Part shown: piece by piece, positions 1 to 44,185 of the stretch
Layout of the letters: each line of letters opens with the position of its first letter
How positions within the stretch are numbered: the first letter of the stretch is position 1
From: a virus
Lineage: Duplodnaviria; Heunggongvirae; Uroviricota; Caudoviricetes
IMG/VR virus record: IMGVR_UViG_3300045988_018548
Length of the DNA stretch: 44,185 nucleotides
Strand: one strand, 5' to 3'
The notes under the pieces: model-generated
Told to the model about the DNA's origin: nothing
Database searches by the model: none
Seen by the model: only the letters and a program-made list of their open reading frames with translations
Program-made: the position numbers and the translations under genes

Positions 1-119
1 ATGCTTCGATATCTGTGATTTTCATTTCTCTCTACTCCGTTCTCGTTGTCGATGGAGTAAATATAATAGGGTCGAGGGTAATAGTCAACTAGTCATTGCA
101 GAAAATAGATAAAAAAAAT
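1..119. repeat. terminal direct repeat, exact copy of 44067..44185
   Basis: 119/119 nt identical at both window ends; length matches a common assembler k-mer, so probably circular-assembly overlap rather than a biological terminal repeat. Confidence 0.9.
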
Positions 120-376
120 CCCAGCTGGGTCAGGGCCGGGATAAAACTGGAGAGCAGAGGGATGGAACAGGAGGTGATTTAAGTATCGTCGGATTAGTCT
201 TAGGTGTCAACAGAGATTCTCCGGCACGCGTTATCGCACTTTGGCCCGACCTTGTTACAGGTCCGCGAGGGTGATGATACCCGGAATGCCCTCAATGTTG
301 TTTAATCTTCTGTTGCCGTTAGCAAATACGAAAAACTTGGCCTAACCAGAATACTAAACGCCTTCGTATTCGTCCA

Positions 377-862
377 TCATTTAACAGCCCTCCCGATAGC
401 CTCAGCCTCCTGCCACGGTTTACCGTCGAACAGCGCCAGACGACCTGCTGTACGGCGGCGCAGGCCGAGTAATGGTTTGCCGTTCTGGTTGATGAACAGC
501 GTTAGCTTGGCGCGAAGTATCGCAACATCACCAGATCGCAGTGCCTTACCTGTGCCAGTAGTAGCTGCAATCACGCCAGCACCCGCGTTATATACCAGGT
601 CGCACACTGCATCGAACTGCGCCTGTGCCAGTGAATGGTGTGCTGCGGCATCAACCGCAGCCACGGCCTTAGCCATATCACGATTCAGTAACAGGATGCC
701 TTGCCCCGGCGTGATGGTCTTACCTGGTGTTACGTCCGGCCCGTAGTGACCATAACCAATAGTCAGATACTTCTCGTTCGGCGTAGCACGATACGCAGTA
801 CCACGGAATCCCTCGAACGCGGCGGTGAAATGCAATCCATTATCTGAAATGTTTCGAGACAC
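377..862 (-). CDS. endolysin, phage lysozyme (GH24, P22 gp19 / T4 e-like)
   Basis: 161 aa; FEGFRGTAY...YLTIGYGH lysozyme N-terminal signature; GTG start at 862 preceded by GGAGG. Confidence 0.85.
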   Translation of the reverse strand: MSRNISDNGLHFTAAFEGFRGTAYRATPNEKYLTIGYGHYGPDVTPGKTITPGQGILLLNRDMAKAVAAVDAAAHHSLAQAQFDAVCDLVYNAGAGVIAATTGTGKALRSGDVAILRAKLTLFINQNGKPLLGLRRRTAGRLALFDGKPWQEAEAIGRAVK

Positions 863-1112
863 GCTTATGTCCTCCGTACGACAGCCACGCCTGACGAATC
901 TGACGCAGCGCGACTAATGTGATTAACGTCTCAGGCAACGTTGGTGACACGCTGCCCTGTAACAGGTGGATACATCCGGCGGCGCAGACAATCGCAGTCA
1001 GGATATAGAGCACACGCCCGAATAACCCGTCGTCCACGTGCTCATTATACACGTTGAACAGGGACGAAGCGCCCATTGCCAGCATTACGACAAACCAGAA
1101 TAGCTCAGTCAT
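840..1112 (-). CDS. holin-like small membrane protein (two predicted TM helices)
   Basis: Track ORF 840..1193; likely start ATG at 1112 (MTELFWFVVMLAMG) after GGGAGGA; hydrophobic segments LFWFVVMLAMGASSLF and VLYILTAIVCAAGCIHLL; overlaps endolysin start. Confidence 0.5.
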   Translation of the reverse strand: MTELFWFVVMLAMGASSLFNVYNEHVDDGLFGRVLYILTAIVCAAGCIHLLQGSVSPTLPETLITLVALRQIRQAWLSYGGHKRVSKHFR

Positions 1113-1413
1113 GAGGTCCTCCCGGGCGGGAAATATCGCCACCCGATACGATGCCAGAAAGGCGGGAATAGATAGGCATCCAGAGAATGGCAATGATGAA
1201 TCCGAGGCCAGCTATCTCGCGCTCACCGGTAATACCGAACCATTGAGCGGCAAGAGGCGCACCGAAAATGGCACACGCAAAGCCGGTTAGAAGAAATACC
1301 AGTCCGTCAATCGGCCCGGATATAGACTTTTTATGTTGTCTTAGTCCGACCAATCCACCGACCAGTGCGGCGGCGAGAAGCCACCCCGTCACTGTTTCAG
1401 TAAATTTATCCAA
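1105..1413 (-). CDS. holin/antiholin-like membrane protein (three predicted TM helices)
   Basis: 102 aa with three hydrophobic helices; stop overlaps start of next lysis gene (ATGACTGA). Confidence 0.5.
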   Translation of the reverse strand: MDKFTETVTGWLLAAALVGGLVGLRQHKKSISGPIDGLVFLLTGFACAIFGAPLAAQWFGITGEREIAGLGFIIAILWMPIYSRLSGIVSGGDISRPGGPHD

Positions 1414-1488
1414 GATGAATCCTCCAGGTGCGTATTAAGTATGCAGTAACTGGAGGATACCACGGGTAGGAATTATCCTAATAGTTGT

Positions 1489-1827
1489 TTATTTGTGTCT
1501 CCAGATGTATTGTCGTCTCTGCGGTTTCGTCGGAATATCATCGTACCCCAGCGATTTCCAGTAATTAAATAACCGATTAGCGATTGCTGCACGTTCCTTT
1601 GTTTTAAACTCACCGAGATTCACGGCCTTCCCGTTCTGGAATCCGCAGGCGCGGACTGCTTTGCGTCTGGCTTGAATCTCCGGGTGCAGCGCGTTACGGC
1701 GTCGCTTGTGTATTCTGGTGTTCGCTCTCGGTGAAAGCGGCGCAAGGCCGCTTCGTTTCAGGATGTCAGTTGCAAGGCTCATATTCCGAGAATCTCGCGG
1801 GCCATTTCTTCTGTAACTTTCGAACAA
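1489..1827 (-). CDS. hypothetical basic protein, possible AP2-like DNA-binding domain
   Basis: ORF in leftward accessory cluster; NGKAVNLGEFKTKERAAIANRLF resembles AP2 core by eye only. Confidence 0.3.
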   Translation of the reverse strand: MFESYRRNGPRDSRNMSLATDILKRSGLAPLSPRANTRIHKRRRNALHPEIQARRKAVRACGFQNGKAVNLGEFKTKERAAIANRLFNYWKSLGYDDIPTKPQRRQYIWRHK

Positions 1828-2178
1828 GGTTCGTTAATTACCTGTTCGGCGAATTCACGTAACTTTGCTTCAAGTTTCGCATAGTCTCTGTGGCCAACCC
1901 AGTCACCGTCTGCGTCTTTCTCTAAGTCAATACACCCAGTAACCCAGTCTTCTTTTAAATCGTATCTCTGTGCCATAATCACTTCTCCTGTTTACCAAGT
2001 CGCTTAGGGGAGCAGATAGCGCGTACCTCTGAATCGTTGGGTTTGTCCCCCTGAAACAGGAAGTGCGCATTTTCTGCGGCGCGTGCCGCTGACTGGCACG
2101 CCTCCATCGAGTAAAACGTTTCTGATGCCGCCAGTTGCATCTGGCCCGCGGACAATACCCATATAAATAAGATGCTGG

Positions 2179-2691
2179 TCATTTAAGTTTAGCCCCGCAA
2201 TCCAGACATTTTTTAGTAAACCCCGGCGCGAAGCCTTTACGTAACTGCGCTGTGTTGGCGTGCTTGCACTCATCAGCTTTGGTCACACCGCAATTAATAC
2301 ATACGGCGGGAGCCTTTCCGTTAACTAATCGCCAGTTATGGTGGCATTCCTGCGCGTCTTCTTTCCGGCAACCAGATTGTTCCGGCGGTACAGGCGTCGA
2401 GGTACACCGACAATTTACCGTTGTCCCAGGCACATGTTCACCCACTACATAGCGCTTACCACCATCGATGTACCCACCCTTGCGTATAAGTTTGTAGGCC
2501 TCCGCATCACCTGTTGCTTTGACCAAGGCCAGGTGCAACTCCTTAATCTGTGCCGAAGCGTCGCGTAACTGATTCTTAAGTGACAACACCTCGTGCGCCA
2601 GGTCTTCGCACTGTTGCTTGTACGGGTTGCTATTTACCTGCTGCCGTAGTTGGTCAATCAGCCACTCGAATACTTCGTTTTTGTTACTCAT
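2179..2691 (-). CDS. hypothetical Cys/His-rich protein (coiled-coil N-terminus, zinc-binding-like C-terminus)
   Basis: Track ORF 2179..2718; probable start ATG 2691 after GAGAGGAGAG; C-terminal CRC..C..HH..CINC..C pattern. Confidence 0.4.
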   Translation of the reverse strand: MSNKNEVFEWLIDQLRQQVNSNPYKQQCEDLAHEVLSLKNQLRDASAQIKELHLALVKATGDAEAYKLIRKGGYIDGGKRYVVGEHVPGTTVNCRCTSTPVPPEQSGCRKEDAQECHHNWRLVNGKAPAVCINCGVTKADECKHANTAQLRKGFAPGFTKKCLDCGAKLK

Positions 2692-2710
2692 CTTCTGTCT
2701 CTCCTCTCGC

Positions 2711-2989
2711 TTATTCAACAGCGCCTGTTATTGCGATAAGCCCGGTGTTATCGCGGCGACGATACTTACGAATCACCGTTTTAAGTTCTCCATTGCTACT
2801 CTGATGCCCGAAAGTGACCGGCAACTCTTCTCCTCCTGACATCCCGAACTCAGTGTCCGTCGGTTTGTTCCTCCACCCCTGAATAAACCCATTATTATCG
2901 CGCGTTATGTACCGGTAGTTGTTAGGGAGGGGCAACTCCAGCCCCTCAAAATCAACGGTCACGGTGTAGCTGTTAAAATTCATAGTCAA
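2711..2989 (-). CDS. hypothetical protein
   Basis: 92-aa ORF in same-strand accessory cluster, start overlaps stop of upstream small ORF. Confidence 0.35.
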   Translation of the reverse strand: MTMNFNSYTVTVDFEGLELPLPNNYRYITRDNNGFIQGWRNKPTDTEFGMSGGEELPVTFGHQSSNGELKTVIRKYRRRDNTGLIAITGAVE

Positions 2990-3145
2990 TTACCCCAAAC
3001 TCATTAATGATTTGAGCCTTGTAGAAGTTGCCGTGTTTAGCCAGGTGGTACGCCTGCGCCATAGTCATCTCGCGGTAAGTTGCAGCGCTGTTTTCGAACT
3101 CCATAATCATCAAAGTAACCATATTCTGCCTCTCCTCTCGTTTGT

Positions 3146-3183
3146 GTAAATGAATGGTATCCTATTCTCCCCCAGTGTGCAAG
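3146..3183 (-). promoter_or_regulatory. class II conserved promoter motif (degenerate copy) for leftward small genes
   Basis: Minus-strand reading TTGCACACTGGGGGAGAATAGGATACCATTCATTTACA aligns with motifs at 4199..4232, 26307..26342, 35924..35957; followed by GAGGAGAGG and ATG at 3123. Confidence 0.4.
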
Positions 3184-3338
3184 TAAATTTTATTGGTGTT
3201 TGTATTGTTGCATCTCCTGCAATAGTCGCTTCGATTGTTGCGTTTGGTGAAATAGAACAAAAATGAGAAAAATGATACGCTGCTGTGTAGCAGCGTAAGT
3301 CACTCAGTAAAATCTCAAACTATTGTTACAATATAGCA

Positions 3339-3533
3339 TCACAATTCTGGCGGCTGCGGTAACGGCATCCAGTACACCACGTCGCAGCTACGAATATTTG
3401 AATTGTTCTCCGTGAAACTATCCCAGCAGTAATTTCCATCAAGCCATTTAACTTCTACATCCACGCCATCTGAAACCAGCACATCTTCAAAGTCATCAGG
3501 CATCCGCTCACTACACTTAATCCACTTACCCAT
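3339..3533 (-). CDS. DUF551-like protein
   Basis: 64 aa; C-terminal VVYWMPLPQPPEL matches the W-M-P-L-P-x-P-P hallmark of DUF551; RBS GAGGTGA. Confidence 0.5.
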   Translation of the reverse strand: MGKWIKCSERMPDDFEDVLVSDGVDVEVKWLDGNYCWDSFTENNSNIRSCDVVYWMPLPQPPEL

Positions 3534-3536
3534 ATC

Positions 3537-3704
3537 TCACCTCGGATTCGCAACAGACAACACAACAGACAACACAACAGACAACACACCAGCTTTCCAC
3601 GCCCGCCACGCGAGACGCGTCTTGACGTTCAGGTACTCTTTCTTCGAACCCTTGTTAACGGGCAGACCCTCGACAACGGCCCACCGTTCGAATGCTTCTT
3701 TCAT
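3537..3704 (-). CDS. small hypothetical protein with C-terminal (VLSV)x3 repeat
   Basis: 55-aa ORF not in track (below 60 aa); stop overlaps downstream start; contains the 12-bp tandem repeat. Confidence 0.3.
   Translation of the reverse strand: MKEAFERWAVVEGLPVNKGSKKEYLNVKTRLAWRAWKAGVLSVVLSVVLSVANPR
3552..3587. repeat. 12-bp tandem repeat x3 (aacagacaacac)
   Basis: Three perfect contiguous copies read directly from sequence. Confidence 0.9.
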
Positions 3705-3707
3705 AAC

Positions 3708-3908
3708 TTAGTCCTCCAGAACTTCGCATTCAGAATTTCGGACGAACAAATTCTCGCCGCGATGATTTACAACAAACCCATATTCGCAACTAATCCCTAC
3801 GTCGAACTCATCTCCAACAGAGACGCCAAAGTACGCAAGGCTAACGTCCTGGTATTCCTCAGGGCATGTTTGTTCAACATCAGTTATTCGAATCCTCATT
3901 AACGGCAA
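3708..3908 (-). CDS. hypothetical protein
   Basis: 66-aa ORF, tightly packed in leftward cluster. Confidence 0.35.
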   Translation of the reverse strand: MPLMRIRITDVEQTCPEEYQDVSLAYFGVSVGDEFDVGISCEYGFVVNHRGENLFVRNSECEVLED

Positions 3909-4168
3909 CCTCCCTCAGAGTCGTCGGCACGAGCATCATGATTCGATGCCGTTGTGAATGAGGCTTTCAGTCCGCCATCGAATACCCCTTTGAATTTAAA
4001 ATTGTTGCCAATTAATTCCAGATTATCGCGTAAGGCGAACCCGGGTTTCTTTCTTACCAGGCCCCATACGTCGACTATATTATCCTCGTCATACTCGTTC
4101 TCGTCCTGCAACACTATTACGTACTGCCCACCGCGTTTCGTTTTCACCAACTGACCCTTCTTAAACAT
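3899..4168 (-). CDS. hypothetical protein
   Basis: 89-aa ORF; GAGGAG RBS upstream of ATG 4168; first gene downstream of class II promoter at 4199..4232. Confidence 0.4.
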   Translation of the reverse strand: MFKKGQLVKTKRGGQYVIVLQDENEYDEDNIVDVWGLVRKKPGFALRDNLELIGNNFKFKGVFDGGLKASFTTASNHDARADDSEGGCR

Positions 4169-4198
4169 AACCCCAACTCCTCTGTCTCGTTCCGATAA

Positions 4199-4232
4199 GT
4201 GAATAGTGTCCTATTATATTGGGGTGTGCAAG
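4199..4232 (-). promoter_or_regulatory. class II conserved promoter motif (TTGCAC-N17-CACTAT on minus strand)
   Basis: Minus-strand reading TTGCACACCCCAATATAATAGGACACTATTCAC; near-identical to motifs at 26307 and 35924. Confidence 0.5.
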
Positions 4233-4396
4233 AGAATAGTTACGATGCCGTTGTGATTCTTTCGTTTCTTAAAAGAGTACGCAACGCAGTGGGTGGGCGT
4301 TAGCCCACCCCAGCGGAGTGAAGTACTCTCTACCTTGCTTACGGCAACTATAGAAACTTTTAATTATCAGTGGCTTGGGTATTTAGGCGGGATTAA

Positions 4397-4540
4397 CAAT
4401 AGACTTTGGCCCTTCCGAAAGCGCCAGCGGAACTACACTCAAGTGCCTAATGGCACGCGTTGCGTTCCCTGCCGCTCCGCGGTCGCTTGCGATATCTCAC
4501 AAGCTCAGTGAAGCTTAGCATATTTTTAAGTAAAAGTCAA
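4397..4540 (+). repeat. ~144-bp intergenic element, copy A (paralog of 35715..35857)
   Basis: About 75% identity to copy B by eye, same orientation, with hairpins at matching positions (gtgcc-taat-ggcac; aagct-cagtg-aagctt followed by T-run). Confidence 0.8.
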
Positions 4541-4586
4541 TACCAGTAGCATCTTTTGTATCTTAGTAACTTTGTGTTCGGTTTTG

Positions 4587-4615
4587 GTTGCTTTTACAAA
4601 GTTACCGCCTTATAC
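4587..4615 (+). promoter_or_regulatory. sigma70-like promoter TTGCTT-N17-TATACT for the rightward early operon
   Basis: Hexamers read from sequence with 17-bp spacing, about 30 bp upstream of RBS AGGAG and ATG 4647. Confidence 0.5.
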
Positions 4616-4646
4616 TTCGATACATGTTACACAGGAGAGCGTGAAA

Positions 4647-4816
4647 TGACTATCAATGAAGTTGCAGAATTAATCGGCGTCACCCGCCAGACAATTAATA
4701 ACTGGATTAAGAGTGGAAAGTTTCCTGATTGCAGCGTTAAAGTAATGGGTCGCAGAATGCCGGGTACATTTGACCGTAATAAAGTTGAATCGTGGGTTAA
4801 AGAGAACGTTAAATAA
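4647..4816 (+). CDS. AlpA/excisionase-family HTH DNA-binding protein
   Basis: 56 aa; MTINEVAELIGVTRQTINNWIKSGKFP matches the AlpA-type HTH pattern; RBS AGGAG. Confidence 0.6.
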
Positions 4817-4874
4817 AAGAAAGCCCCGACGCGGTGAACGCCGAGGCCAAATTACTTGCTGAAGGAAATACAAC

Positions 4875-7163
4875 ATGTCCGATGTAATTTTATCCTACTC
4901 GTGGTCTCGTCGCAACGCGCGTGCAGAGAAAAAGGATATAAACGTCAGAACCACCCACACGGCAACACTGGACGACCTGAAAGAGCTAATCAAGCCGCTT
5001 GATGCTGTTCGTGGCGGGATTAACCCGAAGACCGCACCTGGCTATATCACTGCCGCGTGCGACTCGGCACACAGCACCGTAAAAGACCCGGAAACCGGTG
5101 ACTTTAAGCAAGCGCGTAAAGGCTTCTTCTATCGCTGCGATGCGTCTGTAAGCAAATCGTCGCTGGCGTATCTGGACTTCGACAGTGCAACACCGGAAGA
5201 GTATCAGGAAGCGGTGCGCCTGGTTAAGCGCAGCCGCCTGGTTATGTGCCTTTACACCACGGCGTCACATACCGATGAGTCCCCACGCTTTCGGGTCGTC
5301 ATGCCGCTTGCCCGCCCGGTTGAAGGCGGTGACATCATCCGCGTTCGTCATGGATTGCTAGAGCACTTCTTCAAAGGCATGGGGGCGGACCGCAGCGGGT
5401 TTACTCTGTCCCAGCCGATGTACCTGCCACCAGTTGGCTCGCAGGTTATCTGGTCGCGCCGCAACGACCTGATTGACCCGGACGAATTACTGGAAGGCAT
5501 CCCCGCCGTTGACGTTAGCAGCGCATCGGATTACCAGATACCGGAAGAACTGCGCACCGCGTTTACAGATGCGTTTGAAGCACTGGCATTCGAGTACGGC
5601 GGCATCATGACGCCGCGGGGCCTGAAGATGCCCGCTACGCCGGAACACGCAGAAAACTACAGCGACCCGACGCCGCGCCCGGACGACTTCCTGCTGTGTT
5701 TCCCGCGTGAAGGGTACGAAGCGCCGAACGTAACCATGATTCATGACACTGACATCACGGCGACCGAGGGCATGTCACCGAAGGAGGTGTGGAAGTATGC
5801 GTGCGACGCTACCGGGCTGCCGTTCAGTGAAGTTGCAGAGGCTATCGGATGGGGCGCGCGGGAGTCCGTTTCATGCAGCCTCGACGACCTGGAAGATGAT
5901 GACGAGGACTCAGGGGAGGACGAGGACTCAGGGGAGGACGAGCTACCGGAACCGTTAAAGGCTGATTTCGTCGTTGAGGGGTACATGCCGTCTGATTGCA
6001 TATGGGATATCGTCGGGGAGTCCGGTACGTATAAATCCTTCTATACGCTGGGGATGATGTACCTCAGCGCCGCCGGATACCGGTTTGCGGGGGCGGACAC
6101 CCAGCGTTGCCACCATTTCTATATCGACGGGGAGGGTGGCGCGGCTACTCGCACCCGTATCGACGCGCTCGCGGCTAAGTATGGCGGGGAAGGTAAAGAT
6201 TATGTACATGTTATCGATATGGGCGAGGTCGGAAAACTGAAAAGCCTGATTAAGTTAATGCGTGAAACTGCTGGCGACGAGCCAATCGGCATGGTTGCGT
6301 TCGATACTCTCAACCAGACACTGGCTCTGACGATTGATAAGTTCGACGAGAACAGTTCATCGACGGCAATCGGTATGGGTAAGGTTATCGCCATCCTGAA
6401 AGAAGTACGTGACGCGACTAAAGCTGCGGTGGGCGTCGTCCACCATACACCGAAGGGCGGAAAGAAAGCCCGTGGCAGCGGGGCGCTGTATGCGGGTGTC
6501 GACGTGGAACTGACAATCGAACGTGCAACCGACCGCCAGATAAACGTATACCACTCTAAGTTTAAGCACGGCCCTCAACAGAAAACGGTTGGCATGGTAC
6601 TTGAGTCAGTACAGTTCCGTGAAGCACCGCCACCGAAAGAGTATCGCGCTGTCGAGTTCCTCGGCAGCACCGAGGGGTACGGCACAATCGTAAACCTCGA
6701 CCTGCCCGAGCCACACAAGGCGCTTGTATTGATGCCGTGGGGCTTCGAACCGTTCAAGACTGACGAGGAGAAAGAACGGGAAGAAGGGCTGCCGAAAGAA
6801 GGTAAAGAAAACGTACGTAAAACCGTAGAGAACGCTGTCAACAGCTCGGAGGCCACGATACTGGCAGCGTTTGAACTGGCGGAAGGAACCTACAACGGCA
6901 ACGAAGGCATCACAGTCGCAGCAGCTAATAAGCTCGCACAGTCAGACCCCAACGCAAAGGCGTTTAACTCCAAAGAAGCCATAGAACGCGGGAAGATTAA
7001 GAAAATGGTTGAGGCTGGGTATCTTGTTCCGGGGACTGACGAAAACAATCAGATAATCCCTGGCCGTTACAGGCTGAACACCCGGATAACTGATAACAAG
7101 ATTCCGAAGACAATATACGAACCGAATGAGATGCTGATAGTGACAGAGGAGGATTTGGAATGA
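4875..7163 (+). CDS. bifunctional primase-helicase (AEP-type primase N-terminus, RecA-like P-loop helicase C-terminus)
   Basis: 762 aa; N-terminal LDFD and TTASH motifs; Walker A GESGTYKS; Walker B-like MVAFDTL; acidic linker between domains. Confidence 0.8.
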   Translation: MSDVILSYSWSRRNARAEKKDINVRTTHTATLDDLKELIKPLDAVRGGINPKTAPGYITAACDSAHSTVKDPETGDFKQARKGFFYRCDASVSKSSLAYLDFDSATPEEYQEAVRLVKRSRLVMCLYTTASHTDESPRFRVVMPLARPVEGGDIIRVRHGLLEHFFKGMGADRSGFTLSQPMYLPPVGSQVIWSRRNDLIDPDELLEGIPAVDVSSASDYQIPEELRTAFTDAFEALAFEYGGIMTPRGLKMPATPEHAENYSDPTPRPDDFLLCFPREGYEAPNVTMIHDTDITATEGMSPKEVWKYACDATGLPFSEVAEAIGWGARESVSCSLDDLEDDDEDSGEDEDSGEDELPEPLKADFVVEGYMPSDCIWDIVGESGTYKSFYTLGMMYLSAAGYRFAGADTQRCHHFYIDGEGGAATRTRIDALAAKYGGEGKDYVHVIDMGEVGKLKSLIKLMRETAGDEPIGMVAFDTLNQTLALTIDKFDENSSSTAIGMGKVIAILKEVRDATKAAVGVVHHTPKGGKKARGSGALYAGVDVELTIERATDRQINVYHSKFKHGPQQKTVGMVLESVQFREAPPPKEYRAVEFLGSTEGYGTIVNLDLPEPHKALVLMPWGFEPFKTDEEKEREEGLPKEGKENVRKTVENAVNSSEATILAAFELAEGTYNGNEGITVAAANKLAQSDPNAKAFNSKEAIERGKIKKMVEAGYLVPGTDENNQIIPGRYRLNTRITDNKIPKTIYEPNEMLIVTEEDLE
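5901..5942. repeat. 18-bp tandem duplication (gacgaggactcaggggag x2.3) in primase-helicase acidic linker
   Basis: Perfect contiguous copies encoding DEDSGE DEDSGE. Confidence 0.85.
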
Positions 7164-7304
7164 ACATCTACGATTTTATAGATAACCCGTTTAAAGCAGT
7201 GAGGGCGGGATACCGCCCGTCATACCTGACATGTGTTTCCGCGATAAGCGGCCACTGGTGGACTTTTTTGTGTGTATACGGCGGGGAGTTTTGCGGAGTT
7301 TAAA
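7161..7304 (+). CDS. small hypothetical protein
   Basis: 47-aa ORF; start overlaps primase-helicase stop; GAGGAGGA RBS. Confidence 0.3.
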
Positions 7305-7475
7305 GACATTTTAGATATGACACTGGCAGAGATTATAAAACGCCTTTCCAAATCAATTATTGCCACAGCTATTGCGGTAAGTTTCCCTGTAAGTGTGTGG
7401 TTTCTTGCCTGGGTTCAGTACCTGAAGGTGCAACACACAATTAAGAACTTGGAAGAACTTGATAAGTTGCAATAA
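7272..7475 (+). CDS. small membrane protein
   Basis: Track ORF; probable start at MTLAEIIKRL; hydrophobic helix IIATAIAVSFPVSVWFLAWV. Confidence 0.3.
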   Translation: MYTAGSFAEFKDILDMTLAEIIKRLSKSIIATAIAVSFPVSVWFLAWVQYLKVQHTIKNLEELDKLQ

Positions 7476-7480
7476 AAAGA

Positions 7481-7499
7481 AAGGGGCGTTAAGCCCCTT
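7481..7499 (-). terminator. stem-loop (GGGGC-GTTAA-GCCCC) between convergent genes, U-tract on minus strand
   Basis: Hairpin overlapping the stop of the XRE gene; A-run on plus side gives U-run on minus transcript. Confidence 0.5.
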
Positions 7500-7704
7500 C
7501 ACCGAACGCCAGCCACTTGGCGTCTACCTCCAGCACTTCCGCCAGTTTAAACAGCGTTGCCGGGCGGACGTCCTGGGTTACCCCAAGTGCCAGCTGGTTA
7601 ATTGCGCTCTGGGAAACCCCGGTCAGCACCGCCAGACGGCGCTGGGAGATGCCGAGTTCTTTACGGCGTTTTTCTACACGGATGCCTAGTTCAGATGGTT
7701 GCAT
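7489..7704 (-). CDS. XRE-family HTH transcriptional regulator (Cro/CI-like)
   Basis: 71 aa; ELGISQRRLAVLTGVSQSAINQLALG is a classic XRE HTH; RBS AAGGAG; divergent from early promoter. Confidence 0.75.
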   Translation of the reverse strand: MQPSELGIRVEKRRKELGISQRRLAVLTGVSQSAINQLALGVTQDVRPATLFKLAEVLEVDAKWLAFGEGA

Positions 7705-7724
7705 GACAATTACTCCTTAGTTAG

Positions 7725-7797
7725 TTGATATGTGAATAGTACCATATTAATTATTTTAGAAAAGCCCATTGACATGTGAATAGTTCACTATTATAGT
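7725..7797 (+). promoter_or_regulatory. early promoter TTGACA-N17-TATAGT (7769..7797) with two TGTGAATAGT operator-like sites
   Basis: Consensus -35 and near-consensus -10 at 17-bp spacing; dyad AATAGT-TC-ACTATT in spacer; second TGTGAATAGT copy 44 bp upstream. Confidence 0.6.
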
Positions 7798-7828
7798 TAG
7801 CCCATACCAAACGAGAGGAGAGAAACAA

Positions 7829-8350
7829 ATGTTAGAGAAATTCTTAGTATTACTGGAACGTTTCGTAGTTGCACATGAACTGATTGCTGCGAATAGTGCG
7901 AAACAACCGACCAATAAATCTATAGGTGAATTGACTGTTGACGTAGCGGTAACGGGGGTAGAGACAGTTAAAAAAGAACTGGCTAAAGCACTTGAAGAAG
8001 TCGAGAAGGCGAAAGAAATCCCGGTCGAAGGTGAAGACCTCGTTGACACTAAACCGGCGGAAGAAGAGAAGCCGAAACGTAAGCCGCGTAAAGCTAAAGT
8101 AGAGGAACCAACGCCAGAGCCGGAAGAAGAGAAGGAAGAAGTAGATTACCAGTCTCTGCGCGACCAGATTCAGGCTATCGACGATGCGATTAACGAAGGT
8201 CCGAGCGATGCCGCGTGTGATGATTCCGATGAACTGCTGGAAGAGTTCACCGGTAAGAAGATGAAGATTGCCGCGATTAAAGACGAAGACCTCGCCGAGT
8301 ACCTGGAGCGCCTGACGGCAATCAAGAACAAGTATTTCGAAGAAGAATAA
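7829..8350 (+). CDS. acidic early protein, function unknown
   Basis: 173 aa; strong RBS GAGAGGAGAG; C-terminal half very rich in Glu/Asp with a central Lys/Pro-rich patch. Confidence 0.5.
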   Translation: MLEKFLVLLERFVVAHELIAANSAKQPTNKSIGELTVDVAVTGVETVKKELAKALEEVEKAKEIPVEGEDLVDTKPAEEEKPKRKPRKAKVEEPTPEPEEEKEEVDYQSLRDQIQAIDDAINEGPSDAACDDSDELLEEFTGKKMKIAAIKDEDLAEYLERLTAIKNKYFEEE

Positions 8351-8357
8351 CTATCAC

Positions 8358-8377
8358 GCGGCCTTCGGGCCGCTTTA
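8358..8377 (+). terminator. stem-loop gcggcc-ttcg-ggccgc followed by TTTAACT
   Basis: Read from sequence just after stop of 7829..8350. Confidence 0.4.
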
Positions 8378-8393
8378 ACTGAGGGTCGGAATT

Positions 8394-8609
8394 ATGAGTA
8401 ACGTATACAAAGTAATAAACGAACAAATAGTTGTAGAAATAAGTGACTCAGATGTGGGTTGCCAGCAATTCTTTGTTTTGAATGGTGCGTGGCGCGGGAC
8501 TCTTGACTATGCCACCGGCGAATACTGGGCAGACATGTACCCAACCGATAAAACAGCGGTACATACAATTCGTCCCGCCGTTAAAGGTGAATTCGCACCG
8601 TACTACTGA
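8394..8609 (+). CDS. hypothetical protein
   Basis: 71-aa ORF with RBS GAGGGT. Confidence 0.35.
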   Translation: MSNVYKVINEQIVVEISDSDVGCQQFFVLNGAWRGTLDYATGEYWADMYPTDKTAVHTIRPAVKGEFAPYY

Positions 8610-8620
8610 GGGTCAGAATT

Positions 8621-8824
8621 ATGGCTATTTTAGTTAAGAAAAGTGGTCTTATGATTTCTGGTAGCGTTGTCTCTGAAAATGATTTGGTTTACGTATTTCA
8701 GGCGGTAGACAACAAACACCCTACGACGGTAAAGAAGGTCAGCAAAGTTGAGAAGGTTTTCGACGGCGATTTTTCTATTGACGATGTTTTCACGTGGATT
8801 AACTCTGCGAGGGTAAAGAAATGA
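8621..8824 (+). CDS. hypothetical protein
   Basis: 67-aa ORF with near-identical RBS context to the preceding gene. Confidence 0.35.
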   Translation: MAILVKKSGLMISGSVVSENDLVYVFQAVDNKHPTTVKKVSKVEKVFDGDFSIDDVFTWINSARVKK

Positions 8825-9093
8825 TTTACCAACTCTACCGCGCCGTAGACAGGCGGGATAACACAGAGGCGCTATGGCTGTTGCGCGCGCCGTCCGGTGC
8901 ACACCAGATGGAAGAGATGGCGTACTTAGGCAAAGTGCCACGGCCTAAAGACATAGGCCGCCACGTGTCACATATTAAGCGCACGACTTTCGCCAAACCG
9001 GACTTTTACGTCTTCGAGTCGATGTATGGCTGGGCTATGCACTGCGACCATAAGACACGACATTTAATTGACCAGTGGGAGAGCAGAGCATGA
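8821..9093 (+). CDS. hypothetical protein
   Basis: 90-aa ORF, start overlaps upstream stop. Confidence 0.35.
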   Translation: MIYQLYRAVDRRDNTEALWLLRAPSGAHQMEEMAYLGKVPRPKDIGRHVSHIKRTTFAKPDFYVFESMYGWAMHCDHKTRHLIDQWESRA

Positions 9094-10361
9094 TTCTTAA
9101 AGAACGTGGTGGCAATAACGATGTGCACGCCTTATTGTCACCATCCGGCGCTAAAAAGTGGTTAACCTGCGCCGCATCACTGGCCTGTGAAAAAGATATT
9201 CCTAACACGTCTGGTAAAGCCGCGGTATTAGGTACGGCTATGCACACCATAGCGGAGATGCACTTAAACCAGTACATCAAAGGCACTGCGTTGCCGTTAG
9301 AGCGTGAAGTTGGTGCTTATGTGCTGGATGAGGGTAAAGGTCAGATTAAGGCACTAATCAGTCCGATGAAAGGCGAGGTACTGATTACGGCGGATATGAT
9401 TGAGCAGGTGCGCAAGTACACCGACTACTGCAAAGCGATTATAGATGTAGCGACTTACGCCAGGCTGGAAATGCGCGTCAATCTTACTGAGGTATTGCAT
9501 CCGGGCTACGAAGGCGTTGAGACGTTCGGAACCGCCGACCTTGTTGCCGTACAGGAACTGGCTAACACCGACGAGCACATGCTCGTTATTGGAGACCTTA
9601 AAACAGGACGGCATCGTGTCGAAGCGAAAGAAAACAAGCAGCTTATGCTTTACGCTCTCGGTGTTTATCGCCGACTCAAGAGACGTTATAACATCACCGT
9701 GGTTCGTCTGGTCGTCTTCCAGCCGTATGCTGGCGGTGCGTCGGAGTGGGACATCTCGGTTGAAGGTCTGGAACTGTTCGCTAAGTTCGCGCAGAAACGA
9801 GCACTGTTAGCCCTTGATGCCTATTTCCGTGGTAAGAAGAACCTGAAAGCGTCGGACTTCAAGCCGTCGGTTGATGGCTGCCAGTGGTGTCGGTTCTCTG
9901 AACAGTGCGCCGCACGTACAAAAACCGTTAACGCTGTACTGGCGGAAGAACTGGAAGACGACTTTGCGCTGGAGCTTACGCCGGAGCAACTCGTAGCTGA
10001 GTATGAGAAGTTGCCGTTATTGCACCAGCACATCGACAAGGTTGAGAAAGCTATGGCAGCCGCGTTGCATTCCGGTAAGAAAGTGCCGGGGTACAAGCTG
10101 GTTGAGGGCCGCCCAGGAAATCGCGCGTGGAAAGATAAGCAGGCGCTTATGGACACCCTGTCTCGATTTGAGCTTGGTGTCGAAATGCTCCATAAAGAAG
10201 TCCTAATGTCCCCGACCGAGGCTGAGAAGCAGCATAAGGGCTCAGAGCTATGGGCTGCGCTGGAGAAACACGTAACTCGTAACCACGGCACACCATGTGT
10301 CGCAACGGCAGATGATAAACGGCCTGAGTGGAATCAGGTTAGTGAAGACGATTTAGAATAA
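9075..10361 (+). CDS. PD-(D/E)xK nuclease, DUF2800 / Cas4-like
   Basis: N-terminal LSPSGAKKWLTC, core GTADLV...IGDLKTG, C-terminal CQWCRFSEQC cysteine cluster; ATG at 9090 after GGGAGAG may be the true start. Confidence 0.75.
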   Translation: MGEQSMILKERGGNNDVHALLSPSGAKKWLTCAASLACEKDIPNTSGKAAVLGTAMHTIAEMHLNQYIKGTALPLEREVGAYVLDEGKGQIKALISPMKGEVLITADMIEQVRKYTDYCKAIIDVATYARLEMRVNLTEVLHPGYEGVETFGTADLVAVQELANTDEHMLVIGDLKTGRHRVEAKENKQLMLYALGVYRRLKRRYNITVVRLVVFQPYAGGASEWDISVEGLELFAKFAQKRALLALDAYFRGKKNLKASDFKPSVDGCQWCRFSEQCAARTKTVNAVLAEELEDDFALELTPEQLVAEYEKLPLLHQHIDKVEKAMAAALHSGKKVPGYKLVEGRPGNRAWKDKQALMDTLSRFELGVEMLHKEVLMSPTEAEKQHKGSELWAALEKHVTRNHGTPCVATADDKRPEWNQVSEDDLE

Positions 10362-10365
10362 AGTG

Positions 10366-10394
10366 TTGACACCTGAATAGTTAGCTATTATAGT
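10366..10394 (+). promoter_or_regulatory. promoter TTGACA-N17-TATAGT with AATAG-N4-CTATT dyad in spacer
   Basis: Hexamers and spacing read directly; same architecture as 7769..7797 and 14210..14238. Confidence 0.6.
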
Positions 10395-10459
10395 TCTAAT
10401 CACTGGCCGGGCAGCTTCCCGGAGTAAACTGAAAATCTAAACTTAATGAGGGCTGAACT

Positions 10460-11086
10460 GTGGGACTGAAATTAAATCTGCGTAAAGTAAACACTGCATG
10501 GGTTAACGTATTCGAACGCGAAAAAGACCGTGAAAACGATGATGGCTCAATCACTAAAGGCCAGTACAGCGCGACTATCATCCTGCCGTCTGACCACGCA
10601 CAAATCGACGCGCTCTACGACACCGTTTACGCTGTGGTTGAAGAAGCGTTAGGCGCAGCCGCCGCAGAGAAGTGGATGAAGTCCAACTACGGCGAAGGAA
10701 AGCACATGGATAAATGCGCGATTAAAGACATTGCCGAGCGTGACAATCCGTTTGAAGACTTCCCGGAAGGCTTCTACTTCAAAGCGAAGGCACAGAAACA
10801 ACCGCTGATTGTAACCTCTAAAAAAGGCGAGACTCAGGTAGAGCAGGACTTCAATGTAGACGGCGAACAGATTGAAGGCGAACAGGTTTACAGCGGCTGC
10901 GTAGCTAACGTAAGCGTTGAAATCTGGTTCAGCCAGAAATATAAAGTTCTCGGGGTTAACCTGCTGGCGATTAAATACGTCGGCGAAGGTAAAGCGTTCG
11001 GTGGTTCTAAAGTCGCTGCAAGCGTCGATGACCTTGAGGACAACGAAGAAGATGAAGCACCGCGCCGCGAACGTCGCCGCCGCTAA
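10460..11086 (+). CDS. DUF2815-like single-strand DNA-binding protein
   Basis: 208 aa; acidic C-terminal tail DDLEDNEEDEA typical of SSBs; sits beside DUF2800 as usual for this module; GTG start. Confidence 0.55.
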   Translation: MGLKLNLRKVNTAWVNVFEREKDRENDDGSITKGQYSATIILPSDHAQIDALYDTVYAVVEEALGAAAAEKWMKSNYGEGKHMDKCAIKDIAERDNPFEDFPEGFYFKAKAQKQPLIVTSKKGETQVEQDFNVDGEQIEGEQVYSGCVANVSVEIWFSQKYKVLGVNLLAIKYVGEGKAFGGSKVAASVDDLEDNEEDEAPRRERRRR

Positions 11087-11105
11087 TATCTGAATCAATT
11101 TAACT

Positions 11106-11130
11106 AAGGCCCTTCATTGGGCCTTTTTAC
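11106..11130 (+). terminator. rho-independent terminator (aaggccc-ttcatt-gggcctt + TTTTT)
   Basis: GC-rich hairpin followed by T-run, immediately after stop of 10460..11086. Confidence 0.7.
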
Positions 11131-11145
11131 TAAGGGTCGAAAATA

Positions 11146-11424
11146 ATGGCAGCGGAACTTAAGAGATACAGACGCATCACCTACTGCAAATTTTGTAAGG
11201 CAGAAGGTAAAAAAGTTAGAGCAATTTGGATGACTAAATATCCTCCTGCTTACAAGTTACGAGACTGGTATAAACACTATGCATGCGACGAGCATAAACA
11301 TTTAATAGAGGACACAGACCCAAACCGGACTTGGGCAGAAATCCTAGAGCGCAGTAAAAACCAGAAACCAGAACGCGACGACCATCTCACAGAAGCAGAC
11401 TATCAGACGTGGTACAGACTATGA
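11146..11424 (+). CDS. small zinc-ribbon-like protein
   Basis: 92 aa; CKFC ... CDEH Cys/His pairs. Confidence 0.4.
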   Translation: MAAELKRYRRITYCKFCKAEGKKVRAIWMTKYPPAYKLRDWYKHYACDEHKHLIEDTDPNRTWAEILERSKNQKPERDDHLTEADYQTWYRL

Positions 11425-13604
11425 ACACATTGCTTTACTTAGACTTTGAAACATTCTCCGAAGCCGATTTAAAGAAAGTCGGCTCCTACGCTTACGCCGA
11501 ACACCCGACTACAGAAGTGCTCATCTGTACCTATGCTTTTGACGACGAGCCTGTACAGGTATGGGATTGCACCGACGGCAGCGACATGCCGGGCGATTTG
11601 CATCGCGCGTTACGCCGTCTGGTTAAGCCGAACAGCCGCATTAAGATGGTGTGGCACAACGGCTCAATGTTCGACCGCCTAATCATGAAGCACTGCTGGG
11701 ACTTTGATATTCCGGTAAGCAACACCGTTGATACGATGATTTGGGCGTTTCGTCACGCGCTACCTGGTTCACTTGATGCGTTGTGTGAAGTGCTGGGCGT
11801 GTCCGCAGACAACGCGAAAGATAAACGCGGCAAGGCGCTGATTCAGCGTTTTTCTAAACCGACGCCGAAGAACTACAAAATCCGCCGATACACCGCCGAA
11901 ACGCACCCGGATGAGTGGGCGCTGTTCATCAAGTATGCCGTGAGTGACATCACGGCGATGCGTGAAGTGTTCCATAAGCTGCCGCGGTGGGGTAACTCCG
12001 AGTTCGAAGACCGTGTACTGGAGCTGGACCAGTTAATTAATGACCGCGGGTTTAAGGTAGACGTTGCACTGTCGGAAGCCGCGATTGAAGCCGTGGAGAA
12101 GCACAAGGCACAGTTACAGGAAGAAGCCCAGCGCAAATATGGCGGCTCTCTTACTGGGAAGGACTTTCTGCCTATTCTGCGTGAACTTGCGCCAGCGCAC
12201 CGCATCAACAACGCACAGAAGTCGACGCTTAACGACCTGCTGGCGGATGATGACTTACCGGACGACGCACGCACAATTATCGAAATGCGCCTCGGGGCTG
12301 CGTCCACCGCATCAACGAAATATAACCCGCTGCTGTTGGGTCGCTCGTCGGACGACCGCCGCCGCGGTTGCATTCAGTACGGCGGGGCCAAGCGTACGCT
12401 ACGGTTTGCTGGCAAAGGCTTCCAGCCACAGAACCTGGCGCGCGGGTACTATCACGATGATGAGCTGGATAAAGGCATTTCTGCGTTACTTAAAGGCCGT
12501 GCGCACCGTCGTTTCGATGTAGCCAAACTAACGGCATCGACGGTTCGTAGCTGCATCATACCGGAAGCTGGGCATAAGTTTGTCGTAGCTGATTACTCTA
12601 ACGTTGAAGGCCGTGGTTTGGCGTGGCTGGCTGGCGAAGAAACCGCGCTCGATACATTCCGTGCCGGGCTGGATATTTACTGCGTAACCGCAGGTAAGAT
12701 GTTCGGCATGGAGCCGGATTACATTAAGAAAGAACGCAAAGACTTGCGCCAGATAGGTAAGGCCTGCGAACTTGGACTTGGCTATGCGGGCGGGGTAGGT
12801 GCTTTCGTTCAGTTTGCTAAGAACCTCGGCCTCGACCTGGTTGATATGGCAAAAACAATGGATGGGACTTTCCCCGACCACATCTGGGCCGCTACCGCAC
12901 GTGGATATGAGTGGGCGCGTATTCAGGAAGCCAAGCGACCACCACGTCCAGGTGAAAAGGATGACCGACCATCATATATTCTTGATAAGAAAGTGTGGCG
13001 TACCTGTGACGCTATCAAGCGCATGTGGCGCGAGTCTCACCCGGAAACAGTAGCTTTCTGGCGAGATATTGAAGATGCAGCTATGGCGGCTATCCGCAAC
13101 CCAGGTAAAGAGTTCACCGCAGGGCCGCGGGGTGTTAAGTTTTCGCGTAACGTAGAAACAGACACCAACGGCAACAAAGTCGCGGGCTGGTGGTTGCGCA
13201 TGACGTTGCCGTCGGGCCGCGTTATGTCTTACCCGGGCGTTGGTTTAAGTGTATCAAAAGAGACAGACGAAGACGGGAAGGTGTCTACTAACGTGCGCAT
13301 AAAGTACCAGGGTGAAAACCAGTTAACCCGTCAGTGGGGCTTCCAGTACACATATTCCGGTAAACTCGTGGAAAACTGCACTCAGGCGCTGTGCCGTGAT
13401 TTGCTGGCTAACGCCCTGCTGAACGTAGAGGCCAACGGCTACCCGATTGTACTTCATGTTCACGATGAAATTATCTGCGAGACACCAGATTTACCAGAAT
13501 ACAATGTCGCAGAGCTGGAACGGTTGATGTGCGAATTACCGGAGTGGGCAGAGGGTTTCCCTCTTGTAGCGGAAGGTGCGGAGTTAAAACGTTATGCTAA
13601 GTAA
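11409..13604 (+). CDS. DNA polymerase, family A (3'-5' exonuclease + polymerase domains)
   Basis: 731 aa; Exo I LDFETFS; polymerase motif C VHDEIICE; probable start ATG 11421. Confidence 0.9.
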   Translation: MVQTMNTLLYLDFETFSEADLKKVGSYAYAEHPTTEVLICTYAFDDEPVQVWDCTDGSDMPGDLHRALRRLVKPNSRIKMVWHNGSMFDRLIMKHCWDFDIPVSNTVDTMIWAFRHALPGSLDALCEVLGVSADNAKDKRGKALIQRFSKPTPKNYKIRRYTAETHPDEWALFIKYAVSDITAMREVFHKLPRWGNSEFEDRVLELDQLINDRGFKVDVALSEAAIEAVEKHKAQLQEEAQRKYGGSLTGKDFLPILRELAPAHRINNAQKSTLNDLLADDDLPDDARTIIEMRLGAASTASTKYNPLLLGRSSDDRRRGCIQYGGAKRTLRFAGKGFQPQNLARGYYHDDELDKGISALLKGRAHRRFDVAKLTASTVRSCIIPEAGHKFVVADYSNVEGRGLAWLAGEETALDTFRAGLDIYCVTAGKMFGMEPDYIKKERKDLRQIGKACELGLGYAGGVGAFVQFAKNLGLDLVDMAKTMDGTFPDHIWAATARGYEWARIQEAKRPPRPGEKDDRPSYILDKKVWRTCDAIKRMWRESHPETVAFWRDIEDAAMAAIRNPGKEFTAGPRGVKFSRNVETDTNGNKVAGWWLRMTLPSGRVMSYPGVGLSVSKETDEDGKVSTNVRIKYQGENQLTRQWGFQYTYSGKLVENCTQALCRDLLANALLNVEANGYPIVLHVHDEIICETPDLPEYNVAELERLMCELPEWAEGFPLVAEGAELKRYAK

Positions 13605-13725
13605 ACTGATTATCGCGGTGCTGGCGGGATTCGCCGCCGGTGTCTACTGTCACGAGGGTCAATACGGCATGATGGCCGCCGTATTGGGTATGTTAGTAGC
13701 AATTCATCTGTGGGTGATGGAATGA
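13594..13725 (+). CDS. small membrane protein
   Basis: 43-aa hydrophobic ORF (below track threshold) overlapping polymerase stop. Confidence 0.3.
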   Translation: MLSKLIIAVLAGFAAGVYCHEGQYGMMAAVLGMLVAIHLWVME

Positions 13726-13807
13726 AAATTTACTGGTTCTACGAAGAAGACTGCCGAATCTGTCCGCGCTGCGGGATTGAGCACACGAAACGAGAGGGGT
13801 GCGTATT

Positions 13808-13960
13808 ATGACAAGGTTTGTATTTTGGGCAATAGTAACCATGCTCGCACTGTTACTCGGTGCGGGAGTAGCTGCAATGTTCTGTTACAGCATGTTTTTT
13901 AAGTTTGTCGGTGTTGCCCTTCTAGGCGGGGCCTTCATTACCCGGATTCTGCGGTCATGA
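13808..13960 (+). CDS. small membrane protein
   Basis: 50-aa ORF with two hydrophobic helices; ATGA overlap with downstream VRR-NUC start. Confidence 0.3.
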   Translation: MTRFVFWAIVTMLALLLGAGVAAMFCYSMFFKFVGVALLGGAFITRILRS

Positions 13961-14241
13961 CTCCGGAAGGCAAGATTCAGAAATACGCAAAAGACCGATT
14001 CGAGGCCATTGGCGGCCTCGTTCGCAAGATGGCATTTGAAGGCCGGCGAGCCGCCATGGACCTCCTGGTAATTCTCCCCGGTGGCATCGTCTGGTTCGTC
14101 GAGATTAAGAAAGACGAAAATACGAAGCCAGACCCGCACCAGATACGTGAACACGAGAGATTCCGAAAACGCGGCGCAAATGTTTTTGTCGTTGGGTCGT
14201 TCAAACAGGTTGACGACCTAATAGCGAACTATTATAGTTAG
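13957..14241 (+). CDS. VRR-NUC domain nuclease
   Basis: 94 aa; ...VWFVEIKKDENTKPDPHQ... matches VRR-NUC D/E-x-K core by eye. Confidence 0.6.
   Translation: MTPEGKIQKYAKDRFEAIGGLVRKMAFEGRRAAMDLLVILPGGIVWFVEIKKDENTKPDPHQIREHERFRKRGANVFVVGSFKQVDDLIANYYS
14210..14238 (+). promoter_or_regulatory. promoter TTGACG-N17-TATAGT with AATAG-N4-CTATT dyad, embedded in 3' end of VRR-NUC gene
   Basis: Hexamers and spacing read directly. Confidence 0.55.
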
Positions 14242-14271
14242 TCCTACACCAACAATATAAGGAATTGAGAA

Positions 14272-14466
14272 ATGAAACACGAATATGACCGCAAACCAGC
14301 ACGTGACATCGTACCGGGCGATATGATTTTCAACGTTAAGACTCGCCAGCCTGTTGCCGTTGATACGGTGTTCGTAGAGTCAAACGGTAAACTGGTCATC
14401 GAAGATGTAACTGGTAACGTTACGGCGTTCGGACGTAAAGAGCTGGTACTCTACGTTAAGGATTGA
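14272..14466 (+). CDS. hypothetical protein
   Basis: 64-aa ORF with RBS AAGGAA. Confidence 0.35.
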   Translation: MKHEYDRKPARDIVPGDMIFNVKTRQPVAVDTVFVESNGKLVIEDVTGNVTAFGRKELVLYVKD

Positions 14467-15893
14467 GTATGTCTAAATTTATCCGTCGAGAGTACCAGAA
14501 GCTCATGACTTCGTTCATGCTGCAACACCCGCGCTGTAATATCTGGTGCGGCATGGGAGGGGGTAAAACCTCCTCCACTATGTGGGTGCTAAACCGCCTG
14601 TTTCGCAACGGGCAACTTACAGAAGAGGACCGCGTGTTAATCCTCGCCCCATTGCGAGTTGCGTCAGGCACGTGGCCTGCTGAACAAGAGAAATGGAACT
14701 TCCCTTGTCTGCGTGTTGTCGACGCTACGGGTTCAGAGAAGCGCCGCATCGCGGCGCTGGAGTCTGATGCTAACGTGGTGTGCACTAACTACGAAGTTAT
14801 CGAGTGGCTTATCGACTACTACGGCAAAGACGACTGGCCTTTTACGGTTATCGTTGCCGATGAAAGCACGAAGCTTAAATCATTCCGTAGCCGTTCTGGC
14901 GGAAGCAAGCGAGCAAAGGCGCTTAGTAAAGTGGCATTTGGAAAGGTTAAACGTTTCATCAACCTGACTGGCACACCGTCGCCAAACGGACTCAAAGACT
15001 TGTGGGGTCAGAACTGGTTTATCGACGCTGGCGAGCGACTCGGCTCATCGTACACAGCATTCACAGACCGCTGGTTTAACTCGGTACAGAAAGGTAAGTC
15101 GGCGATGGCGCGTGAATATCACGCGCGCCCGGGTGCAGATAATGAGATTCATCAGAAGATGAAAGACATCAGCCTTACCATCGACCCTGCTGAGTGGTTT
15201 GGATGTGAAGCACCAATTATCGTGCCGGTTGAAATCGACCTGCCTAAGAAAGCGCGTCAGGCGTACATAGATATGGAGGAGAAGTTATTCGCGGAACTGG
15301 AGAGCGGAGAAGTTGAAGCGGCTAACGCTGCGGCGAAGACGTCGAAGTGTTTGCAGATTGCCTCTGGTGCCGTGTATGTATCGGGCCCGGACGGCGAAGC
15401 AACGAAAGACTGGGAGAAAGTGCACGACACGAAACTGGATGCGCTGGAGTCCATTGTTGAGGAGTTACAGGGTGCGCCGCTACTGGTAGCCTATCAGTTC
15501 AAGCACGAACTGGAGCGCATCCTTAAGCGATTCCCGCAGGCGCAGGCGTTTGCAAAAGGTGCTAAGGGTAATAAACAGATGGAGGCGTGGAACCGTGGCG
15601 AAATCGAAATCTTATGCGTCCACCCAGCGTCCGCTGGTCATGGTTTGAATTTACAGGACGGCGGACATCATCTGGCGTTTATTTCGCAAGGCTGGAACCT
15701 CGAGCACTATTTGCAGGTTGTCGAGCGCATAGGCCCGGTACGCCAGAAGCAGGCAGGCCACGAGCGCCCGGTATTCCTCTATCACATCGTTGCTAAAGAC
15801 ACGCTGGACGAGGTTGTTGCCGCGCGCACCGACGAGAAGAAATCTGTACAGGAAGAATTGCTTAATTACATGAAGAGACGAGGTAAGAAATGA
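14463..15893 (+). CDS. SNF2-family (DEAD/DEAH-box) helicase
   Basis: 476 aa; Walker A GMGGGKTS, DEAH-like VIVADESTKLK, LTGTPSPNGLKDLW motif. Confidence 0.8.
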   Translation: MSMSKFIRREYQKLMTSFMLQHPRCNIWCGMGGGKTSSTMWVLNRLFRNGQLTEEDRVLILAPLRVASGTWPAEQEKWNFPCLRVVDATGSEKRRIAALESDANVVCTNYEVIEWLIDYYGKDDWPFTVIVADESTKLKSFRSRSGGSKRAKALSKVAFGKVKRFINLTGTPSPNGLKDLWGQNWFIDAGERLGSSYTAFTDRWFNSVQKGKSAMAREYHARPGADNEIHQKMKDISLTIDPAEWFGCEAPIIVPVEIDLPKKARQAYIDMEEKLFAELESGEVEAANAAAKTSKCLQIASGAVYVSGPDGEATKDWEKVHDTKLDALESIVEELQGAPLLVAYQFKHELERILKRFPQAQAFAKGAKGNKQMEAWNRGEIEILCVHPASAGHGLNLQDGGHHLAFISQGWNLEHYLQVVERIGPVRQKQAGHERPVFLYHIVAKDTLDEVVAARTDEKKSVQEELLNYMKRRGKK

Positions 15894-16075
15894 AACTTAA
15901 TGTTGGCGATGAAATATACAGCGTACATTCATTCAATACTTTCACCATCGAGTACATATCAAAAGACGGCAACAGCTTTGTCTTGGTAAGCTCGGACGGT
16001 AAATACGAAAAGTCACGCTGCTACACGCTGCCGGACATAAAGCGCAGTTTCAAGAAAAGCGAAGGTAAGAAATGA
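15890..16075 (+). CDS. hypothetical protein
   Basis: 61-aa ORF overlapping helicase stop. Confidence 0.35.
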   Translation: MKLNVGDEIYSVHSFNTFTIEYISKDGNSFVLVSSDGKYEKSRCYTLPDIKRSFKKSEGKK

Positions 16076-16209
16076 ACATCATAGCTCCGATTCCGGCATT
16101 GCAAAAACGTATCAAGGAACTTGAGGAGGAGGTTCTACGACTACGACAGCAAAGAGACGCCGCTAATGCGCAACTGGCGTTTGTACTGGAGAAGTTATCC
16201 GAAGATTAG
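16072..16209 (+). CDS. small coiled-coil protein
   Basis: 45-aa ORF, ATGA overlap with upstream gene. Confidence 0.3.
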   Translation: MNIIAPIPALQKRIKELEEEVLRLRQQRDAANAQLAFVLEKLSED

Positions 16210-16213
16210 AGAA

Positions 16214-16240
16214 AAGGCCCCGATTGGGGCCTTAGTTTTA
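16214..16240. terminator. bidirectional rho-independent terminator (aaggcccc-gatt-ggggcctt)
   Basis: 8-bp GC stem flanked by A-run upstream and T-run downstream, between convergent early and tail operons. Confidence 0.7.
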
Positions 16241-18232
16241 TCCTAGTTTTGTATACGTCCAGTTAAATGTCGTCGTGCCCTGACTTGTTATCGCTACATT
16301 CCTTCCTGATGCAGAAAACGTTATGAATGCCCCCGCTTTTAATGGCGTTAGAGCTAACGCACCATTATACATCGCTAGTTGGGTAGAAGAGTAGTTGGTT
16401 CCGCTACCCGAAGCCCATACACTAATGAGATACATCCCCTGCATATTTGGCAATGTAAACAATGTTGTTTGCGTACGGGCATTTACTGGTTGCGTTCCTT
16501 TCGCGGTGTAGAAACCGGGGGTCTGTAGACCAGTGGATGATACTTGTTGGGTGTACCCACCAGATACAAGACCAGATATCGGGGTGCAGAACCAGTTAAC
16601 GTTACCCTGACTAACCACTGATATAGCGGGGGTGCCACCTGCAGGCGCGCGCCAGCGTCCGCTGTACACGTCAATTCGGGATGTTGCGTCCTTAGCGTAT
16701 AACGTAACAGGGTATCCAGTTCCGGTGTAAGGGATTGCGTTCTCCGACAAGTCATCCTCAGAAGAATCAATTATAACCTGACTTGTTCCGGATGCCTTTA
16801 TGAAAGAAACGACACCACTTGCCGCGGGGGCTACAGTTTTCATCTGGTTTTGATGGGCTGTTAGGCCTGATATTTTGCCATTAGTATTCTCAAAATGGAA
16901 AAGAGTTGCATCCCCACTACCATCTGTGGAAATTATATTTCCTTCCGCATCAAATCCCACAATGTTAACGCTGTGTGAGTTAACGAAATGGACACCTGCT
17001 CCGCCGAATGAACCACCAGAAAGTGTAATGCTTGATTGGTCCATAGCGCAGTTGAGCATAGTTACAGACATAACGGCGCCAAATTGATACGGCGATACGC
17101 ACCCGGAAGTGTAGCAAGTCTCCATCAAAATGGTCGTCCCAAGCGCCTTAATAAAACCATCATGACAATTTCGCGCCCATACGTTTTGTAACTTAGTCAG
17201 ATAAGTCCCGGTGGTGTCGGAGAAACAGCGCCATGCGCCATGTACTGTGCAGTTTTTAATCTCAGACATTTCAAGACCAGTAGTACCGGCTTCAGTGGAA
17301 TAGAAATTAAATGCTATCTTCCCACTATTTCCTGTTGTGACGGTTGGCGTATCTCCCGGATTGTAGAAAATATACAATCCATCAATGAACAGTTGAATCA
17401 TTTTCGTCCCACCGGAAGAGCTGCCCTGAGCGAGCGCGAAAAGGGATATATCTCCGTCAACGGATATAAACGACTGGGCACGGTTGATGCCGTCGGTGTT
17501 CTCGCCGACGATTCTGACGCTATTATTGAAATAGATGGTGGAGTTAACGAAGCCCGTTCCTTTTGGGATTAGCACTGTCTTTTTGGAGTTGCATGCGGCC
17601 TGGATGGCGGCGTAGTCAGTTGACTGGTCAAGGCTGGTAACAAAGGGGTAAACCATCTGGGCTGCTGTAAGAGTAGAGAATTTCTCGCTTAGTGGGTGGA
17701 TGTCACCATCCCATGTAGCGCCGAAGTCATAAATACTCACGGCATCACTTACCTTGCTATGTAGGGTTCTCCCAACGGCTCCGGCCAGTACAGATTTAAC
17801 CCCGACCATGGCGTCGCCTAGTTGCACATCGTCCGTGTTTGCTAAATCATCGCGTAGATATGGGTCGGTCTGCGGCTTCCAGTTAGCGTTACCGACCGGG
17901 TTAAACGATGCATGGACAACAACCGGAAGCGTACCCGCGTATGAGTACCACGTTTTACTTACAGGGTCATACACCACTTTGTCGCGGTCATTAACTGTTA
18001 ACGTACCGCCGGTGGAAAAGTCCCACGATACAGGAGAAAAACCAGCGCCACGCAACACGGCAGGGAGCGTCTTTTGAGTCTGGCCCGTAACAGCATTGGT
18101 CGCGTAATCAATATCAGCGCCACCAGCAACACCGCCGGATTTACCGGTGATAACCTCGGCTTCGAAAATCTGGTGCTTCTTGGCGGTTTGTAAATCCGCC
18201 AGGCTTAAAACGTCACCGCATCCGCTTGACAT
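16238..18232 (-). CDS. tailspike / tail fibre with probable beta-helix depolymerase domain
   Basis: 664 aa, last gene of tail module, Gly/Thr/Ser/Asn-rich repetitive beta-strand composition; specificity not determinable. Confidence 0.55.
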   Translation of the reverse strand: MSSGCGDVLSLADLQTAKKHQIFEAEVITGKSGGVAGGADIDYATNAVTGQTQKTLPAVLRGAGFSPVSWDFSTGGTLTVNDRDKVVYDPVSKTWYSYAGTLPVVVHASFNPVGNANWKPQTDPYLRDDLANTDDVQLGDAMVGVKSVLAGAVGRTLHSKVSDAVSIYDFGATWDGDIHPLSEKFSTLTAAQMVYPFVTSLDQSTDYAAIQAACNSKKTVLIPKGTGFVNSTIYFNNSVRIVGENTDGINRAQSFISVDGDISLFALAQGSSSGGTKMIQLFIDGLYIFYNPGDTPTVTTGNSGKIAFNFYSTEAGTTGLEMSEIKNCTVHGAWRCFSDTTGTYLTKLQNVWARNCHDGFIKALGTTILMETCYTSGCVSPYQFGAVMSVTMLNCAMDQSSITLSGGSFGGAGVHFVNSHSVNIVGFDAEGNIISTDGSGDATLFHFENTNGKISGLTAHQNQMKTVAPAASGVVSFIKASGTSQVIIDSSEDDLSENAIPYTGTGYPVTLYAKDATSRIDVYSGRWRAPAGGTPAISVVSQGNVNWFCTPISGLVSGGYTQQVSSTGLQTPGFYTAKGTQPVNARTQTTLFTLPNMQGMYLISVWASGSGTNYSSTQLAMYNGALALTPLKAGAFITFSASGRNVAITSQGTTTFNWTYTKLG

Positions 18233-18244
18233 ATAGAGTCCTCT

Positions 18245-20875
18245 TTAATTAAAACCATCGCTGAATCCGTCGGAGAAACCGCTGCCGTATGGCGCGACGC
18301 CGTCGTATTTATAGAAATCTGCTTCATAGTTAATCCCGATAATCTTAACCGTTCTGTCGTCTCCGGGGTCAACTGTAGAAACAAGAATCATCTGAGCATT
18401 ATGCCTTGCTTCGTTACCGAATGAAAACTCAGTTTTTAGTGCGCTATTCCCTGTGTATATCGCCTCTTGAGGCGCAGAGAGCATAACCACTTCACGGTCG
18501 TGGCTTCCAGGCACAACAGCAACACTTTGAACTCCGCCGTCTCTCTTCTTAAGAATCAGTGAGTGGTCATCCCCCGGAGTAAACGTAACCGGCTGAGAAA
18601 GAGTAAGGGTAAGCCCATTAACGGCAACGACATAACCATCTTGAGGTGCTACTCGCGAGCCTTTAACTACGCTTATTGCCCGTCCTGGAAGCACAAAAAC
18701 CCCTTCTTCTGTCGCCGTGAATGATACCGTCACCTTCTTCAACAGGTTCTTCTGGTACCGACGGTACGCCGCCCAGTACGCCTGACGATAATTACGTATA
18801 CCTTTAGAGTCATACGTTTCTGTGTTAACACCGCCCTCGGCGGGAATGCTGATGGTCTCTTTTACGTTAGTATCTGGGTCGATGTAGGAGAACTTAAGAC
18901 TATCGTATACCTGAGCGTCGTTGAATGTGCGCGTCCACTTTTCCGAAGCTGTTGTCTTACTTCGATGTGTGAATACCATTTCCGGCCCCATACGCGGGCG
19001 CTCGAAATCCAGTAATATGTCTTGCCCTTTACGATATGGAGTGCAGAAAATAGCATCGGCTATTGTGCTGATGATATCCTGCATGGTCATTTTATAGTCG
19101 TCAAAAGTGTAGCAGAATTGACCCGCCTCCACGTTACCGAAATAGTTTTCTATCTCGGTCTGAGTCGCTAACAACTTGTCCATATTGGATGTTGTTAGGT
19201 TCAGATTACCGACTACCGGGTCGCGGGCAAGACGGATTAAGGATTGAATTGCCTGAGTATTCGGCGTCATAACCGTGTCGAATACGCCGTTGCCGCGGTA
19301 TTTGTACACCATCTCCGTGGCAACCATACGTAGTTGTGGCTGCTTAATCTCCGCGGCACGCGGCGTTTGCTTACGCGCGGAGTGTACGGTAGTACGGTTG
19401 CCATAATGTGGCGTAGTGTCGCGAACCTGCCCATAAAGGTTGATGTACGAAACCTCATCTACCACGGTACCCTCGAAATCGAGGTCCAGATTAGTTACAC
19501 GGCGGGCGCGTACCCTAACTTTCGACCGAACGGGCAAGTCGGCGTAAATAGTAACTCCGGTGTAGTCGGCGGACCGACCAGATATAACGGCCTGTTTTGA
19601 ATAGATACTCCCGTATGGGGCACCGGTTTCATCGAGTAGTTGGTATTGGAGTTCAATAGTTACCGACGTACGCAATTTACTGCCGTTGTCTTTATACATA
19701 CCGTTAGCGGCAGCGATGTTGGCTACTACGCGTTCAACTTCCAGGCGGTTTAAGGTGGTCCAGTCGGTTAATGTTCTTTTATACGTATCCACGGGGCCTA
19801 CCCACGTGTCACTTCTCTGGGAAAGTGAATAGGTGGTTGAGCCTAAAGCAGCCCAATTAGACGCGCCGCCGGTGTCGACCCGCAGCTCGAAGTTATCGAC
19901 ATAAAGAACACGAAAGTTGCCGTTGGTATTTGTTACGTCCGGAACGTCAAAGTTATTGAACGACGCGGTGTCACCAACAGATAATATTTCCGCGAAGCCA
20001 GAATCCCCCGTGCCGTCATACAGGTATCCAATTTTTGTAGCAGAGTCATATCTCACGCGGCCCGTGTCGCTTGGGTTGACCCGAATATCGTTCTGGGCTT
20101 TAAGAACGGCTCCATCTACTTCATTAGACGCGATAGTTATATAAAGATTCTGATTGATAGGTTCCCCCACCAGAAGCTGCGGGGTATTTGTATTGTTGGG
20201 GGATGTAAACGGCGCGTACACCGCGACAGAGGTCCCCGTAATCTCCTGTACCTTAGTATCGCCGTCGGTAATATCTTCGGCCTTGATGTCCAGATACCCA
20301 CGACCGGCATCGTAGTATCCGTATTCAATAATGCGACCAGATTCATCGAATATTTTATAGGTAGTCATGAGGTCATTAGGGATAGTCTGGACTCTGCCGC
20401 AAATATCATACGACCGTTCATATGGACGGGGTTTATTGTTTCGGTCCGTCAGGCTGTTGTTGGGGGACTCAGCCTGCCGGTTCGCTAAACTCGTTTTAGG
20501 CGTTTTCTGCGACGGAGAAATCAACTTGGTAACAAATTTAAGCACACCCAAAGGGTCCAGGAGTTTACCCAGAAAACCGCCACCGCCACCAGCGCCTTCG
20601 ATAATATGGAAAACATCGTCTTCTTTCAGCGCTTCGAAATCTTCAGTTACTTCCGTGTCCTCGCCGATCTCGCCACGGTAAATACGTACAGGCACCCCGT
20701 CGGGGATGTTAGCGACGACGTATTCCATCGGCGGTACGTTGTGCCGTTCGCGGTCGAAAGTACCGTCTTCGTTACGGGTGTAATGTAATGTCAGCGCCAA
20801 AATTCTATCTCCGCATAAGTTTCGCGCAAGTCTTCCAGACGGTCTAACCGTACCTGGCGACTCGCCAGCTCGCAA
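18245..20875 (-). CDS. tail tip host-specificity protein (lambda J-like position)
   Basis: 876 aa directly downstream of K/L/M-like genes; track start probably too far upstream (overlaps K-like gene). Confidence 0.6.
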   Translation of the reverse strand: MRAGESPGTVRPSGRLARNLCGDRILALTLHYTRNEDGTFDRERHNVPPMEYVVANIPDGVPVRIYRGEIGEDTEVTEDFEALKEDDVFHIIEGAGGGGGFLGKLLDPLGVLKFVTKLISPSQKTPKTSLANRQAESPNNSLTDRNNKPRPYERSYDICGRVQTIPNDLMTTYKIFDESGRIIEYGYYDAGRGYLDIKAEDITDGDTKVQEITGTSVAVYAPFTSPNNTNTPQLLVGEPINQNLYITIASNEVDGAVLKAQNDIRVNPSDTGRVRYDSATKIGYLYDGTGDSGFAEILSVGDTASFNNFDVPDVTNTNGNFRVLYVDNFELRVDTGGASNWAALGSTTYSLSQRSDTWVGPVDTYKRTLTDWTTLNRLEVERVVANIAAANGMYKDNGSKLRTSVTIELQYQLLDETGAPYGSIYSKQAVISGRSADYTGVTIYADLPVRSKVRVRARRVTNLDLDFEGTVVDEVSYINLYGQVRDTTPHYGNRTTVHSARKQTPRAAEIKQPQLRMVATEMVYKYRGNGVFDTVMTPNTQAIQSLIRLARDPVVGNLNLTTSNMDKLLATQTEIENYFGNVEAGQFCYTFDDYKMTMQDIISTIADAIFCTPYRKGQDILLDFERPRMGPEMVFTHRSKTTASEKWTRTFNDAQVYDSLKFSYIDPDTNVKETISIPAEGGVNTETYDSKGIRNYRQAYWAAYRRYQKNLLKKVTVSFTATEEGVFVLPGRAISVVKGSRVAPQDGYVVAVNGLTLTLSQPVTFTPGDDHSLILKKRDGGVQSVAVVPGSHDREVVMLSAPQEAIYTGNSALKTEFSFGNEARHNAQMILVSTVDPGDDRTVKIIGINYEADFYKYDGVAPYGSGFSDGFSDGFN

Positions 20876-21156
20876 TGACTAACCATACCGTCATAGTATA
20901 CTCCGGCGTGCCAGATTACACGGTTTCTGTGCCGTGTTGCCATCAGCACGGCATCGAAGTTTTGCGGAGTTTCTACGCGTACAAGGCCTTTAGTATCTTT
21001 ATGGCCTTCTTCGAAGGCGTCGTTAATCTGTGTTGGCGAAGCGACGTTAAACTCAGGCGTAAAGAGGCCTACATCCGCACGAACGTTACGGACATGGTGC
21101 CAGCAATTACGACGGCGAAAGTCGTACGGCAACCCTGTATAAGAATTAATATTCAT
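20791..21156 (-). CDS. tail assembly protein with NlpC/P60-like domain (lambda K-like)
   Basis: 121 aa; Cys-His pattern CWHHVRNV ... HAGVYYDG; position between L-like and J-like genes. Confidence 0.55.
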   Translation of the reverse strand: MNINSYTGLPYDFRRRNCWHHVRNVRADVGLFTPEFNVASPTQINDAFEEGHKDTKGLVRVETPQNFDAVLMATRHRNRVIWHAGVYYDGMVSHCELASRQVRLDRLEDLRETYAEIEFWR

Positions 21157-21668
21157 GTGGACAAAACGCCCCGTAACAATGGGATTACTGAAGGGGTCAT
21201 TAGTTCACCAGTGGCCCTTTGGTTCAACATAGGAACGCCAACGTCGGCGGTAAATAGCCCCTTTTCCTGGTTTATCGACTGCAACTCGTACACAACAGGC
21301 CCATCAGCCGGGTAAGACAAATCAGTACCAACAAAACGGCGGAATATGAATTTAGGTAGCACGGTATTATCAGGCGGTATCCTGTCCATCTCATCATCTA
21401 ACTGGTTACCAATATCAGGTAATGCGAACGACGCCCGCTGGTCCATGTCGTTATTGTTGGCGGCCCCTTTAGCCTCCATAGGGGTAGCCTCAAACGTTAC
21501 GACTTCTCCGGTCTCTAACGTCGCCGTCAGGTCGGAAGTTCCGCGCACAAGCAAATACCGCTTTGAAAGAAGCGGGTGTACTATCTCCAGCGTCGTGTAG
21601 TCAATTTCGCCGTCGGGATTTGAGGCCAGCTTACGGCGGTAGGCTGCTTCTACAGATTCCTGGCTCAT
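21153..21668 (-). CDS. minor tail protein (lambda L-like position)
   Basis: 171 aa; assigned by position only. Confidence 0.45.
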   Translation of the reverse strand: MSQESVEAAYRRKLASNPDGEIDYTTLEIVHPLLSKRYLLVRGTSDLTATLETGEVVTFEATPMEAKGAANNNDMDQRASFALPDIGNQLDDEMDRIPPDNTVLPKFIFRRFVGTDLSYPADGPVVYELQSINQEKGLFTADVGVPMLNQRATGELMTPSVIPLLRGVLST

Positions 21669-21671
21669 AAA

Positions 21672-23084
21672 TTAACCGTCCACATTAAAATCAATACGAG
21701 TAATATATTTACTGCCCCACGCCGAATCCGCTCGGGGGATGGCGGCGTAATCATCAACAGCTTGAACGTTTACCACAGAGCCGTCTGAATATGTAATATC
21801 AATGCTTGTTGCACCGTTCATTACTACTTTTGCGGTTGCTGTAGGTCTGGCCACCGGCGATGCTTCTGTTACTATCGGGGATGTGGAGAATTCTGACTTT
21901 TCAACTTGTGAGTGTGCTACTAAAATGCCGCGGACGCCATCCCCTGTAAATGAGGCGAGTCTTGTAGATGAAGGAGACGCCGCGGGAGATATTATGAATT
22001 GTCTATTTACCGACATATCGCCGGTAATAACTACCGACATGGCACAGTAGTACCACCCATTACCAAGAGGATATATTAACTTATCCTCTGCACTTCCTGC
22101 GGAAACGACCCCGGCTTCCAAGTCAAAATTAGCGTACAATTCTGAGACGCCAGTTGATCCGCCAAAATATAGAGTTTGCAGAGTCGATGCCGTGTTTGCT
22201 TTGGCGATGACAGAGCATGTTAATTTTGTGCCAATAGGTGCTAATGGTATAGCACCTCCTATATAGTGCGACCCTGTCGCCGTGGTAGGTATAAGAGAAG
22301 AAGACTCAACGCCGTTAAACAACATATCAGTATTTGGCGTCGTTATAATCCTACTGCGAAGATTCCAATTTGCGCCATTAAAATCACGGCTATCCGGCAA
22401 AATATTTTCCGCCATATTTTCCGGCGGCACACGCCCAACCGCAACACCATCAATAAACGTAAGAGGCCATTCATTAGTGGCGGACTGCACAAGATTTCCG
22501 TTGCGATTGATGTAATAAACCTGCGGCCCGTCGTACACAATGCGGCTAGCCAGGGCGGACGCCAGAAGGTTAATCGGCGGGTATCCTGCGGGCCCTTCAT
22601 CGCTCCAGATGCGCGGGAACGTAGTCTCATAGTTCGCGTATATTTTCAGGAAACTACCCAGACAATCCCCGTAGCAACCATACAAATCTGGCAGATTCTT
22701 AGTAAGACATGTGTCTTCCTGAATTGCTGTGCGCTCTGCTGTAGCCGTAAACGTAATGACCCAGTTCTTGCCGTCGTCTGTGCTATCGCTAATGTCCGAC
22801 GTAATAAGTACCTGGTGGTCTTCGAGACCTAAACCCGTATCGTGCGGCATGGTAAATGAAGACGCACCGCCGTCTATGTTGTTCAGGAAGCTATAGAAAG
22901 CCTGGCGACCGAGCGATGATACGACCAGGGTAACGCTAATCGGCACCGGTTCGAAGTATGTATCACGCCCCTGACGAGGCACACCGCCCTGAACTTCTGT
23001 ACGCCAGATATTACTCCCTCGCGTTTGGGAGTACCCCTTCGACACTATTGGTCGAAGGGACATAGGGAATCTCAAATCACTCAT
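21672..23084 (-). CDS. minor/distal tail protein (lambda M-like position)
   Basis: 470 aa immediately downstream of tape measure gene. Confidence 0.45.
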   Translation of the reverse strand: MSDLRFPMSLRPIVSKGYSQTRGSNIWRTEVQGGVPRQGRDTYFEPVPISVTLVVSSLGRQAFYSFLNNIDGGASSFTMPHDTGLGLEDHQVLITSDISDSTDDGKNWVITFTATAERTAIQEDTCLTKNLPDLYGCYGDCLGSFLKIYANYETTFPRIWSDEGPAGYPPINLLASALASRIVYDGPQVYYINRNGNLVQSATNEWPLTFIDGVAVGRVPPENMAENILPDSRDFNGANWNLRSRIITTPNTDMLFNGVESSSLIPTTATGSHYIGGAIPLAPIGTKLTCSVIAKANTASTLQTLYFGGSTGVSELYANFDLEAGVVSAGSAEDKLIYPLGNGWYYCAMSVVITGDMSVNRQFIISPAASPSSTRLASFTGDGVRGILVAHSQVEKSEFSTSPIVTEASPVARPTATAKVVMNGATSIDITYSDGSVVNVQAVDDYAAIPRADSAWGSKYITRIDFNVDG

Positions 23085-23087
23085 TGG

Positions 23088-25424
23088 TTAATACCCCGGC
23101 TGGTTTCGTGTAGCCCGGCGGGACTTGGAGATTGCACTGTTGCTGTCTTGTAACGCCGCCGATACTGTTTCACTGATGATAACACGTAACCGCCCTTCGT
23201 CGTCACGCTCTGTAACGGCGGAATCAACTCGTCCGGTGGTGTTGTTGACGATTGTCACGCTGTCACCGCCTGACTTGTTGCCGTTCTCGCCCATAATCTG
23301 GCGCATCTGTTCTGCGGTACGGACGCGTGACGCACCTGCCGGCATAATAACTTCGGGCTTGTTACGTTCTGCAATGGTGGATAGCTGCCCGGCAGCTAAG
23401 TTACCACCCTGTTCACGGGCCGAACGAATCTTGCTGATGTTAGCGAGACCTGCCGCTACCGCTGTAGCTGCTGCTATCGGCCCAAGTATCCAACCAACAA
23501 AAGGAATCGCGGACGCAGATTTATAAGCCTCGATGGCGGATGTGTATGTGGCGATGGTGGCCTGGGCGATAGCAAACGCTTTATAAGCGGTAGACGCTTC
23601 GCCAAGCGACGATTTAATATTATCCGCCATCATTCCGAAAGCGTTACCGGTAGCGTTGGCACGTTTCAAGGCATACTGGTCGTTTATAGCATTAACCGCA
23701 GCCTGGTACTGCTCCTCGTTAATAAGGTTCTGTTCGCGATATCGGTCTGCAACGTCAAGTTTTTGTTGTTCCTGAATCTCCAGAAGCTCAAGCTCTGCGG
23801 CATTCTGACCCATAATCTGAGCCATGAAGTCTTCACCTTTCTGGTTCTTCTCCTGTCGTTCTTTCTCCCGCTTGGCGAGTTCTTCCTGGCGAGCGGTGTC
23901 CGCCTCCAACATAATCTGAGTTTTAGCGTTCTCGTATTGCTGGTCGCTAAGAAGCTGATTGCCGTAAAACTCCTGTAGCTTGGTTAGCTGCTGTTCCTGG
24001 TTGGCTTCTATTTTCTGGAATACGTCATCATTGAGATGAATCGACTGGTAGTAGAAATCCTCAGCGGCTTTCTTCTGGCGCTCGAACGCATCTGCGGCTT
24101 TCTTAGCGGCTTTTGCACCTGCGCTATCATCTTCGGATCCGCCACCAGTACCGGTTACCTTAAATTTACTAAGACCTTCTTCCTTAGCGGCTTCTTTGTC
24201 GATGTCATATGCCGCGCGTTTAAGCGCGACAATATTTTGCTGAGCCTCCACCTGTTCGCGGAAACTTTTACGGGTCAGGTCCGCAACATCACGCTGAGTA
24301 TCCAGTGCCATCCCTAACTGGAAGTTAATGTTTTTTGCTACGTCTACGGATTCCCCTGGTGTGAAGGCAGCTTTCACCAACCGGCCAGCGTCCTGTGCCC
24401 CTTTAACCATATCTTCAAAGAATCGCTCCATCGCGGTAAATTCTTCCGCTATGAAATCGAGTGCATCGGCGGCTGATTCCGCGATGGTTGTCGCCGTTTG
24501 TTCACCGCTATCGGTGATACTTTTACTGCTAAAATCCCAAAGTTCATTCAGCCCGTTTATCGCGTCGCCTACGAAACCAAATGCCGCGTCGAACGACATC
24601 TCTATCGCGCTGCCCACTTCTGATGCGATGTCACCCCACATACGCATCTCGGCGGCGAGTTCACCGGATGCCACCTGTGCGTTAAGTTCCTGGATTAAAT
24701 CATCGATGTACCGGATAGGTTCCGCAAGAGCACCAACATCAAGGCTGGTAGCCAGTGTCATTTTTAACTGCGACCAGGAATCGCTGGCACTGGCGATGGC
24801 CCCGTTAAGTGTGTTGGCCTGGTCCGCCATAGCCCCCGCGAAGTTTACGTTACCAATGTTGAGCAGGTATTGCTCGATGTCGGCAGCGCTCTTCTTAACT
24901 ACCGTAGTGGTGCCCTGGAATGTAAATTCAACATCGTCTTTGTTTTGCTTGGCCTTGATGCCGAATTCTTTAAGGCGCTCAAATTCAAATGTACTGGCGT
25001 CCGCAACGGCCTCAATCATCTGATTAAGGTCTTTACCCATAGCAGCGGCAGTGTTGCCATAGGAGCGCAACGCTTCTTCTGACGGTGTAAGGCCGAGAGC
25101 CACCAGTTTACGGAATCCCTCTACCGCCTGTTCAAGACCATACGGGGTGTCGCGCGCGAAGTCTTGCAGGATGCTTAACGCCTGTCTTGCACCCTGCGTG
25201 CTTCCGGTTAGTGTTTTCAGGCTGGCGGACATCTTGTCCAGTTGCCGTTGGGAGTCTACCAGTTCCTGTGCGGCCTTGTACGCGGTAGCGGCGACGATGG
25301 AAGCGAGGCCCGCTACCGCAGCTCCGGCTACCTTTGCAGACTTGGAAAGGTTATCAAGACGGTCTGATGTAGCTTTCGCGCCTTGCTCTGATACTTTTAC
25401 AACTAAACTAGCTACATCAGCCAT
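23088..25424 (-). CDS. tail tape measure protein
   Basis: 778 aa, Ala/Gln/Glu-rich and predominantly helical, after chaperone pair. Confidence 0.8.
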   Translation of the reverse strand: MADVASLVVKVSEQGAKATSDRLDNLSKSAKVAGAAVAGLASIVAATAYKAAQELVDSQRQLDKMSASLKTLTGSTQGARQALSILQDFARDTPYGLEQAVEGFRKLVALGLTPSEEALRSYGNTAAAMGKDLNQMIEAVADASTFEFERLKEFGIKAKQNKDDVEFTFQGTTTVVKKSAADIEQYLLNIGNVNFAGAMADQANTLNGAIASASDSWSQLKMTLATSLDVGALAEPIRYIDDLIQELNAQVASGELAAEMRMWGDIASEVGSAIEMSFDAAFGFVGDAINGLNELWDFSSKSITDSGEQTATTIAESAADALDFIAEEFTAMERFFEDMVKGAQDAGRLVKAAFTPGESVDVAKNINFQLGMALDTQRDVADLTRKSFREQVEAQQNIVALKRAAYDIDKEAAKEEGLSKFKVTGTGGGSEDDSAGAKAAKKAADAFERQKKAAEDFYYQSIHLNDDVFQKIEANQEQQLTKLQEFYGNQLLSDQQYENAKTQIMLEADTARQEELAKREKERQEKNQKGEDFMAQIMGQNAAELELLEIQEQQKLDVADRYREQNLINEEQYQAAVNAINDQYALKRANATGNAFGMMADNIKSSLGEASTAYKAFAIAQATIATYTSAIEAYKSASAIPFVGWILGPIAAATAVAAGLANISKIRSAREQGGNLAAGQLSTIAERNKPEVIMPAGASRVRTAEQMRQIMGENGNKSGGDSVTIVNNTTGRVDSAVTERDDEGRLRVIISETVSAALQDSNSAISKSRRATRNQPGY

Positions 25425-25776
25425 CGTTTCTACCCTCGAAAATAGCGTCTAAGCTCATGATGATGTCAGATTCGAACATGCCTATATTCTGGCCTGAAAC
25501 GGTGCTGTATGCCACTAAATCCGACCATCTTAACTGTTCGCGCGGGTACATCTTGATGCCATCATCGTCCACTCGGCGGGTGAATTTGATTTCCCTGTAC
25601 TTCTCGAAGGTGGTTAATAGCTCAGGGGGGCATTCCGGCCCTGTGTCCTGCGTTGCTTCCGGCGCGTCTTGCATAACCCCCATAGCAATTAGCGCGGCTT
25701 TATGCCCGTCGGCGATACTGTCAAACTCCCGCCGTTTGTGGCGGGTTATGAAGTTCCAACGGGCAAACTGGAGCAA
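25417..25776 (-). CDS. tail assembly chaperone, frameshift-extension (T) segment
   Basis: No ATG start (track uses TTG); in -1 frame relative to the upstream chaperone ORF. Confidence 0.5.
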   Translation of the reverse strand: MLQFARWNFITRHKRREFDSIADGHKAALIAMGVMQDAPEATQDTGPECPPELLTTFEKYREIKFTRRVDDDGIKMYPREQLRWSDLVAYSTVSGQNIGMFESDIIMSLDAIFEGRNDG

Positions 25777-25781
25777 CGCGT

Positions 25782-26198
25782 CTACTTTTCCTGCAATTGG
25801 TGAAGCTGTTCATTGTGGAAAACAACAACGTGTTCAGCGAGTCGTTTATATTGTGAGAAAAGAGTATTCAGGTTCTCTTTATTAAATTCATCGTCGAGAC
25901 TCCAACCGTTAACCAGTTCAAGCGCTAACTGGCGGTTAAGGTCCGTTGCGGCGTCTTCCATCTTGATGTTGTATTCCGAGAAATCTTTCAGTTCCTCGCA
26001 TTTATCGCGAAGCGGTTTCAATTTACCTAATGCCGCGCGGTACGCAAGTGTAAACGCCCTCATAGCTTTAACAGCAACGTCTGCCTCCGGTGAAACAACG
26101 TTCAGCCACTCCCCTGAATCGGTGCCGTCTTTCAGTGGTATCGGCATACGGGCGCCTTTTTCTGCCTCAGCTTCGTAATAAAAATCAGAAAGTTTCAT
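25782..26198 (-). CDS. tail assembly chaperone (G-like)
   Basis: 138-aa acidic ORF directly upstream of tape measure, canonical position. Confidence 0.5.
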   Translation of the reverse strand: MKLSDFYYEAEAEKGARMPIPLKDGTDSGEWLNVVSPEADVAVKAMRAFTLAYRAALGKLKPLRDKCEELKDFSEYNIKMEDAATDLNRQLALELVNGWSLDDEFNKENLNTLFSQYKRLAEHVVVFHNEQLHQLQEK

Positions 26199-26306
26199 TC
26201 TTTAATCCTTTGGTTAAGAGGTTACAGGTTAATGGTAAATGCGCCAGACGGGAACCACCCGCTTTTCGTGTGCGACACTAGGCGCAAAATTATTCTATCA
26301 CATTAC

Positions 26307-26342
26307 TTGCGCACCCCAACATAATAGGATACTATTCACTTA
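26307..26342 (+). promoter_or_regulatory. class II conserved promoter motif (TTGCGC-N17-TACTAT)
   Basis: TTGCGCACCCCAACATAATAGGATACTATTCACTTA, about 35 bp upstream of ATG 26377. Confidence 0.55.
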
Positions 26343-26376
26343 CACCAACAATGTTAACTCAAACAGGAGCTACACC

Positions 26377-26568
26377 ATGACAGGTATTACTATGTTCTTC
26401 TTAATCATTATCGTTTTAGTTTATTTTATCCCGTTTTTAGTGGCCCATATGCGCGGACATAAAGCGAAACTGGCGATATTCATGGCTAATCTGTTTCTCG
26501 GCTGGGTTCTGCTGCCGTGGGTATTTATTTTAATCTGGGCTTGCAACTCGAATGTCAAAGAGAAGTGA
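26377..26568 (+). CDS. small membrane protein (two predicted TM helices)
   Basis: 63 aa; MFFLIIIVLVYFIPFLVA and LFLGWVLLPWVFILIWA; RBS AGGAG. Confidence 0.45.
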   Translation: MTGITMFFLIIIVLVYFIPFLVAHMRGHKAKLAIFMANLFLGWVLLPWVFILIWACNSNVKEK

Positions 26569-26606
26569 GCTAGTATAGGACAAATCCTAAACACGAGGAA
26601 GTAAGC

Positions 26607-27737
26607 ATGGCCCGGAAGAAAATAACCGACGAACAGTTACAGGAAGAATTGAACGCCGGAACAAAGATTATCGACATATCCCGTAAATACGGCATCTCAG
26701 ACCGAGTTATTCGTATCCGTAAAGCGAAGCTGGCGAAGAAAGGCGTAGGTCACGGTCGTGACGTTAGCCATCTTGTCCCGGACGGCTACAAAATTAAAGG
26801 AACGTCGTCACTGGTGGACGAGTTCGGCAACACTAAGTTGCAATGGGTTAAGACAGACACCGACGCCGAACGTCAGGTCGAGTTAATGAAAGCCGTGATC
26901 GAAGGAATGAAGTCGGAGATTACGCCAGTTGCGCCGGTTAAAGCGACTCGAGCCAAACGCGATGATAAACTACTCAATCTGTACACGGTATCTGATTTCC
27001 ATCTTGGTATGCTGGCCTGGGCTGACGAGAGCGGCGACGACTGGGATATGAAGATTGCGGAAGACCTGTTCTCCCGATGGTTCGATGCGGCGTTTCAGAA
27101 AGCACCAGATGCAGGAACTGGGGTTATTAACCTGCTGGGTGACTTCGCGCACTTCGATAGTCTGGATGCGGTTACGCCAGCGAGTGGTCATGTTCTTGAT
27201 GCGGACACTCGTTATCAGAAACTGGTCCGATACATGATTCGTATGGTACGCCGTGTTGTTGACATGGCGCTGGTTAAGCATAAATCTGTTCGCTTGCTTA
27301 TCGTGCAAGGGAACCACGACGAAAGCGGAATGATTTGGTTAGCTGAGATGTTTAGTACGCTGTACGACAATGAGCCGCGTGTGTTCGTCGATACGTCGCC
27401 GGATGTTTACAAGATGGTCCAACACGGCAAAACTACGCTGTTCTTTCACCACGGGCATAAGGCGCGATTCGACGCTATCGAACCGGTAATGATTGCCAAG
27501 TTCCGTAAAGCGTTCGGCGAGAGTGTTTACAGCTACGCCCACGTAGGCCATCTGCACCACCAGAAGATTGTAGAAAGCCGTAACATGATTGTTGAGCAAC
27601 ACCGCACCTTAGCGGCTAAAGACGCCTACGCCTCGCGCGGCGGATGGATGTCGGGCCGTAGTGCAAATGTAATTACTTATAGCGCCGAATATGGCGAGGT
27701 CGCACGTTTAACTATTTCACCGGAGATGCTGGGATGA
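26607..27737 (+). CDS. HTH domain fused to calcineurin-like metallophosphoesterase
   Basis: 376 aa; N-terminal HTH-like IIDISRKYGISDRVIRIRK; phosphoesterase motifs DFH, GDFAH, GNHDE, HHGH, GHLHH in canonical order. Confidence 0.7.
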   Translation: MARKKITDEQLQEELNAGTKIIDISRKYGISDRVIRIRKAKLAKKGVGHGRDVSHLVPDGYKIKGTSSLVDEFGNTKLQWVKTDTDAERQVELMKAVIEGMKSEITPVAPVKATRAKRDDKLLNLYTVSDFHLGMLAWADESGDDWDMKIAEDLFSRWFDAAFQKAPDAGTGVINLLGDFAHFDSLDAVTPASGHVLDADTRYQKLVRYMIRMVRRVVDMALVKHKSVRLLIVQGNHDESGMIWLAEMFSTLYDNEPRVFVDTSPDVYKMVQHGKTTLFFHHGHKARFDAIEPVMIAKFRKAFGESVYSYAHVGHLHHQKIVESRNMIVEQHRTLAAKDAYASRGGWMSGRSANVITYSAEYGEVARLTISPEMLG

Positions 27738-27934
27738 AAGATATGTATGAATGTACCGATGTGAGTCCGTACGCGGAGAAAAATGGATTCGAAGTAGGTG
27801 CGGTATATGAAGGGGTCACCCTAGAGAACGGCGACGTAAGAATGTATTCGCCTAAATATCGCAGCTTCTTTGAAATAGGCAACATTAACGAGTCAGGCAT
27901 AGCCCGATTTAAGAGAGTTAACAGTGACAAATAA
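27734..27934 (+). CDS. hypothetical protein
   Basis: 66-aa ORF, ATGA overlap with upstream gene. Confidence 0.35.
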   Translation: MKDMYECTDVSPYAEKNGFEVGAVYEGVTLENGDVRMYSPKYRSFFEIGNINESGIARFKRVNSDK

Positions 27935-28154
27935 ATACAACCGCACAATGACAAACATTCACGGCAGCACTATGACGGTTGACGTTTACGACGTGCTACG
28001 CGCCTTCGACATACGGGACCCAGCGTTACAGCACGCATTGAAGAAGCTATTGTGTATGGGCCTTCGCGGACACAAAGACACAGGAACAGACTTAGCGGAA
28101 GCAATTGAAAGCCTGGAGAAGTTACGGGAGTACAGGGGTAACATTGATGAGTAA
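27924..28154 (+). CDS. hypothetical protein
   Basis: 76-aa ORF overlapping upstream gene. Confidence 0.35.
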   Translation: MTNKYNRTMTNIHGSTMTVDVYDVLRAFDIRDPALQHALKKLLCMGLRGHKDTGTDLAEAIESLEKLREYRGNIDE

Positions 28155-28157
28155 GAA

Positions 28158-28177
28158 AAGGCCCCGAAAGGGGTCTT
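28158..28177 (+). terminator. stem-loop aaggcccc-gaaa-ggggtctt
   Basis: GC-rich hairpin after stop at 28154; weak T-tract. Confidence 0.45.
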
Positions 28178-28190
28178 ATCGCAACAGGAG

Positions 28191-28685
28191 ATGATTATGG
28201 ACTGGAATGAATTTTTCATATACGACTTAATTTCAGGAAGGATATTTAACAGAGTAACCCGGTCCGGGAGGGCTAAGGCTGGAGAGGAAGCGGGTACTGT
28301 CCAGCGAGACGGATATAGAAGGATATTTTTCCGAGGTAAATGGCACGCGGCGCACCGTATAGCTTGGGACTTAAACAATCCTAACGATAAGCTAACCTCG
28401 TCAGATCAAATAGGCCATCTAGACCATGACCGAATAAACAATAGACCGCTTAACTTAGCTAAAAAGTCCAATGCGGAAAACCATAAAAATATGTCAAAAC
28501 AGCGTAATAATAAATCAGGAGTAACCGGGGTTTACTGGAACGCGAAAGAAAGGTTGTGGTACGCACAGATATTCAACAATAACGTAAAAACACACATCGG
28601 GTGCTTTAAAACGCTACTAGATGCAGTTGCCGCGAGGAGAGTTGCTGAAAGAGATTTAGGGTTCCACGAGAACCACGGTAAATAG
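28191..28685 (+). CDS. HNH homing-type endonuclease with C-terminal AP2 DNA-binding domain
   Basis: 164 aa; HNH core AHRIAWDL ... IGHLDHDRINNRPLNLA ... AENHKN; AP2-like SGVTGVYWNAKERLWYAQI; likely start at second ATG (28197). Confidence 0.8.
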   Translation: MIMDWNEFFIYDLISGRIFNRVTRSGRAKAGEEAGTVQRDGYRRIFFRGKWHAAHRIAWDLNNPNDKLTSSDQIGHLDHDRINNRPLNLAKKSNAENHKNMSKQRNNKSGVTGVYWNAKERLWYAQIFNNNVKTHIGCFKTLLDAVAARRVAERDLGFHENHGK

Positions 28686-28686
28686 T

Positions 28687-28710
28687 AAGGCCCCTTTCGG
28701 GGCCTTTTCC
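28687..28710. terminator. bidirectional terminator aaggcccc-tttc-ggggcctt + TT
   Basis: Perfect 8-bp GC stem between convergent genes. Confidence 0.65.
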
Positions 28711-29883
28711 TTACGCGTAGCTAATACGCTGTATTACAATAGAAGATTGATATTGATTGCCTGTGGACTGTCCTTCTATGCTTTGCGTAATTGATTCCGG
28801 GCCAGATATTTCTGGCGTAACCGCCGTAAGCTCTGCGCGTTTCAGGCTGAAAGACATAGCCCCGTTTACCCCCGCCAGAATAGAGTTAATCTCTACCTGC
28901 TGTTCGTTGATAAACTTCTGAATCATCGCCATGTCGTACAGCTTACCAGAGATGGAGAATGTGTTAGCTGCGCGGCCACGTTCCACGAACGCAACACTAC
29001 TGTTGCCGAGTTCGAACTGCGCGGAAGCACCGTTGTCGTTGGTGATGGTCAGAGTATCGCAACGCAACGGCGTAGAACCGTCGAACACAGACACATCTAC
29101 GGATGAGAACGGCTCATCGGTAAACGTCACCTGAGAGAAATCAGAACCTGCTGGCAGTGCAGAAAGAATTTCCTGACTCAGACCGATGAACGGGAAGCTG
29201 CCTGTCACCATCGCGTTTACGGCCTGTTCAATGGTGAAACCGGAGATTTCCACGCCTTTGGTCAGCATGTACGCGTCATGGTTCCTGCACTGTCCTTTGA
29301 ACCATGTCAGGATGGAGAACGTCTTACATGCGTTACCGGTTTCCAATTTATCGCCTGTTTTAGCGTCGGTGGTTACAGTCTCTGCTGTCAGCGTGTGCTG
29401 GATACCCGCACCCGTAACTACAAGAGCAGAAACCGCGGTCACGATAAACGGTTTTGCGTTGTCGCCGGTTAAGTCGGTGAATGCAATCAGGTCGCCAACC
29501 TCTACACCGTCAGTAATGAAGCTACCGGCAGCGCGGGTGAATGTTTTACCTGCTGGAGCGACCGTAATTTCAGCACCCGTAATCTCTACCCCGTCCTGCC
29601 ACGTAGAAGTCATAGCACCCGCAAGGAAATCATCCTGGCTACGTGAGCTAAGTTCGATGGCGTACTCCCCGCTAACCTGTTTGTTACCGGTGCGGATGGA
29701 TGTGGTTTCTCTGCTGCCGTCGAGTTCGTTGGAAGTCAGCGCATCGCGGGTTACCGCAGGAACACCGCCAGTGTTACGCAACGGCGACCAGACCGGGTTA
29801 GTCGGTGTTACGCCAGGGGTCACTTCCGCCACATAGAATTGCGCGGTATTCGCGCCCTTAAAAGGAGTTGTAGCCATATTCAC
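28711..29883 (-). CDS. major tail protein (by position and size)
   Basis: 390 aa, last structural gene before the chaperone/tape-measure block. Confidence 0.45.
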   Translation of the reverse strand: MNMATTPFKGANTAQFYVAEVTPGVTPTNPVWSPLRNTGGVPAVTRDALTSNELDGSRETTSIRTGNKQVSGEYAIELSSRSQDDFLAGAMTSTWQDGVEITGAEITVAPAGKTFTRAAGSFITDGVEVGDLIAFTDLTGDNAKPFIVTAVSALVVTGAGIQHTLTAETVTTDAKTGDKLETGNACKTFSILTWFKGQCRNHDAYMLTKGVEISGFTIEQAVNAMVTGSFPFIGLSQEILSALPAGSDFSQVTFTDEPFSSVDVSVFDGSTPLRCDTLTITNDNGASAQFELGNSSVAFVERGRAANTFSISGKLYDMAMIQKFINEQQVEINSILAGVNGAMSFSLKRAELTAVTPEISGPESITQSIEGQSTGNQYQSSIVIQRISYA

Positions 29884-30296
29884 AGCCTCTTGGTGAATGC
29901 AATAAAGTTAATTGACAATGGTCGTTTGGCCCATCCGTTTTCTACAATCAGCGGCCCCAGGCTAACCGATTGAACCTCGGCGCAGATGTCGTTACGCGAA
30001 AATGACTTACCTGCTTTAAACGCCGTGTTAAGTAAGTCTGCCATTTTATTGATTGGCGCGCTACCTTTCACCGATGCGTAGTTAATGTCGACCTGATAAA
30101 CACCTGAGCGTTGTTCTGTGAAGAACAAATCTGCCTGTTCTGTATCCGCAAGTAACATGTAACTCGCCAGATACGGTGTATCGGTTGACGTCGGCGCGTC
30201 GATGTTTTCAAGCGCGACTTTGATGCCGTTGGCGGTTCCGAAGGCTACCAGCGGCACATCAAATGCTTTGGTTAAGTCCTCAAAGTAGCCCATCAT
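29880..30296 (-). CDS. tail completion / neck protein
   Basis: 138-aa ORF in neck-gene position, overlapping neighbours. Confidence 0.4.
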   Translation of the reverse strand: MMGYFEDLTKAFDVPLVAFGTANGIKVALENIDAPTSTDTPYLASYMLLADTEQADLFFTEQRSGVYQVDINYASVKGSAPINKMADLLNTAFKAGKSFSRNDICAEVQSVSLGPLIVENGWAKRPLSINFIAFTKRL

Positions 30297-30688
30297 TTCA
30301 CCTTGTTGGCTTCTTCGTTAATGAGTTGCTGGAAGCGGGACACATTCACCCGGACAAATCCTTGTGGCGCTTGCTGCGACCAGCCATACTCCAGCCGTTG
30401 TGCATACGGCAGATTATTTGTCAGCGTGAACTCGTGCCAGTCTGCGGCTTTCAGTACGAAACTTGTAGCGTTTCCGGTTGCCGTGTTTCCTGATTTATCG
30501 GTGGCGTCCGTAATCCCGGAAGCAGAAGTACCACCAGACGCCATCCAGTTCATACGAAAGCGGCCGGTGTCCACTGGACTAGCCTTTATGATAGCGGAAA
30601 ACAGCTTGATAGACACCTGACGCATCACCTTCTCAGGATTCTTCTTCGCCTTTTCCACGAACTTAGAGACATCAAGCGCGAAACTCAT
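30293..30688 (-). CDS. neck / head-tail joining protein
   Basis: 131-aa ORF, overlapping starts and stops. Confidence 0.4.
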   Translation of the reverse strand: MSFALDVSKFVEKAKKNPEKVMRQVSIKLFSAIIKASPVDTGRFRMNWMASGGTSASGITDATDKSGNTATGNATSFVLKAADWHEFTLTNNLPYAQRLEYGWSQQAPQGFVRVNVSRFQQLINEEANKVK

Positions 30689-31125
30689 TTTCTCACCTGA
30701 ATAAAGTAGGCCACGACATCATTGTTAACCATCTTCTTCTCGATAGCTACGACAGACCATTGCTCGCCGCCGAATTGCACCTTGTCTTCCATTTTCGGGA
30801 CGACACTGCAATCCGCTTTAGCAATCATGTCGCCCGCCTGAATCGTAGTACCGTTCACCAGTCCTGCGTTAACAGGAACCGGAACAGCTTTCAACGGCAG
30901 CACTTCATCCGCGGACCGGACATACTCACCGAGAACTTCATCCCACACTTTCGAGCCAGCGCGAACAAGAGATACCGTGCTACCGAATTTGGTTAGCAGG
31001 CGTGTACCGACGCCTTGCATACGTTTACTGAAAGCGGTGCTCATTTTAGCACCTCTTGCAGCGTCAAAAGAACACCGTAACTGTGCAAGGCTACCGCGGT
31101 AAGAAAACCAAAAACTACACCACAT
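30685..31125 (-). CDS. head-tail connector / head closure protein
   Basis: 146-aa ORF in connector position. Confidence 0.4.
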   Translation of the reverse strand: MWCSFWFSYRGSLAQLRCSFDAARGAKMSTAFSKRMQGVGTRLLTKFGSTVSLVRAGSKVWDEVLGEYVRSADEVLPLKAVPVPVNAGLVNGTTIQAGDMIAKADCSVVPKMEDKVQFGGEQWSVVAIEKKMVNNDVVAYFIQVRK

Positions 31126-31138
31126 GTGAACTTATTCA

Positions 31139-31753
31139 TCAGGCGGCCTCCAGTCTCGAAATAACCAATAGCGCGGACGGCGCTGTACCCCATGCAGTTA
31201 CGGTAGCGGCTTGTGGGTATACGCCGCCGAAGTTACTCCCGGCGCTATCCCGCATAATCTGAACGGCAAACGTCTGGCCTGCGGTCGGGTTAATAGCAAC
31301 ACGAGACTCAATAGGAATTGTAGTATCCGCGCTTACCAGTTTCGTAGCGGCTGGCGAGCCGTATTGTGCGCCATTAACCAGAATGCGCGATAGCAAGATA
31401 GAGGTTCCGCTAGCACCAGTGCGGCCTGCCTGTAACTTGATGCGAACGGCGTAGTTACCCGCGGTGTTGAACGTAACCAGCCCCGCAGCATTAATCATTA
31501 CCGGGTCAGATGCACTACCCTGAGCAGAGCCGAACGATACCTGCAACGCCGTATCTACCGCGGTAGGCGCTTGTGTTACGGTAGACGCGGCGCGGAGAAC
31601 TTCGACCTCTTTAACGCCAGGAGTGGCGTAAATAGGCGAGTCAGCCATCTGCGTCATTACCTCGCGTAGCTTCTCTGGGGTAATAAGTCCGGTGGTGCTA
31701 TCGGGGAGGTTCGCACCGATAAGGGTGAACATCTCTGTTTTAGTCTTCGCCAT
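31139..31753 (-). CDS. virion structural protein
   Basis: 204-aa Ala/Thr/Gly-rich ORF between capsid and tail genes. Confidence 0.4.
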   Translation of the reverse strand: MAKTKTEMFTLIGANLPDSTTGLITPEKLREVMTQMADSPIYATPGVKEVEVLRAASTVTQAPTAVDTALQVSFGSAQGSASDPVMINAAGLVTFNTAGNYAVRIKLQAGRTGASGTSILLSRILVNGAQYGSPAATKLVSADTTIPIESRVAINPTAGQTFAVQIMRDSAGSNFGGVYPQAATVTAWGTAPSALLVISRLEAA

Positions 31754-31755
31754 TT

Positions 31756-32268
31756 TTAACCCCGGTACACGTTAAACGAGAAGCCATTGTTAAGACCACC
31801 ACACAATAACGGGCGTAAGGCGTCGTCCGCAGCTGTAATCGCGGTTGTAGCGCCACTGCTGCCGTTGTTGAAGTAGGTCACGGTCACTGCGCCTTCTACG
31901 CGCTCAGTCTGCACGGAGCGCCCATCAGAGTTAGCCCGCACTTCCGTACCGGCACCATATGTAACAGCGGCGATTACCTGCGCAAGAATTACCTGTTTCG
32001 GAATGACATTGTTCTCGACAGGGAAACCATTCAACGTTACACCAGCGCGAGGGTATGCAAGAGACTGTTCAGCGGATACGCGACGACCACACATCTGCGG
32101 CTCTGCCAGCCCGACATAAGTAGCACCATTGCGCAAGGCCACCTCCGCGGCGGTATCGTCTTCTGGCAGCTCAAGGCCATAATTAGCCGCTAACGCGCGG
32201 GCGTCAGCCAGACTAATGTAACTGTCGGCATTCGGGACGATCACCCCAGTTTCCACGATTAGCGGCAT
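31756..32268 (-). CDS. virion structural protein
   Basis: 170-aa ORF between capsid and tail genes. Confidence 0.4.
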   Translation of the reverse strand: MPLIVETGVIVPNADSYISLADARALAANYGLELPEDDTAAEVALRNGATYVGLAEPQMCGRRVSAEQSLAYPRAGVTLNGFPVENNVIPKQVILAQVIAAVTYGAGTEVRANSDGRSVQTERVEGAVTVTYFNNGSSGATTAITAADDALRPLLCGGLNNGFSFNVYRG

Positions 32269-32271
32269 AAA

Positions 32272-32511
32272 TTATTCCTCTGACTTACGGCGACGACGCT
32301 TAGTACCACCGCCGTTGTTGTGCGCTTCTTCGTTGTCCGGTTGAGTCGCAACCAGTTCATCCGCTTCTACCACACCGCGAACAGGCATCACCTGACCATC
32401 AACACCGCGAACAGGCATCACCTGACCATCAACACCGCGAACAGGCATCACCTGACCATCAACAACGTCAACGTGGGTGTATTTTTCGCGGATTACATAA
32501 TTATCTACCAT
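32272..32511 (-). CDS. small protein with three DGQVMPVRGV repeats
   Basis: 79 aa; contains the perfect 30-bp tandem triplication; basic C-terminus. Confidence 0.4.
   Translation of the reverse strand: MVDNYVIREKYTHVDVVDGQVMPVRGVDGQVMPVRGVDGQVMPVRGVVEADELVATQPDNEEAHNNGGGTKRRRRKSEE
32371..32460. repeat. 30-bp tandem repeat x3 (aacaccgcgaacaggcatcacctgaccatc)
   Basis: Copies 2 and 3 identical, copy 1 differs at one base; in-frame. Confidence 0.9.
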
Positions 32512-32547
32512 GACCTTTCCTTATTACGGCCCCGAAGGGCCGTGGTA

Positions 32548-32895
32548 TTAAGACACAGTTGCTACAGTGCTGCTGGAGATAATATTACCATACACATCGT
32601 GAACAACCACTTTATACGTACCAGAATCTGCGGTAGTAGTGGACGCCTTCACATAGGAAGCAGCGTTTGCCCCGGCGATAGCGTTGTTATCCTTGTACCA
32701 CTGGTAGGTGTACGGAGCCAGACCGCCGGTAACAACTACGGTCAGTGTCATAGTCTGACTGGCTGTAACTGCTGTGGTAGCGTTCAGTGCGGTAGAAAAA
32801 GACGCTGGAGAGATATTTGCCATATCGATTTCAACCTGACCGTCAGAGTCTTGATCAGAAACACCGGTAATACGACGCTTGATTACATCAACCAT
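32548..32895 (-). CDS. Ig-like (Big_2-type) domain protein, probable virion decoration
   Basis: 115 aa; LTVVVTGGLAPYTYQWYKDNNAI ... SGTYKVVVHD matches bacterial Ig-like pattern. Confidence 0.5.
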   Translation of the reverse strand: MVDVIKRRITGVSDQDSDGQVEIDMANISPASFSTALNATTAVTASQTMTLTVVVTGGLAPYTYQWYKDNNAIAGANAASYVKASTTTADSGTYKVVVHDVYGNIISSSTVATVS

Positions 32896-32907
32896 TTTTA
32901 AGCTACT

Positions 32908-33213
32908 TTAGCTTACAGTTCCTGCGTTTTTAAGCGCGGTTAACAGGTTCGCTACGGTAGTGCGCAGCGCGGTAACATCAGTTAGAAGTTTGTTGTATTC
33001 CGCTACAAGCGCATCGAACTCGGCTTTAGTCGGATCCGCAGCGGACTGCGCCCCGGCGGCGGCGGCGGCGGTAATGGCCGCAGGTGCAGTCACAGTAGCT
33101 GACTTTTTAACCCCACCAACTACGCTGGTAGTAGCAGGCGTGACTGGGATATCAAAGTCGCCGAAATCGACATTCTGAAGGCTGCGCGGCAAGCCTTTTC
33201 CGGTCTTGGCCAT
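32908..33213 (-). CDS. hypothetical Ala-rich structural protein
   Basis: 101-aa ORF immediately downstream of major capsid gene. Confidence 0.4.
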   Translation of the reverse strand: MAKTGKGLPRSLQNVDFGDFDIPVTPATTSVVGGVKKSATVTAPAAITAAAAAGAQSAADPTKAEFDALVAEYNKLLTDVTALRTTVANLLTALKNAGTVS

Positions 33214-33272
33214 AATTTACCTCTTAGTAAATGAAAAGAGGGACCGAAGCCCCTCTCTATTATAGCTTAACC

Positions 33273-34322
33273 TTAAGCACCGACACCAGTTACCAGGAAG
33301 GCAATCGGTACGTGCTTACGGTCAACAACACGATTCCAGTTGGAGGCGTTCGCCAGGTCCTGCCATGAAGCAGAGCGCGGGGTAGTCTCAGTACCGTTAC
33401 CGGTGATTACCGCGCTGGTGAAGCTGTAACCAAACGGATGTAGCAACCAGGTCTTGCGGGTCCACAGGGTTTCAACACCACCGCCGTTGCCGCGAGATGC
33501 TTCGCGCTCGTATTCCAGCGGGTTGGACGGAGAACCTTCACCGTAACCGATAGCGCCGTTGCCGAAGATGATGGAGATGAACTTACGGCTGACGCCGGAG
33601 CCAACTACGGTCATGCTGTCGTCAACAATCACGCGATAGCCCTGGTAGGTGGCGAACATGGTGTTATTGTCGGCGTCACGGATGAAGTCGATAAGCTGCT
33701 GCTTACGTGCCTGCGCATAAACGAAGCTGTGCATAGCAATAGCACCCAGCACTTCACCACCGTTGCCCATCAGCGCATCGCCCATAGTCTGGGTAGCGTC
33801 GATAAACGCGCCGGAGTCGAAGCCCAGAGAAGCAGACACGTCTACAACCATGTCATTCTGCTTGTGGTAATCATCGTCAGCGGCTACGTTGTCGTTGTAC
33901 AGGCCGAGCGCGGTAGCAATCAGACGACGTTGTGCCTGGCGCTGCCAGAAGTTATCCAGACGGGACGCTACGGAGCGCAGCGGCTGCTGGCTGGTCAGTT
34001 CAACAGTCAGGTCAGCCTGTCCAAAGCCTTCGTTCAGGTAGGCTACGCGAACGTCCATCTCACCGGTTTGCACGTTACGCGGGGTAGCGACGTCCTGGTA
34101 TACGTCGTTCGAGTAGTTCGGCTCGATAGAGGTATCAATCGCTTTCCAGTACGGCAGAACAGCTTTGTTAGACGGGCCGTTAGCGATAGCAGCGGCATAC
34201 GGAGTCGGGGTAAGGATACCAGACTGGAAGAACGCAGTTTTTTCTACCGGGTCTTCTGTCATGTAAGACAGAATGACCGATTCTTTACCAGTTACGATGT
34301 CGCCGATAGTAGTAATTGCCAT
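33273..34322 (-). CDS. major capsid protein
   Basis: 349 aa, directly after scaffold gene with TAATG-type overlap. Confidence 0.7.
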   Translation of the reverse strand: MAITTIGDIVTGKESVILSYMTEDPVEKTAFFQSGILTPTPYAAAIANGPSNKAVLPYWKAIDTSIEPNYSNDVYQDVATPRNVQTGEMDVRVAYLNEGFGQADLTVELTSQQPLRSVASRLDNFWQRQAQRRLIATALGLYNDNVAADDDYHKQNDMVVDVSASLGFDSGAFIDATQTMGDALMGNGGEVLGAIAMHSFVYAQARKQQLIDFIRDADNNTMFATYQGYRVIVDDSMTVVGSGVSRKFISIIFGNGAIGYGEGSPSNPLEYEREASRGNGGGVETLWTRKTWLLHPFGYSFTSAVITGNGTETTPRSASWQDLANASNWNRVVDRKHVPIAFLVTGVGA

Positions 34323-35026
34323 TATTTTTTCCTCAGGGCTTTAAGTTGCCGTTCAAATTCGGCAGGGTTCGATTCGTACAGAGCGATACGCTCCGCTTCA
34401 CTCATGTCTTTAAACGCTGGTGCGGCCCCGCCGCCTTTGCTACCGGAAGCCCCGCCGCCGGAAGCTGCATTTGCTTTAATCAAATGCGAAAACGCTTTGT
34501 GTTCGCGCAGGTATTTGCGGAACTGTTCCGGGTCAGTCGTGATTACGTTGCCATCTGCGCCAACAAACTTAGTAACCACATCATCGCCTTCAAACTCAGT
34601 CTTGACGAACGGCGCAAGAATGTCTACTGCTTCCGGGGTGATAAAGTCGCCCGCGAAAGAGCCTAACACCGCTTTACGTTCGCTGCCGAGGATGCGCTCT
34701 GCCATTCTGGAGATGCGACCATCTTTCTCGGCTAACACCGGGTCATACTGGCTACGAATCGTCTTTTCAAACTCGTCCATCTTACCAGCGGCTTTTAACG
34801 CCTCCTGGTGGGCACGCTGCCGTTCTTCTTCGGCCTCTTTTGCTTTACGAGCGGCTTCTTTCTTCTCCGCCAGCAATGCTTCCTGATTGGCCTTAAGCCC
34901 GGCGACTTCTTTCTCAATCAGCGCCTGAACTTCTTCGGCTGTGAACATTTTCGGCGCGTCACCGCCACCAGATTTATCTTCTACCCCAGCTTCTTCCTGG
35001 AACGGATAACGTAAAAAACGATTCAT
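34322..35026 (-). CDS. scaffolding protein
   Basis: Track ORF 34322..35080; start ATG 35026 (MNRFLRYPF); Lys/Glu/Ala-rich coiled-coil composition. Confidence 0.6.
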   Translation of the reverse strand: MNRFLRYPFQEEAGVEDKSGGGDAPKMFTAEEVQALIEKEVAGLKANQEALLAEKKEAARKAKEAEEERQRAHQEALKAAGKMDEFEKTIRSQYDPVLAEKDGRISRMAERILGSERKAVLGSFAGDFITPEAVDILAPFVKTEFEGDDVVTKFVGADGNVITTDPEQFRKYLREHKAFSHLIKANAASGGGASGSKGGGAAPAFKDMSEAERIALYESNPAEFERQLKALRKK

Positions 35027-35108
35027 AGTCAGTATGTCCCCTGGACGTTGGAATCCGGGCCACCCGGATTTACATGTCAAGAATAAATTATTCCACTTAC
35101 TAAGGCAA

Positions 35109-35372
35109 CTATTCCAGAATATTCCTCACGTAATCCTGCAACATGAACACTTTCAGTCGCAGTTGCCGTGCGCATTCGGCGTTCTGAACGTCAATAGCCA
35201 AATCCTCGTCTGCGTCGCTACTTGGCGGGGCCAGTTTGCACGGCGGCTGCATCATCGTCGTATCCGGGTATGGAATTGGCGTTTGCGACGGCGCGGGACT
35301 TGAGCTGCACGCGCTCATGGTCAAAAGTGCACACGCTGCGGCCAGGCGTTTTAATGTACTTAACGACTTCAC
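35109..35372 (-). CDS. o-spanin (Rz1-like outer-membrane lipoprotein)
   Basis: 87 aa; signal peptide with lipobox-like LLTMSAC, proline-rich mature region; overlaps 3' end of i-spanin in another frame. Confidence 0.6.
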   Translation of the reverse strand: MKSLSTLKRLAAACALLTMSACSSSPAPSQTPIPYPDTTMMQPPCKLAPPSSDADEDLAIDVQNAECARQLRLKVFMLQDYVRNILE

Positions 35373-35604
35373 GGGTAATCACCTCCGATTTCGTCTTGCC
35401 TTCGTTGTCCGCGGCTGCGGCCTTTGATTCGTCCTGCTGCTGCCGTTGTGTTTTCTTAGCTAACTCAGCCTGTGCTTTCTGCTGTTGCTGCGAAACGAGA
35501 TTCGCCCGGCCTTCGTTCCAGCCGGCGCGATACTGGTAGATGCCGTGTGCGTAAGCCAGGATGATGAAACATGCCCCCGCTACGACAGTCGCTTTAAGAT
35601 TCAT
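35218..35604 (-). CDS. i-spanin (Rz-like)
   Basis: 128 aa; N-terminal TM helix VVAGACFIILAYAHGIY then Gln/Lys/Ala-rich coiled coil. Confidence 0.65.
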   Translation of the reverse strand: MNLKATVVAGACFIILAYAHGIYQYRAGWNEGRANLVSQQQQKAQAELAKKTQRQQQDESKAAAADNEGKTKSEVITREVVKYIKTPGRSVCTFDHERVQLKSRAVANANSIPGYDDDAAAVQTGPAK

Positions 35605-35628
35605 GTTTCTCCTTTCTCGATAAGTAAA

Positions 35629-35648
35629 GCCCCGCCATAAAGCGGGGC
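35629..35648 (-). terminator. minus-strand terminator (gccccgc-cataaa-gcggggc then U-rich)
   Basis: 7-bp GC stem; minus transcript continues UUUACUUAUC; lies between head genes and spanin start. Confidence 0.5.
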
Positions 35649-35714
35649 GCTAGTCCTTATCATTTAAACATAGAAACGGCGTAATCTCAGTAAACCAGTT
35701 ACTTTTTACACAAG

Positions 35715-35857
35715 CAATAGAGTACGGCCCTTCCGAACGCGTCAGCGTAACTACACTCAGGACTTACGTCCCGCTCCGTTACCTGCCCGCGCCGCGGTCG
35801 CTTGTTCATACTTCACAAGCTCAGGTGGAGCTTATCATATTTTTAGTGAAAAGTCAA
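35715..35857 (+). repeat. ~143-bp intergenic element, copy B (paralog of 4397..4540)
   Basis: Aligned by eye to copy A; hairpins ggac-ttac-gtcc and aagct-caggtgg-agctt at matching positions. Confidence 0.8.
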
Positions 35858-35870
35858 CTATTCGAATAGT
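35857..35870. promoter_or_regulatory. perfect 14-bp palindrome ACTATTCGAATAGT (operator-like)
   Basis: Self-complementary; half-sites match the AATAG/CTATT dyad in promoters. Confidence 0.5.
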
Positions 35871-35923
35871 TTATTCTAACATTTACAATTACGAAGAATA
35901 ACTGGAATACGTAAACAAATAGT

Positions 35924-35957
35924 TTGCAGACACCAATATAATAGGGTACTATTCACT
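35924..35957 (+). promoter_or_regulatory. class II conserved promoter motif (TTGCAG-N17-TACTAT)
   Basis: TTGCAGACACCAATATAATAGGGTACTATTCACTCA, about 25 bp upstream of ATG 35982. Confidence 0.55.
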
Positions 35958-35981
35958 CACACCAACAAGAGGCGAGAAGAA

Positions 35982-36233
35982 ATGATTACGAAACCAGCAA
36001 AACATCGTGTACAGGACCTTGGTTCCTTTCTTAAAAAAGAGTATGAACAGGCTGAATTACGCGGCGATATTTCGGCGTATATTGAGCTTCAGCAGATGCA
36101 ACTGGACGCGCAAGAAGACGGGGATATGTCTCTATCCGCCGCGCTCGGTAGAAGTATGCGCCAGATTCGTGAAAAGTATAACCAAAACGTCTGGAATAAA
36201 GAGATTAACTTAACCCAAGAGACTGGGTATTGA
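35982..36233 (+). CDS. small hydrophilic protein, lone rightward gene inside late region
   Basis: 83 aa with own promoter and terminator; RBS AGAGG. Confidence 0.45.
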   Translation: MITKPAKHRVQDLGSFLKKEYEQAELRGDISAYIELQQMQLDAQEDGDMSLSAALGRSMRQIREKYNQNVWNKEINLTQETGY

Positions 36234-36237
36234 AACT

Positions 36238-36259
36238 AAGGCCCCGTAAGGGGCCTTTT
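36238..36259. terminator. bidirectional terminator aaggcccc-gtaa-ggggcctt + TT
   Basis: Perfect 8-bp GC stem between convergent genes. Confidence 0.65.
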
Positions 36260-36260
36260 A

Positions 36261-36722
36261 TCATTCTGGTTTAGTGACCTTCGCCGCCTTGCTCACCGCC
36301 TCTACCCCATCGGCATCAGTAACTTTAACGAAGTATTCACCGACCGCATTAACCGTCAGTGACGAGGCCTCTTCCGGGGCGTTTACAACTTCCTTACCGT
36401 CTTTGTACCAGGTCAGCGCGTACGGGGCTTTACCCGCCTTAACTTCAACAGTGATAATTGCGCTGCCGTCCACCAGTTCGGTGCCTTGCGGTTGTACGGA
36501 GAAATACACATCGCCAGCATCGGCCAGATACGGAATTTCATAAAGCATACCTGCCGCGGAGAGTGCGATACCGGTTTTATCCGCGTACGGCATCTCGTCT
36601 ACAGGTGTACCTAGTACACTTTCATCTTCAACGTAGGTTACGTTCTCGCCGGAGCCAGACACACGAGCGTACTGGACTACGCGACGCGACGGCACATCAG
36701 TTACTTTGAAAAAGCCCATCAT
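36261..36722 (-). CDS. Ig-like (Big_2-type) domain protein
   Basis: 153 aa; C-terminal ITVEVKAGKAPYALTWYKDGKEV ... GEYFVKVTDADG; start overlaps stop of head morphogenesis gene (TAATG). Confidence 0.5.
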   Translation of the reverse strand: MMGFFKVTDVPSRRVVQYARVSGSGENVTYVEDESVLGTPVDEMPYADKTGIALSAAGMLYEIPYLADAGDVYFSVQPQGTELVDGSAIITVEVKAGKAPYALTWYKDGKEVVNAPEEASSLTVNAVGEYFVKVTDADGVEAVSKAAKVTKPE

Positions 36723-38614
36723 TAATCCCCTTTCAGATAATCAGCAACACGTTTATCGAGTTCCGCCATCTGCTTAAGCGTGAGCGGATTCCCGAAACCA
36801 TCTACAGATATTACGCGAAACTCTTCCGGTGATATACCGCTGTTACGGAAAATCTTACCGCGAACAGGGCCGAGCGCCTGGTCCTGAAACCACGCAGGTT
36901 GTTGTTTGAGGAACTCATAATAGGTGGTGTCTGCACTTACCTGCATACCACCGTCCGCACCCTTAGCCGCGCGTTTTGCGCCTTTATCGAGGAAGTCGAA
37001 CTCAGAACTGATTACTGGCGCGGTTGTTGAGCGACAATTATGTGCTATAATTCCATTTGCGAGATACCAGTTCTGTTCATTTTCGAGGTTATAAACATGC
37101 CCGCAAAAATCAGCTTCACTAAAGACCAAATCGACAACATCATCAAGCTCTATACCGACGGCATCGGACCAGTTGAAATCGGAAAGATTATCGGCGTTTC
37201 GTGTAACCCAGTCATACGCGTTCTCAGAGAGAACGGCGTTAGTATTCGCGGTGTCAGCGACGCTATGTTTATCAGAATGGCTAAAGCTACTCCCGAGGAG
37301 CGCCTCGCTCTCTCCGCCGCGGCGCATGAAGCTGTCCGAGGGAGAAAGGCCGACCATGCTGAACTGCTTCGCAGAGCCAAAGCCAGAGAGGGAGTCATAA
37401 ATGCGGGAAGCCACTGGGAGTTCCTTGTCAATGATTTGCTTATTCAGTCCGGACTTGACTTTATCCCAGGAAAGGCGGTTGACAAGTACAATCTCGACTT
37501 CGCCGTCGGTTCCGTCGCCGTGGAAGTCTTCGGTGGTGGTTGGGCTTGTACGGACCGCCGCAGGATTGACCGCTACATTAGCCGCACTAAACAAATCGGA
37601 GAACTTGGCTACAACGTTGTGTTCCTTATGCTTGAGAGAGAGCGCAGAGTCCTTAGCGCACACGAGCTTGTCGCCTACATTGAGAAGGCCGGAAGCAACC
37701 CAACCATTGGTAGTCAATACCTGGTGGTTTGGGGTGATAGACAAGGTGCGACCGGACCTTGTAGAGACATAGACTATAGTGCCTTTGTACGCCCGTTTAA
37801 AAATGTTAGAAACCGGACTACCGGTAGATACTACAGTATCCCCAAGTAAGCAATTATGATGGGCCGGAGGCATCGGCCCTTTACCGATTTCCCACGTCAT
37901 CCTGTCTCTGGCTCTGCAAATCGTACTGGTACGGCTGTCCAGCGTTGATACCCACTCGTATTTCTCGATGATGTCGTCGTTCTGGCGGTACGTCTCGTTA
38001 CGGGCTTCGTTGGATACATGAGACAGCGCGGTGCGGATTACTGTAGCCGCGTTACGTTCTGAGATGTCGGCCAGCCCACCAGAGCCTACGACATTCTTAA
38101 CAATCTGCCGTGTGGTTTGACCTTGTACAAAGCCCATCTTAACTCCAGTTACGAGGCGGGCGACTTCGGTTTCACCCCAACCAGACATCAATTTAGTGAA
38201 GTCAACAGGCTTGTCGTTTAACGATAATGGCTGAAAATCGGCGGCGGCCCACACCTGTTCGGCGGTAGGCGTAACAAATTCCGCGTTAACGTTGGCGGTT
38301 AGTGTCTTTACGTTCCACTCAGCCTCGTATGCCGCCAGTTCCTTAAGGTCTTCTGTCAGCTTTGTTTGCCAATCGCCGGTAAGTCCGGTTAGCGCTTCTT
38401 CAAGGTCGAGTAACAGTTTATTCAGTCGCGCAGTGCTCCGCCCGTCATCACCGAATAACAGCACCTGCCGTTTTATTTCATCCCGCATCTCCTTAATGAA
38501 CGGTGCGAGGTCTTTCACCTCACCGGATGCGGTGCGTTGCAGCCATATCTGATGGCTGATGAGTGATGTAAGTAAGCTCATAGTTAAACCCTGTGGTGCT
38601 AAAGTTAATAGCAT
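36722..38614 (-). CDS. head morphogenesis protein (phage Mu F / SPP1 gp7-like) containing an intein
   Basis: 630-aa precursor; exteins join to ...STICRARDRMTWEIGKGPMPPAHHN-CRSTTAP..., matching the H-x-N-C-R signature of this family; located between portal and capsid genes. Confidence 0.75.
   Translation of the reverse strand: MLLTLAPQGLTMSLLTSLISHQIWLQRTASGEVKDLAPFIKEMRDEIKRQVLLFGDDGRSTARLNKLLLDLEEALTGLTGDWQTKLTEDLKELAAYEAEWNVKTLTANVNAEFVTPTAEQVWAAADFQPLSLNDKPVDFTKLMSGWGETEVARLVTGVKMGFVQGQTTRQIVKNVVGSGGLADISERNAATVIRTALSHVSNEARNETYRQNDDIIEKYEWVSTLDSRTSTICRARDRMTWEIGKGPMPPAHHNCLLGDTVVSTGSPVSNIFKRAYKGTIVYVSTRSGRTLSITPNHQVLTTNGWVASGLLNVGDKLVCAKDSALSLKHKEHNVVAKFSDLFSAANVAVNPAAVRTSPTTTEDFHGDGTDGEVEIVLVNRLSWDKVKSGLNKQIIDKELPVASRIYDSLSGFGSAKQFSMVGLSPSDSFMRRGGESEALLGSSFSHSDKHSVADTANTNAVLSENAYDWVTRNADNLSDFNWSDAVGIELDDVVDLVFSEADFCGHVYNLENEQNWYLANGIIAHNCRSTTAPVISSEFDFLDKGAKRAAKGADGGMQVSADTTYYEFLKQQPAWFQDQALGPVRGKIFRNSGISPEEFRVISVDGFGNPLTLKQMAELDKRVADYLKGD
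37024..37051 (+). promoter_or_regulatory. extended -10 promoter (TTGTTG-N16-TGcTATAAT) inside the intein, plus-strand
   Basis: Perfect TATAAT at 37046..37051 with TG at 37043..37044; 45 bp upstream of GAGGT RBS (37085..37089) and ATG 37097. Confidence 0.45.
37037..37852 (-). other. intein (272 aa, Hint splicing domain) within the head morphogenesis gene
   Basis: Begins CLLGDTVV (block A), TPNHQVLT (block B), ends VYNLENEQNWYLANGIIAHN followed by Cys (blocks F/G); no in-frame LAGLIDADG or HNH module seen. Confidence 0.8.
37097..37849 (+). CDS. HTH + DUF559/Vsr-like (PD-(D/E)xK-fold) endonuclease-like protein, encoded antisense within the intein
   Basis: Track ORF 37040..37849, start revised to ATG 37097 with GAGGT RBS; N-terminal HTH-like GPVEIGKIIGVSCNPVIRVLRENG; core YNLDFAVGSVAVEVFGGGW ... 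DRRRIDRYISRTKQIGELGYNVVFL resembles DUF559; balanced K/E/D/I composition unlike shadow ORFs. Caveat: same codon register as the minus-strand gene. Confidence 0.5.
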   Translation: MPAKISFTKDQIDNIIKLYTDGIGPVEIGKIIGVSCNPVIRVLRENGVSIRGVSDAMFIRMAKATPEERLALSAAAHEAVRGRKADHAELLRRAKAREGVINAGSHWEFLVNDLLIQSGLDFIPGKAVDKYNLDFAVGSVAVEVFGGGWACTDRRRIDRYISRTKQIGELGYNVVFLMLERERRVLSAHELVAYIEKAGSNPTIGSQYLVVWGDRQGATGPCRDIDYSAFVRPFKNVRNRTTGRYYSIPK

Positions 38615-38624
38615 ACTATAAGAA

Positions 38625-38640
38625 AGCCCCTTTCGGGGCT
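38625..38640 (-). terminator. stem-loop agcccc-tttc-ggggct, U-rich on minus strand (possible attenuator between portal and head genes)
   Basis: Hairpin with A-run on plus-strand 5' side. Confidence 0.4.
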
Positions 38641-38650
38641 ATATGTGAAC

Positions 38651-40132
38651 TTACGGCTGAGTGGTGTCCTGTTGTTGCGCCGACTGCGGAATCTCTCCCG
38701 CCACCTGAGCAACAGCACCCAACGGCAGAGGTGCGTCTTCGATAGCGTTCTGGATATCCTCGTCTGTCCAGTCAGTTACCCCGGCCTTGCGCAACGCAGC
38801 ATAGTAGGCCGTAGCCGGTAACAGGCCTGCGTTAATATCCGCCATCCACTGAGCGCGGTCCTGAGCTGTCATAGGTTGCAGGAAGAACTCCATATTCAGC
38901 TTGAACTCAATCTCTGTGTCTTCGCGCAACCCTAGCATCGCAGCTACCCAGCGCAACGCATCTGTATACGCCATACTTACGTTACGTGCGATTGTCGCCA
39001 TAACTGAGGTGTCAGCGCCGCGTTGCAGTCGGGCAGATTCAGCGGTGATTTGCTGCGTCGGGGTAATAAGCTGCGCACCAATCTGGATGGCCTGATTCTC
39101 TTTATCCAGCATGTTCTGCTTGGCGAGGTTGTTCTCGCCGGCCTGAACCAGAAACGCATTGCCGCCGTAACCGATGTTATGACCTGAACGCGACCCCATG
39201 CGCACGCCGTGTGGGTTAGCTTCTTTCCACTGTTCCATGCTCATGTTCTCGCCCGGGGCAATGAACAGAGTGGGCTGGCCTACAACGAAGCTGGACTCCT
39301 CATTGTCCGCGCTGTTGCGGAAATGTCCGATATTGAGCTCAGCCAACGGTAGCAAAGGCGCATCGTCGATGGTTGCGTCGTTGTTGCTCGCCCCAATGAA
39401 CGTGAAGGGGATTTTGCCGCGCAACTGTTCGCCAAGTTCCGGGAATATTTCGATTACTTCACCCTGAGCACCACCTCCGGCATCGAAGCGGTAAATGCGC
39501 TGGCGGTAGCGCCCGTCAATCAAATCGAGAACGCGATACTGCTCACCGAACTTTGTTTCGAACTCTGCACCCGGTTCTGAGTATTCCCATACTTCGCGCA
39601 ACACGACCATTGTCACGCGGTTAACTGAACCAACGCGAGTTAGTCGCCAGTTGATGATGTTCTCTGCGGTATAGAAAGCGATGACCGGGTTTAGTAATCC
39701 CGCGTTCTGTTCTGCCGCCGTTGCCGCGGCTGTCTCCGGGGCGTCCACCAGCAACCCGCCACGACCAACCGAGTCAATCTCCATTAGCGTATCCTGCGCG
39801 TGCTGCCACAGCCCGACACCAGAACCATCGGCGTTACGTAACAGGTACTCCAGTTCAGGCGGAATAATCTGTTCAGGGTCTTTGCGCATCACCGACCCCA
39901 CCATCCCCGCCAGGGTACGTTTAGTGAAGTTGTAGCAGATAGCACCATTCTCGTATTCTTCCTGGCGCTGCGCCGCGTAGGCCGGGTCGGGTTCGTTCTT
40001 CCCGACGTTGCGCAGATAGCGAATAAGGTCACCTTCCAGCGCGTGGCGTACCTTCTGCCATTTATTGAAGTGATGCAGCCATTCCCGGTGTTTTGTCTTA
40101 ACACCCTGATTCTGACCGTTCATTGTTAACAT
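38651..40132 (-). CDS. portal protein
   Basis: 493 aa, immediately downstream of large terminase, acidic C-terminus; assigned mainly by position and size. Confidence 0.65.
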   Translation of the reverse strand: MLTMNGQNQGVKTKHREWLHHFNKWQKVRHALEGDLIRYLRNVGKNEPDPAYAAQRQEEYENGAICYNFTKRTLAGMVGSVMRKDPEQIIPPELEYLLRNADGSGVGLWQHAQDTLMEIDSVGRGGLLVDAPETAAATAAEQNAGLLNPVIAFYTAENIINWRLTRVGSVNRVTMVVLREVWEYSEPGAEFETKFGEQYRVLDLIDGRYRQRIYRFDAGGGAQGEVIEIFPELGEQLRGKIPFTFIGASNNDATIDDAPLLPLAELNIGHFRNSADNEESSFVVGQPTLFIAPGENMSMEQWKEANPHGVRMGSRSGHNIGYGGNAFLVQAGENNLAKQNMLDKENQAIQIGAQLITPTQQITAESARLQRGADTSVMATIARNVSMAYTDALRWVAAMLGLREDTEIEFKLNMEFFLQPMTAQDRAQWMADINAGLLPATAYYAALRKAGVTDWTDEDIQNAIEDAPLPLGAVAQVAGEIPQSAQQQDTTQP

Positions 40133-40144
40133 TGAATAATCCTC

Positions 40145-41395
40145 TTAAAGTGCGAAAGTCACCGGGATGTTGATTACGGGTTTAACCACCGGCATCTCGT
40201 AAACTACAGGATAGCCGAGAGCATCCGCCATATGGTCAATGACGCCATCTTTAGCTGGCTCCCCGTTATCGTCGTATGCCTGCTGCTCCAGCGTCTTCGC
40301 TATCTCAGGGCATAAGTGGTCGTTAACCCACAGCTTACCTTTTTCCAGCGCGGTATTCACCGCTAAAACACGGTCTTTAACAGGGGGGTTGGCGGATTTA
40401 GCGCGAACATCAAACCCTGCCTGCTGTAGTAACGCGATATCGGAGATTGACGCCGAGTTGGTTTTGCGGTTCTTGCCGCTGGCGTCCGGGTAAACGACGA
40501 TGCGGTGGCCTTGCGACTTCCACTTCTCAGTAATAACACGCACGGTGTCCGGCGTGTCAAACAGGCCCTTCAGTTCCGCCACCGCGTGCCAGCCGTCTTT
40601 ACGTTGCACATACACAGCGCTGGCGTTCTTTGTAACGTTGAAGTCCTGCCCGATGTACAGTGTATCGCCCGGCTGAATTGTCTCTTTACTGCGGTGCTTG
40701 CGACGGTCATAGGCGTAATACACGCTGCCGGATGTCAGGTTGACGAACTCACCGTTCAGATACGCGTTAATCAGTTGCGCCGGGTAAGTCTCGGTCAGCG
40801 AACTGATGTAATCCGGTGGCAGGAATCGCGCATTCTCGTGTGTGGAAGCCTGCACCATCGAGTAACTCGGTGTTGGATTCTCTTTGAACTTGGCATAGAC
40901 GAACTTGAACCCTTCCGGCGTCGTGGTGACAGAGATGTGGTTAATTACACCGGGGATAACCAGACGCATACGGGCTACTATTTTGTTCCACGCCAGCTCG
41001 GCTTTCTCGCGGCTCAGTACATCCAGCTCATCCACGACCGCAGCAGCGATTTTGAAACCTACGATAGAGCCAGGGTTATCCATCGAACGGCAGATAACCG
41101 TTCCTAGCACCGTCTTACCGCGAGTAACCACGACTTCTTTGTCGCCGGATTTAACCAGCACATCAAGGCCGAGCAGGTTAGCCGCTTCCTCGAATGTCGG
41201 GTAGAAGATGTCACGGATAGCCGGGTAGGTCGGGCCGAAGTAGCCAAGGCGCGTACCAGGGTGCTTGAGCATAAACGTAAGCAGGTCAAGGCAGCCAACA
41301 AATGTCTTGCCACTACCGAAGCCGCCGACGTATGCCTTGTATTTATTGTCACAATTCAGGAACAGTGCCTGAGGGGCCGATAGCTGAATACTCAT
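40145..41395 (-). CDS. terminase large subunit
   Basis: 416 aa; Walker A YVGGFGSGKT; Walker B-like AAVVDELD; nuclease-domain acidic residues in C-terminal half. Confidence 0.85.
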   Translation of the reverse strand: MSIQLSAPQALFLNCDNKYKAYVGGFGSGKTFVGCLDLLTFMLKHPGTRLGYFGPTYPAIRDIFYPTFEEAANLLGLDVLVKSGDKEVVVTRGKTVLGTVICRSMDNPGSIVGFKIAAAVVDELDVLSREKAELAWNKIVARMRLVIPGVINHISVTTTPEGFKFVYAKFKENPTPSYSMVQASTHENARFLPPDYISSLTETYPAQLINAYLNGEFVNLTSGSVYYAYDRRKHRSKETIQPGDTLYIGQDFNVTKNASAVYVQRKDGWHAVAELKGLFDTPDTVRVITEKWKSQGHRIVVYPDASGKNRKTNSASISDIALLQQAGFDVRAKSANPPVKDRVLAVNTALEKGKLWVNDHLCPEIAKTLEQQAYDDNGEPAKDGVIDHMADALGYPVVYEMPVVKPVINIPVTFAL

Positions 41396-41937
41396 TCCTC
41401 TACCTCACCCATATTCGTTGTTACGATTTTACCTACAGGCTCCGCGACACTGAAAACAATCTCCGTCGGGGCGGTTTCTTCTGTCGATTCAACAGGTTTC
41501 TCTTTACTAAGGCCCAGCTTAGCGGCAGCAAACGTAGCAGAGATGCCGGCGGCCCCTGTCTCGGTGAAATACGCCTCTTCCAGTGCCTGTGCTGTTTCAT
41601 AGGCTTCCGCAAATGCGGGAATCTCACGCAGCCACAGCTTAATAATCGGGATAGTGACGCCTATGTGTAAGGCGAATCGGGCCAGTGACGGTGGTTTATC
41701 CTGAATCAACGGGCGTTCATCACCCTTGGACGTAGGCACAAGTTCCCACGACGTGCGGTCGAAGAACTCGATTAACGCGTCGCAATAGTCCGGGTCCCAC
41801 AGCGCGGCGGAATTACGGGATGATTGATAAAGGCTCTGTTTACCGCGCGGTCGTTTACGGCGACGATTTGCGCTAACAGCTTCTTCATGTGCAGCTTGCA
41901 CCACCTCTGGCGATGGCCGCTTAAGTTTCAGCTTCAT
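41392..41937 (-). CDS. terminase small subunit (putative)
   Basis: Track ORF 41392..41976; start ATG 41937 after AGGGGA; HTH-like SLARFALHIGVTIPIIKLWLREI; ATGA overlap with large terminase. Confidence 0.5.
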   Translation of the reverse strand: MKLKLKRPSPEVVQAAHEEAVSANRRRKRPRGKQSLYQSSRNSAALWDPDYCDALIEFFDRTSWELVPTSKGDERPLIQDKPPSLARFALHIGVTIPIIKLWLREIPAFAEAYETAQALEEAYFTETGAAGISATFAAAKLGLSKEKPVESTEETAPTEIVFSVAEPVGKIVTTNMGEVEE

Positions 41938-41977
41938 AGAATCCCCTTTCGTATGCGTCTGACCATCAGAGCGCACC

Positions 41978-42031
41978 AGACGCGCCCTACGCGTCTAAAG
42001 GGATTATATAAGTGGATTGGGTGGGATGTAC
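41978..42031 (-). promoter_or_regulatory. putative late promoter (perfect minus-strand TATAAT at 42003..42008, weak -35) plus leader inverted repeat 41978..41996
   Basis: Lies between the upstream terminator and the terS start; 19-nt hairpin AGACGCG-ccctac-GCGTCT in leader. Confidence 0.4.
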
Positions 42032-42036
42032 AGAAA

Positions 42037-42054
42037 AGCCCTCCATAGAGGGCT
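42037..42054 (-). terminator. minus-strand terminator (agccctc-cata-gagggct then UUUUCUG)
   Basis: 7-bp stem, U-rich tail on minus transcript, at end of the leftward early operon. Confidence 0.55.
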
Positions 42055-42113
42055 TGTATCAGTTATATAGGCCGCGTCGCGGTGCTCTCTTACCATCGCC
42101 GCCGTAATGGTCG

Positions 42114-42386
42114 TTAGCTACGGCTATAGTCCAGGCATTCGGAAAGACTAAAAGTTGCATTAAATTCCTCAAGGTCTATTTTACGAATACATGGTGAAAA
42201 GCAATCAGCGAAAACCAACTCACCAGAATCAATAACGACGAATCGCCAGCCTTTGAATATGTTCTCGGAAATACCCTCCGCAACTTCGCGCACATTAGGC
42301 ATGTGTTCTGGGAAATCGTGGAAGTTTCTGGACAAAAATTCAAGGGCCTCACACCGGTTTATGTGGTAGTTATCATATTCAATCAT
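42114..42386 (-). CDS. hypothetical early protein
   Basis: 90-aa ORF, last gene of leftward early operon. Confidence 0.4.
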   Translation of the reverse strand: MIEYDNYHINRCEALEFLSRNFHDFPEHMPNVREVAEGISENIFKGWRFVVIDSGELVFADCFSPCIRKIDLEEFNATFSLSECLDYSRS

Positions 42387-42619
42387 TCCCCGCTCTCCTC
42401 TTTAGCAATTCGTAGCTCAGTTTTAGTGATACCACGGCGCGTGAATAACACCGGGCTTGTCTTAACGTGCGTCATGAGACGATTGTTATAAATTACATGG
42501 CGCTCGCAATCGACGTCTTTGCTGTACTTCGCAATCGTCATTTCATTGAGTCCAGTTTGTCGGCATGTCTCCGCCATCGTGCCAAATTCTTTAATCAGGT
42601 TCGGAATGCTGGTAATCAT
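42383..42619 (-). CDS. small HTH-like early protein
   Basis: Track ORF 42383..42643; start ATG 42619; GTMAETCRQTGLNEMTIAKYSK looks like an HTH. Confidence 0.4.
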   Translation of the reverse strand: MITSIPNLIKEFGTMAETCRQTGLNEMTIAKYSKDVDCERHVIYNNRLMTHVKTSPVLFTRRGITKTELRIAKEESGE

Positions 42620-42786
42620 CCTAAAAAATTCCTCGTTGTCCACATCGCATTCGGATATTTGTTATCGCGGTCCTGCACTACGGCAATCATGTTTCCGTGT
42701 TGCACCAGGCAGAAGTGCCGTTGCTGTTCGCCGTTGTAGCGACGCCAGATTGCTTCCTCGATTGCTGCGTTAATGTCACTGAACAT
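42616..42786 (-). CDS. small hypothetical early protein
   Basis: 56-aa ORF (not in track), overlapping starts and stops with neighbours. Confidence 0.3.
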   Translation of the reverse strand: MFSDINAAIEEAIWRRYNGEQQRHFCLVQHGNMIAVVQDRDNKYPNAMWTTRNFLG

Positions 42787-42873
42787 TAGTATCTACCCCA
42801 CAGAAATCCAACCAACAGCCCAATGAAGTAACTAAGACCGACCAGACCTATAACCACCTCAAGACTCATACTC

Positions 42874-43068
42874 TCACCCCACTATCTCATCACCAAGCCA
42901 CGCTGTTTCTCGTATATCGTCGACCACACAGGCGGCGTGCTCACGGCTAATTGCAAAAATGTAGAAGCTAAACTTCTTCCCGTCGGCGTCGATGTGGTTA
43001 ACCGAGTAGGGCTTCCACAGGACACCATCAATTACTACTGGTTTAGGCGACTTCATACGCTTTACCAC
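42874..43068 (-). CDS. hypothetical early protein
   Basis: 64-aa ORF in operon. Confidence 0.35.
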   Translation of the reverse strand: MVKRMKSPKPVVIDGVLWKPYSVNHIDADGKKFSFYIFAISREHAACVVDDIRETAWLGDEIVG

Positions 43069-43300
43069 ATTTTAAGCATGTGGCTCGATGTACCCCATCA
43101 ACTAAATGCAGGCGGTAATCATGCTCGCAGGCGTTCATCTTTTCCTCTTCTCCTCTCAACAACATGAGAAGAACCTTAAATGCGGCTAACTGGTACTCAC
43201 CGTTAATTGACAGTTGTCCGCCTAACGTCTGTTTCTCTGACTCGAGTACCAGAATACGGCGCTCAAGTGATGTGATTGTGATTTTAGGCATTGGCGTCAC
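43043..43300 (-). CDS. hypothetical early protein with C-terminal zinc-ribbon-like motif
   Basis: 85 aa; CEHD ... CLKCG. Confidence 0.35.
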   Translation of the reverse strand: MTPMPKITITSLERRILVLESEKQTLGGQLSINGEYQLAAFKVLLMLLRGEEEKMNACEHDYRLHLVDGVHRATCLKCGKAYEVA

Positions 43301-43493
43301 CTTTGTTCAGGTTGAAGCGGTTAATCAGTTCACGGCGGCGTTCCATAAGATTATCTACCTGCCGTAAGTGGTGTTCGATGTGGGCGTCAATCCACACTAT
43401 TTCAGATTCACCAGTCGCGGATTCGACGCATGCTTTTTCATACTCACGGTCGGTCATAAAACTCGTCCTCGTCAACGTACTCGCAAGTACCAT
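43284..43493 (-). CDS. hypothetical early protein
   Basis: 69-aa ORF in operon. Confidence 0.35.
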   Translation of the reverse strand: MVLASTLTRTSFMTDREYEKACVESATGESEIVWIDAHIEHHLRQVDNLMERRRELINRFNLNKGDANA

Positions 43494-43635
43494 CGTTAAA
43501 ATTCAGACACCAAACAGCCTTAACATCTAACTGTGGCATTGAGTGTCTTTCACGGACAACTGCTGTTATTTTCAGCCTTCTCCACTCAGGGGTTAACCAG
43601 CTATCGCCAACTTTTGGTAACGGTTTACGTCTCAT
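43444..43635 (-). CDS. hypothetical early protein
   Basis: 63-aa ORF, ATGA overlap with upstream gene. Confidence 0.35.
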   Translation of the reverse strand: MRRKPLPKVGDSWLTPEWRRLKITAVVRERHSMPQLDVKAVWCLNFNDGTCEYVDEDEFYDRP

Positions 43636-43790
43636 TCTTTACACTCTCCCCACATGCGATTGAGATACTTGTTCTTGTCCGGCCCCGGGAAACTGTTACG
43701 TTTCATCAGTTCCTCACGTGTCGGGAACGGGGTGTGACTGACTTTACGGCCAACCCGTAATGGTTGGCTTACTTGACCTTGTTCGCTCAT
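43632..43790 (-). CDS. small hypothetical early protein
   Basis: 52-aa ORF (not in track). Confidence 0.3.
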   Translation of the reverse strand: MSEQGQVSQPLRVGRKVSHTPFPTREELMKRNSFPGPDKNKYLNRMWGECKE

Positions 43791-43945
43791 CACTTAACCT
43801 CGTAATTATTAATTTCAACAACATCGTAGTAGCCAGCGGTTCGCACTAACTCCGCAGCTTTTTTGGCCTTCTCTTCATTTGCAAACACGTTAATAATTTC
43901 TGTATCACGCAGACATCGCCAACCAGTAACAATATAAACTGTCAT
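43790..43945 (-). CDS. small hypothetical early protein
   Basis: 51-aa ORF (not in track), RBS GGAG. Confidence 0.3.
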   Translation of the reverse strand: MTVYIVTGWRCLRDTEIINVFANEEKAKKAAELVRTAGYYDVVEINNYEVK

Positions 43946-44091
43946 TTCTCATCTCCTGCATAAGCTGCTTTCAGTGTCTGCATCGCGGCGAACCAGAACG
44001 CGTCCGCCGGAATGCTGTTGCTCAGGTTACCAACGGCGATGCGTGCCATCAGTTGTGCGTCTTTGAATGCTTCGATATCTGTGATTTTCAT
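43942..44091 (-). CDS. small hypothetical early protein, first gene of leftward early operon
   Basis: 49-aa ORF with RBS GGAG; start codon lies inside the 119-bp terminal repeat. Confidence 0.3.
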   Translation of the reverse strand: MKITDIEAFKDAQLMARIAVGNLSNSIPADAFWFAAMQTLKAAYAGDEK

Positions 44092-44185
44092 TTCTCTCTA
44101 CTCCGTTCTCGTTGTCGATGGAGTAAATATAATAGGGTCGAGGGTAATAGTCAACTAGTCATTGCAGAAAATAGATAAAAAAAAT
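44067..44185. repeat. terminal direct repeat, exact copy of 1..119
   Basis: 119/119 nt identity to window start. Confidence 0.9.
44126..44154 (-). promoter_or_regulatory. minus-strand promoter TTGACT-N17-TATATT for the leftward early operon
   Basis: Hexamers at 17-bp spacing; lies within the terminal repeat, so also present at 60..88. Confidence 0.5.

Follow-up and report, generated by a model that had tools for sequence, protein, structure and literature searches.

The window (the whole stretch of DNA analysed, 44,185 nt) carries a leftward operon of small early genes in which, on the minus strand, a phrog_12538 gene (3899..4168) and a gene for a 66-aa phrog_10916 protein (3708..3908) are followed by a small gene for a 55-aa protein (3537..3704), a DUF551 gene encoding 64 aa (3339..3533) and the intrinsic terminator of the operon (3276..3297, TACGCTGCTACACAGCAGCGTA and then a T-run). 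A 12-bp tandem array lies in the small gene. The DUF551 gene is a variable cassette 3′ of the small gene that is missing in some relatives, where the terminator comes directly after the small gene. Matches to phages of the genus Kagunavirus (Guernseyvirinae; K1G-like siphophages infecting E. coli and Salmonella) were obtained for the repeat region and for the first 12 kb, with about 90% identity over 70–80% coverage in the best GenBank records, and they identify the window as a Kagunavirus genome. Its two ends share an exact 117-bp direct repeat (2–118 = 44068–44184), most easily explained by overlapping ends in a circular or terminally redundant assembly, and the window looks whole. Megablast of positions 3300–3950 against complete E. 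coli genomes gave no match, so the repeat region is not prophage-borne.

The small gene has a Shine-Dalgarno sequence, GGAGGA (3712..3717, minus strand), 7 nt before its ATG and identical in the twin contig (L007, described below); the stop codon TAA of the upstream gene (3708–3710) lies between this Shine-Dalgarno sequence and the ATG. Its product, MKEAFERWAVVEGLPVNKGSKKEYLNVKTRLAWRAWKAGVLSVVLSVVLSVANPR, is a predicted helix-loop-helix protein that matches phrog_15836 over residues 1–44 (E = 7.2e-33). Assignment to Pfam PF26207 (Phage_phiTE_015) comes via homologues, as precomputed hits to this family are present on all close homologues of the protein; the local Pfam copy, in which the PF26207 model is absent, returned only a sub-threshold match to DUF2839. 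By tblastn the ORF was found in 143 phage records, with residues 1–39 at ~97% identity, and no INPHARED record aligned to it beyond 153 nt. Codons 1–40 (M...WKAGV, 3585..3704) form a conserved core, and family-wide homology stops at its 3′ edge. Across the 38 distinct DNA haplotypes of this core, 8, 7 and 28 sites vary at codon positions 1, 2 and 3, respectively, so that third positions account for 28 of 43 variable sites, and pooled pN/pS is 0.07 in the ORF frame vs. 3.6 and 2.5 in the other two frames. The core thus bears the signature of a translated gene under purifying selection, which identifies the small ORF as a real gene. An AlphaFold model built with 25 homologues (mean pLDDT 74) shows a helix at residues 2–12, a loop and a second helix at residues 27–52, and predicts with moderate confidence that the tail encoded by the repeat continues helix 2. 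No functional lead came from NCBIfam, PADLOC or PDB sequences, and a profile search of all ORFs in the window revealed no paralogue.

The plus-strand unit of the array, AACAGACAACAC, occurs in three exact copies starting at 3552, 3564 and 3576 (3552..3587). Read on the minus strand the unit is GTGTTGTCTGTT, with the codons GTG TTG TCT GTT, and the three units specify residues 40–51 of the protein as VLSV VLSV VLSV. Tandem Repeats Finder reported an array at 3551–3592 with period 12, 3.5 copies, 96% matches and a score of 77; its extension to 3592 takes in a partial, imperfect fourth unit (3588..3592, minus strand), in which ACCAG(C) differs by one base from AACAG and whose coding strand is part of a CTGGTG located 12 bp upstream of CTGTTG. 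Given the composition of the window, a perfect 36-bp array of period 12 is expected by chance ~1.6e-10 times per 44 kb, and the array is therefore real and far beyond chance. The preliminary description had reported three perfect copies at 3552–3587, inside a 55-aa minus-strand ORF with a (VLSV)x3 tail that lies just upstream of a DUF551 gene. Unit, copy number and coordinates agree with ours, the ORF at 3537..3704 has the translation given above, and the next ORF, 3339..3533 on the minus strand, matches Pfam DUF551 (E = 4.2e-13).

Downstream of the array, the minus strand reads GCG AAT CCG AGG TGA (3537..3551), i.e. ANPR and the stop codon. The GAGGTGA at the end of the small gene also serves the DUF551 gene as its Shine-Dalgarno sequence; the DUF551 ATG comes 3 nt past the stop, and this arrangement, with the next ATG at +3, is kept in most relatives. 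The array is located upstream of this Shine-Dalgarno sequence, and the distance from the latter to the DUF551 ATG is independent of copy number. An RNA element was considered at this site and rejected, no Rfam family being found at E ≤ 1 in 2900–4700; RNA of the repeat folds less stably than shuffled controls (z = +1.94).

A search of the genome for the array 12-mer with up to two mismatches found no other occurrence except near-matches inside an unrelated 30-bp repeat. This second repeat (32372–32464, perfect, 3.1 copies) lies in a 79-aa ORF (32272..32511, minus strand) among structural genes and encodes (DGQVMPVRGV)x3. Nine E. coli phage rows among the 12 listed of 128 GenBank relatives give alignments of 177 nt (59 aa), indicative of a single copy, and among the matches listed the 30-bp triplication therefore appears private to the lineage of the window, the twin contig also having three copies. 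A perfect 18-bp repeat of 2.3 copies (GACGAGGACTCAGGGGAG, encoding DEDSGE) is present at 5901–5942, inside a 762-aa helicase-primase ORF (4875..7163), and has the same copy number in that contig.

Far from being invariant, a possibility that the preliminary description had allowed for, the 12-bp array is present in relatives in 1, 2 or 3 copies. Its other reservation, an untranslated ORF, is at odds with the selection seen on the core. One copy (GCTGGTGTGTTGTCTGTTGCGAATCCGAGGTGA) is found in phages fFiEco03 and LF7074P1 and in IMG/VR contigs L012 and L013, and is the commonest state: the exact 47-aa protein (P0066) is encoded on 153 contigs, and near-identical variants on many more. These single-copy alleles carry GCTGGTGTGTTGTCTGTTGCG, that is, a 1.5-copy seed. 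Two perfect copies occur in phages Ivi (Greece) and SHAK7693 (Australia), in L007 and in ten Logan/ENA contigs from different samples (L054–L063); the exact 51-aa proteins of this type are encoded on 55 contigs (P0051) and 2 contigs (P0052), giving at least 57 public contigs in all. Three copies were found in this window only, and the exact 55-aa protein is absent from ~15 billion proteins, INPHARED and IMG/VR. Neither exact form of a 4-copy protein, starting with MK or MR, occurs among the ~15 billion proteins, and IMG/VR and JGI metagenome contigs (searched in JGI with a gene-anchored pattern) yielded no further array of two or more copies in the small gene. The flanks, GCTGGT...GCGAATCCGAGGTGA, are identical across the 1-, 2- and 3-copy alleles, and the units are perfectly identical. 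One 51-aa relative has VLSCVVSA at this position, which looks like an older, diverged duplication.

Two observations concern the collections themselves. The 90%-identity cluster of 51-aa alleles in the protein collection (P0053, P0055, P0056 and P0059) includes 66–67-aa DUF551-like proteins, also as its representative, and this looks like a clustering artefact. IMG sample 3300045988 (loci L011–L048), a metagenome or virome, holds ~30 distinct near-complete Kagunavirus contigs with many alleles of the locus, several of which end near it, in keeping with assembly-graph breaks at a hypervariable mosaic region.

The near-identical twin of the window, contig IMGVR_UViG_3300045988_011391 (L007), comes from that sample and is 44,173 bp long vs. 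44,185, i.e. shorter by exactly 12 bp, with the same contig end point. Over 23.2 kb compared (11.4 kb + 11.9 kb), the two differ by 9 SNPs, two 1-bp indels and one 12-bp unit, with 2 copies in the twin contig vs. 3 in the window, the genome's two other perfect tandem repeats being the same in both. So close a pair points to a recent last change in copy number. A 1-copy contig (L012/L009) shares its 120-nt core haplotype with five 2-copy genomes, and it is 96–98% identical to several 2-copy genomes over 1.6–2.7 kb spanning the gene. At least four core haplotypes carry the 2-copy allele, although recombination could mimic such recurrence. These patterns would arise from repeated gain and loss of units, or from recombination moving the array between backgrounds, and both probably occur. 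The mutation rate is not extreme, given a 2-copy allele that is widely distributed and stable in many different samples.

Conservation among homologues ends after ...WKAGV (residue 40), where the array starts. Relatives with a DUF551 gene have a 7-residue variable tail up to the ribosome-binding site (e.g. LSVANPR, LFIANQR, QAVMNKG and QTVMNTR), and QSLIERGVRYG is a frame-variant tail. In relatives that lack DUF551 the tail is QYRAGVTGGVTGQ, running straight into the terminator, and some alleles of the small gene are fused to 84-aa tails. Tail variants follow whatever sequence lies downstream, and their chemistry differs by allele, being hydrophobic, polar or Gly-rich. As judged by these alignments, the tail of the small protein is not conserved. 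The claim in the preliminary description that a slippage-prone repeat could vary the length of a hydrophobic C-terminus thus holds as regards length, which differs by whole units, whereas the hydrophobic tail itself is not conserved in the family.

The gene end is also a mosaic junction. Homology to the DUF551-less phages Schulenburg, Snoke, Shashou and Sciku (96% identity) sets in at ~3585, where the array has its inner edge. In phages Ivi and SHAK7693 the repeat allele is of the same type as in the window, but the genes upstream are unrelated and the DUF551 variant is only 65% identical. Such comparisons indicate that the genes upstream and downstream have been exchanged independently. Past the DUF551 stop codon, at 3300–3345, the window retains a degenerate remnant, TGTAACAATAG, of a GGTGTAACAGGTCAATAG unit (by comparison with L040 and L052), so that short homologies of the GGTGT type flank the DUF551 cassette at either end.

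A second, unrelated 12-bp array, (GGTGTAACAGGT)n, read (GVTG)n, is found at the same gene end in DUF551-less relatives, just upstream of the operon terminator. It has 1 copy in L040, 2 in L039, L046 and Schulenburg, and at least 7 in IMGVR_UViG_3300045988_013393 (L047/L053/L050), both ends of that contig lying inside the array. Six copies are present in contig 3300010278_000001 (L052:3668–3739), where the array is non-coding, because it comes after the DUF551 stop codon and contains an in-frame TAA in every unit; a further site is L001:1459–1500. L040 has GCAGGAGTG at the codons occupied by the 12-bp array of the window, and homologues P0029 and P0033 show tandem duplications in the same stretch, namely AWRAWRAWK (9 bp) and WKAGVQYKS twice, WKAGVQYKSWKAGVQYKS (27 bp). 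That one junction carries two different 12-bp arrays may hint at a local cause for which the slippage explanation has no name. The 12-mers of both arrays are also seen as perfect tandem arrays in giant-virus MAGs (L006:1986–2045 and L051:9118–9189) and in an 87-kb viral contig (L008:7789–7812); as their flanks are unrelated, these are coincidental low-complexity linker repeats.

We consider it probable that the array is an in-frame 12-bp variable-number tandem repeat (VNTR) generated by replication slippage in a tolerant tail, and that its variation is ordinary and near-neutral. Its units lie head to tail beyond chance, and alleles differ by whole units between conserved flanks. The array would mark the site at which a conserved core (codons 1–40) meets a variable cassette made up of the tail codons, the ribosome-binding site and the DUF551 gene. 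The ancestral single-copy sequence may already have held ~1.5 copies, with CTGGTG and CTGTTG 12 bp apart, and this is the likely substrate of the first slippage. Strand slippage in replication, or unequal exchange between concatemers or co-infecting genomes, would then add or remove whole 12-bp units, each change only adding or dropping one VLSV in the predicted C-terminal helix. With a unit length divisible by 3 and a tail in which almost any sequence is tolerated, such changes spare the reading frame, the stop codon and the ribosome-binding site of the next gene, and the variants would persist. Since the chemistry of the tail is not conserved and a parallel array occurs in non-coding DNA, the variation looks mutational and tolerated, not tuned. 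Slippage as the molecular event and near-neutrality (no phenotype) are both what we infer, neutrality being an assumption.

An adaptive role is unlikely, though marginally less so than the other alternatives. Copy number would here be selected through the length and hydrophobicity of the C-terminal helix, e.g. for membrane association or binding of a host target, as at a contingency locus. With 1, 2 and 3 copies, the apolar run comprises 7, 11 and 15 residues, and the maximum Kyte–Doolittle hydropathy over 19 residues (KD19) rises from 0.28 to 1.04 to 1.63, the last value reaching the classical transmembrane threshold; WRAWK precedes the run, and in the structure model the tail extends helix 2. 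Furthermore, the locus belongs to an early region with small accessory genes, a setting in which genes for host interaction are frequent, the units remain perfectly identical, and the second VNTR lengthens the tail in other alleles. However, both sequence and chemistry of the tail vary among alleles, hydrophobicity being particular to VLSV alleles, in which it rises only through expansion, and the commonest allele, with its single copy, lacks a membrane-like segment. A membrane span would normally be longer than even 15 apolar residues, no allele with four or more copies was found, the (GGTGTAACAGGT)n array expands equally in non-coding DNA, and searches of Padloc, NCBIfam and the PDB gave no functional handle. 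A tail-anchored or single-pass membrane protein was rejected on hydropathy, the longest apolar run being 15 residues vs. the ~18–20 or more expected, and on the non-conserved tail.

It is improbable that the repeat acts at the level of DNA, its coding effect being incidental, with the array or its edge motif GCTGGTGT serving as a recombination hotspot or protein-binding array that drives cassette exchange. The array does start exactly where homology to the DUF551-less relatives stops (~3585), both flanks are heavily mosaic, GGTGT is common to both cassette boundaries, and two unrelated 12-bp arrays as well as the 9-bp and 27-bp duplications cluster at the junction; yet survivorship at a tolerant gene end explains this clustering equally well. 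Most relatives are single-copy, so the array is not required, and L040 has a different sequence (GCAGGAGTG) at the same codons. The rest of the genome shows no enrichment of the 12-mer, dyad symmetry is absent, and no candidate binding protein was identified. The edge motif matches 7 of the 8 bases of Chi (GCTGGTGG), but it occurs only twice, no more than by chance. A Chi-like hotspot was rejected, as true Chi, with 4 occurrences in the genome vs. 1.1 expected, is nowhere near the locus and GCTGGTGT is as frequent as chance predicts.

Very unlikely, in our view, is a broader proposal in which the 3′ junction of the PF26207 gene in kagunaviruses is a dedicated diversification hotspot with a local cis cause, its tail variants being selected in an arms race with the host. 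Behind it stand (GTGTTGTCTGTT) in 1–3 copies, (GGTGTAACAGGT) in 1 to at least 7 copies and the 9-bp and 27-bp duplications, all beside the GCTGGTGT/GGTGT motif, and a replication pause or a Chi-like recombination signal might promote such duplications. With equally little probability, the third unit is an artefact of assembly or sequencing, and the genome itself has only two, as in the twin contig: the 3-copy allele is unique to the window, and the twin has the same break point and is exactly 12 bp shorter, so that the two may derive from related assemblies, but a perfect array of 36–42 bp is spanned by single short reads and normally assembled correctly, the 9 SNPs and two 1-bp indels imply distinct genomes or consensus sequences instead of one mis-assembled sequence, and cultured isolates provide independent evidence of variation from 1 to 2 copies.

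Slippage in a tolerant tail agrees with several known systems to different degrees. In-frame VNTRs (micro- and minisatellites) in bacterial and phage coding genes arise by slipped-strand mispairing. Like these, the Kagunavirus array has perfect head-to-tail units whose length is a multiple of 3, whole-unit differences between close relatives, a position in a tolerant, low-complexity part of the protein, and a partial-copy seed in the unexpanded allele. Unlike typical examples, it has a small range (1–3 copies) and a short unit, and is located at a mosaic junction of a 47-aa phage protein whose end overlaps the next ribosome-binding site. Phase-variable contingency loci consist of homopolymers or 4–7-nt repeats that shift the reading frame. 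The array resembles them in being a site of repeat-mediated and probably recurrent, reversible mutation; a frameshifting phase-variation locus was nevertheless rejected, given a 12-nt unit and an ORF that stays open with 1, 2 or 3 copies. Because 12 nt is a multiple of 3, no on/off switching results.

The best-known functional repeat expansion in a phage is that of the pseudo-ToxI locus of Pectobacterium phage phiTE. At this locus, ~1.5 copies expand by whole units, which the authors credit to strand slippage (Blower et al. 2012, PMC3475682). The Kagunavirus array likewise starts from ~1.5 copies, but its unit is 12 nt and coding, and its RNA is unstructured and has no Rfam match. A ToxI-like type III antitoxin RNA repeat, with non-coding pseudoknot units of ~36 nt, was rejected on the length and coding nature of the unit and the lack of an Rfam hit at E ≤ 1. 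PF26207 (Phage_phiTE_015) is named after another phiTE gene, so the overlap in name is a coincidence and does not denote the same locus.

Module boundaries in mosaic tailed-phage genomes arise by illegitimate or short-homology recombination at gene ends. At the Kagunavirus locus, too, homology breaks within a few bases of the array and flanking genes are exchanged independently; unlike the usual boundary, this one lies inside the 3′ coding end of a gene and bears tandem arrays. Since the boundary lies inside the 3′ end of the small gene, the tail of the protein is supplied by the incoming cassette. A literature search on Kagunavirus tandem repeats and phage VNTRs returned nothing specific, and no paper describing this array in kagunaviruses was found.

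The array is an ordinary slipped-strand polymorphism of a well-known kind, and its use is minor. If copy number changed membrane association or host interaction, the array would represent compact, repeat-driven tuning in a virulent phage, which no result here requires. Kagunaviruses are under study for therapy against uropathogenic and K1 E. coli. For this genus, the array provides a fast-changing marker that separates near-identical genomes and flags the precise edge of a mosaic cassette, and the supply of the protein tail by that cassette bears on the annotation of PF26207 proteins and on later studies of their function.

Follow-up and report, generated by a model that had tools for sequence, protein, structure and literature searches.

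Results

Two copies of a non-coding element in a Kagunavirus genome

What does an intergenic element of about 144 bp do when it is present twice in one phage genome, with hairpins at matching positions but of different sequence, and from which strand is it read? The element was noticed in a stretch of phage DNA of 44,185 nt (hereafter the window), whose best matches were Kagunavirus (Guernseyvirinae) phages with identities of up to 99%. The ends of the window overlap exactly by 119 bp (direct repeat, 1-119 = 44067-44185), so the genome comprises 44,066 bp in a circular or permuted assembly; its orientation here is the reverse of that of annotated phage Schulenburg.

The positions of the two copies (A and B) and of their features are listed in Table 1. 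The original prediction had described two copies in the same orientation, about 75% identical by eye, and this was borne out by MAFFT and blastn, which gave 78.9% identity over ~147 nt. A profile HMM built from homologues recovered both copies (A, E=1e-36; B, E=1e-48), and neither this model nor a covariance model found a third copy in the window (2 matches each). Both copies are intergenic and lie between divergent genes, with gene starts at 4168 (-) and 4646 (+) on either side of copy A and at 35604 (-) and 35982 (+) on either side of copy B. The alignment gaps between A and B (4, 1, 1, 1 and 3 nt) are in the main not multiples of three, and the element was thus considered non-coding; a protein-coding reading was dropped because no frame survives these gaps and the short ORFs annotated do not agree with one another. 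Such ORFs appear in GenBank records as short hypothetical proteins over the element, on strands that differ among records (locus L075, 6328-6438, 37869-38012 and 38040-38144; also L321, L323 and L327), and are probably spurious gene calls.

Gene functions were taken from PHROGs. To the left of copy A lie small (-) proteins without known function; to the left of copy B, scaffold and major head genes (-) accompany the spanin gene, and to its right an 83-aa ORF (+) is followed by a Hoc-like decoration gene (-). Synteny with Schulenburg and PVP-SE2 was used to infer the block layout. Leftward block 1 extends from site A and takes in small genes, the holin, endolysin, terminase and portal genes and the Hoc-like head-decoration gene; leftward block 2 extends from site B as far as the tailspike and takes in the spanin, scaffold, major head and tail genes.

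Table 1. Coordinates in the window of the two copies, their predicted features and neighbouring genes
Feature	Position	Strand	Details
Copy A	4397-4540	(-) by covariance model	Model match 4408-4505; 74.4 bits, E=1.5e-12
Predicted sigma-70 extended -10 promoter A	4512-4540	(-)	-35 TTGACT 4540-4535; TG 4520-4519; -10 TAAGCT 4517-4512
Hairpin P3, copy A	4485-4504	(-)	GCTTG, 10-nt loop, CAAGC
Long irregular hairpin, copy A	4415-4482	(-)	Interior helices H1-H4, 4420-4476
Flanking blocks, copy A	4408-4419; 4477-4483		GGCCCTTCCGAA; CCGCGGT
GC-rich hairpin after A	4291-4310	(-)	GGGTGGGC-TAAC-GCCCACCC; ~92 nt downstream of core A
Second promoter-like motif	4199-4220	(-)	AATATAATAGGACACTATTCAC; between hairpin A and first leftward gene
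Helix-turn-helix protein	4646-4816	(+)	PHROGs; right of copy A, with helicase-primase (+)
Copy B	35715-35857	(-) by covariance model	Model match 35726-35821; 106.6 bits, E=6e-19
Predicted extended -10 promoter B	35829-35857	(-)	-35 TTGACT 35857-35852; TG 35837-35836; -10 TAAGCT 35834-35829
Hairpin P3, copy B	35800-35820	(-)	GCTTG, 11-nt loop, CAAGC
Long irregular hairpin, copy B	35733-35797	(-)	Interior 35738-35791
Flanking blocks, copy B	35726-35737; 35792-35798		
Predicted intrinsic terminator after B	35619-35648	(-)	GCCCCGC-TTTAT-GGCGGGGC, then TTTACTTATC
Rz-like spanin	35218-35604	(-)	PHROGs; left of copy B

Seven variants across the Guernseyvirinae

Homologues were found across the Guernseyvirinae, with ~450 phage-collection records matching the element. 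Copy A or B was matched by 181 of these records (Escherichia, Salmonella, Raoultella and Shigella phages), and a further 268, almost all from Salmonella Jerseyvirus, carried a type termed C. We gathered 52 distinct sequences from IMG/VR, metagenome and GenBank loci, which fell into seven variants: A1 (window copy A), A2, A3 (the Golestan and Schulenburg type), A4, B (window copy B), B3 and C (Jerseyvirus). Kagunavirus genomes carry two copies each, and PVP-SE2, the only Jerseyvirus genome searched by model, carries one, which is the B-site copy; a second Jerseyvirus copy was found neither by blastn (one place per record) nor by the covariance model (PVP-SE2). When contigs were scanned for the pattern of invariant blocks, the metagenome matches were mostly chance hits in GC-rich sequence, with a few 44-kb phage contigs among those listed, and the genome-contig matches listed were chance only, from unrelated GC-rich organisms.

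The two sites differ in their history. Copy B is 98-100% identical among relatives, against 77-100% for the adjacent coding DNA, a conservation that may be read as a sign of selection. Copy A varies; it belongs to a mosaic region, and at site A the level of identity shifts abruptly. One copy, L019 2185-2328 (IMG/VR contig 3300045988_039442), is chimeric, with B-type flanks and an A4-type interior, which suggests recombination or gene conversion between a phage's own two copies or between co-infecting phages. A conserved recombination boundary had been among the roles first suggested, and the chimera and the abrupt change of identity fit it, but only as a side effect of the element.

Two further observations were made on the collected loci. 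Between the A2/A3-type core and the hairpin that follows it there is a (GAGT)n microsatellite (L324, ~353-377; also L075, L323 and L325-L328), with ~6-7 repeats in Golestan and ~3-4 in others. The taxonomy line of L321 (OR594183.1, phage vB_EcoM_SHAK7858) reads Autographiviridae, Kayfunavirus; around site A this record is 87.5% identical to the window with the same gene layout, so it is probably mislabelled.

A conserved fold maintained by compensatory changes

All seven variants share one fold, composed of a short hairpin (P3) and a long irregular hairpin set between near-invariant blocks, which read GGCCCTTCCGAA and CCGCGGT in the plus-strand sense. The segment between the blocks is 51-57 nt long and differs in sequence, and it always forms one long irregular hairpin. 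On the minus strand the flanking blocks pair with each other as CCG(C)GG/UUCGG. The outer stem is AGCG/CGCT, CGCG/CGCG or TGCG/CGCA, and the middle stem consists of CAG/CTG plus GGAAC/GTTCC, GTAAC/GTTAC and others; the internal loop is purine-rich and GAGUGUA-like on one side. The tip stem is different in each variant (GTGCC/GGCAC, GGAC/GTCC, CACGT/ACGTG, GTGC/GCAC, GGGCGC/GCGCCC, GGGCGT/ACGCCC). The first covarying hairpin reported from the window (GTGCC-TAAT-GGCAC in one copy against GGAC-TTAC-GTCC in the other) was recovered, and five more variants had other complementary stems at this place. P3 adjoins the CCGCGGT block; in type C it reads ACGCT-GAA-AGCGT, with four of five pairs changed on both sides relative to the A and B types, a variation that amounts to a single event, type C versus the rest.

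Plain MAFFT followed by RNAalifold misaligned the variable helices and recovered the outer stems alone; we therefore used an alignment of 26 distinct cores, hand-made to fit the fold and padded with N so that MAFFT left it unchanged. These 26 cores represent only ~7 lineages. Across the alignment, 97.6% of cells were paired on the minus strand and 88.8% for the same pairs on the plus strand, and 14 of 29 pairs were changed on both sides, whichever strand was read. The covariation score was 0.391 on the minus strand versus 0.114 in shuffles and 0.361 on the plus strand versus 0.109, with 0 of 500 shuffles reaching the observed value in either case. When partners were slid by 1-3 columns, pairing dropped to 25-41% (minus) and 22-40% (plus). 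Because compensatory changes are seen in 14 of 29 pairs, a single-stranded structure of the core is well supported by the alignment. The wider set of 26 cores and seven variants thus retains the structure that folding and covariance modelling of homologues had been proposed to reveal, and the compensatory changes that keep its pairing bear out the view that the element is conserved rather than a neutral duplication and point to a structured RNA or cis-regulatory element.

Strand of the element and a predicted minus-strand promoter

A strand call from G-U versus A-C pairs, made on single polymorphisms and on the whole alignment, favoured neither strand decisively and was set aside. Single-site polymorphisms favoured each strand about equally; the pairing advantage of the minus strand came mostly from two invariant G-U pairs of the flanking blocks and two tip pairs, all chosen from the minus-strand fold, and in the middle helix, H3, the plus strand pairs better (96.9% vs 93.2% on the minus strand). 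Thermodynamic models lean to the minus strand, with a mean z-score of -2.12 (plus, -1.58), a structure conservation index of 0.83 (plus, 0.73) and a consensus energy of -32.2 kcal/mol (plus, -22.0). Context is the clearer guide to the strand. In Jerseyvirus and in K1G-like Kagunavirus phages the order is neck-whisker or head-decoration gene, terminator, element, spanin, and both neighbour genes are leftward with no rightward gene following, so that only a leftward role fits these genomes. The claim that the element precedes rightward transcription units held for the two window copies, both in divergent regions, but not for these relatives.

In both copies the sequence next to P3 has the features of a sigma-70 extended -10 promoter on the minus strand, namely a TTGACA-like -35 box, a 17-nt spacer, TGn and TAnnnT (Table 1), with start sites inferred from the promoter positions near 4505 (A) and near 35822 (B). 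The pattern TTGACT-N14-TGn-TAAGCT had two matches in the window, both in the copies, against 0.21 expected. Among 50 distinct homologues, the -35 box was TTGACT in 40, TAGACT in 7, TAGATT in 2 and TCGACT in 1, the TG at -15/-14 was present in all 50, and the -10 box was TAAGCT in 41 and TACGCT in 9 (type C has TAGACT and TACGCT). The spacer was always 17 nt long, yet had 21 different sequences, and the bases between the -10 box and P3 were also variable. We predict a promoter because the hexamers, the TG and the spacing are kept while the spacer sequence varies. The TAAGCT hexamer matches the -10 consensus at 3 of 6 positions, and a generic promoter scan listed neither promoter; the PVP-SE2 record independently annotates a minus-strand promoter at the homologous place. 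The resemblance of A to B extends up to the -35 box and ends precisely there. Counted from the predicted start of transcription, P3 of the A and B types begins 1-2 bases on; for type C, that start is placed at or within the 5' arm of P3.

These positions bear on the end of the element, where an AAGCT...AGCTT hairpin followed by a T-run had been described. Both are present in the two window copies (the hairpin with a C/A mismatch on the plus strand in copy A), but they are not conserved beyond the window: type C has a direct repeat in place of the hairpin and an A-run in place of the T-run. The 3' arm of P3 and the variable start region, together with the -10 hexamer and the AT-rich spacer, make up this stretch. 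Its interpretation as an end signal was not upheld, as it coincides with the -10 box, spacer and -35 box of the conserved minus-strand promoter. A promoter plus leader on the minus strand is, in our judgement, somewhat more probable than not; the element most likely runs leftward, and the orientation first assigned to it is probably wrong.

The alternative on the opposite strand, which takes up the small RNA of the original prediction, is a small or antisense RNA that would extend from near CAATAGA to the AAGCTC/GAGCTT hairpin and T-run. Through antisense pairing or transcriptional interference, such an RNA could hold down the leftward promoter or its leader, and in Jerseyvirus it would end at the next bidirectional terminator. 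The helices can form on this strand too, as the plus-strand pairing and the 14 compensated pairs given above show, and some changes give G-U there but A-C on the minus strand (CGCG/CGTG in L007, TAG/CTG in the Golestan type, GAGGC/GTTTC in L074). A hairpin found by eye, TTTGG-CCCTT-CCGAA, is a perfect 6-bp stem in the Golestan variant, and a weak terminator-like site lies at 35817-35833 (+). However, neither a consensus scan nor inspection by eye found a plus-strand promoter upstream of A or B, the terminal hairpin and T-run are missing in Jerseyvirus, the T-run is interrupted in several variants, and the U-tract starts ~6 nt past a 5-6 bp AT-rich stem. The invariant flanks are unable to pair on this strand (alignment columns 11/83 and 12/82), and its z-scores and structure conservation index are the weaker ones. 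We regard a plus-strand RNA as unlikely.

Other promoter-like and promoter-flanking sequences were observed in the window. A perfect 12-bp palindrome, CTATTCGAATAG (35858-35869), abuts the -35 box of the B promoter, and a direct repeat, GAATAAC-TGGAATA (35897-35909), lies further upstream; both are kept in B, partly kept in type C and absent at site A, and a regulator of the B promoter may bind to them. In a second promoter-like family, AAYATAATAGGryACTATTCAC, a consensus TATAAT is joined to a conserved sequence that resembles an initial transcribed region or an operator. The AATATAATAGGACACTATTCAC-type motif had four matches in the window against 0 expected, at 4199-4220 (-), 35935-35956 (+), 26318-26339 (+) and 7776-7797 (-), and stands before the first leftward gene of site A and, at site B, before the 83-aa ORF that runs rightward; this family may be an early promoter class. 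With this motif downstream of the copy A promoter, site A has two predicted leftward promoters in tandem. Near-consensus promoters of the form TTGACA/TTGACG-17-TATAGT occur at 7769-7797, 10366-10394 and 14210-14238 (+), in the rightward replication module, and look like a third promoter class.

Terminator-like hairpins downstream of the core

In every variant a GC-rich hairpin follows the core on the minus strand at a distance of 55-96 nt. After copy B this hairpin is a predicted intrinsic terminator of canonical form, with a stem of 8 pairs (7 G-C; 35648-35629) and TTTACTTATC directly after it; for the B type, dG is -14 to -18 kcal/mol and 5 of the next 8 bases are T. Its distance downstream from the core is 77 nt, and the T-rich tail stops ~15 nt short of the spanin start codon (35604). 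Relatives include compensated variants of the terminator stem, GCCCTGC/GCAGGGC in B and GCCCGAC/GTCGGGC in C. The hairpin after copy A has no adjacent U-run and is therefore not a canonical terminator. Within block 1, minus-strand terminator-like sites were found at 3297-3276 and 38640-38625. At site A of Jerseyvirus (L329, PVP-SE2, 4582-5475), a 900-bp intergenic region lacks a homologous core; inspected by eye, it has a leftward TTGACA-17-TAAGTT, hairpins and then a GC hairpin with a U-run, a parallel layout. The motif GCCGUA (minus strand) recurs downstream of the core in all types.

The serial order of predicted promoter, structured leader, terminator and then lysis and structural genes suggests a logic of regulated or processive antitermination, as known from lambda PR'/Q, lambda nut/N and HK022 put. 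Read-through would be needed because terminator-like sites lie inside block 1 and a second promoter-like motif lies below the site A promoter; it would be needed at site B since no other conserved promoter-like signal was noted before the first block 2 gene. Leader-peptide attenuation was rejected: the B leader has a single frame with an AUG start (36 aa), and neither A1 nor type C conserves it.

Rfam 15 gave no match at gathering thresholds over the whole window, so the search proposed for the element recognised no family. At E<=10, both intergenic regions gave chance-level matches only, such as OrzO-P at 17.8 bits (threshold 60) and wcaG at 14.7 (42).

Discussion

We tentatively interpret each copy as a promoter and structured leader RNA controlling read-through into both long leftward gene blocks, and hold this reading at close to, but somewhat below, an even chance. 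A host sigma-70 extended -10 promoter would be followed at once by a ~100-nt structured leader RNA on the minus strand, in the order short 5' hairpin, ACCGCGG, long irregular hairpin and block UUCGGAAGGGCC, with the GC-rich hairpin 55-96 nt on, and one such module would stand at the head of each long leftward gene block. The nascent leader, alone or with a phage or host protein bound, would render RNA polymerase resistant to the terminator just after the leader and to those inside the blocks. Late genes would then be reached only by transcripts begun at these two promoters, and polymerase that was not modified would make a short RNA of ~200 nt ending at the hairpin.

The same leader evidence would serve a different role, in which the long hairpin, of ~22 bp interrupted by internal loops, serves as a site of processing, by RNase III or otherwise, or of stability control; it would set mRNA half-life or translation of the first genes and have no effect on termination. 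The length and the irregular internal-loop shape of the hairpin are typical of RNase III substrates, and it is repeated at operon heads. Phage T7 has such sites, irregular internal-loop hairpins repeated in leaders and between genes and similar across copies, and the lambda N leader is a processing-site parallel. The element resembles the T7 sites in having repeated irregular hairpins with an internal loop and similar shape across copies; it differs in that there are two copies only, each tied to a predicted promoter, with near-invariant single-stranded flanks. Those flanks and the GAGUGUA side of the loop are conserved far beyond what a generic double-stranded RNA substrate needs, and a processing site leaves the terminator directly downstream of B unexplained. 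We give this role a low probability.

A further reading takes the product as an independent minus-strand RNA of ~200 nt, terminated at the downstream hairpin, with a target in trans such as a host protein or host RNA; the two copies would be paralogues. Copy B, with its predicted promoter, structured core and terminator, would make a complete small-RNA gene. Copy A has no proper terminator, though, and at site B no conserved promoter-like signal other than this promoter was noted from the upstream terminator to the first gene of the head/tail block, which makes read-through necessary there. A trans-acting RNA is accordingly quite improbable in our view.

Equally doubtful is a DNA-level element, whether a regulator-binding region, a replication origin or single-strand initiation site, or a recombination boundary, in which the stems matter as DNA hairpins or not at all. 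The wobble evidence, which favours neither strand, is compatible with it, as are the helicase-primase module adjoining copy A, the chimeric copy L019 and the abrupt identity change at site A. Against it, the stems have been replaced completely yet their pairing was kept, which double-stranded DNA binding does not require; copy B has head genes around it and is far removed from those for replication, and Jerseyvirus keeps only the B-site copy. A replication origin was rejected, as no short repeated motifs were seen in the core.

The read-through reading can be set beside three known systems. The put RNAs of phage HK022 act in cis, contact the beta' zinc-binding domain of RNA polymerase and suppress terminators; differences between their copies keep pairing. 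The two similar put copies lie downstream of two promoters, form two stem-loops and act on RNA polymerase as RNA only (PMC9378689). The element resembles put in that each genome has two similar copies closely following predicted promoters, in its predicted fold of two stem-loops, in the pairing-preserving differences between copies and in the terminators downstream. It differs in that the core is ~100 nt, compared with ~70 nt for put, and its hairpins are 7 nt apart; it is also carried by a virulent phage and stands in front of leftward lysis, packaging, head and tail blocks, not of early operons. Covariance model R1, which scored Guernseyvirinae copies at 57.8-106.6 bits, had no match in the whole HK022 genome at E<=10; given this and the differences in size and spacing, membership in the put family was rejected.

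In phage lambda, a sigma-70-type promoter, PR', is followed by qut, a leader of ~200 nt (6S RNA), the intrinsic terminator tR' and then lysis and structural genes. The element has a comparable layout, with a predicted promoter, a leader of ~200 nt and a terminator directly upstream of lysis and structural genes, and a short terminated RNA is likewise predicted. Q loads at a sigma-dependent pause (PMC7171158). Q reads a DNA site at the promoter, but the part of the element that is conserved and covaries is an RNA fold of the leader. In Jerseyvirus alone, the -10 hexamer is repeated early in the transcribed region (TACGCT twice), and no Q-family antiterminator gene is listed in the Schulenburg or PVP-SE2 annotation. 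As with lambda nutL and nutR, two copies of an RNA signal lie in the leaders of two operons, and as in the nut/N system the hairpin could be read by a phage protein that makes RNA polymerase termination-resistant. Unlike boxB, which depends on its loop, the tip loop here varies (GUAA, AUUA, CUCG, CACA and others; minus strand), and no boxA-like sequence was seen in the variants, so the element has neither the boxA nor the conserved boxB loop of lambda nut. Of these three systems, HK022 put appears closest in form, by a likeness in logic, not in sequence.

No description of this RNA was found in Rfam, annotated records or the searchable literature, nor were start-site data for Guernseyvirinae or an account of how these phages time late genes with host polymerase only found there. 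The one transcriptome paper found gives gene-level classes only, and strand-specific RNA-seq has been published for phage vB_Eco_K1B4 (PMC12645636).

Taken together, the element is best described as a putative cis-acting leader RNA tied to transcription read-through; the chance that it represents a second RNA-only antiterminator family is small. Such a processive antiterminator, unrelated to put and ~100 nt long, would bind and reprogramme host RNA polymerase by itself; we think this doubtful. If it were true that the RNA acts on RNA polymerase without a protein, this would be only the second such family after put, a polymerase-modifying RNA of ~100 nt without homology to put, and virulent siphoviruses may use such an RNA for lysis, packaging and structural genes. 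Few E. coli and Salmonella phages are isolated for therapy and food safety as often as those of the Guernseyvirinae (Kagunavirus and Jerseyvirus). For these phages, a compensated RNA fold heading both leftward blocks is a concrete candidate for the late switch; the element also offers a new RNA motif for Rfam, and its compact promoter-leader-terminator cassette could serve phage engineering.

Follow-up and report, generated by a model that had tools for sequence, protein, structure and literature searches.

The closest described counterparts of the locus examined here are tandem microduplications produced by replication slippage. Slipped-strand mispairing classically starts from a unit bracketed by short direct repeats. 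The known slippage microduplications in disordered or low-complexity coding sequence consist of perfect head-to-tail copies of a unit whose length is a multiple of three, and microhomology flanks the unit in their single-copy relatives. The segment concerned is compositionally biased and predicted to be unstructured, and independent events recur at the same site. All of these features were also found at a locus in the window, that is, the whole stretch of viral DNA (Caudoviricetes; IMG/VR record IMGVR_UViG_3300045988_018548; 44,185 nucleotides) that was analysed. Nothing essential separates the locus from the known cases, and its own allele was not found in the other collections searched.

The locus lies in the linker between two domains of a replication protein, for which two further systems serve as comparison. 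Oligomerisation, flexibility and activity of T7 gp4 and TWINKLE are under the control of their interdomain linker, and changes in it can alter oligomerisation (PMC6423418). These systems combine a primase of the DnaG type (zinc ribbon and TOPRIM) with a structured, helical linker that packs against the adjacent subunit, whereas the acidic duplicated tract of the window protein is predicted to be structureless and no Zn_ribbon_DnaG or Toprim match was obtained in the protein with Pfam profiles. The helicase fold alone is common to them, and the relationship is one of analogy, not membership. The Prim-Pol (AEP)-PriCT-2-AAA_25 fusions of phages and plasmids share with the window protein the AAA_25 helicase family (RepA, 1g8y) and the order of the parts, namely an N-terminal priming module (putative in the window), a junction and a helicase. 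However, the N-terminal domain of the window protein has its own signature, YTTASHTxExPRxRV, and contained no Pfam Prim-Pol (PF09250) or PriCT match.

Gene and domain organisation

The repeat is hosted by a gene on the plus strand (4875-7163) encoding a 762-aa protein. The ORF matched phrog_3228, named 'replicative helicase-primase', from end to end (E 6.3e-286), and the DNA of the gene was 86-91% identical to the counterpart in Escherichia phages K1G, K1H and K1ind2/3 and in many records named Kagunavirus. On this gene-level nucleotide identity, we assign the window to the genome of a K1G-like siphovirus, namely a Kagunavirus coliphage. A literature search for the Kagunavirus helicase-primase turned up no papers. 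The window also has a 119-bp terminal direct repeat, which resembles an assembly overlap.

The C-terminal part of the protein contains a RepA/DnaB-like RecA-fold helicase domain (aa 364-580; 5964-6614, plus strand). Pfam AAA_25 covered aa 364-529 at 62.2 bits, the curated cutoff being 27, RSF1010 RepA (1g8y) was matched at E 1.4e-14, and the best Foldseek matches of the structural model were RepA. The identity of the domain as an RSF1010 RepA-like helicase is solid, and the helicase is predicted to be hexameric.

The N-terminal domain (aa 1-325; 4875-5849, plus strand) is a putative primase. On homologue ranges, pLDDT and PHROG matches, it was divided into a core at approximately aa 85-215 and a second subdomain at approximately aa 225-325. 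The core had a pLDDT of 85-95 in the AlphaFold model. The motif D101-x-D103, located at the end of the strand formed by residues 92-102 in the model, was invariant down to about 20% identity, and S131-H132 and D172 were invariant in the close family. D101-x-D103, H132 and D172 may correspond to AEP motifs I-III, which comprise a DxD at a strand end, a conserved His and a third acidic residue. PHROG families named 'DNA primase' or 'DNA helicase' matched aa 87-208. Among the homologues, the domain was fused to three helicase/ATPase modules (AAA_25, VapE-like and DUF5906); relatives sharing it carried a PriCT-2 'primase C-terminal' domain ahead of the helicase, and paralogous architectures had Prim-Pol, RepB-primase or a DnaG zinc ribbon in its position. 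Full-length Foldseek alignments with BFVD proteins bearing the names Prim_Pol, PriCT-2 or RepB-primase (plus AAA_25) were suggestive, and searches of PDB folds with the full-length model gave only helicase-domain neighbours among the matches listed. Residues 1-340 had no match in Pfam, with the threshold relaxed to E 10, or in NCBIfam, and neither phmmer against the PDB nor two profile searches found a sequence relative of the domain among solved structures. An hhalign comparison with Pfam-verified Prim-Pol segments gave a probability of 1.2% and an E of 0.046, with the residues misregistered and a target profile of only 6 sequences. On balance, it is reasonable to regard the domain as a putative primase. 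An earlier note, prepared from the letters of the window alone, had called the protein a primase-helicase; the helicase part of that name was substantiated (AAA_25, RepA), whereas the primase part can be put forward on the PHROG naming, with no Pfam match.

Between the two domains lies the acidic linker (aa 326-364; 5850-5966, plus strand), delimited by pLDDT and the lengths found in the family. It is composed of a conserved start, C334-S-L-D-D-L-E, a variable acidic tract and a conserved DELPEPxKAD. The start (C334-x-L/D-D-D-L-E) and the approach to the helicase (DELPEPxKADF) were kept down to relatives of about 25-30% identity, and the tract between them varied. When 1.84 billion representatives were searched with HMMER, proteins having only the N-terminal part matched aa 6-322 and helicase-only proteins began at aa 329-366; this modular break shows a domain boundary at the linker. 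An AlphaFold model built from 26 close homologues was too weak for use, at a pLDDT of 49.8. The model used here was based on 69 sequences including distant ones and had a pLDDT of 79.3; a second homologue search, limited to distant relatives, gave just 11 matches. In this model, the flanking domains were confident, and the only long low-confidence coil, aa 327-355, lacked secondary structure and had a pLDDT of about 34. The repeat falls almost wholly within this coil. Low pLDDT was taken as a proxy for disorder.

Structure of the repeat array and comparison of assemblies

In the raw sequence, positions 5901-5942 read GACGAGGACTCAGGGGAG GACGAGGACTCAGGGGAG GACGAG, head to tail. Tandem Repeats Finder gave a period of 18, 2.3 copies (2.33), 100% matches and no indels, with GACGAGGACTCAGGGGAG as the consensus. 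A unit scan allowing up to 3 mismatches detected only two full copies in the window, at 5901-5918 and 5919-5936 on the plus strand, which are identical and each encode DEDSGE. The partial third copy, GACGAG (DE; 5937-5942, plus strand), corresponds to a 6-bp microhomology that was already in place before the duplication, as indicated by the linker alignment and the 18-bp spacing in relatives. The array is in frame with the ORF and is translated to DEDSGEDEDSGEDE, namely DEDSGE-DEDSGE-DE, at aa 343-356. Shuffling put the expectation for the unit scan at 0.01, and none of 100 shuffles reached two; by chance, approximately 1.6e-10 exact self-matches of 24 nt at a fixed offset would be expected in 44 kb. 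The earlier note had described an 18-bp tandem duplication of 2.3 copies at 5901-5942 that yields DEDSGE-DEDSGE in the acidic interdomain linker. Both points held, the former in Tandem Repeats Finder and the raw sequence and the latter in the ORF frame, the domain boundaries and the residue positions. An antisense ORF at 5741-6001 (SSSSPESSSSPE...) presumably shadows the acidic tract encoded on the plus strand and was not counted as a gene.

A second length change was observed in the same tract. GATGAT at 5895-5900 (plus strand) contains one Asp codon more than most relatives. Accordingly, in the DNA alignment of the linker with about 40 IMG/VR loci, the window was 21 nt longer than most homologues, of which 18 nt came from the duplication and 3 nt from the extra GAT.

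The window derives from metagenome-type assemblies and the allele is unique to one lineage, as would be expected if the duplication were an artefact of assembly or sequencing that does not exist in the phage. However, the 42-nt array was identical in three assemblies: the window, IMG/VR 3300045988_011391 and ENA ERZ28648507 scaffold_73. The three are near-identical yet distinct, as they differ by SNPs at 4208, 5452, 6935 and 8895, by a 1-nt indel at 7264 and by a 6-nt indel at 4580-4585; the copy number of the array was nevertheless 2.3 in all of them. Furthermore, seven contigs on record, including ERZ28648507 scaffold_73, encode exactly the 762-aa protein of the window, and the protein of 3300045988_011391, an allele differing by W193L, likewise carries the duplication. 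Since three distinct assemblies and two protein alleles have it, the duplication is inherited in a small lineage, and an artefact is very unlikely. The array keeps the reading frame and, being shorter than a usual short read, should be spannable by a single read. Analogous duplications, described below, are also present in the cultured, individually sequenced phages FSL SP-101, Bas70 and Bas72.

Distribution of the duplication among relatives

The alignment with homologues that had been proposed as a check on the duplication was carried out at the protein level with 120 homologue cluster representatives. The second DEDSGE unit was observed in the window alone. In the linker DNA alignment with about 40 IMG/VR loci, relatives had a single GACGAGGACTCAGAGGAG followed by GACGAG. 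In most of 97 GenBank phage records, the counterpart of the 105-nt query span measured 84 nt; a few had 87 nt, and none exceeded 93 nt. Shorter alleles were thus found in all 120 homologue clusters, in the approximately 40 IMG/VR loci and in the 97 GenBank phage records. A degenerate 30-mer over the duplication junction had contig 3300045988_011391 as its sole match in IMG/VR, and was absent from the metagenome and species-genome collections searched. The nearest single-copy relative was only about 90.7% identical in the helicase-primase gene. At the level of sequence, these comparisons show the duplication to be derived and private to the lineage of the window.

The segment from Cys334 to Phe365 was 30 aa long in the window, the longest of 121 proteins; the family ranged from 16 to 30 with a mode of 23. 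The lengths were 16 (2 proteins), 18 (28), 20 (1), 21 (2), 22 (12), 23 (64), 24 (4), 27 (7) and 30 (1, the window). The segment contained 17 acidic residues (D/E) among 30 in the window, versus 13 among 23 in the modal allele.

The origin of phage lambda lies within gene O. An 18-bp period is iteron-like, and an interdomain site in a gene of the replication-initiation type recalls the lambda case, a resemblance that serves as a lead only; the repeat could accordingly be imagined as a cis-acting DNA element, such as origin iterons placed where a replication gene encodes a linker. Against this, the window contains no degenerate copies beyond the two full ones, the array lacks an AT-rich flank (the GC content around it is 0.58-0.60), and no inverted repeats of note were found nearby. 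In nearly all relatives, the unit occurs once or, in the 18-aa and 16-aa alleles, is missing, which rules the repeat out as a conserved origin. For these reasons, we rejected origin iterons as extremely improbable.

Origin of the duplication

Most single-copy Kagunavirus loci already have GACGAG at 18-bp spacing; elsewhere in the helicase-primase gene, exact runs at an offset of 18 were mostly 1-4 nt. At the position of a GAG (Glu) codon in most relatives, both copies in the window have GGG (Gly), and two of the homologues (P0021 and P0034) have DSGE with a single copy of the unit. Therefore, the GAG to GGG substitution predates the duplication. The two copies of the window are undiverged. The age of the duplication can be bounded only loosely and intermediate states are missing, because the nearest single-copy relative is no closer than the identity given above.

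From these observations, the following course of events may be proposed. The ancestral single-copy state would have been GACGAG-GACTCAGrGGAG-GACGAG, a 6-bp direct repeat at 18-bp spacing, in GA-rich DNA coding for the disordered acidic linker. During DNA synthesis, the second GACGAG would have mispaired with the first, and 18 nt would have been copied again to leave 2.33 perfect units. For the protein, the outcome of such slipped-strand mispairing would be a gain of six residues (DEDSGE), or seven when the neighbouring extra Asp is counted, with four more acidic residues. Slippage appears to be active in this lineage, judging by a 12-bp repeat at 3551-3592 that varies by one unit among the near-identical genomes described above.

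Duplications were also found in the same linker in other phages. In Salmonella phage FSL SP-101, a Jerseyvirus with 58% protein identity, CGACGAGGAAGACCTGGC occurs 2.6 times as an 18-bp tandem duplication. Among the Jerseyvirus loci, the relatives of FSL SP-101 were 18 nt shorter and had a 9-bp GACGAAGAA microhomology at 18-bp spacing. In the clade of Bas70, Bas72 and KMB35, GAGGACTCAGAG occurs 2.5 times as a 12-bp tandem duplication that gives DSEE-DSEG. Judged by these sequences, the linker tract has been struck independently at least twice more, beyond the lineage of the window. Slippage as the mechanism is well supported by the sequence comparisons, and the suggestion in the earlier note that linker length may evolve in this way gains support from the bracketing microhomology, the recurrent duplications and the range of lengths in the family.

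The same recurrence raises the question of selection for longer or more negative acidic linkers, in which case mutational bias alone would not account for it. Such linkers could tune the coupling of primase and helicase or the assembly of the hexamer, reinforce an acidic tract that binds a partner or mimics DNA, or allow evasion of host factors. The three tandem expansions that arose independently in this tract of Guernseyvirinae-type phages accord with selection, as do the acidic character that the tract always has, its position after a C-x-D-D/E-D-L-x-D/E motif conserved to relatives of about 25-30% identity, the retention of the duplication by no fewer than three distinct genomes, with two protein alleles among them, and the control that the interdomain linker exerts on oligomerisation and activity in T7 gp4 and TWINKLE (PMC6423418). 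However, the expanded alleles are rare, being present in 1 of the 121 proteins for the window and in 7 of the 121 for the 12-bp duplication. The modal 23-aa allele is dominant across diverged clades, and shorter alleles of 16-18 aa are also common. Recurrence is the one positive sign of adaptive tuning, and the repetitive GAC/GAG coding sequence with its built-in microhomology explains it equally well. We therefore consider selection for longer linkers unlikely.

A conserved DDL(E/D) motif precedes the acidic tract and recurs at the extreme C-terminus of Guernseyvirinae-type replication proteins. The tract could be conceived of as a mutational hotspot under selection, where a partner-binding or autoinhibitory segment would have its length and charge adjusted by the duplications (18 bp in the window, 12 bp in the Bas70 clade and 18 bp in FSL SP-101), for example in adaptation to different hosts or host factors. 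This version appears to us decidedly improbable.

Instead, the duplication is in all likelihood a lineage-specific in-frame tandem microduplication that arose by replication slippage in a disordered acidic linker and is probably tolerated and nearly neutral. The latter part follows from the span of 14 residues in linker length among relatives and from the predicted lack of structure; on these grounds, the change in length would most likely have been of little consequence to the protein. By analogy, some effect of the longer linker on function is nonetheless possible, because the linker of T7 gp4 and TWINKLE controls oligomerisation (PMC6423418).

Discussion

We regard the allele as real and as an ordinary microduplication private to one lineage, of low significance when taken alone. 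It provides a clean and well-documented case of a slippage-driven change of length that affects a disordered linker in a replication protein essential to the phage, at a tract struck on separate occasions in three lineages. Annotators should not take the duplication for an error. The linker site is a hypervariable in-frame marker, which could separate closely related strains of Kagunavirus and Jerseyvirus. Furthermore, if the length or charge of the linker affects the coupling of primase and helicase, the naturally occurring alleles, which span 16 to 30 residues, would constitute a ready-made test series.

Tandem duplications in the linker of other phages

The acidic interdomain linker of the helicase-primase contains tandem duplications in other phages as well. 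In Salmonella phage FSL SP-101 (KC139511), an 18-bp tandem duplication of 2.6 copies, at 1975-2020 of the homologous locus L031, encodes DEEDLA-DEEDLA and lies in the linker of the orthologous Jerseyvirus helicase-primase, the same site as that in the window. LSPA1 and other Jerseyviruses had 18 nt less than FSL SP-101 at the linker, and the FSL SP-101 duplication is regarded as an event independent of that in the window. Escherichia phage Bas70 (PQ850619) carried a 12-bp tandem duplication of 2.5 copies, GAGGACTCAGAG, at 88-117 of the homologous locus L045, encoding DSEE-DSEG; the same duplication was observed in Bas72 and KMB35. These three phages belong to a different Kagunavirus clade and carry the duplication in the same linker, which likewise represents an independent event.

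Other repeats and indels in the window

Two further tandem repeats were found in the window. The 12-bp repeat CAACAGACAACA, present in 3.5 copies at 3551-3592, falls in a 55-aa minus-strand ORF (3537-3704), whose product it gives a C-terminal (VLSV)n stretch. When near-identical genomes were compared, the IMG/VR contig 3300045988_011391 was one unit short of the window; accordingly, the copy number of this repeat is polymorphic within the lineage. The other, a perfect 30-bp repeat of 3.1 copies at 32372-32464, yields VDGQVMPVRG three times in a 79-aa minus-strand ORF (32272-32511), which has structural-looking genes on both sides.

Two indels also distinguish otherwise near-identical genomes. 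Six nucleotides at 4580-4585 (GGTTTT), upstream of the small HTH gene located before the helicase-primase, were present in the window and missing in scaffold_73 (ENA ERZ28648507), and a 1-nt indel was located at 7264, shortly downstream of the helicase-primase stop codon. In addition, the 119 bases at the two ends of the window (1-119 and 44067-44185) were identical and are probably where a circular or terminally redundant assembly overlaps itself.

Domains and motifs of the helicase-primase

The N-terminal domain (aa 1-325, window 4875-5849) possesses a distinctive signature, YTTASHTxExPRxRV, together with DxD. Domains of this type were found fused to AAA_25, VapE-like or DUF5906 (D5-like) ATPases, and the domain is a candidate uncharacterised priming domain. 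In distant relatives, a Cys/His-rich motif, GRGYxVxCPNxxxH...FxCxH....C, occurs at the position of aa ~245-292 (window ~5610-5750) and resembles a zinc-binding module. In the window's own clade, other residues appear to stand at most of these Cys/His positions.

Some homologue records (P0037 and P0038, for example Escherichia phage CR01) list a "replicative DNA helicase" of 456-468 aa. These proteins covered only about 60% of the 762-aa query with 95-97% identity, suggesting that the gene models are split, truncated or differently started in some relatives.

At the linker start, an acidic D-L-E motif (D338 L339 E340, window 5886-5894) was invariant, and a second invariant D-L-E was observed at the extreme C-terminus (D760 L761 E762, window 7152-7160). 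The consensus of distant relatives was CTDxDLxD at the junction and DDLxD at the protein end. The two D-L-E sites may constitute a repeated short linear motif, a candidate for partner binding.

Follow-up and report, generated by a model that had tools for sequence, protein, structure and literature searches.

The window, that is, the whole stretch of DNA analysed here (44,185 nucleotides), is a complete genome of a Kagunavirus, a K1G-like siphophage of the Guernseyvirinae, and a 4-kb test segment matched many Escherichia phages of Kagunavirus (~90-92% identity over 76-83%). Positions 1..119 duplicate 44067..44185. Because the first 119 bases recur at the end, the unique length is 44,066 bp, and the promoter sites at 60..88 and at 44126 are one and the same. 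The gene order was taken from the annotated relative BUCT825 together with Pfam scans of window proteins, and it is given with the promoters in Table 1. The Mu-F-like head protein (36722..38614) carries an intein, which is absent from BUCT825. Phages of the Kagunavirus group have been described as strictly lytic (PMC7203180, PMC9825357). A CI-type repressor and an integrase, the pair that marks a lambdoid CI/Cro immunity switch, are annotated neither in BUCT825 nor in phage Jersey, and none was found among the 17 window proteins scanned.

Table 1. Genes, predicted promoters and dyad sites along the window.
Feature	Position	Strand	Promoter sequence	Dyad	Genes and remarks
Leftward operon of small genes	377..4168	-			Includes lysis genes by the BUCT825 annotation
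Promoter D2	3154..3182	-	TTGCAC-N17-TACCAT	3153..3166, one mismatch	Inside the operon of promoter D
Non-coding stretch					480 bp; next after the 377..4168 operon in gene order
Promoter D (class 2)	4203..4231	-	TTGCAC-N17-CACTAT	4202..4215, exact, covers the -10	Leads into the leftward small-gene operon, which ends in lysis genes by a relative's annotation
HTH_17 protein gene	4646..4816	+			56 aa; followed by helicase-primase
XRE gene	7489..7704	-			71 aa
O2	7735..7748			AATAGTACCATATT, imperfect, one mismatch	Between O1 and the XRE start codon
Candidate XRE promoter	7753..7780	-	TTCACA-N16-TAAAAT		Predicted by consensus scan, 10/12 matches
Promoter A	7769..7797	+	TTGACA-N17-TATAGT	O1, 7779..7792, exact, in the spacer	Leads into the rightward operon from 7829 (DUF2800 nuclease and others)
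Replication and recombination block	7829..16209				Long, rightward
Promoter B	10366..10394	+	TTGACA-N17-TATAGT	10376..10389, exact	Upstream of ssDNA-binding protein and DNA polymerase genes
Promoter C	14210..14238	+	TTGACG-N17-TATAGT	14220..14233, exact	Upstream of the SNF2-type helicase operon
Genes after the replication block					In order: leftward tail genes; short rightward block (Imm, phosphoesterase, HNH); leftward head genes
Promoter E	26307..26335	+	TTGCGC-N17-TACTAT	26323..26336, exact	Upstream of the superinfection-immunity (Imm) gene and the phosphoesterase gene
Head-operon promoter	35829..35862	-	TTGACT-N17-TAAGCT	35849..35862, one mismatch, centred on the -35	
Promoter F	35924..35952	+	TTGCAG-N17-TACTAT	35940..35953, exact	Upstream of an 83-aa gene, 35982..36233
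Genes at the genome end	to 44091				One small rightward gene; then leftward head, portal, terminase and small genes
NinH-like protein gene	42386..42619	-			
Promoter H	44154..44126	-	TTGACT-N17-TATATT	44146..44159, one mismatch, on the -35	Duplicated at 60..93

A preliminary description of this DNA had singled out three early "class I" promoters (A, B and C), each with an AATAG-N4-CTATT inverted repeat in its spacer, and a Cro/CI-like XRE regulator encoded divergently beside the first. All three promoters and their spacer dyads are present, and the divergent gene does encode an HTH_3 protein. Promoters A, B and C are the three best sigma-70-like consensus matches in the first 20 kb, and in each of them the last T of the right dyad arm is also the first T of the -10. 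Orthologues of promoters B and C are annotated in the record of phage Jersey. The second copy of TGTGAATAGT that had been described 44 bp upstream was also found (7731..7740, against 7775..7784 for the first), and it lies inside the imperfect dyad O2.

O2 is nearly invariant in 34 Kagunavirus loci and is present as a half-site only in Jersey and in Cornellvirus. O2 and O1 stand 44 bp apart in 20 relatives and 45 bp apart in another 14, so that the tandem-operator reading of the spacing, with its phase-dependent cooperativity, is unsupported. The spacer of promoter A is likewise of two lengths, 17 bp in 20 loci and 18 bp in 14. The candidate promoter of the XRE gene would have its -35 overlapping the edge of O1, with O1 at about -40, and O2 would cover either the +1 of this promoter or an alternative extended -10, TGgTACTAT, on the minus strand. 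At the level of sequence and predicted promoters, the sites lie over core promoter elements, and over the regulator's own control region, as do those of regulators of the 434 Cro type; a pair of sites between a regulator gene and promoter A is a classic layout for autoregulation.

The dyad AATAG-N4-CTATT is present in six exact copies in the window, as compared with 0.05 expected from shuffle statistics, and none of 100 shuffles reached six. With up to one mismatch allowed there are 14 copies against 1.15 expected. When every 5-mer inverted repeat was counted without guidance, the AATAG/CTATT dyad came first in the window, in BUCT825 and in Jersey. All six exact copies lie within a sigma-70-type -35/N17/-10 arrangement, 30-100 bp 5' of a start codon. 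The genome-wide motif search that had been proposed as a check thus showed enrichment, and it added the exact copies at promoters D, E and F, as well as the one-mismatch copies at D2, at the head-operon promoter and at H (the last repeated at 80), all of which had been missed before. Two further one-mismatch matches, at 19141 and 38607, are no more than chance predicts, while one at 1480, in the spacer of a weak promoter-like site, may be real. The set then comprises at least 8-10 sites at ~10 promoters, and it includes the promoters of lysis-containing and structural-gene operons; the earlier set of three early promoters was too narrow.

On the strand of the gene that they precede, promoters D, E and F are of a second type, TTGC(A/G)(C/G)-N17-(T/C)ACTAT, with (A)CACCAACAA after it, close to where transcription is expected to start. 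They have about 40-45 bp of sequence in common, and A, B and C share ~30 bp. We prefer TACTAT as the -10 of D, E and F because a -35-like hexamer stands 17 bp upstream of it and it is invariant in relatives, and because the Jersey orthologue of promoter D has a perfect TTGACA 18 bp upstream of TACTAT. TATAAT/CATAAT was rejected as the -10, having no -35 at the right distance and a first base that is polymorphic in relatives. A leftward tail-operon promoter over the dyad of promoter E, TTAACA-N17-TAGTAT, was also rejected, being without conservation in BUCT825. D2 is a fourth promoter of this type, and its dyad, imperfect in the window, is exact in BUCT825 and in most of the related contigs.

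The promoter at 44126..44154 (H) had been called a relative of the first three. Its TTGACT-N17-TATATT sequence is indeed there, but it has no spacer dyad; a one-mismatch dyad lies on its -35 instead, and the same layout is present in BUCT825 and Jersey. The head-operon promoter has the palindrome CTATTCGAATAG immediately upstream, and its region is nearly invariant in ~25 related contigs.

This promoter belongs to a leader of the head genes (35885..35605, minus strand) that consists of the TTGACT-N17-TAAGCT promoter, a ~200-nt GC-rich leader and an intrinsic terminator. The head leader copy is almost invariant in ~25 related contigs, one Jersey-group contig included, and a compensatory substitution, C-G to T-A, was seen in its terminator. 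A second copy of the leader, 79% identical, lies at about 4548..4290 on the minus strand; in a predicted long helix, two double-compensatory pair changes separate the paralogues. Neither the window nor the head leader had a match in Rfam. The layout looks like that of an antitermination-controlled late leader.

Relative to the promoter elements, the dyad is found in three registers. At A, B and C it is in the spacer, directly against the -10; at D, D2, E and F it covers the -10; and at H and the head-operon promoter it is centred on the -35. It is found in both orientations relative to the downstream gene. The three registers make the dyad a separate element, outside the promoter consensus. 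A variable register and either orientation are as expected for a repressor operator, whereas a promoter element would hold a fixed position. The flanks of the dyad are conserved but asymmetric, with GTG on one side and ATA on the other. The promoter spacers measure 17 bp in the window and either 17 or 18 bp in the relatives, and not the 19-20 bp of a MerR-type spacer operator.

The motif itself has been reported before. In fBC-Eco01, seven "phage promoters" found with PHIRE have the consensus tgAATAGTa-ccTATTat-T and were ascribed to a phage RNA polymerase (PMC9825357), and seven PHIRE promoters were also reported for Golestan (PMC7203180). The fBC-Eco01 consensus is the same sequence as the dyad, although it was neither taken for an operator there nor connected with the XRE gene. 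In the literature searched, these PHIRE reports were the only ones found, and nothing read the motif as an operator, linked it to the XRE gene or tested it. If the dyad were a promoter for a phage-encoded RNA polymerase or sigma-like factor, the exact match of the consensus and the long block of about 45 bp common to D, E and F would be accounted for. However, the annotations of BUCT825, Jersey and Shemara contain no RNA polymerase gene, and none was found among nine scanned window proteins (most of the larger non-structural ones included), each of which has another Pfam identity or none. Every site is in a good sigma-70 -35/N17/-10 frame, the GenBank record of Jersey annotates several of these promoters as host-type, and three registers with both orientations are incompatible with an element of fixed position. 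We therefore consider a phage polymerase promoter to be very improbable.

The constraint on the dyad was evaluated in relatives. With the XRE protein as bait, 76 IMG/VR loci were fetched; loci L004, L049, L050 and L052 were used in place of the Shemara locus L003. The promoter regions of 27-35 Kagunavirus contigs were aligned by BLAST anchoring with no selection on the dyad. At promoter A (35 aligned sequences) the arms and both hexamers are invariant and the central N4 is found in six variants, and at promoter D (32 sequences) all ten arm positions are invariant. At B, C and D2, changes in the arms are seen in 1-3 sequences. The central four bases, by comparison, are changed in up to 9 sequences per position, and the linker between the -35 and the dyad is changed in at least 10 sequences and is also variable in length, which makes the promoter spacer 17 or 18 bp. 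Loss of the dyad from relatives that keep the -35 and -10 had been named as grounds for refutation, and such loss was not seen in these 27-35 contigs: the arms are as constrained as the hexamers, while the central bases and those next to the arms are freer.

These alignments bear on the possibility that the dyad has no function of its own and is inherited baggage from copies of an ancestral promoter cassette, or an AT-rich, -10-like accident. Such an origin would explain why promoters of one class share sequence (about 30 bp in A, B and C and about 45 bp in D, E and F), and hexamers resembling TATAAT and TACTAT do overlap the dyad arms. Against this, drift (indels included) is seen in the central 4 bp and the linker but not in the arms, and the dyad is common to otherwise different promoter classes in which it holds different registers. 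In Cornellvirus, moreover, all of the sites are altered together (see below), which requires selection by a trans-acting factor. A dyad that is only a by-product of promoter history thus seems quite unlikely.

Two related groups were compared with Kagunavirus. Jersey (Jerseyvirus), a Salmonella phage with an XRE protein 51% identical, keeps TAATAG-N4-CTATTA at the orthologous promoters. At its orthologue of promoter E the dyad is moved 2-3 bp relative to the flanking promoter elements; this shift, together with the three registers, indicates a separate element that needs only to overlap the polymerase footprint. In two Cornellvirus genomes (Salmonella hosts; XRE 42-44% identical), AATAG-N4-CTATT has no copy even at one mismatch. 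These genomes have AWTAY-N4-CTAAT, with 7 copies each against 0.2-0.3 expected, for a pattern that was derived post hoc from the same two genomes in which it was counted; in the window and in Jersey it is at chance level. Its geometry is the same and its sites are promoter-like. The orthologue of promoter A was verified as one of them, the others look orthologous, and two are centred on a TTGACT -35. What differs is base 2 of the half-site, which is altered in every right arm and in roughly half of the left ones. A strictly symmetric pattern, ATTAS-N4-STAAT, was weakly enriched in Cornellvirus (7-8 copies against about 3.8 expected) and was replaced. A search for dyads upstream of more distant XRE homologues (IMG/VR L051-L080) gave nothing usable, as start codons were uncertain and the families too diverse.

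A concerted change at all sites requires a phage-encoded, sequence-specific, trans-acting factor. The motif also tracks the phage clade and not the host: Jersey and Cornellvirus both infect Salmonella and their motifs differ, and from this too the factor should be encoded by the phage. By the same comparison, a DNA-binding protein of the host (E. coli or Salmonella) has next to no chance of being what reads the dyad, since Jersey, on Salmonella, has the motif of Kagunavirus, on E. coli, and Cornellvirus, on Salmonella, does not. Site A does carry TGTGA-N5-TCAC, which is loosely like a CRP half-pattern, but the resemblance is confined to that one site and has the wrong spacing, and the CRP reading was rejected. 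We regard AATAG-N4-CTATT, with high confidence, as a functional binding site for a phage factor.

The main question then is which phage protein binds. The XRE protein belongs to Pfam family HTH_3 (PF01381; residues 11-65 score 49.8 bits, E=3.6e-13, where the gathering cut-off is 23), and its best phmmer match among solved structures is phage 434 Cro (E=3e-7, residues 6-68). AlphaFold2 predicts five helices (pLDDT 83), and Foldseek ranks 2cro and 3cro as the closest structures to the model (TM 0.80-0.87, 39-41% identity). By sequence and predicted fold, then, it is a protein of the 434 Cro type: ~70 aa, a single domain, a five-helix bundle and no C-terminal oligomerisation or peptidase domain. 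A homologue with 45% identity is the annotated cro of a lambdoid Klebsiella phage, where it stands beside CI and adjoins 14-bp ACAA-N6-TTGT operators, and many records label the XRE gene "transcriptional repressor" or "Cro".

The 434 Cro and repressor proteins bind as dimers to 14-bp operators, of which the outer 4-5 bp are read and the centre is uncontacted, and the first Gln of the recognition helix pairs with an adenine at operator position 1. The dyad has this layout (5-4-5, 14 bp), and both the first Gln of the recognition helix and the A at dyad position 1 are invariant in all three clades. The helix reads QSAINQ in Kagunavirus, QSLITH in Jersey and QSAISH in Cornellvirus; the first two have one dyad in common, and the third has another motif. 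As read from these sequences, the recognition helix does not track operator identity in a simple way.

This lack of clean co-variation leaves room for the operator of some other phage protein, namely the HTH_17 protein, the NinH-like protein or an unannotated small early protein. Kagunavirus and Jersey both encode the HTH_17 protein (75% identity) and Cornellvirus does not, a distribution that matches that of AATAG-N4-CTATT, and the NinH-like protein is found in all three clades. Cornellvirus, however, is without HTH_17 and still keeps a related 14-bp element of the same geometry, at its promoter A orthologue among others, and the NinH-like protein (64% to Jersey and 69% to Cornellvirus) has not diverged in step with the motif. 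Neither gene has dyads at its own promoter, whereas the XRE gene has two. HTH_17/Xis-like proteins usually bind direct repeats as monomers; a 14-bp 5-4-5 dyad follows the pattern of 434 Cro. Both proteins are ranked below XRE as the binder, and we hold it unlikely that any of these other proteins is responsible.

The XRE protein is favoured because it is found in all three clades, is a true relative of 434 Cro and, of the HTH proteins common to the three clades, is the only one flanked by two sites. On this comparison of sequences and the predicted structure, XRE is probably the factor that binds the dyad. The proposal in the preliminary description that one regulator acts through a shared dyad is accordingly strengthened by the arm conservation, by the concerted change and by the 434 Cro homology of XRE; its limitation to the early promoters does not stand, as the sites exceed those three.

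If the dyad is bound, repression is the likely result, judged solely by the position of the sites. On balance we lean towards a model, built on sequence and predicted fold, in which a 434-Cro-like, self-regulated XRE repressor binds the dyad operators and occludes most of the phage promoters. Host RNA polymerase would initiate at all of the dyad promoters on infection, the Cro-like protein would accumulate, and its dimers would bind the dyads. Because every copy of the dyad overlaps a sigma-70 core element, a bound XRE would exclude RNA polymerase. O1 and O2, which flank the predicted promoter of the XRE gene, would provide autoregulation.

The dyads are perfect at the replication and recombination promoters A-C and at the accessory-gene promoters D, E and F, and they have one mismatch at O2, at D2 and at the two promoters leading into structural genes. 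This distribution suggests a graded shut-down, in which promoters would be turned down in order as the level of the Cro-like protein rises; an order set by graded affinity is speculation on our part. One repressor on every promoter would need something else to keep the late genes on. The single RNA-seq study of a Kagunavirus (K1B4) sampled from 5 to 120 min, with ambiguous gene labels, and is too coarse for timing; its early "helix-turn-helix domain" gene 008 may be HTH_17 rather than XRE, and its supplement covers host genes only.

Operators across most promoters of a strictly lytic phage would be a twist on the familiar circuit of a Cro-type repressor and its dyads, and no new class of mechanism is opened. 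The wider idea, of a Cro-sized genome-wide governor of a virulent siphophage in which almost all host-type promoters bear operators in three occlusion geometries, graded operators set the timing and the operator-repressor pair has been retuned together in Cornellvirus, is doubtful, and we put it forward tentatively. If the repressor reading is right, the transcription of these phages would have a simple wiring diagram of one small repressor and about ten operators, and a recurring annotation error ("phage RNA polymerase promoters") would be corrected. The system would also supply compact, orthogonal promoter, operator and repressor parts with two natural specificities (AATAG and the ATTAG type), and a natural case of concerted operator-repressor retuning across a phage subfamily. 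Phages of Kagunavirus and Jerseyvirus are widely isolated and have been proposed for therapy and food biocontrol, and their transcription programme has been little studied.

Several known systems resemble the proposed one in part. The MotA boxes at the middle promoters of T4 are, like the dyad, phage-specific elements in promoters of the host polymerase, and they are read by a phage protein. They stand in for the -35, always at the same position, and serve activation, whereas the dyad is symmetric, varies in register and overlaps good sigma-70 elements, which points to repression. The controller (C) proteins of restriction-modification systems (C.AhdI, C.BclI and C.Esp1396I) are small dimers of the XRE family and are among the top fold matches of the XRE model, at a lower identity of 24-30% when aligned by fold. 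Each binds dyads in its own promoter, which it activates and then represses according to concentration, and this resembles the arrangement of O1 and O2; they control one operon, as compared with a site at ~10 promoters here.

Lambda Cro has the role proposed for XRE, that of a small, early, dimeric repressor that lowers transcription from the promoters that made it, but it differs from XRE in having a winged helix with a beta-sheet and in acting at two operator regions only. The late operon of lambda is controlled by Q antitermination and not by Cro. Closest of all is 434 Cro, which like XRE has 71 aa and a single HTH_3 domain, with sites beside the regulator's own gene. The 434 operators (ACAA-N6-TTGT) are 14 bp in length with conserved outer 4-5 bp and a variable centre, and they lie over core promoter elements, as the dyads do; the half-site is ACAA there and AATAG here. 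There is no sign here of a bistable switch (no CI or integrase being annotated in BUCT825 and Jersey). The XRE gene occupies the "cI position", pointing away from the rightward early promoter rather than lying downstream of it, unlike 434 Cro, and its putative operators are scattered at ~10 promoters, whereas those of 434 are clustered in two control regions.

Two paralogous elements (79% identity across ~147 nt), each consisting of a promoter and a structured leader, are present in the genome, one at the head genes and the other within a long non-coding region (Table). The head-gene copy is closed by an intrinsic terminator (35648..35629) directly ahead of the ATG at 35604. This copy is near-invariant across ~25 related contigs, and a compensatory change was seen in its terminator. 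In a long predicted helix, two double-compensatory pairs distinguish the paralogues. No match to the leader element was found in Rfam. One possible reading of the element is an antitermination-type late leader, for which the HTH_17 protein would be one conceivable partner. The non-coding region that holds the second copy may also contain the origin of replication.

Table. Genes, leaders and intergenic features
Feature	Position	Strand	Remarks
Non-coding region, unusually long (~480 bp)	4169..4645		between promoter D (leftward operon of small genes) and HTH_17/helicase-primase operon
Promoter TTGACT-N17-TAAGCT + structured GC-rich leader, second copy	4290..4548	-	
Candidate rightward promoter TTGCTT-N17-TATACT	~4589..4617	+	inside non-coding region
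HTH_17 (Xis/MerR-like) protein gene, 56 aa	4646..4816	+	5' of helicase-primase
Superinfection-immunity (Imm) family membrane protein gene, 63 aa	26377..26568	+	PF14373, E=9e-14
Promoter TTGACT-N17-TAAGCT + structured GC-rich leader, head-gene copy	35605..35885	-	
Mu-F-like head morphogenesis protein gene, 630 aa	36722..38614	-	

Directly 5' of the -35 element of the head-operon promoter lies a perfect 12-bp palindrome, CTATTCGAATAG (35860..35871), which is kept in relatives and equals two everted half-sites of the dyad, the AATAG-N4-CTATT inverted repeat proposed as operator of the XRE protein. Several Kagunavirus relatives (among loci L005-L038, fetched with the XRE protein) have an additional exact dyad, ggtcAATAGGTTACTATTtgg, within the operon driven by promoter D and directly 5' of a terminator hairpin, CGCTGCTACACAGCAGCG; this extra dyad is absent from the window, where the corresponding position is ~3300..3330. 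Promoter H, which carries a one-mismatch dyad, occurs twice together with that dyad (60..93 and 44126..44159) because the ends of the window carry an exact 119-bp duplication (1..119 = 44067..44185), be it an assembly overlap or terminal redundancy.

The Imm family gene is the first gene 3' of promoter E. Three 30-bp tandem repeats (32372..32472) lie within a minus-strand structural gene, and the annotation of this gene's Shemara orthologue notes repeats which 'may exist in several states'. The Mu-F-like head protein is 347 aa long in BUCT825, an annotated close relative, versus the length listed here, and residues 264-526 of the present protein are an intein splicing domain (Pfam PF14890, E=4e-10).

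The HTH_17 protein has 75% identity to its counterpart in phage Jersey. In Cornellvirus genomes, where no homologue of it was detectable, the helicase-primase operon is headed by the XRE gene in place of the HTH_17 gene.

Follow-up and report, generated by a model that had tools for sequence, protein, structure and literature searches.

What reads the near-identical, promoter-like element that recurs ahead of small accessory genes on both strands of this phage genome, and what is the function of the palindrome AATAG-N4-CTATT that the copies share? The window, that is, the whole stretch of 44,185 nt analyzed here (IMG/VR record IMGVR_UViG_3300045988_018548), is a complete genome of a Kagunavirus (Guernseyvirinae), a siphophage of Escherichia coli. 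The best match of a 10-kb slice is Escherichia phage fBC-Eco01, with identity to Kagunavirus genomes of up to 97%. The 119 terminal bases are identical at both ends, so that the window represents a single genome, complete and circularly permuted, with a length of about 44,066 bp.

The gene layout was established from the annotated relative Snoke and from Pfam and PHROG scans. About 91% of the genome is coding. The replication block occupies the plus strand from 7829 to 16209, and a long minus-strand block encompasses small early genes along with the lysis, packaging, head, and tail genes; the structural region is interrupted by two plus-strand insertions, one at 26377-28685, in which the superinfection-immunity gene comes first, and the other at 35982-36233. 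A search of the whole window for known RNA families yielded none at the gathering threshold and none of significance near the motif.

A repeated 34-nt element ahead of accessory genes

An earlier note, made from the sequence alone, described four copies of a 36-bp motif, at 3146..3183 and 4199..4232 on the minus strand and at 26307..26342 and 35924..35957 on the plus strand. All four are present where they had been placed, and the unit is 34 nt long, the typed consensus being two bases too long ('ACACCCCAA' for ACCCCAA or ACACCAA). Three of the copies are near-identical 34-mers, namely, those at 26307 on the plus strand (TTGCGCACCCCAACATAATAGGATACTATTCACT), 35924 on the plus strand (TTGCAGACACCAATATAATAGGGTACTATTCACT), and 4231 on the minus strand (TTGCACACCCCAATATAATAGGACACTATTCACT). 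Indeed, a degenerate 34-mer built from the earlier consensus has zero mismatches at 26307..26340 (plus), 35924..35957 (plus), and 4198..4231 (minus), and only there; in 100 dinucleotide-preserving shuffles, it has no matches. The fourth copy, at 3182 on the minus strand, belongs to the family only in part: it retains TTGCAC (3182..3177) and the 3' half, AATAGGATACCATTCATT, and the 5' half of its spacer, ACTGGGGGAG, is unrelated. The dyad in the spacer, likewise, holds for the copies at 26307, 35924, and 4231 but is broken in the 3182 copy of this genome (CCATT for CTATT); at the same site, most relatives carry an intact dyad.

As the earlier note had it, the copies, which we denote Set B, precede small accessory genes. 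These genes encode Imm superinfection immunity, a DUF7170 protein, and two proteins without known function, and the distance from the end of the motif to the start codon is 36, 24, 29, and 26 nt for the copies at 26307, 35924, 4231, and 3182, respectively:

26307..26340, plus strand: putative Set B promoter-operator P26307, with -35 TTGCGC (26307-26312), a 17-bp spacer, and -10 TACTAT (26330-26335)
26323-26336: dyad of P26307, AATAGGATACTATT; predicted transcription start near A26342
26377..26568, plus strand: superinfection-immunity (Imm) membrane protein with an Imm_superinfect domain, the first gene after P26307
35924..35957, plus strand: putative Set B promoter-operator P35924, with -35 TTGCAG, -10 TACTAT (35947-35952), and dyad at 35940-35953; predicted start near A35959
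35982..36233, plus strand: lone 83-aa cargo gene without a family match, after P35924, in a moron slot with a terminator at 36238-36257
4198..4231, minus strand: putative Set B promoter-operator P4231, with -35 TTGCAC (4231..4226), -10 CACTAT (4208..4203), and dyad at 4202-4215; predicted start near 4196
3899..4168, minus strand: 89-aa gene of unknown function (phrog_12538), downstream of P4231
3149..3182, minus strand: divergent Set B copy, with -35 TTGCAC (3182..3177), -10 TACCAT (3159..3154), and a one-mismatch dyad at 3153-3166; predicted start near 3147
2973..3122, minus strand: 49-aa DUF7170 gene, downstream of the 3182 copy

The four -35 hexamers (TTGCGC, TTGCAG, TTGCAC, and TTGCAC) match the consensus at three of the six positions, and their TTG is invariant both here and in relatives. 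The spacer is 17 bp in all four copies, and the -10 is TACTAT (twice), CACTAT, or TACCAT, so that two of the Set B promoters of this genome differ from the family consensus in relatives, TACTAT; at P4231, most relatives have TACTAT as well. A CA-rich leader (ACACCAAC.../ACGAGAGG...) with a Shine-Dalgarno site is common to the copies, and the divergent copy is preceded by a terminator (3297..3276). Under a crude sigma-70 matrix, the Set B copies rank 79, 211, 742, and about 2100 among 88,308 positions, and a promoter scan leaves them uncalled; we infer their promoter status from geometry and context.

The same palindrome in consensus-strength promoters

The four copies do not constitute the self-contained family that had been proposed. 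The same dyad, inverted and in another register, occurs in three promoters of the replication block (Set A) and beside a divergently transcribed gene for a Cro-like protein:

7769..7797, plus strand: Set A promoter TTGACA-N17-TATAGT, the spacer of which contains dyad 7779-7792; the replication operon begins with this promoter; predicted start near 7804
10366..10394, plus strand: Set A promoter TTGACA-N17-TATAGT (dyad 10376-10389), ahead of the genes for a Gp2.5-like single-stranded DNA-binding protein (SSB) and DNA polymerase; predicted start near 10401
14210..14238, plus strand: Set A promoter TTGACG-N17-TATAGT (dyad 14220-14233), ahead of a 64-aa gene and a SNF2 helicase gene; predicted start near 14245
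7735..7748: imperfect dyad O1, AATAGTACCATATT, at a distance of 44 bp from the dyad at 7779, in the region that separates the replication operon from the divergent 71-aa Cro-like gene
7780..7753, minus strand: promoter of the Cro-like gene, TTCACA-N16-TAAAAT (matrix rank 6), bracketed by the dyads at 7735 and 7779
26329..26357, minus strand: promoter-like site TTAACA-N17-TAGTAT (matrix rank 15), with a -10 that overlaps the P26307 dyad, facing the tail genes (start 26198)
38607..38620, minus-strand reading: one-mismatch dyad TATAGTATGCTATT, just after a terminator (38640..38625) and before a capsid-morphogenesis gene; conserved in Snoke

The Set A promoters rank 1, 2, and 5 under the same matrix, and the first of them heads the genes for a phrog_3127 protein and a DUF2800 nuclease. 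In either set, 23 bp separate the start of the TTG hexamer from that of the -10-like hexamer, and a conserved leader lies 7-8 nt past the -10; because the three elements are equally spaced in the two sets, TTGCNN and TACTAT are taken as the Set B promoter. TATAAT in the left arm of the dyad was considered as the true Set B -10 and rejected, given that the invariant TTGCAC would then stand a mere 7 bp from it, without an explanation, and that the -10-to-leader distance common with Set A would be broken.

The dyad is strongly overrepresented, with six exact occurrences in the genome against 0.04 expected from base composition and 14 occurrences with at most one mismatch against 1.15 expected. 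Set B accounts for only three of the six exact dyads; the remaining three are those of Set A. Five of the six are intergenic, and the sixth overlaps the final codons of the upstream gene, with none in a gene body; the possibility raised in the earlier note, that the motif might be equally frequent in coding regions, is not borne out.

The placement of the dyad within the promoter differs between the sets. Counted from the -35, the dyad is offset by 10 in Set A, by 16 in Set B, and by 13 at the imm promoter of Jerseyvirus Ent2. In Set A, the dyad fills the spacer and reaches one base into the -10, which begins with the last T of the dyad; in Set B, it begins 16 bp after TTG and covers the -10, (T/C)AC(T/C)AT. 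One of the arms extends to ATAATAG. Taken with its flanks, the conserved 20-bp core, GTGAATAG-N4-CTATTATA, is asymmetric: it is directed toward the gene in Set A, and Set B has the reverse complement, directed away from the gene. Thus, both the orientation and the register of the dyad vary with respect to the -35 and -10, which points to a separate DNA-binding protein rather than to a contact of RNA polymerase, for which a fixed geometry would be needed. A hairpin or cruciform role was rejected, the folding energies (-1.9 to -2.7 kcal/mol, z about -1.2) being no different from those of shuffled sequences.

Altogether, we count eight to nine putative operator-bearing sites; the status of the dyad at 38607..38620 is uncertain. 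Other one-mismatch dyads were rejected as operators: the hits at 80/44146 and 35849 correspond to the -35 (TTGACT) of other promoters, that at 19141 lies within a tail gene, and that at 1480 is not conserved in Snoke. Several promoters are free of the dyad, namely, TTGACT-N17-TATATT at 88/44154, ahead of nin-like genes and the terminase, two copies of TTGACT-N17-TAAGCT, at 4540 and 35857, and TTGCTT-N17-TATACT, starting at 4588, upstream of a gene encoding an HTH_17 protein. The promoter-like site on the opposite strand at 26329..26357 overlaps the P26307 dyad, and the 26307 site may therefore be bidirectional.

Conservation of the palindrome and its absence from a sister clade

AATAG-N4-CTATT is the commonest dyad in the genome analyzed here, in Snoke, and in Jerseyvirus Ent2. 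At orthologous sites of Kagunavirus and Jerseyvirus, the arms are constant, whereas the central 4 bp (more than 12 variants) and the flanks drift.

By contrast, no exact dyad was detected in the five genomes or loci that represent the clade of Salmonella phage GRNsp27. The orthologous promoter of the SSB gene in this clade is TTGACA-N17-TATATT, of the same length and followed by the same leader, ATCACTGGCCGGGCAG, and the other gene blocks have dyad-free promoters of the TTGACA or TTGCAT type upstream. The sister clade thus retains the promoters but not the dyad, which implies that the promoters work without the dyad and that the latter is an add-on under selection of its own. Exact and gapped k-mer censuses revealed no motif common to the promoters of the GRNsp27 clade that could be a replacement operator, so that no clean operator swap is demonstrable in this clade.

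Putative promoters at the edges of exchangeable accessory slots

The Set B promoters mark the conserved edges of variable loci. A 51-nt Set B unit was found at 357 places in 157 of the 50,697 phage records searched, and all 157 records are phages of enterobacterial hosts of the Guernseyvirinae kind. The sampled Kagunaviruses contain two to four Set B copies each, and the match is almost always without an annotated feature.

The combination of promoter, cargo, and terminator was examined for the slot downstream of P35924. The region 35800-35955 is present in 181 phage records, only two of which also contain the 83-aa gene; homology stops just past the motif, most relatives have unrelated genes in its place, and the cargo in Snoke is an unrelated 173-aa gene. 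The slot terminator, AAGGCCCC-N4-GGGGCCTT, recurs at 11107, 16215, 28688, and 36239. A conserved promoter, variable cargo, and a conserved terminator, the combination typical of morons and PeSL-like elements, are accordingly all found at 35924. Many Kagunavirus loci, similarly, match only the last 72 nt, which consist of a 23-nt block and the promoter, of the 386-nt region upstream of the gene that starts at 4168. That the Set B copies are alike beyond the -35, the -10, and the operator is probably due to their descent from one promoter-leader cassette, which heads exchangeable accessory slots.

A model of shared control and its alternatives

The earlier note suggested recognition by a dedicated factor or a shared operator, and the centering of the conservation on the dyad is best read as the signature of a shared operator. 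Judging from the sequence evidence described above, we consider it fairly probable that the Set B elements are weak host sigma-70 promoters that share an operator for a phage repressor. Under this model, the host sigma-70 RNA polymerase would read Set B through the -35 TTGCNN, the 17-bp spacer, and the -10 (T/C)AC(T/C)AT, and transcription would start about 7 nt past the -10, at the CA-rich leader with its ribosome-binding site. The 14-bp palindromic operator would occupy positions from about -19 to -6 in Set B, overlapping the -10, and from about -25 to -12 in the three consensus-strength replication promoters, and would also flank the promoter of the Cro-like gene. Most likely, the operators would be bound by a phage-encoded dimeric helix-turn-helix protein which, by covering the -10 region, could jointly shut down or damp these promoters. 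Sites at -19 to -6 or -25 to -12 are typical repressing positions. The simplest reading is that of coordinated damping of the non-structural promoters, that of the Cro-like gene itself putatively included.

A rather unlikely alternative is that these are plain sigma-70 promoters without a dedicated binder, in which the spacer and the dyad are historical, the cassette having been copied by duplication or recombination, and the palindrome is a by-product of bidirectional AT-rich -10 elements. The arms of the dyad do yield -10-like sequences on both strands (TACTAT on the top strand; TAGTAT or TATTAT on the bottom strand), the good opposite-strand promoter at 26307 uses the same bases, Set B heads exchangeable cassettes with homology blocks that stop at the motif, and the leaders are common as well. 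However, historical copying sits poorly with arms that remain constant between genera while the center and flanks drift, with a dyad that contributes just one base to the -10 in Set A, with three of the four Set B sites lacking a reverse-direction gene, and with a sister clade whose promoters do without the dyad. It is improbable, too, that the dyad is a loading or activation site at which the HTH_17 protein activates the weak Set B promoters or, like Q, AlpA, or PrtN, renders the polymerase terminator-resistant. Such a role would agree with the weakness of Set B promoters, which could need help, with the names 'pyocin activator protein' and 'DNA-binding transcriptional activator' given to HTH_17 orthologs in some records, with the intrinsic terminators within the served operons (3297..3276 and the 11107 hairpin after the SSB gene), and with the presence of HTH_17 tracking that of the dyad. 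The dyad, however, sits on the -10 or fills the spacer, Set A is already of consensus strength, and the initial transcribed region shows no obvious -10-like pause element; furthermore, the spacer is 17 bp, whereas MerR-type activation uses a 19-20 bp spacer, and AlpA has an N-terminal extension that the 56-aa HTH_17 protein lacks.

The sites themselves have been reported before, under a different interpretation. In fBC-Eco01, PHIRE found the same 20-mer (tgAATAGTa-ccTATTat-T) seven times, and it was named a phage-RNA-polymerase promoter (PMC9825357); phage Golestan, too, is reported to have seven PHIRE promoters (PMC7203180). The fBC-Eco01 motif is the Set B motif on the opposite strand, at equivalent genome positions, and given this publication, the motif is not new. 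A phage-encoded polymerase was implied as well by the label 'Class II' in the earlier note, which suggests a T7-style phage-polymerase class. Both labels are hardly tenable, considering that an RNA polymerase gene is absent from this genome and from the annotated relatives: none is annotated in Snoke or Ent2, and the ten largest open reading frames of the window (370 aa or more) contain no RNA polymerase Pfam domain. In addition, the core occurs in both orientations with respect to the downstream gene, at odds with the fixed orientation of phage-polymerase promoters, and it is flanked by canonical -35 and -10 hexamers. These sites have been published as promoters of a phage RNA polymerase for which Kagunaviruses have no gene, and the present reading corrects that label. 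Binding of the dyad by a host transcription factor appears very improbable; nothing direct speaks for it, although phages depend on the host transcription apparatus. The GRNsp27-like Salmonella phages lack the dyad and yet share the host genus with the dyad-bearing Jerseyviruses, and among the 50,697 phage records, the motif is restricted to Guernseyvirinae-type phages. The dyad is not known to match the operator consensus of E. coli regulators such as CRP, ArgR, Fur, LexA, and others.

Two candidate binding proteins

If the dyads are operators of a phage repressor, as we favor, two small helix-turn-helix (HTH) proteins encoded in the genome are candidates for binding them:

7489..7704, minus strand: Cro/CI-type HTH_3 protein, 71 aa, candidate operator-binding repressor
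4646..4816, plus strand: HTH_17 (excisionase/MerR-like) protein, 56 aa, candidate binder; first gene of the primase-helicase operon

The 71-aa protein contains an HTH_3 domain (E 3.6e-13), and its best solved relative over the full length is 434 Cro (3e-7). The 434 Cro protein binds 14-bp dyads. What is expected of a Cro/CI-type operator is observed here: a palindromic site in the range of 14-18 bp lies on the core promoter (on the -10 in Set B, in the spacer in Set A), and the would-be cognate HTH_3 gene has such sites in its own control region (7735 and 7779), that at 7735 being located at or just past the predicted start of the gene's promoter. The dyads flanking this control region are 44 bp apart here and 55 bp apart in Ent2, which preserves the helical phase. 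Two observations count against this protein. Between Kagunavirus and Jerseyvirus, it is only 51% identical, with the recognition helix QSAINQ/QGAINQ versus QSLITH, and yet, the operator core is identical; furthermore, the dyad-less GRNsp27 clade retains a 42%-identical homolog with a similar helix, QSAISH. The one Kagunavirus transcriptome available, which is coarse, assigning genes to time classes without mapping starts, includes an HTH gene among four early genes (PMC12645636); judging by the gene order, this is the Cro-like gene.

The HTH_17 genes of Kagunavirus and Jerseyvirus, in contrast, have 75-80% identity, and the gene is missing in the complete GRNsp27 genome, where tblastn gave no match and the best hit of a six-frame hmmsearch had an E of 1.2. 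Among the genes common to Kagunavirus and Jerseyvirus but missing in GRNsp27, it encodes the only recognized DNA-binding domain. A search of IMG/VR and GenBank phages for lineages with only one of the two HTH genes found HTH_17 in Kagunavirus and Jerseyvirus only, along with a single unrelated 42% match without dyads; the phyletic patterns of the dyad and the HTH genes comprise only two or three independent lineages. The nearest solved relatives of HTH_17, albeit weak ones, are an excisionase and BldC; this counts against the protein, given that excisionase and BldC bind direct repeats, not palindromes. A MerR-type spacer operator is not what is seen here either, the spacer being 17 bp long and the 56-aa protein having no coiled-coil region. 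Two Kagunavirus subgroups, one with the HTH_17 helix TRQTINNW and the other with TRRTLNNW, the latter as in Jerseyvirus, have indistinguishable operator half-sites. At the outer -1 base of the operator, the two subgroups each have G or T, and Jerseyvirus invariably has T; this base thus tracks the genus and, with it, the type of the Cro-like protein rather than the HTH_17 subtype.

Weighing these lines of evidence, we rate the two proteins about equal, each with a somewhat less than even chance of being the binder and the 434-Cro-like protein slightly ahead of HTH_17, with a different binder being unlikely. A bolder scenario, which we find doubtful, is that HTH_17, rather than the Cro homolog, reads the palindrome and acts as a one-way global switch on the eight to nine host-type promoters, the gene and its sites being gained and lost jointly (the GRNsp27-like clade is without both), while the cassette additionally serves as a recombination joint for swaps of accessory genes between genomes.

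Relation to known phage regulatory systems

In kind, the proposed regulation is that of an ordinary Cro-type operator regulon, a standard form of phage control and not a new principle. As in the lambdoid Cro/CI operators (434 OR/OL, P22, and lambda), a palindrome of 14 bp, the size of the 434 operator, overlaps sigma-70 -35/-10 elements, and a divergent control region flanked by two putative operators, one of them imperfect, encodes a small single-domain HTH_3 homolog of 434 Cro. Unlike the lambdoid phages, however, the phage analyzed here is virulent and has no CI partner, integrase, or immunity switch; and instead of two clustered control regions, the operator, for which binding is predicted, is spread over eight to nine promoters genome-wide, in a variable register with respect to the -10.

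In phage P1 (C1 operators) and mycobacteriophage L5 (the gp71 operator and stoperators), one phage DNA-binding protein acts on many dispersed intergenic sites and controls several operons. The control proposed here would likewise operate from dispersed intergenic sites on several operons. The P1 C1 and L5 sites are, however, asymmetric, stoperators being orientation-dependent elongation blocks, and the phages are temperate, whereas the core described here is symmetric, coincides with the core promoter, and is found in both orientations, unlike a stoperator. The resemblance to moron cassettes and to T4-type PeSL concerns the slots: a conserved promoter, cargo that differs among close relatives, a conserved slot terminator, and homology that breaks after the promoter. 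The differences are that the present phage is a siphophage of another family and that its promoter carries an operator.

The PHIRE papers on Kagunaviruses do not connect the sites with -35/-10 hexamers, with the dyad, or with either of the HTH proteins. The searchable literature contains no prior reading of them as host-type promoters of two strengths with one operator and two candidate regulators, and the other papers found on these phages give no mechanism. For Kagunavirus and Jerseyvirus, a group much used in therapy and biocontrol, the analysis yields a testable map of transcription control that comprises two promoter strengths, one operator, two candidate regulators, and predicted starts. 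It also marks the promoter as the conserved boundary of the accessory-gene slots, which aids the annotation of superinfection-immunity and other cargo genes. At P26307, an over-extended start codon is corrected: Imm starts at ATG 26377, as indicated by the domain, the Shine-Dalgarno site caggag, and the 59-aa annotation in Ent2, and not at ATG 26239 of the mechanically called open reading frame.

Paralogous promoter and RNA modules

Two minus-strand regions of the genome share a promoter followed by a structured RNA, together with associated dyads and hairpins:

4540..4395, minus strand: module copy 1, promoter TTGACT-N17-TAAGCT, then a structured RNA of ~100 nt
35857..35712, minus strand: module copy 2, promoter TTGACT-N17-TAAGCT, then a structured RNA of ~100 nt
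4517..4497, minus strand: DNA dyad AAGCT(C/T)-N3/4-GAGCTT overlapping the -10 (TAAGCT) of the 4540 promoter
35834..35813, minus strand: the same type of dyad overlapping the -10 (TAAGCT) of the 35857 promoter
4309..4290, minus strand: terminator-like hairpin after module 4540, preceding the next genes
35648..35629, minus strand: terminator-like hairpin after module 35857, preceding the next genes
35858..35869: palindrome CTATTCGAATAG abutting the -35 of the 35857 promoter

The two modules are paralogous, with 74% identity across ~150 nt, and the module was not found in the Jerseyvirus Ent2 or in the Salmonella phage GRNsp27 using blastn. Comparison of 15 Kagunavirus sequences backs a hairpin, GCUUGU/ACAAGC, a long helix with compensatory pairs, in which a single pair appears as CG, UA or AU, and an inner hairpin that covaries on both sides. 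The RNA has no match in Rfam; one possible role for it is that of a put-like antiterminator acting in cis, another that of a small RNA. In the dyad that overlaps the -10 elements, the arms are constant across genomes and the loop bases differ; this dyad may be a further operator.

The palindrome CTATTCGAATAG is built from the 5-mers of the proposed operator dyad (AATAG-N4-CTATT), in everted arrangement. The equivalent late region of GRNsp27 contains three copies of GGAATAA(A/T)TTATTC(C), at positions 29801, 30431 and 30684 of that genome, one of which abuts a TTGACA. Together, the palindrome and the GRNsp27 copies may represent an activator site for late promoters.

Conserved elements next to promoters with the proposed operator

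Two further conserved elements adjoin promoters that carry the proposed operator:

4232..4256, minus-strand sense: 23-nt block AGAATCACAACGGCA(A/T)CGTAACT, immediately upstream of the 4231 promoter
14272..14466, plus strand: 64-aa protein (phrog_4879), directly downstream of the 14210 promoter

The block is nearly identical between Kagunavirus and Jerseyvirus and is more strongly conserved than the adjoining promoter. The 64-aa protein, which belongs to no Pfam family and is absent from GRNsp27, shows 94% identity between Kagunavirus and Jerseyvirus, an unusually high level of conservation for so short a protein with no assigned function.

Recurrent terminator hairpin

The terminator hairpin AAGGCCCC-N4-GGGGCCTT is present in four nearly identical copies, at 11107, 16215, 28688 and 36239. 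Two of the four were called by the terminator scan (16214-16233 and 36238-36257), both located at junctions of oppositely oriented gene blocks; the copy at 28688 closes the imm operon, and that at 11107 comes after the SSB gene.

Gene annotation and genome ends

In the mechanically called ORF (extension 26239..26376), as well as in the annotation of the Kagunavirus Snoke (109 aa), the gene for the superinfection-immunity membrane protein Imm starts ahead of its own promoter. A start at ATG 26377, yielding a protein of 63 aa, is favoured by the domain, by the SD sequence and by the way Ent2 is annotated; the over-extended start is likely a widespread annotation error.

One gene contains an intein:

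36722..38614, minus strand: Mu F-like capsid-morphogenesis gene, with the intein inside

The Intein_splicing domain spans residues 264-526 of the protein, and the Snoke annotation likewise places an intein in this gene.

Because positions 1..119 and 44067..44185 are identical in sequence, the window is a complete genome, circularly permuted, whose assembled ends overlap by 119 bp. Its Cro-like and HTH_17 proteins, the candidate operator binders, are encoded in identical form by another contig, IMGVR_UViG_3300045988_011391 (44,173 bp).

Follow-up and report, generated by a model that had tools for sequence, protein, structure and literature searches.

A probable rightward operon with an old core and a fast-turnover 3′ slot in the tail gene cluster of Guernseyvirinae phages

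The tail gene cluster of an E. coli Kagunavirus (Guernseyvirinae) contains a block of five plus-strand genes, which probably represents a rightward operon with its own transcription that has become fixed in the tail cluster of this subfamily, made of an old core and a 3′ cargo slot with fast turnover. The window, i.e., the whole stretch of 44,185 nucleotides that was analyzed, comes from a phage with 95–97% identity to phages KMB36 and fBC-Eco01. The block is already known and is annotated in hundreds of deposited Guernseyvirinae genomes, the copy studied here being 95–100% identical to known ones, and as a genome feature it is of little importance. A previous sequence-only reading had described it as a horizontally acquired moron cassette: this description fits two sporadic genes (HNH and ORF3, found in 5 and 26 records), but not the core, which is old, syntenic, and typical in composition.

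The five co-directional ORFs span positions 26377–28685, and Shine–Dalgarno-like sequences are present at all five. They encode a 63-aa Imm-family protein (26377–26568; PF14373; phrog_1039, E 1.4e-23), a 376-aa HTH and calcineurin-like metallophosphoesterase (MPE, 26607–27737), the 66-aa ORF3 (27734–27934), the 76-aa ORF4 with a GTG start (27924–28154; phrog_2452, E 1.5e-36), and a 164-aa free-standing HNH homing endonuclease (28191–28685; phrog_99, E 1e-47). The rightward block amid leftward virion genes and its gene list (two-TM protein, HTH-MPE, two small proteins, and HNH) had both been read correctly from the sequence. The MPE stop and the ORF3 start share an ATGA, and the end of ORF3 overlaps ORF4 by 11 nt. 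Imm and MPE are core genes, as is ORF4 in most subfamily members, while ORF3 is a lineage-restricted orphan and, like the recent HNH gene, is considered cargo. On the left, the block is flanked by a minus-strand tail assembly chaperone gene (25782–26198; Pfam PF08748; Phage_TAC_4, E 2.5e-8; Phage_TAC_18, E 1e-18), which carries the chaperone annotation in relatives, followed by a second chaperone ORF (25417–25776) and the tape measure gene (23088–25424). On the right lies the minus-strand tail tube protein gene (28711–29883; PF18906, E 2.4e-35). The GC skew flips sign across the island, as expected from the change of coding strand. None of the five island proteins had a match in NCBIfam or PADLOC, and an Rfam search of the window returned no match.

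Conservation of the block was evaluated across relatives. Each of the eight other kagunaviruses that we inspected, as well as Jerseyvirus SETP3, has Imm, MPE, and ORF4 at this site, and the order of a leftward chaperone gene, rightward Imm and MPE, and a leftward tube gene is shared by KMB36, fBC-Eco01, 22664BS2, XY1, ORH_001, HSE2, fFiEco03, and SETP3. KMB36 (OR525703) has a gene order identical to that of the source phage including HNH, with 95.5% nucleotide identity over 5.5 kb. At the other end of the range, SETP3 gp20–gp23 display the same architecture, i.e., a leftward chaperone gene, a promoter reading rightward into Imm, a “DNA repair exonuclease”, a 76-aa protein, and cargo, then a terminator and the leftward tube gene, but the cargo of SETP3 is Ant (Rha/KilAC), where the source phage has ORF3 and HNH. 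Between SETP3 and the source phage, MPE is 55% and the tube protein 68% identical, and the tube–island–chaperone arrangement is therefore old; overall, Imm and MPE range from 55 to 70% identity. Record counts are compatible with this pattern: the tube gene was detected in 695 records (495 at ≥60% identity, and 359 from Salmonella phages), and the counts for Imm (354), MPE (373, Salmonella phages), and ORF4 (397 at ≥60% identity) are similar in magnitude. Presence throughout Guernseyvirinae is thus derived from nine inspected genomes and this comparison of record counts. The sequence-only reading had stated that a block conserved in syntenic position across all relatives, with an essential function, would refute the moron proposal; the positional half of this statement describes what we observed for the core in all nine genomes.

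More distant outgroups provide a view of the order of genes without the island. In Vibrio phage 1.133.O and Pseudomonas phage PaMx74, the tube gene, two small genes, and the tape measure gene are adjacent and co-directional, with tube proteins 29–33% identical to that of the source phage; tube–chaperone adjacency was encountered only in such very distant outgroups. An insertion between normally adjacent genes, as previously proposed, is thus upheld by the canonical tube–chaperone–tape-measure order intact in these genomes. Since distant outgroups keep tube, chaperone, and tape measure genes adjacent, gene order indicates that the block is an ancient insertion or relocation now fixed in the subfamily. 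Nucleotide composition gave a divided answer to the question of a foreign signature: the core (26377–28154) is typical, with a tetranucleotide distance at the 65th percentile and a GC of 0.485 compared to 0.506 for the window, while the HNH segment is atypical, with a GC of 0.446 and a place in the top 3.8% of tetranucleotide distances.

Turnover is concentrated at the 3′ end of the block. At ≥95% identity, the HNH allele was detected in only 5 of 50,697 phage records, with all others at <60%. In fBC-Eco01, the flanks are 97% identical but HNH is absent, with a 52-aa ORF in its place, and HNH-less relatives retain the remainder of the block unchanged. Other HNH genes are found at the equivalent locus in fFiEco03, ORH_001, and HSE2, and slot occupants among relatives include a different 210-aa HNH on the opposite strand, a 156-aa HNH (39% identical) between MPE and ORF4, and a phosphatase and kinase pair (57 records at ≥80% identity), with polynucleotide phosphatase/kinase genes next to MPE in 22664BS2 and XY1. 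ORF3 was found only in E. coli kagunaviruses (26 records, ≥92% identity), and its place is taken by an HNH gene in HSE2 and by the phosphatase/kinase pair in 22664BS2; it has no match in Pfam, PHROG, NCBIfam, or PADLOC. We also considered whether ORF3 and ORF4 might be remnants of the phosphatase/kinase genes of relatives, and rejected this possibility (E 1.0 and 3.3). Judging from these gene contents, the 3′ end of the block is a cargo slot with fast turnover, to which ORF3 and HNH are recent additions. Insertions in this slot are naturally tolerated, and with the promoter and terminator that come with it, the slot could be useful for engineering.

The homing nuclease had been regarded as one of the hallmarks of a horizontally acquired cassette; in the comparison, HNH is a late passenger in the 3′ slot and not the vehicle of the island. 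Its assignment as an HNH-AP2 endonuclease is well founded for the HNH part through the phrog_99 match, along with a Pfam HNH_3 score of 22.2 bits, 2.6 bits under the cutoff, over the motif region at residues 53–98. For the C-terminal part, the best PDB sequence match is an AP2 factor (E 0.028) and no Pfam AP2 match was found at E ≤ 5, so that this domain may be AP2-like. The true start of the gene is probably the ATG at 28197, 6 nt after an AGGAG. The gene resembles free-standing phage HNH endonucleases with the I-HmuI or T4 Mob/Seg lifestyle in its family match, its intergenic position between conserved genes and behind a hairpin, its sporadic distribution among near-identical genomes, and the presence of alternative endonucleases at the locus. 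It differs from these in that it is not simply inserted but takes the place of a 52-aa ORF, and homing is putative.

The predicted operon promoter (26307–26335, plus strand) consists of a −35 element TTGCGC (26307–26312), an N17 spacer, and a −10 element TACTAT (26330–26335), and overlaps the palindrome AATAG-GATA-CTATT at 26323–26336. Together with three other sites in the window, it makes up the “class A” promoters, all part of an 18-mer motif observed at 7 sites compared to 0.01 expected by chance, and these four sites align together with the neighboring RBS and ATG. The sequence is conserved at seven kagunavirus loci, SETP3 has TTGCAT-N17-TATTAT at the equivalent place upstream of Imm, and a promoter was predicted by PHIRE at the equivalent site in fBC-Eco01 (PMC9825357). 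A generic promoter and terminator scan yielded 3 promoter-like sites compared to 4.3 expected, i.e., not above chance; it missed both hairpins, and it leaves the proposed promoter (8/12 consensus matches) unreported. The private regulatory signals proposed earlier are thus borne out as far as a candidate promoter and terminator are concerned, but the promoter is not private, since the same four-member family is used elsewhere in this genome.

On the minus strand, a promoter-like site (TTAACA-N17-TAGTAT, 26329–26357; 9/12 in the consensus scan) shares the palindrome and, speculatively, might provide a fresh transcription start for the chaperone, tape-measure, and distal tail genes. Reading the 18-mer motif itself as a leftward chaperone promoter was rejected: transcription from the 3151 site would then run into a convergent gene from its 3′ end, and at all four class A sites the RBS and ATG lie 25–40 nt off in the opposite direction.

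Two hairpins mark the 3′ end. The first, GGCCCC-GAAA-GGGGTC after ORF4 (28155–28178, plus strand; −15.6 kcal/mol, z −4.4), provides the left arm of I1, a 24-nt inverted repeat with 96% complementarity that flanks the HNH gene; because its U-tract is weak, it may be only a partial terminator or a transcript-stabilizing stem. KMB36 has a matching upstream hairpin with the loop in the opposite orientation. The second, GGCCCC-TTTC-GGGGCC followed by UUUUCCUU (28686–28709; −15.4 kcal/mol on the plus and −16.8 on the minus strand), is the candidate operon terminator. KMB36 and fBC-Eco01 both retain it, the fBC-Eco01 annotation lists it as a terminator for either strand, and SETP3 has an annotated terminator there as well. 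As the tail tube gene ends at it from the opposite direction, it may work bidirectionally.

Imm matches PF14373 (Imm_superinfect) with 51.6 bits against a cutoff of 27.9 (E 8.7e-14), and hydropathy places two hydrophobic segments at approximately residues 4–23 and 32–54, separated by HMRGHKAK. A longer, 109-aa ORF starting at 26239 was rejected in favor of the 26377 start, as the longer ORF would include the promoter and 26377 has an RBS before it. Homologues were detected in 354 phage records, nearly all Guernseyvirinae, and tblastn gave weak matches in T4-like phages; the PHROG category is “moron, auxiliary metabolic gene and host takeover”. Like T4 Imm, the island protein belongs to PF14373 above the cutoff, is small, and has two hydrophobic segments. 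Unlike T4 Imm, which is ~83 aa long, it has 63 aa and is encoded by a siphovirus with a different DNA-ejection apparatus. The PF14373 match lends the earlier idea of superinfection-exclusion cargo partial support, through the presence of a predicted Imm homologue. Kagunaviruses and jerseyviruses find use in therapy or biocontrol, where mutual exclusion among cocktail members could be influenced by a conserved Imm homologue. In the transcriptome of kagunavirus K1B4, the Imm homologue is transcribed and peaks in a temporal class unlike that of capsid and tail genes (PMC12645636). This low-resolution data set labels Imm “late”, which clashes with the early timing suggested by promoter sharing (PMC12645636).

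MPE is the largest product of the block (phrog_704, E 1.7e-165). All five two-metal-binding motifs (DxH, GD, GNH, H, and GxH) are intact, are of Mre11/SbcD type (DxHLG, GDxxH, GNHD, and GHxH), and have motif residues invariant across 96 homologues; Pfam metallophosphoesterase scores fall under the curated cutoffs. The N-terminus is predicted to form a three-helix domain with weak HTH sequence matches (GerE, E 0.05; HTH_Tnp_1, E 0.12). Diverse homologues were drawn from a representative library, as the other homologue search gave only sequences at ≥97% identity, and the structure was modeled with AlphaFold on the resulting 96-sequence alignment, a single-sequence run having reached a pLDDT of 42. 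In this predicted model, the closest folds are PolD-DP1, SbcD, and Mre11, and the top Foldseek match is the cyclic-nucleotide phosphodiesterase Rv0805; sequence similarity to Mre11/SbcD or PolD DP1 was undetectable by phmmer and hmmsearch against PDB. From its motifs and modeled fold, MPE is probably a DNA nuclease. It differs from Mre11/SbcD and PolD DP1 in that no Mre11 capping domain was identified and an N-terminal HTH stands in its place, and, compared to Mre11–Rad50 and SbcCD, the island encodes no SMC-like ATPase partner. Among the window proteins scanned, which represent part of the ORFs, there was no Rad50/SbcC ATPase or PolD catalytic subunit; the large replication-module proteins are an AAA_25 primase/helicase-like protein, a DUF2800 PD-(D/E)XK protein, an Enc34-type SSB, a Pol A, and a SNF2 helicase.

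The MPE family comprises ~4,600 clusters at 50% identity and occurs in ~2,000 sequenced phages of many families (2040 phage records, including 373 from Salmonella phages). No solved structure exists for any member, and searches of the literature yielded no functional study of the island or of the MPE family. With a family of this size, thousands of phage genes would gain an annotation from one biochemical study. In other phage families, homologues belong to replication or nin-type regions. In J8-65, for example, the neighbors are exonuclease, endonuclease, and kinase-phosphatase genes; in mEp044 the gene is placed between O and a helicase, and in a metagenomic contig between primase/helicase and the antiterminator Q. 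We looked for a conserved pairing of MPE with the 76-aa gene outside Guernseyvirinae and rejected it, with no ORF4 match beside MPE in J8-65, 16-3, SO-1, or tiwna.

ORF4 was detected in 772 records, 397 of them at ≥60% identity. Compared to SETP3 gp21, it displays 88–89% amino-acid identity with only 56% identity at third positions. Since the protein is conserved while third positions have diverged, ORF4 is under strong and long-term purifying selection, as opposed to being the product of a recent transfer.

Taken together, we favor a mechanism in which a host-type promoter (TTGCGC-N17-TACTAT) with a palindromic, operator-like element would drive the three core genes, with the same promoter type also serving the small-gene clusters of the phage at ~3.1 kb and 4.2 kb; we infer the activity and timing of this promoter. 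Based on homology, Imm would be a T4-Imm-family, two-TM inner-membrane protein that blocks the entry of superinfecting phage DNA. MPE would most likely be an HTH-tethered dinuclear enzyme that cuts or trims DNA ends in phage DNA metabolism without a Rad50/SbcC partner, and ORF4, as third core gene, a strongly constrained 76-aa protein. Transcription would stop at the G+C-rich hairpin abutting the convergent tail tube gene. The cargo between MPE and this terminator would vary among relatives, here consisting of ORF3 and HNH, the latter with a copy of the terminator hairpin on either side, a position which would limit its expression to read-through. HNH would probably spread by cutting HNH-less relatives during mixed infection.

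That the entire five-gene block is a recent horizontal cassette, acquired with or by the homing nuclease and holding dispensable fitness genes, seems highly improbable, and this classical moron reading is largely refuted for the core. As in phage morons (Juhala/Hendrix; the HK97/HK022 tail region), the island has a predicted promoter and terminator of its own, runs in opposite orientation between genes adjacent in distant relatives, and carries a host-interaction gene, the superinfection immunity homologue, in the PHROG moron category; HNH and ORF3 are also truly sporadic. Unlike morons, however, it is fixed across the subfamily, typical in composition, multigenic with a probable DNA-metabolism enzyme, and located in a virulent phage, so that no expression from a prophage takes place. 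Synteny of the core over two genera, 55–70% identity for Imm and MPE compared to 88–89% for the 76-aa protein, diverged synonymous sites in ORF4 around a retained protein, a promoter common to other operons of the genome, and the intact remainder in HNH-less relatives further argue against recent acquisition, and moron-like behavior is limited to the 3′ cargo. A second scenario, possible although we hold it to be somewhat unlikely, is that an ancestral internal rearrangement moved an early or replication DNA-metabolism operon of the phage itself into the tail cluster, with nothing foreign involved. This scenario differs from the operon account favored here in the origin of the block only. It draws on MPE and ORF4 homologues in replication, nin, or lysis-proximal regions of Drexlerviridae, Dhillonvirus, Autographiviridae, and lambdoid phages, on a promoter class shared with the leftward small-gene clusters at 3122 and 4168, and on a composition indistinguishable from the rest of the genome. 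However, direct evidence is out of reach for such an old event, and an ancient foreign gain followed by amelioration and promoter recruitment would look alike; in addition, Imm homologues are mostly confined to Guernseyvirinae and T-even-like phages, and the origin of Imm may therefore differ from that of MPE.

The function of MPE invites two further proposals, both of which we judge to be fairly unlikely. In one, the HTH-MPE would be a previously unrecognized Rad50-independent, DNA-tethered, Mre11-like enzyme which forms a nucleic-acid end-repair or counter-defence hub together with the interchangeable cargo (polynucleotide phosphatase/kinase, Ant, and homing nucleases), or which binds AATAG-N4-CTATT and regulates its own operon. 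In the other, MPE would be no replication or recombination nuclease but would have a counter-defence role by removing host immune products, namely cyclic or oligonucleotide messengers, or 2′,3′-cyclic or 3′-phosphate ends produced by defence nucleases, together with the phosphatase/kinase cargo of many relatives. The top Foldseek match to Rv0805 would suit this role. Also in its favor, MPE lies beside a polynucleotide phosphatase/kinase in 22664BS2, XY1, and the unrelated podovirus J8-65, with the phosphatase allele present in the 57 records noted above. A counter-defence role via DNA degradation has been reported for a mycobacteriophage MPE, which is a different MPE (PMC12287305). Finally, the slot adjoining MPE turns over fast, as anti-defence loci often do.

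To place the window among known phages, we searched with 5.5 kb centred on the block, and 483 phage records matched. The best match was Escherichia phage vB-Eco-KMB36 (95.5% identity, 100% coverage), while fBC-Eco01 reached 97.0% identity over 90% of the query; both are placed in genus Kagunavirus, subfamily Guernseyvirinae, so the window derives from a virulent siphovirus of E. coli whose group is well sampled. The sequence-only reading had described a five-gene plus-strand block between tail genes, and the ORF map, flanks and protein families showed this anatomy to be accurate. The block is bordered by two minus-strand genes, one encoding a tail assembly chaperone (25782–26198) and the other a tail tube protein (28711–29883), and each of its five ORFs has a Shine-Dalgarno-like sequence. 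Imm (26377–26568, +, 63 aa, two hydrophobic segments) matched Pfam Imm_superinfect at 51.6 bits against a cutoff of 27.9. The metallophosphoesterase MPE (26607–27737, +, 376 aa) belongs to phrog_704, “DNA repair exonuclease” (E 1.7e-165), and matched two Pfam calcineurin-like phosphoesterase models, both below cutoff. Its stop shares an ATGA overlap with the start of ORF3 (27734–27934, +, 66 aa), for which family searches returned zero matches, and ORF4 (27924–28154, +, 76 aa) falls in phrog_2452, a family with a function-less label. The last gene (28191–28685, +, 164 aa) had been read as an HNH-AP2 endonuclease: the HNH assignment stood (phrog_99, E 1e-47), but AP2 was weak, with an AP2 factor in PDB at E 0.028 and no Pfam match in the C-terminus.

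Overall, the block is a conserved, already annotated Guernseyvirinae operon, predicted to be separately transcribed, and nothing about it is new in kind. Comparison with related phages, proposed as a check on presence or absence of the block, recovered the same layout in all relatives inspected, i.e., leftward chaperone, rightward Imm and MPE, and leftward tube gene in KMB36, fBC-Eco01, 22664BS2, XY1, ORH_001, HSE2, fFiEco03 and Jerseyvirus SETP3. Protein identities between SETP3 and the window were 55% for MPE, 70% for Imm, 68% for tube and 43% for chaperone. At ≥60% identity, tube protein occurred in 495 phage records and ORF4 in 397; Imm, a short and partly masked query, was detectable in 354, and Salmonella-phage records numbered 373 for MPE vs 359 for tube. 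Compositional analysis gave a divided answer: the core interval (26377–28154) was unremarkable, its tetranucleotide distance ranking at the 65th percentile among windows of its size, while the HNH segment was atypical (GC 0.446, top 3.8% of distances). ORF4 and SETP3 gp21 share 88% protein identity, whereas their third codon positions agree at only 56%, indicating long purifying selection rather than recent exchange. In the phages with distant tube homologues, Vibrio phage 1.133.O (33% identity) and Pseudomonas phage PaMx74 (29%), the tube gene, a pair of small genes and the tape-measure gene are adjacent and co-directional. Taken together, layout, record counts, composition, ORF4 selection and outgroup order indicate an insertion or relocation older than the Kagunavirus/Jerseyvirus split and retained since. 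The claim of a horizontally acquired moron cassette thus holds for the ORF3 and HNH cargo but not for the whole block. In coarse transcriptome data from a kagunavirus, the Imm homologue is transcribed, with a peak class different from that of capsid and tail genes (PMC12645636).

A generic consensus scan for regulatory signals was uninformative, with 3 promoter-like sites vs 4.3 expected and neither HNH-flanking hairpin (28155–28178, 28686–28709) recovered. A recurrent “phage promoter” motif has been described for fBC-Eco01 (PMC9825357), and this 18-mer occurs at seven sites in the window vs 0.01 expected (3151–3168, 4200–4217, 7733–7750, 7777–7794, 10374–10391, 26321–26338, 35938–35955), centred on the palindrome AATAG-N4-CTATT. 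Four of the seven form a tighter subset, class A, upstream of small-gene units starting at 3122(−), 4168(−), 26377(+) and 35982(+), with consensus cTTGCACACCCCAAT-ATAATAGGATACTATTCA-CTTACACCAAC and a ribosome-binding site plus start codon 25–40 nt beyond. The predicted island promoter, read towards Imm on the plus strand, combines −35 TTGCGC (26307–26312, its first base being where the sequence-only reading began the island), a 17-nt spacer and −10 TACTAT (26330–26335), the palindrome overlapping spacer and −10 element. This layout is kept in seven kagunavirus loci, and the SETP3 Imm gene is preceded by TTGCAT-N17-TATTAT, again built around this palindrome. Given this conservation and the class A family, the promoter is credible, yet it is one of a genome-wide family rather than a private signal. 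At 7777 and 10374 the motif takes the form of near-consensus sigma-70 promoters (TTGACA-N17-TATAGT) whose spacer contains the palindrome. This palindromic motif is probably the target of a phage-encoded repressor or activator.

The HTH-metallophosphoesterase of the block is widespread. MPE homologues were found in 2040 phage records (1955 near full-length), forming 4648 clusters at 50% identity. In an alignment of 96 representatives (32–49% identity), D130, H132, G178, D179, N236, H237, H282, G314 and H317, spanning all five motifs, were invariant and H182, D238 and H315 nearly so; the enzyme should therefore be active, i.e., it is predicted to be catalytically competent. The motifs are spelled DFHLG, GDFAH, GNHD and GHLHH, which we take to be of Mre11/SbcD type. 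An AlphaFold model built on the same alignment was confident (pLDDT 93.3, pTM 0.80) and showed three helices forming an N-terminal domain, a beta-hairpin with a helix, and the phosphoesterase sandwich. No Rad50/SbcC-like ATPase was found among window proteins scanned against Pfam. In other phage families, MPE homologues sit in DNA-metabolism, nin-type or lysis-proximal regions: 3′ of helicase, VRR-NUC and methylase and 5′ of holin in Drexlerviridae, and ahead of antiterminator Q in a metagenomic contig; in podovirus J8-65 the neighbours are genes for an exonuclease, an endonuclease and a kinase-phosphatase, and in mEp044 the homologue is flanked by O and a helicase. MPE is best read as a putative DNA-directed enzyme, either a nuclease or an end processor, acting independently of Rad50. 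Literature searches turned up no functional work on this family; the sole phage metallophosphoesterase found with a published role, mycobacteriophage gp48, is a different one and degrades host DNA (PMC12287305).

These contexts also bear on how the block arose, whether by ancient foreign acquisition or by internal relocation of an early or replication unit. Relocation is slightly favoured, since the promoter class is common to other units of the same genome and MPE sits in replication modules of other phages.

Variation is concentrated in the 3′ slot. ORF3 is confined to 26 E. coli kagunavirus records, and the HNH allele reaches ≥95% identity in only five records, all others being <60%. In fBC-Eco01, with identical flanks, a 52-aa ORF replaces the hairpin and HNH; fFiEco03 and ORH_001 carry a 210-aa HNH, unlike that of the window, at the same place on the opposite strand; and in HSE2 a 156-aa HNH (39% identical) sits between MPE and the 76-aa gene. 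Alternative occupants are a polynucleotide phosphatase and P-loop kinase in 22664BS2 and many others (phosphatase allele at ≥80% identity in 57 records) and Ant in SETP3. In XY1 (L004 3107–4840) a full-length but divergent MPE allele, sharing 60% identity with that of the window, is followed by a fragment for residues 247–376 (the last 130 codons) that is 100% identical to the window MPE; illegitimate recombination with a foreign incoming allele has left this scar of allelic replacement. Across kagunaviruses, three or more HNH genes with distant or no relationship to one another fall in the MPE-to-tube interval (L015/L017 3184–3816, −; L016 2721–3191), which is a hot spot for homing endonucleases. 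The window's HNH gene fits the picture of a putative free-standing homing endonuclease occupying a slot prone to recombination: as suggested, a homing nuclease is associated with the island, but it is sporadic, a passenger rather than the island's vehicle.

The two stable hairpins at 28155–28178 and 28686–28709 form a 24-nt inverted repeat bracketing HNH (96% complementary). The distal one is followed by UUUUCCUU and annotated as a terminator in relatives, in line with the proposal that the block has terminators. Only 12 nt separate the proximal hairpin from the annotated HNH start, leaving no space for a promoter, so HNH needs read-through. Within this hairpin (28159–28176) the loop reads GAAA in the window vs TTTC in KMB36 (L001 4657–4676), with identical flanks; the stem-loop is flipped, with one additional C-to-T change, making the hairpins an inverted repeat in the window and a direct repeat in KMB36.

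Several further features were observed. ORF4 homologues occur in 772 phage records from many families (Drexlerviridae; Acinetobacter, Vibrio and Aeromonas phages), and several longer PHROG profiles, one of which is labelled ATPase, align with ORF4 over their C-terminal ~70 positions; ORF4 may be a mobile small domain. A promoter-like site directed leftward (26329–26357, −; TTAACA-N17-TAGTAT) shares its palindrome with the island promoter and could restart chaperone, tape-measure and distal-tail transcription past the tube-gene terminator. The chaperone ORF pair (25417–26198, −) has counterparts in fFiEco03 annotated as a programmed-frameshift pair of G/GT type. The leftward late region contains a second insertion on the opposite strand (35925–36233), which consists of a lone 83-aa ORF (35982–36233, +) with no significant family match, a class A promoter upstream and minus-strand genes on either side (35218–35604 and 36261–36722). 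Perfect or near-perfect tandem repeats lie at 32372–32464 (30-nt unit ×3.1, 100% match), at 3551–3592 (12-nt unit ×3.5, encoding VLSV repeats in a small leftward ORF) and at 5901–5942 (18-nt unit ×2.3, within a 762-aa primase/helicase-like gene).
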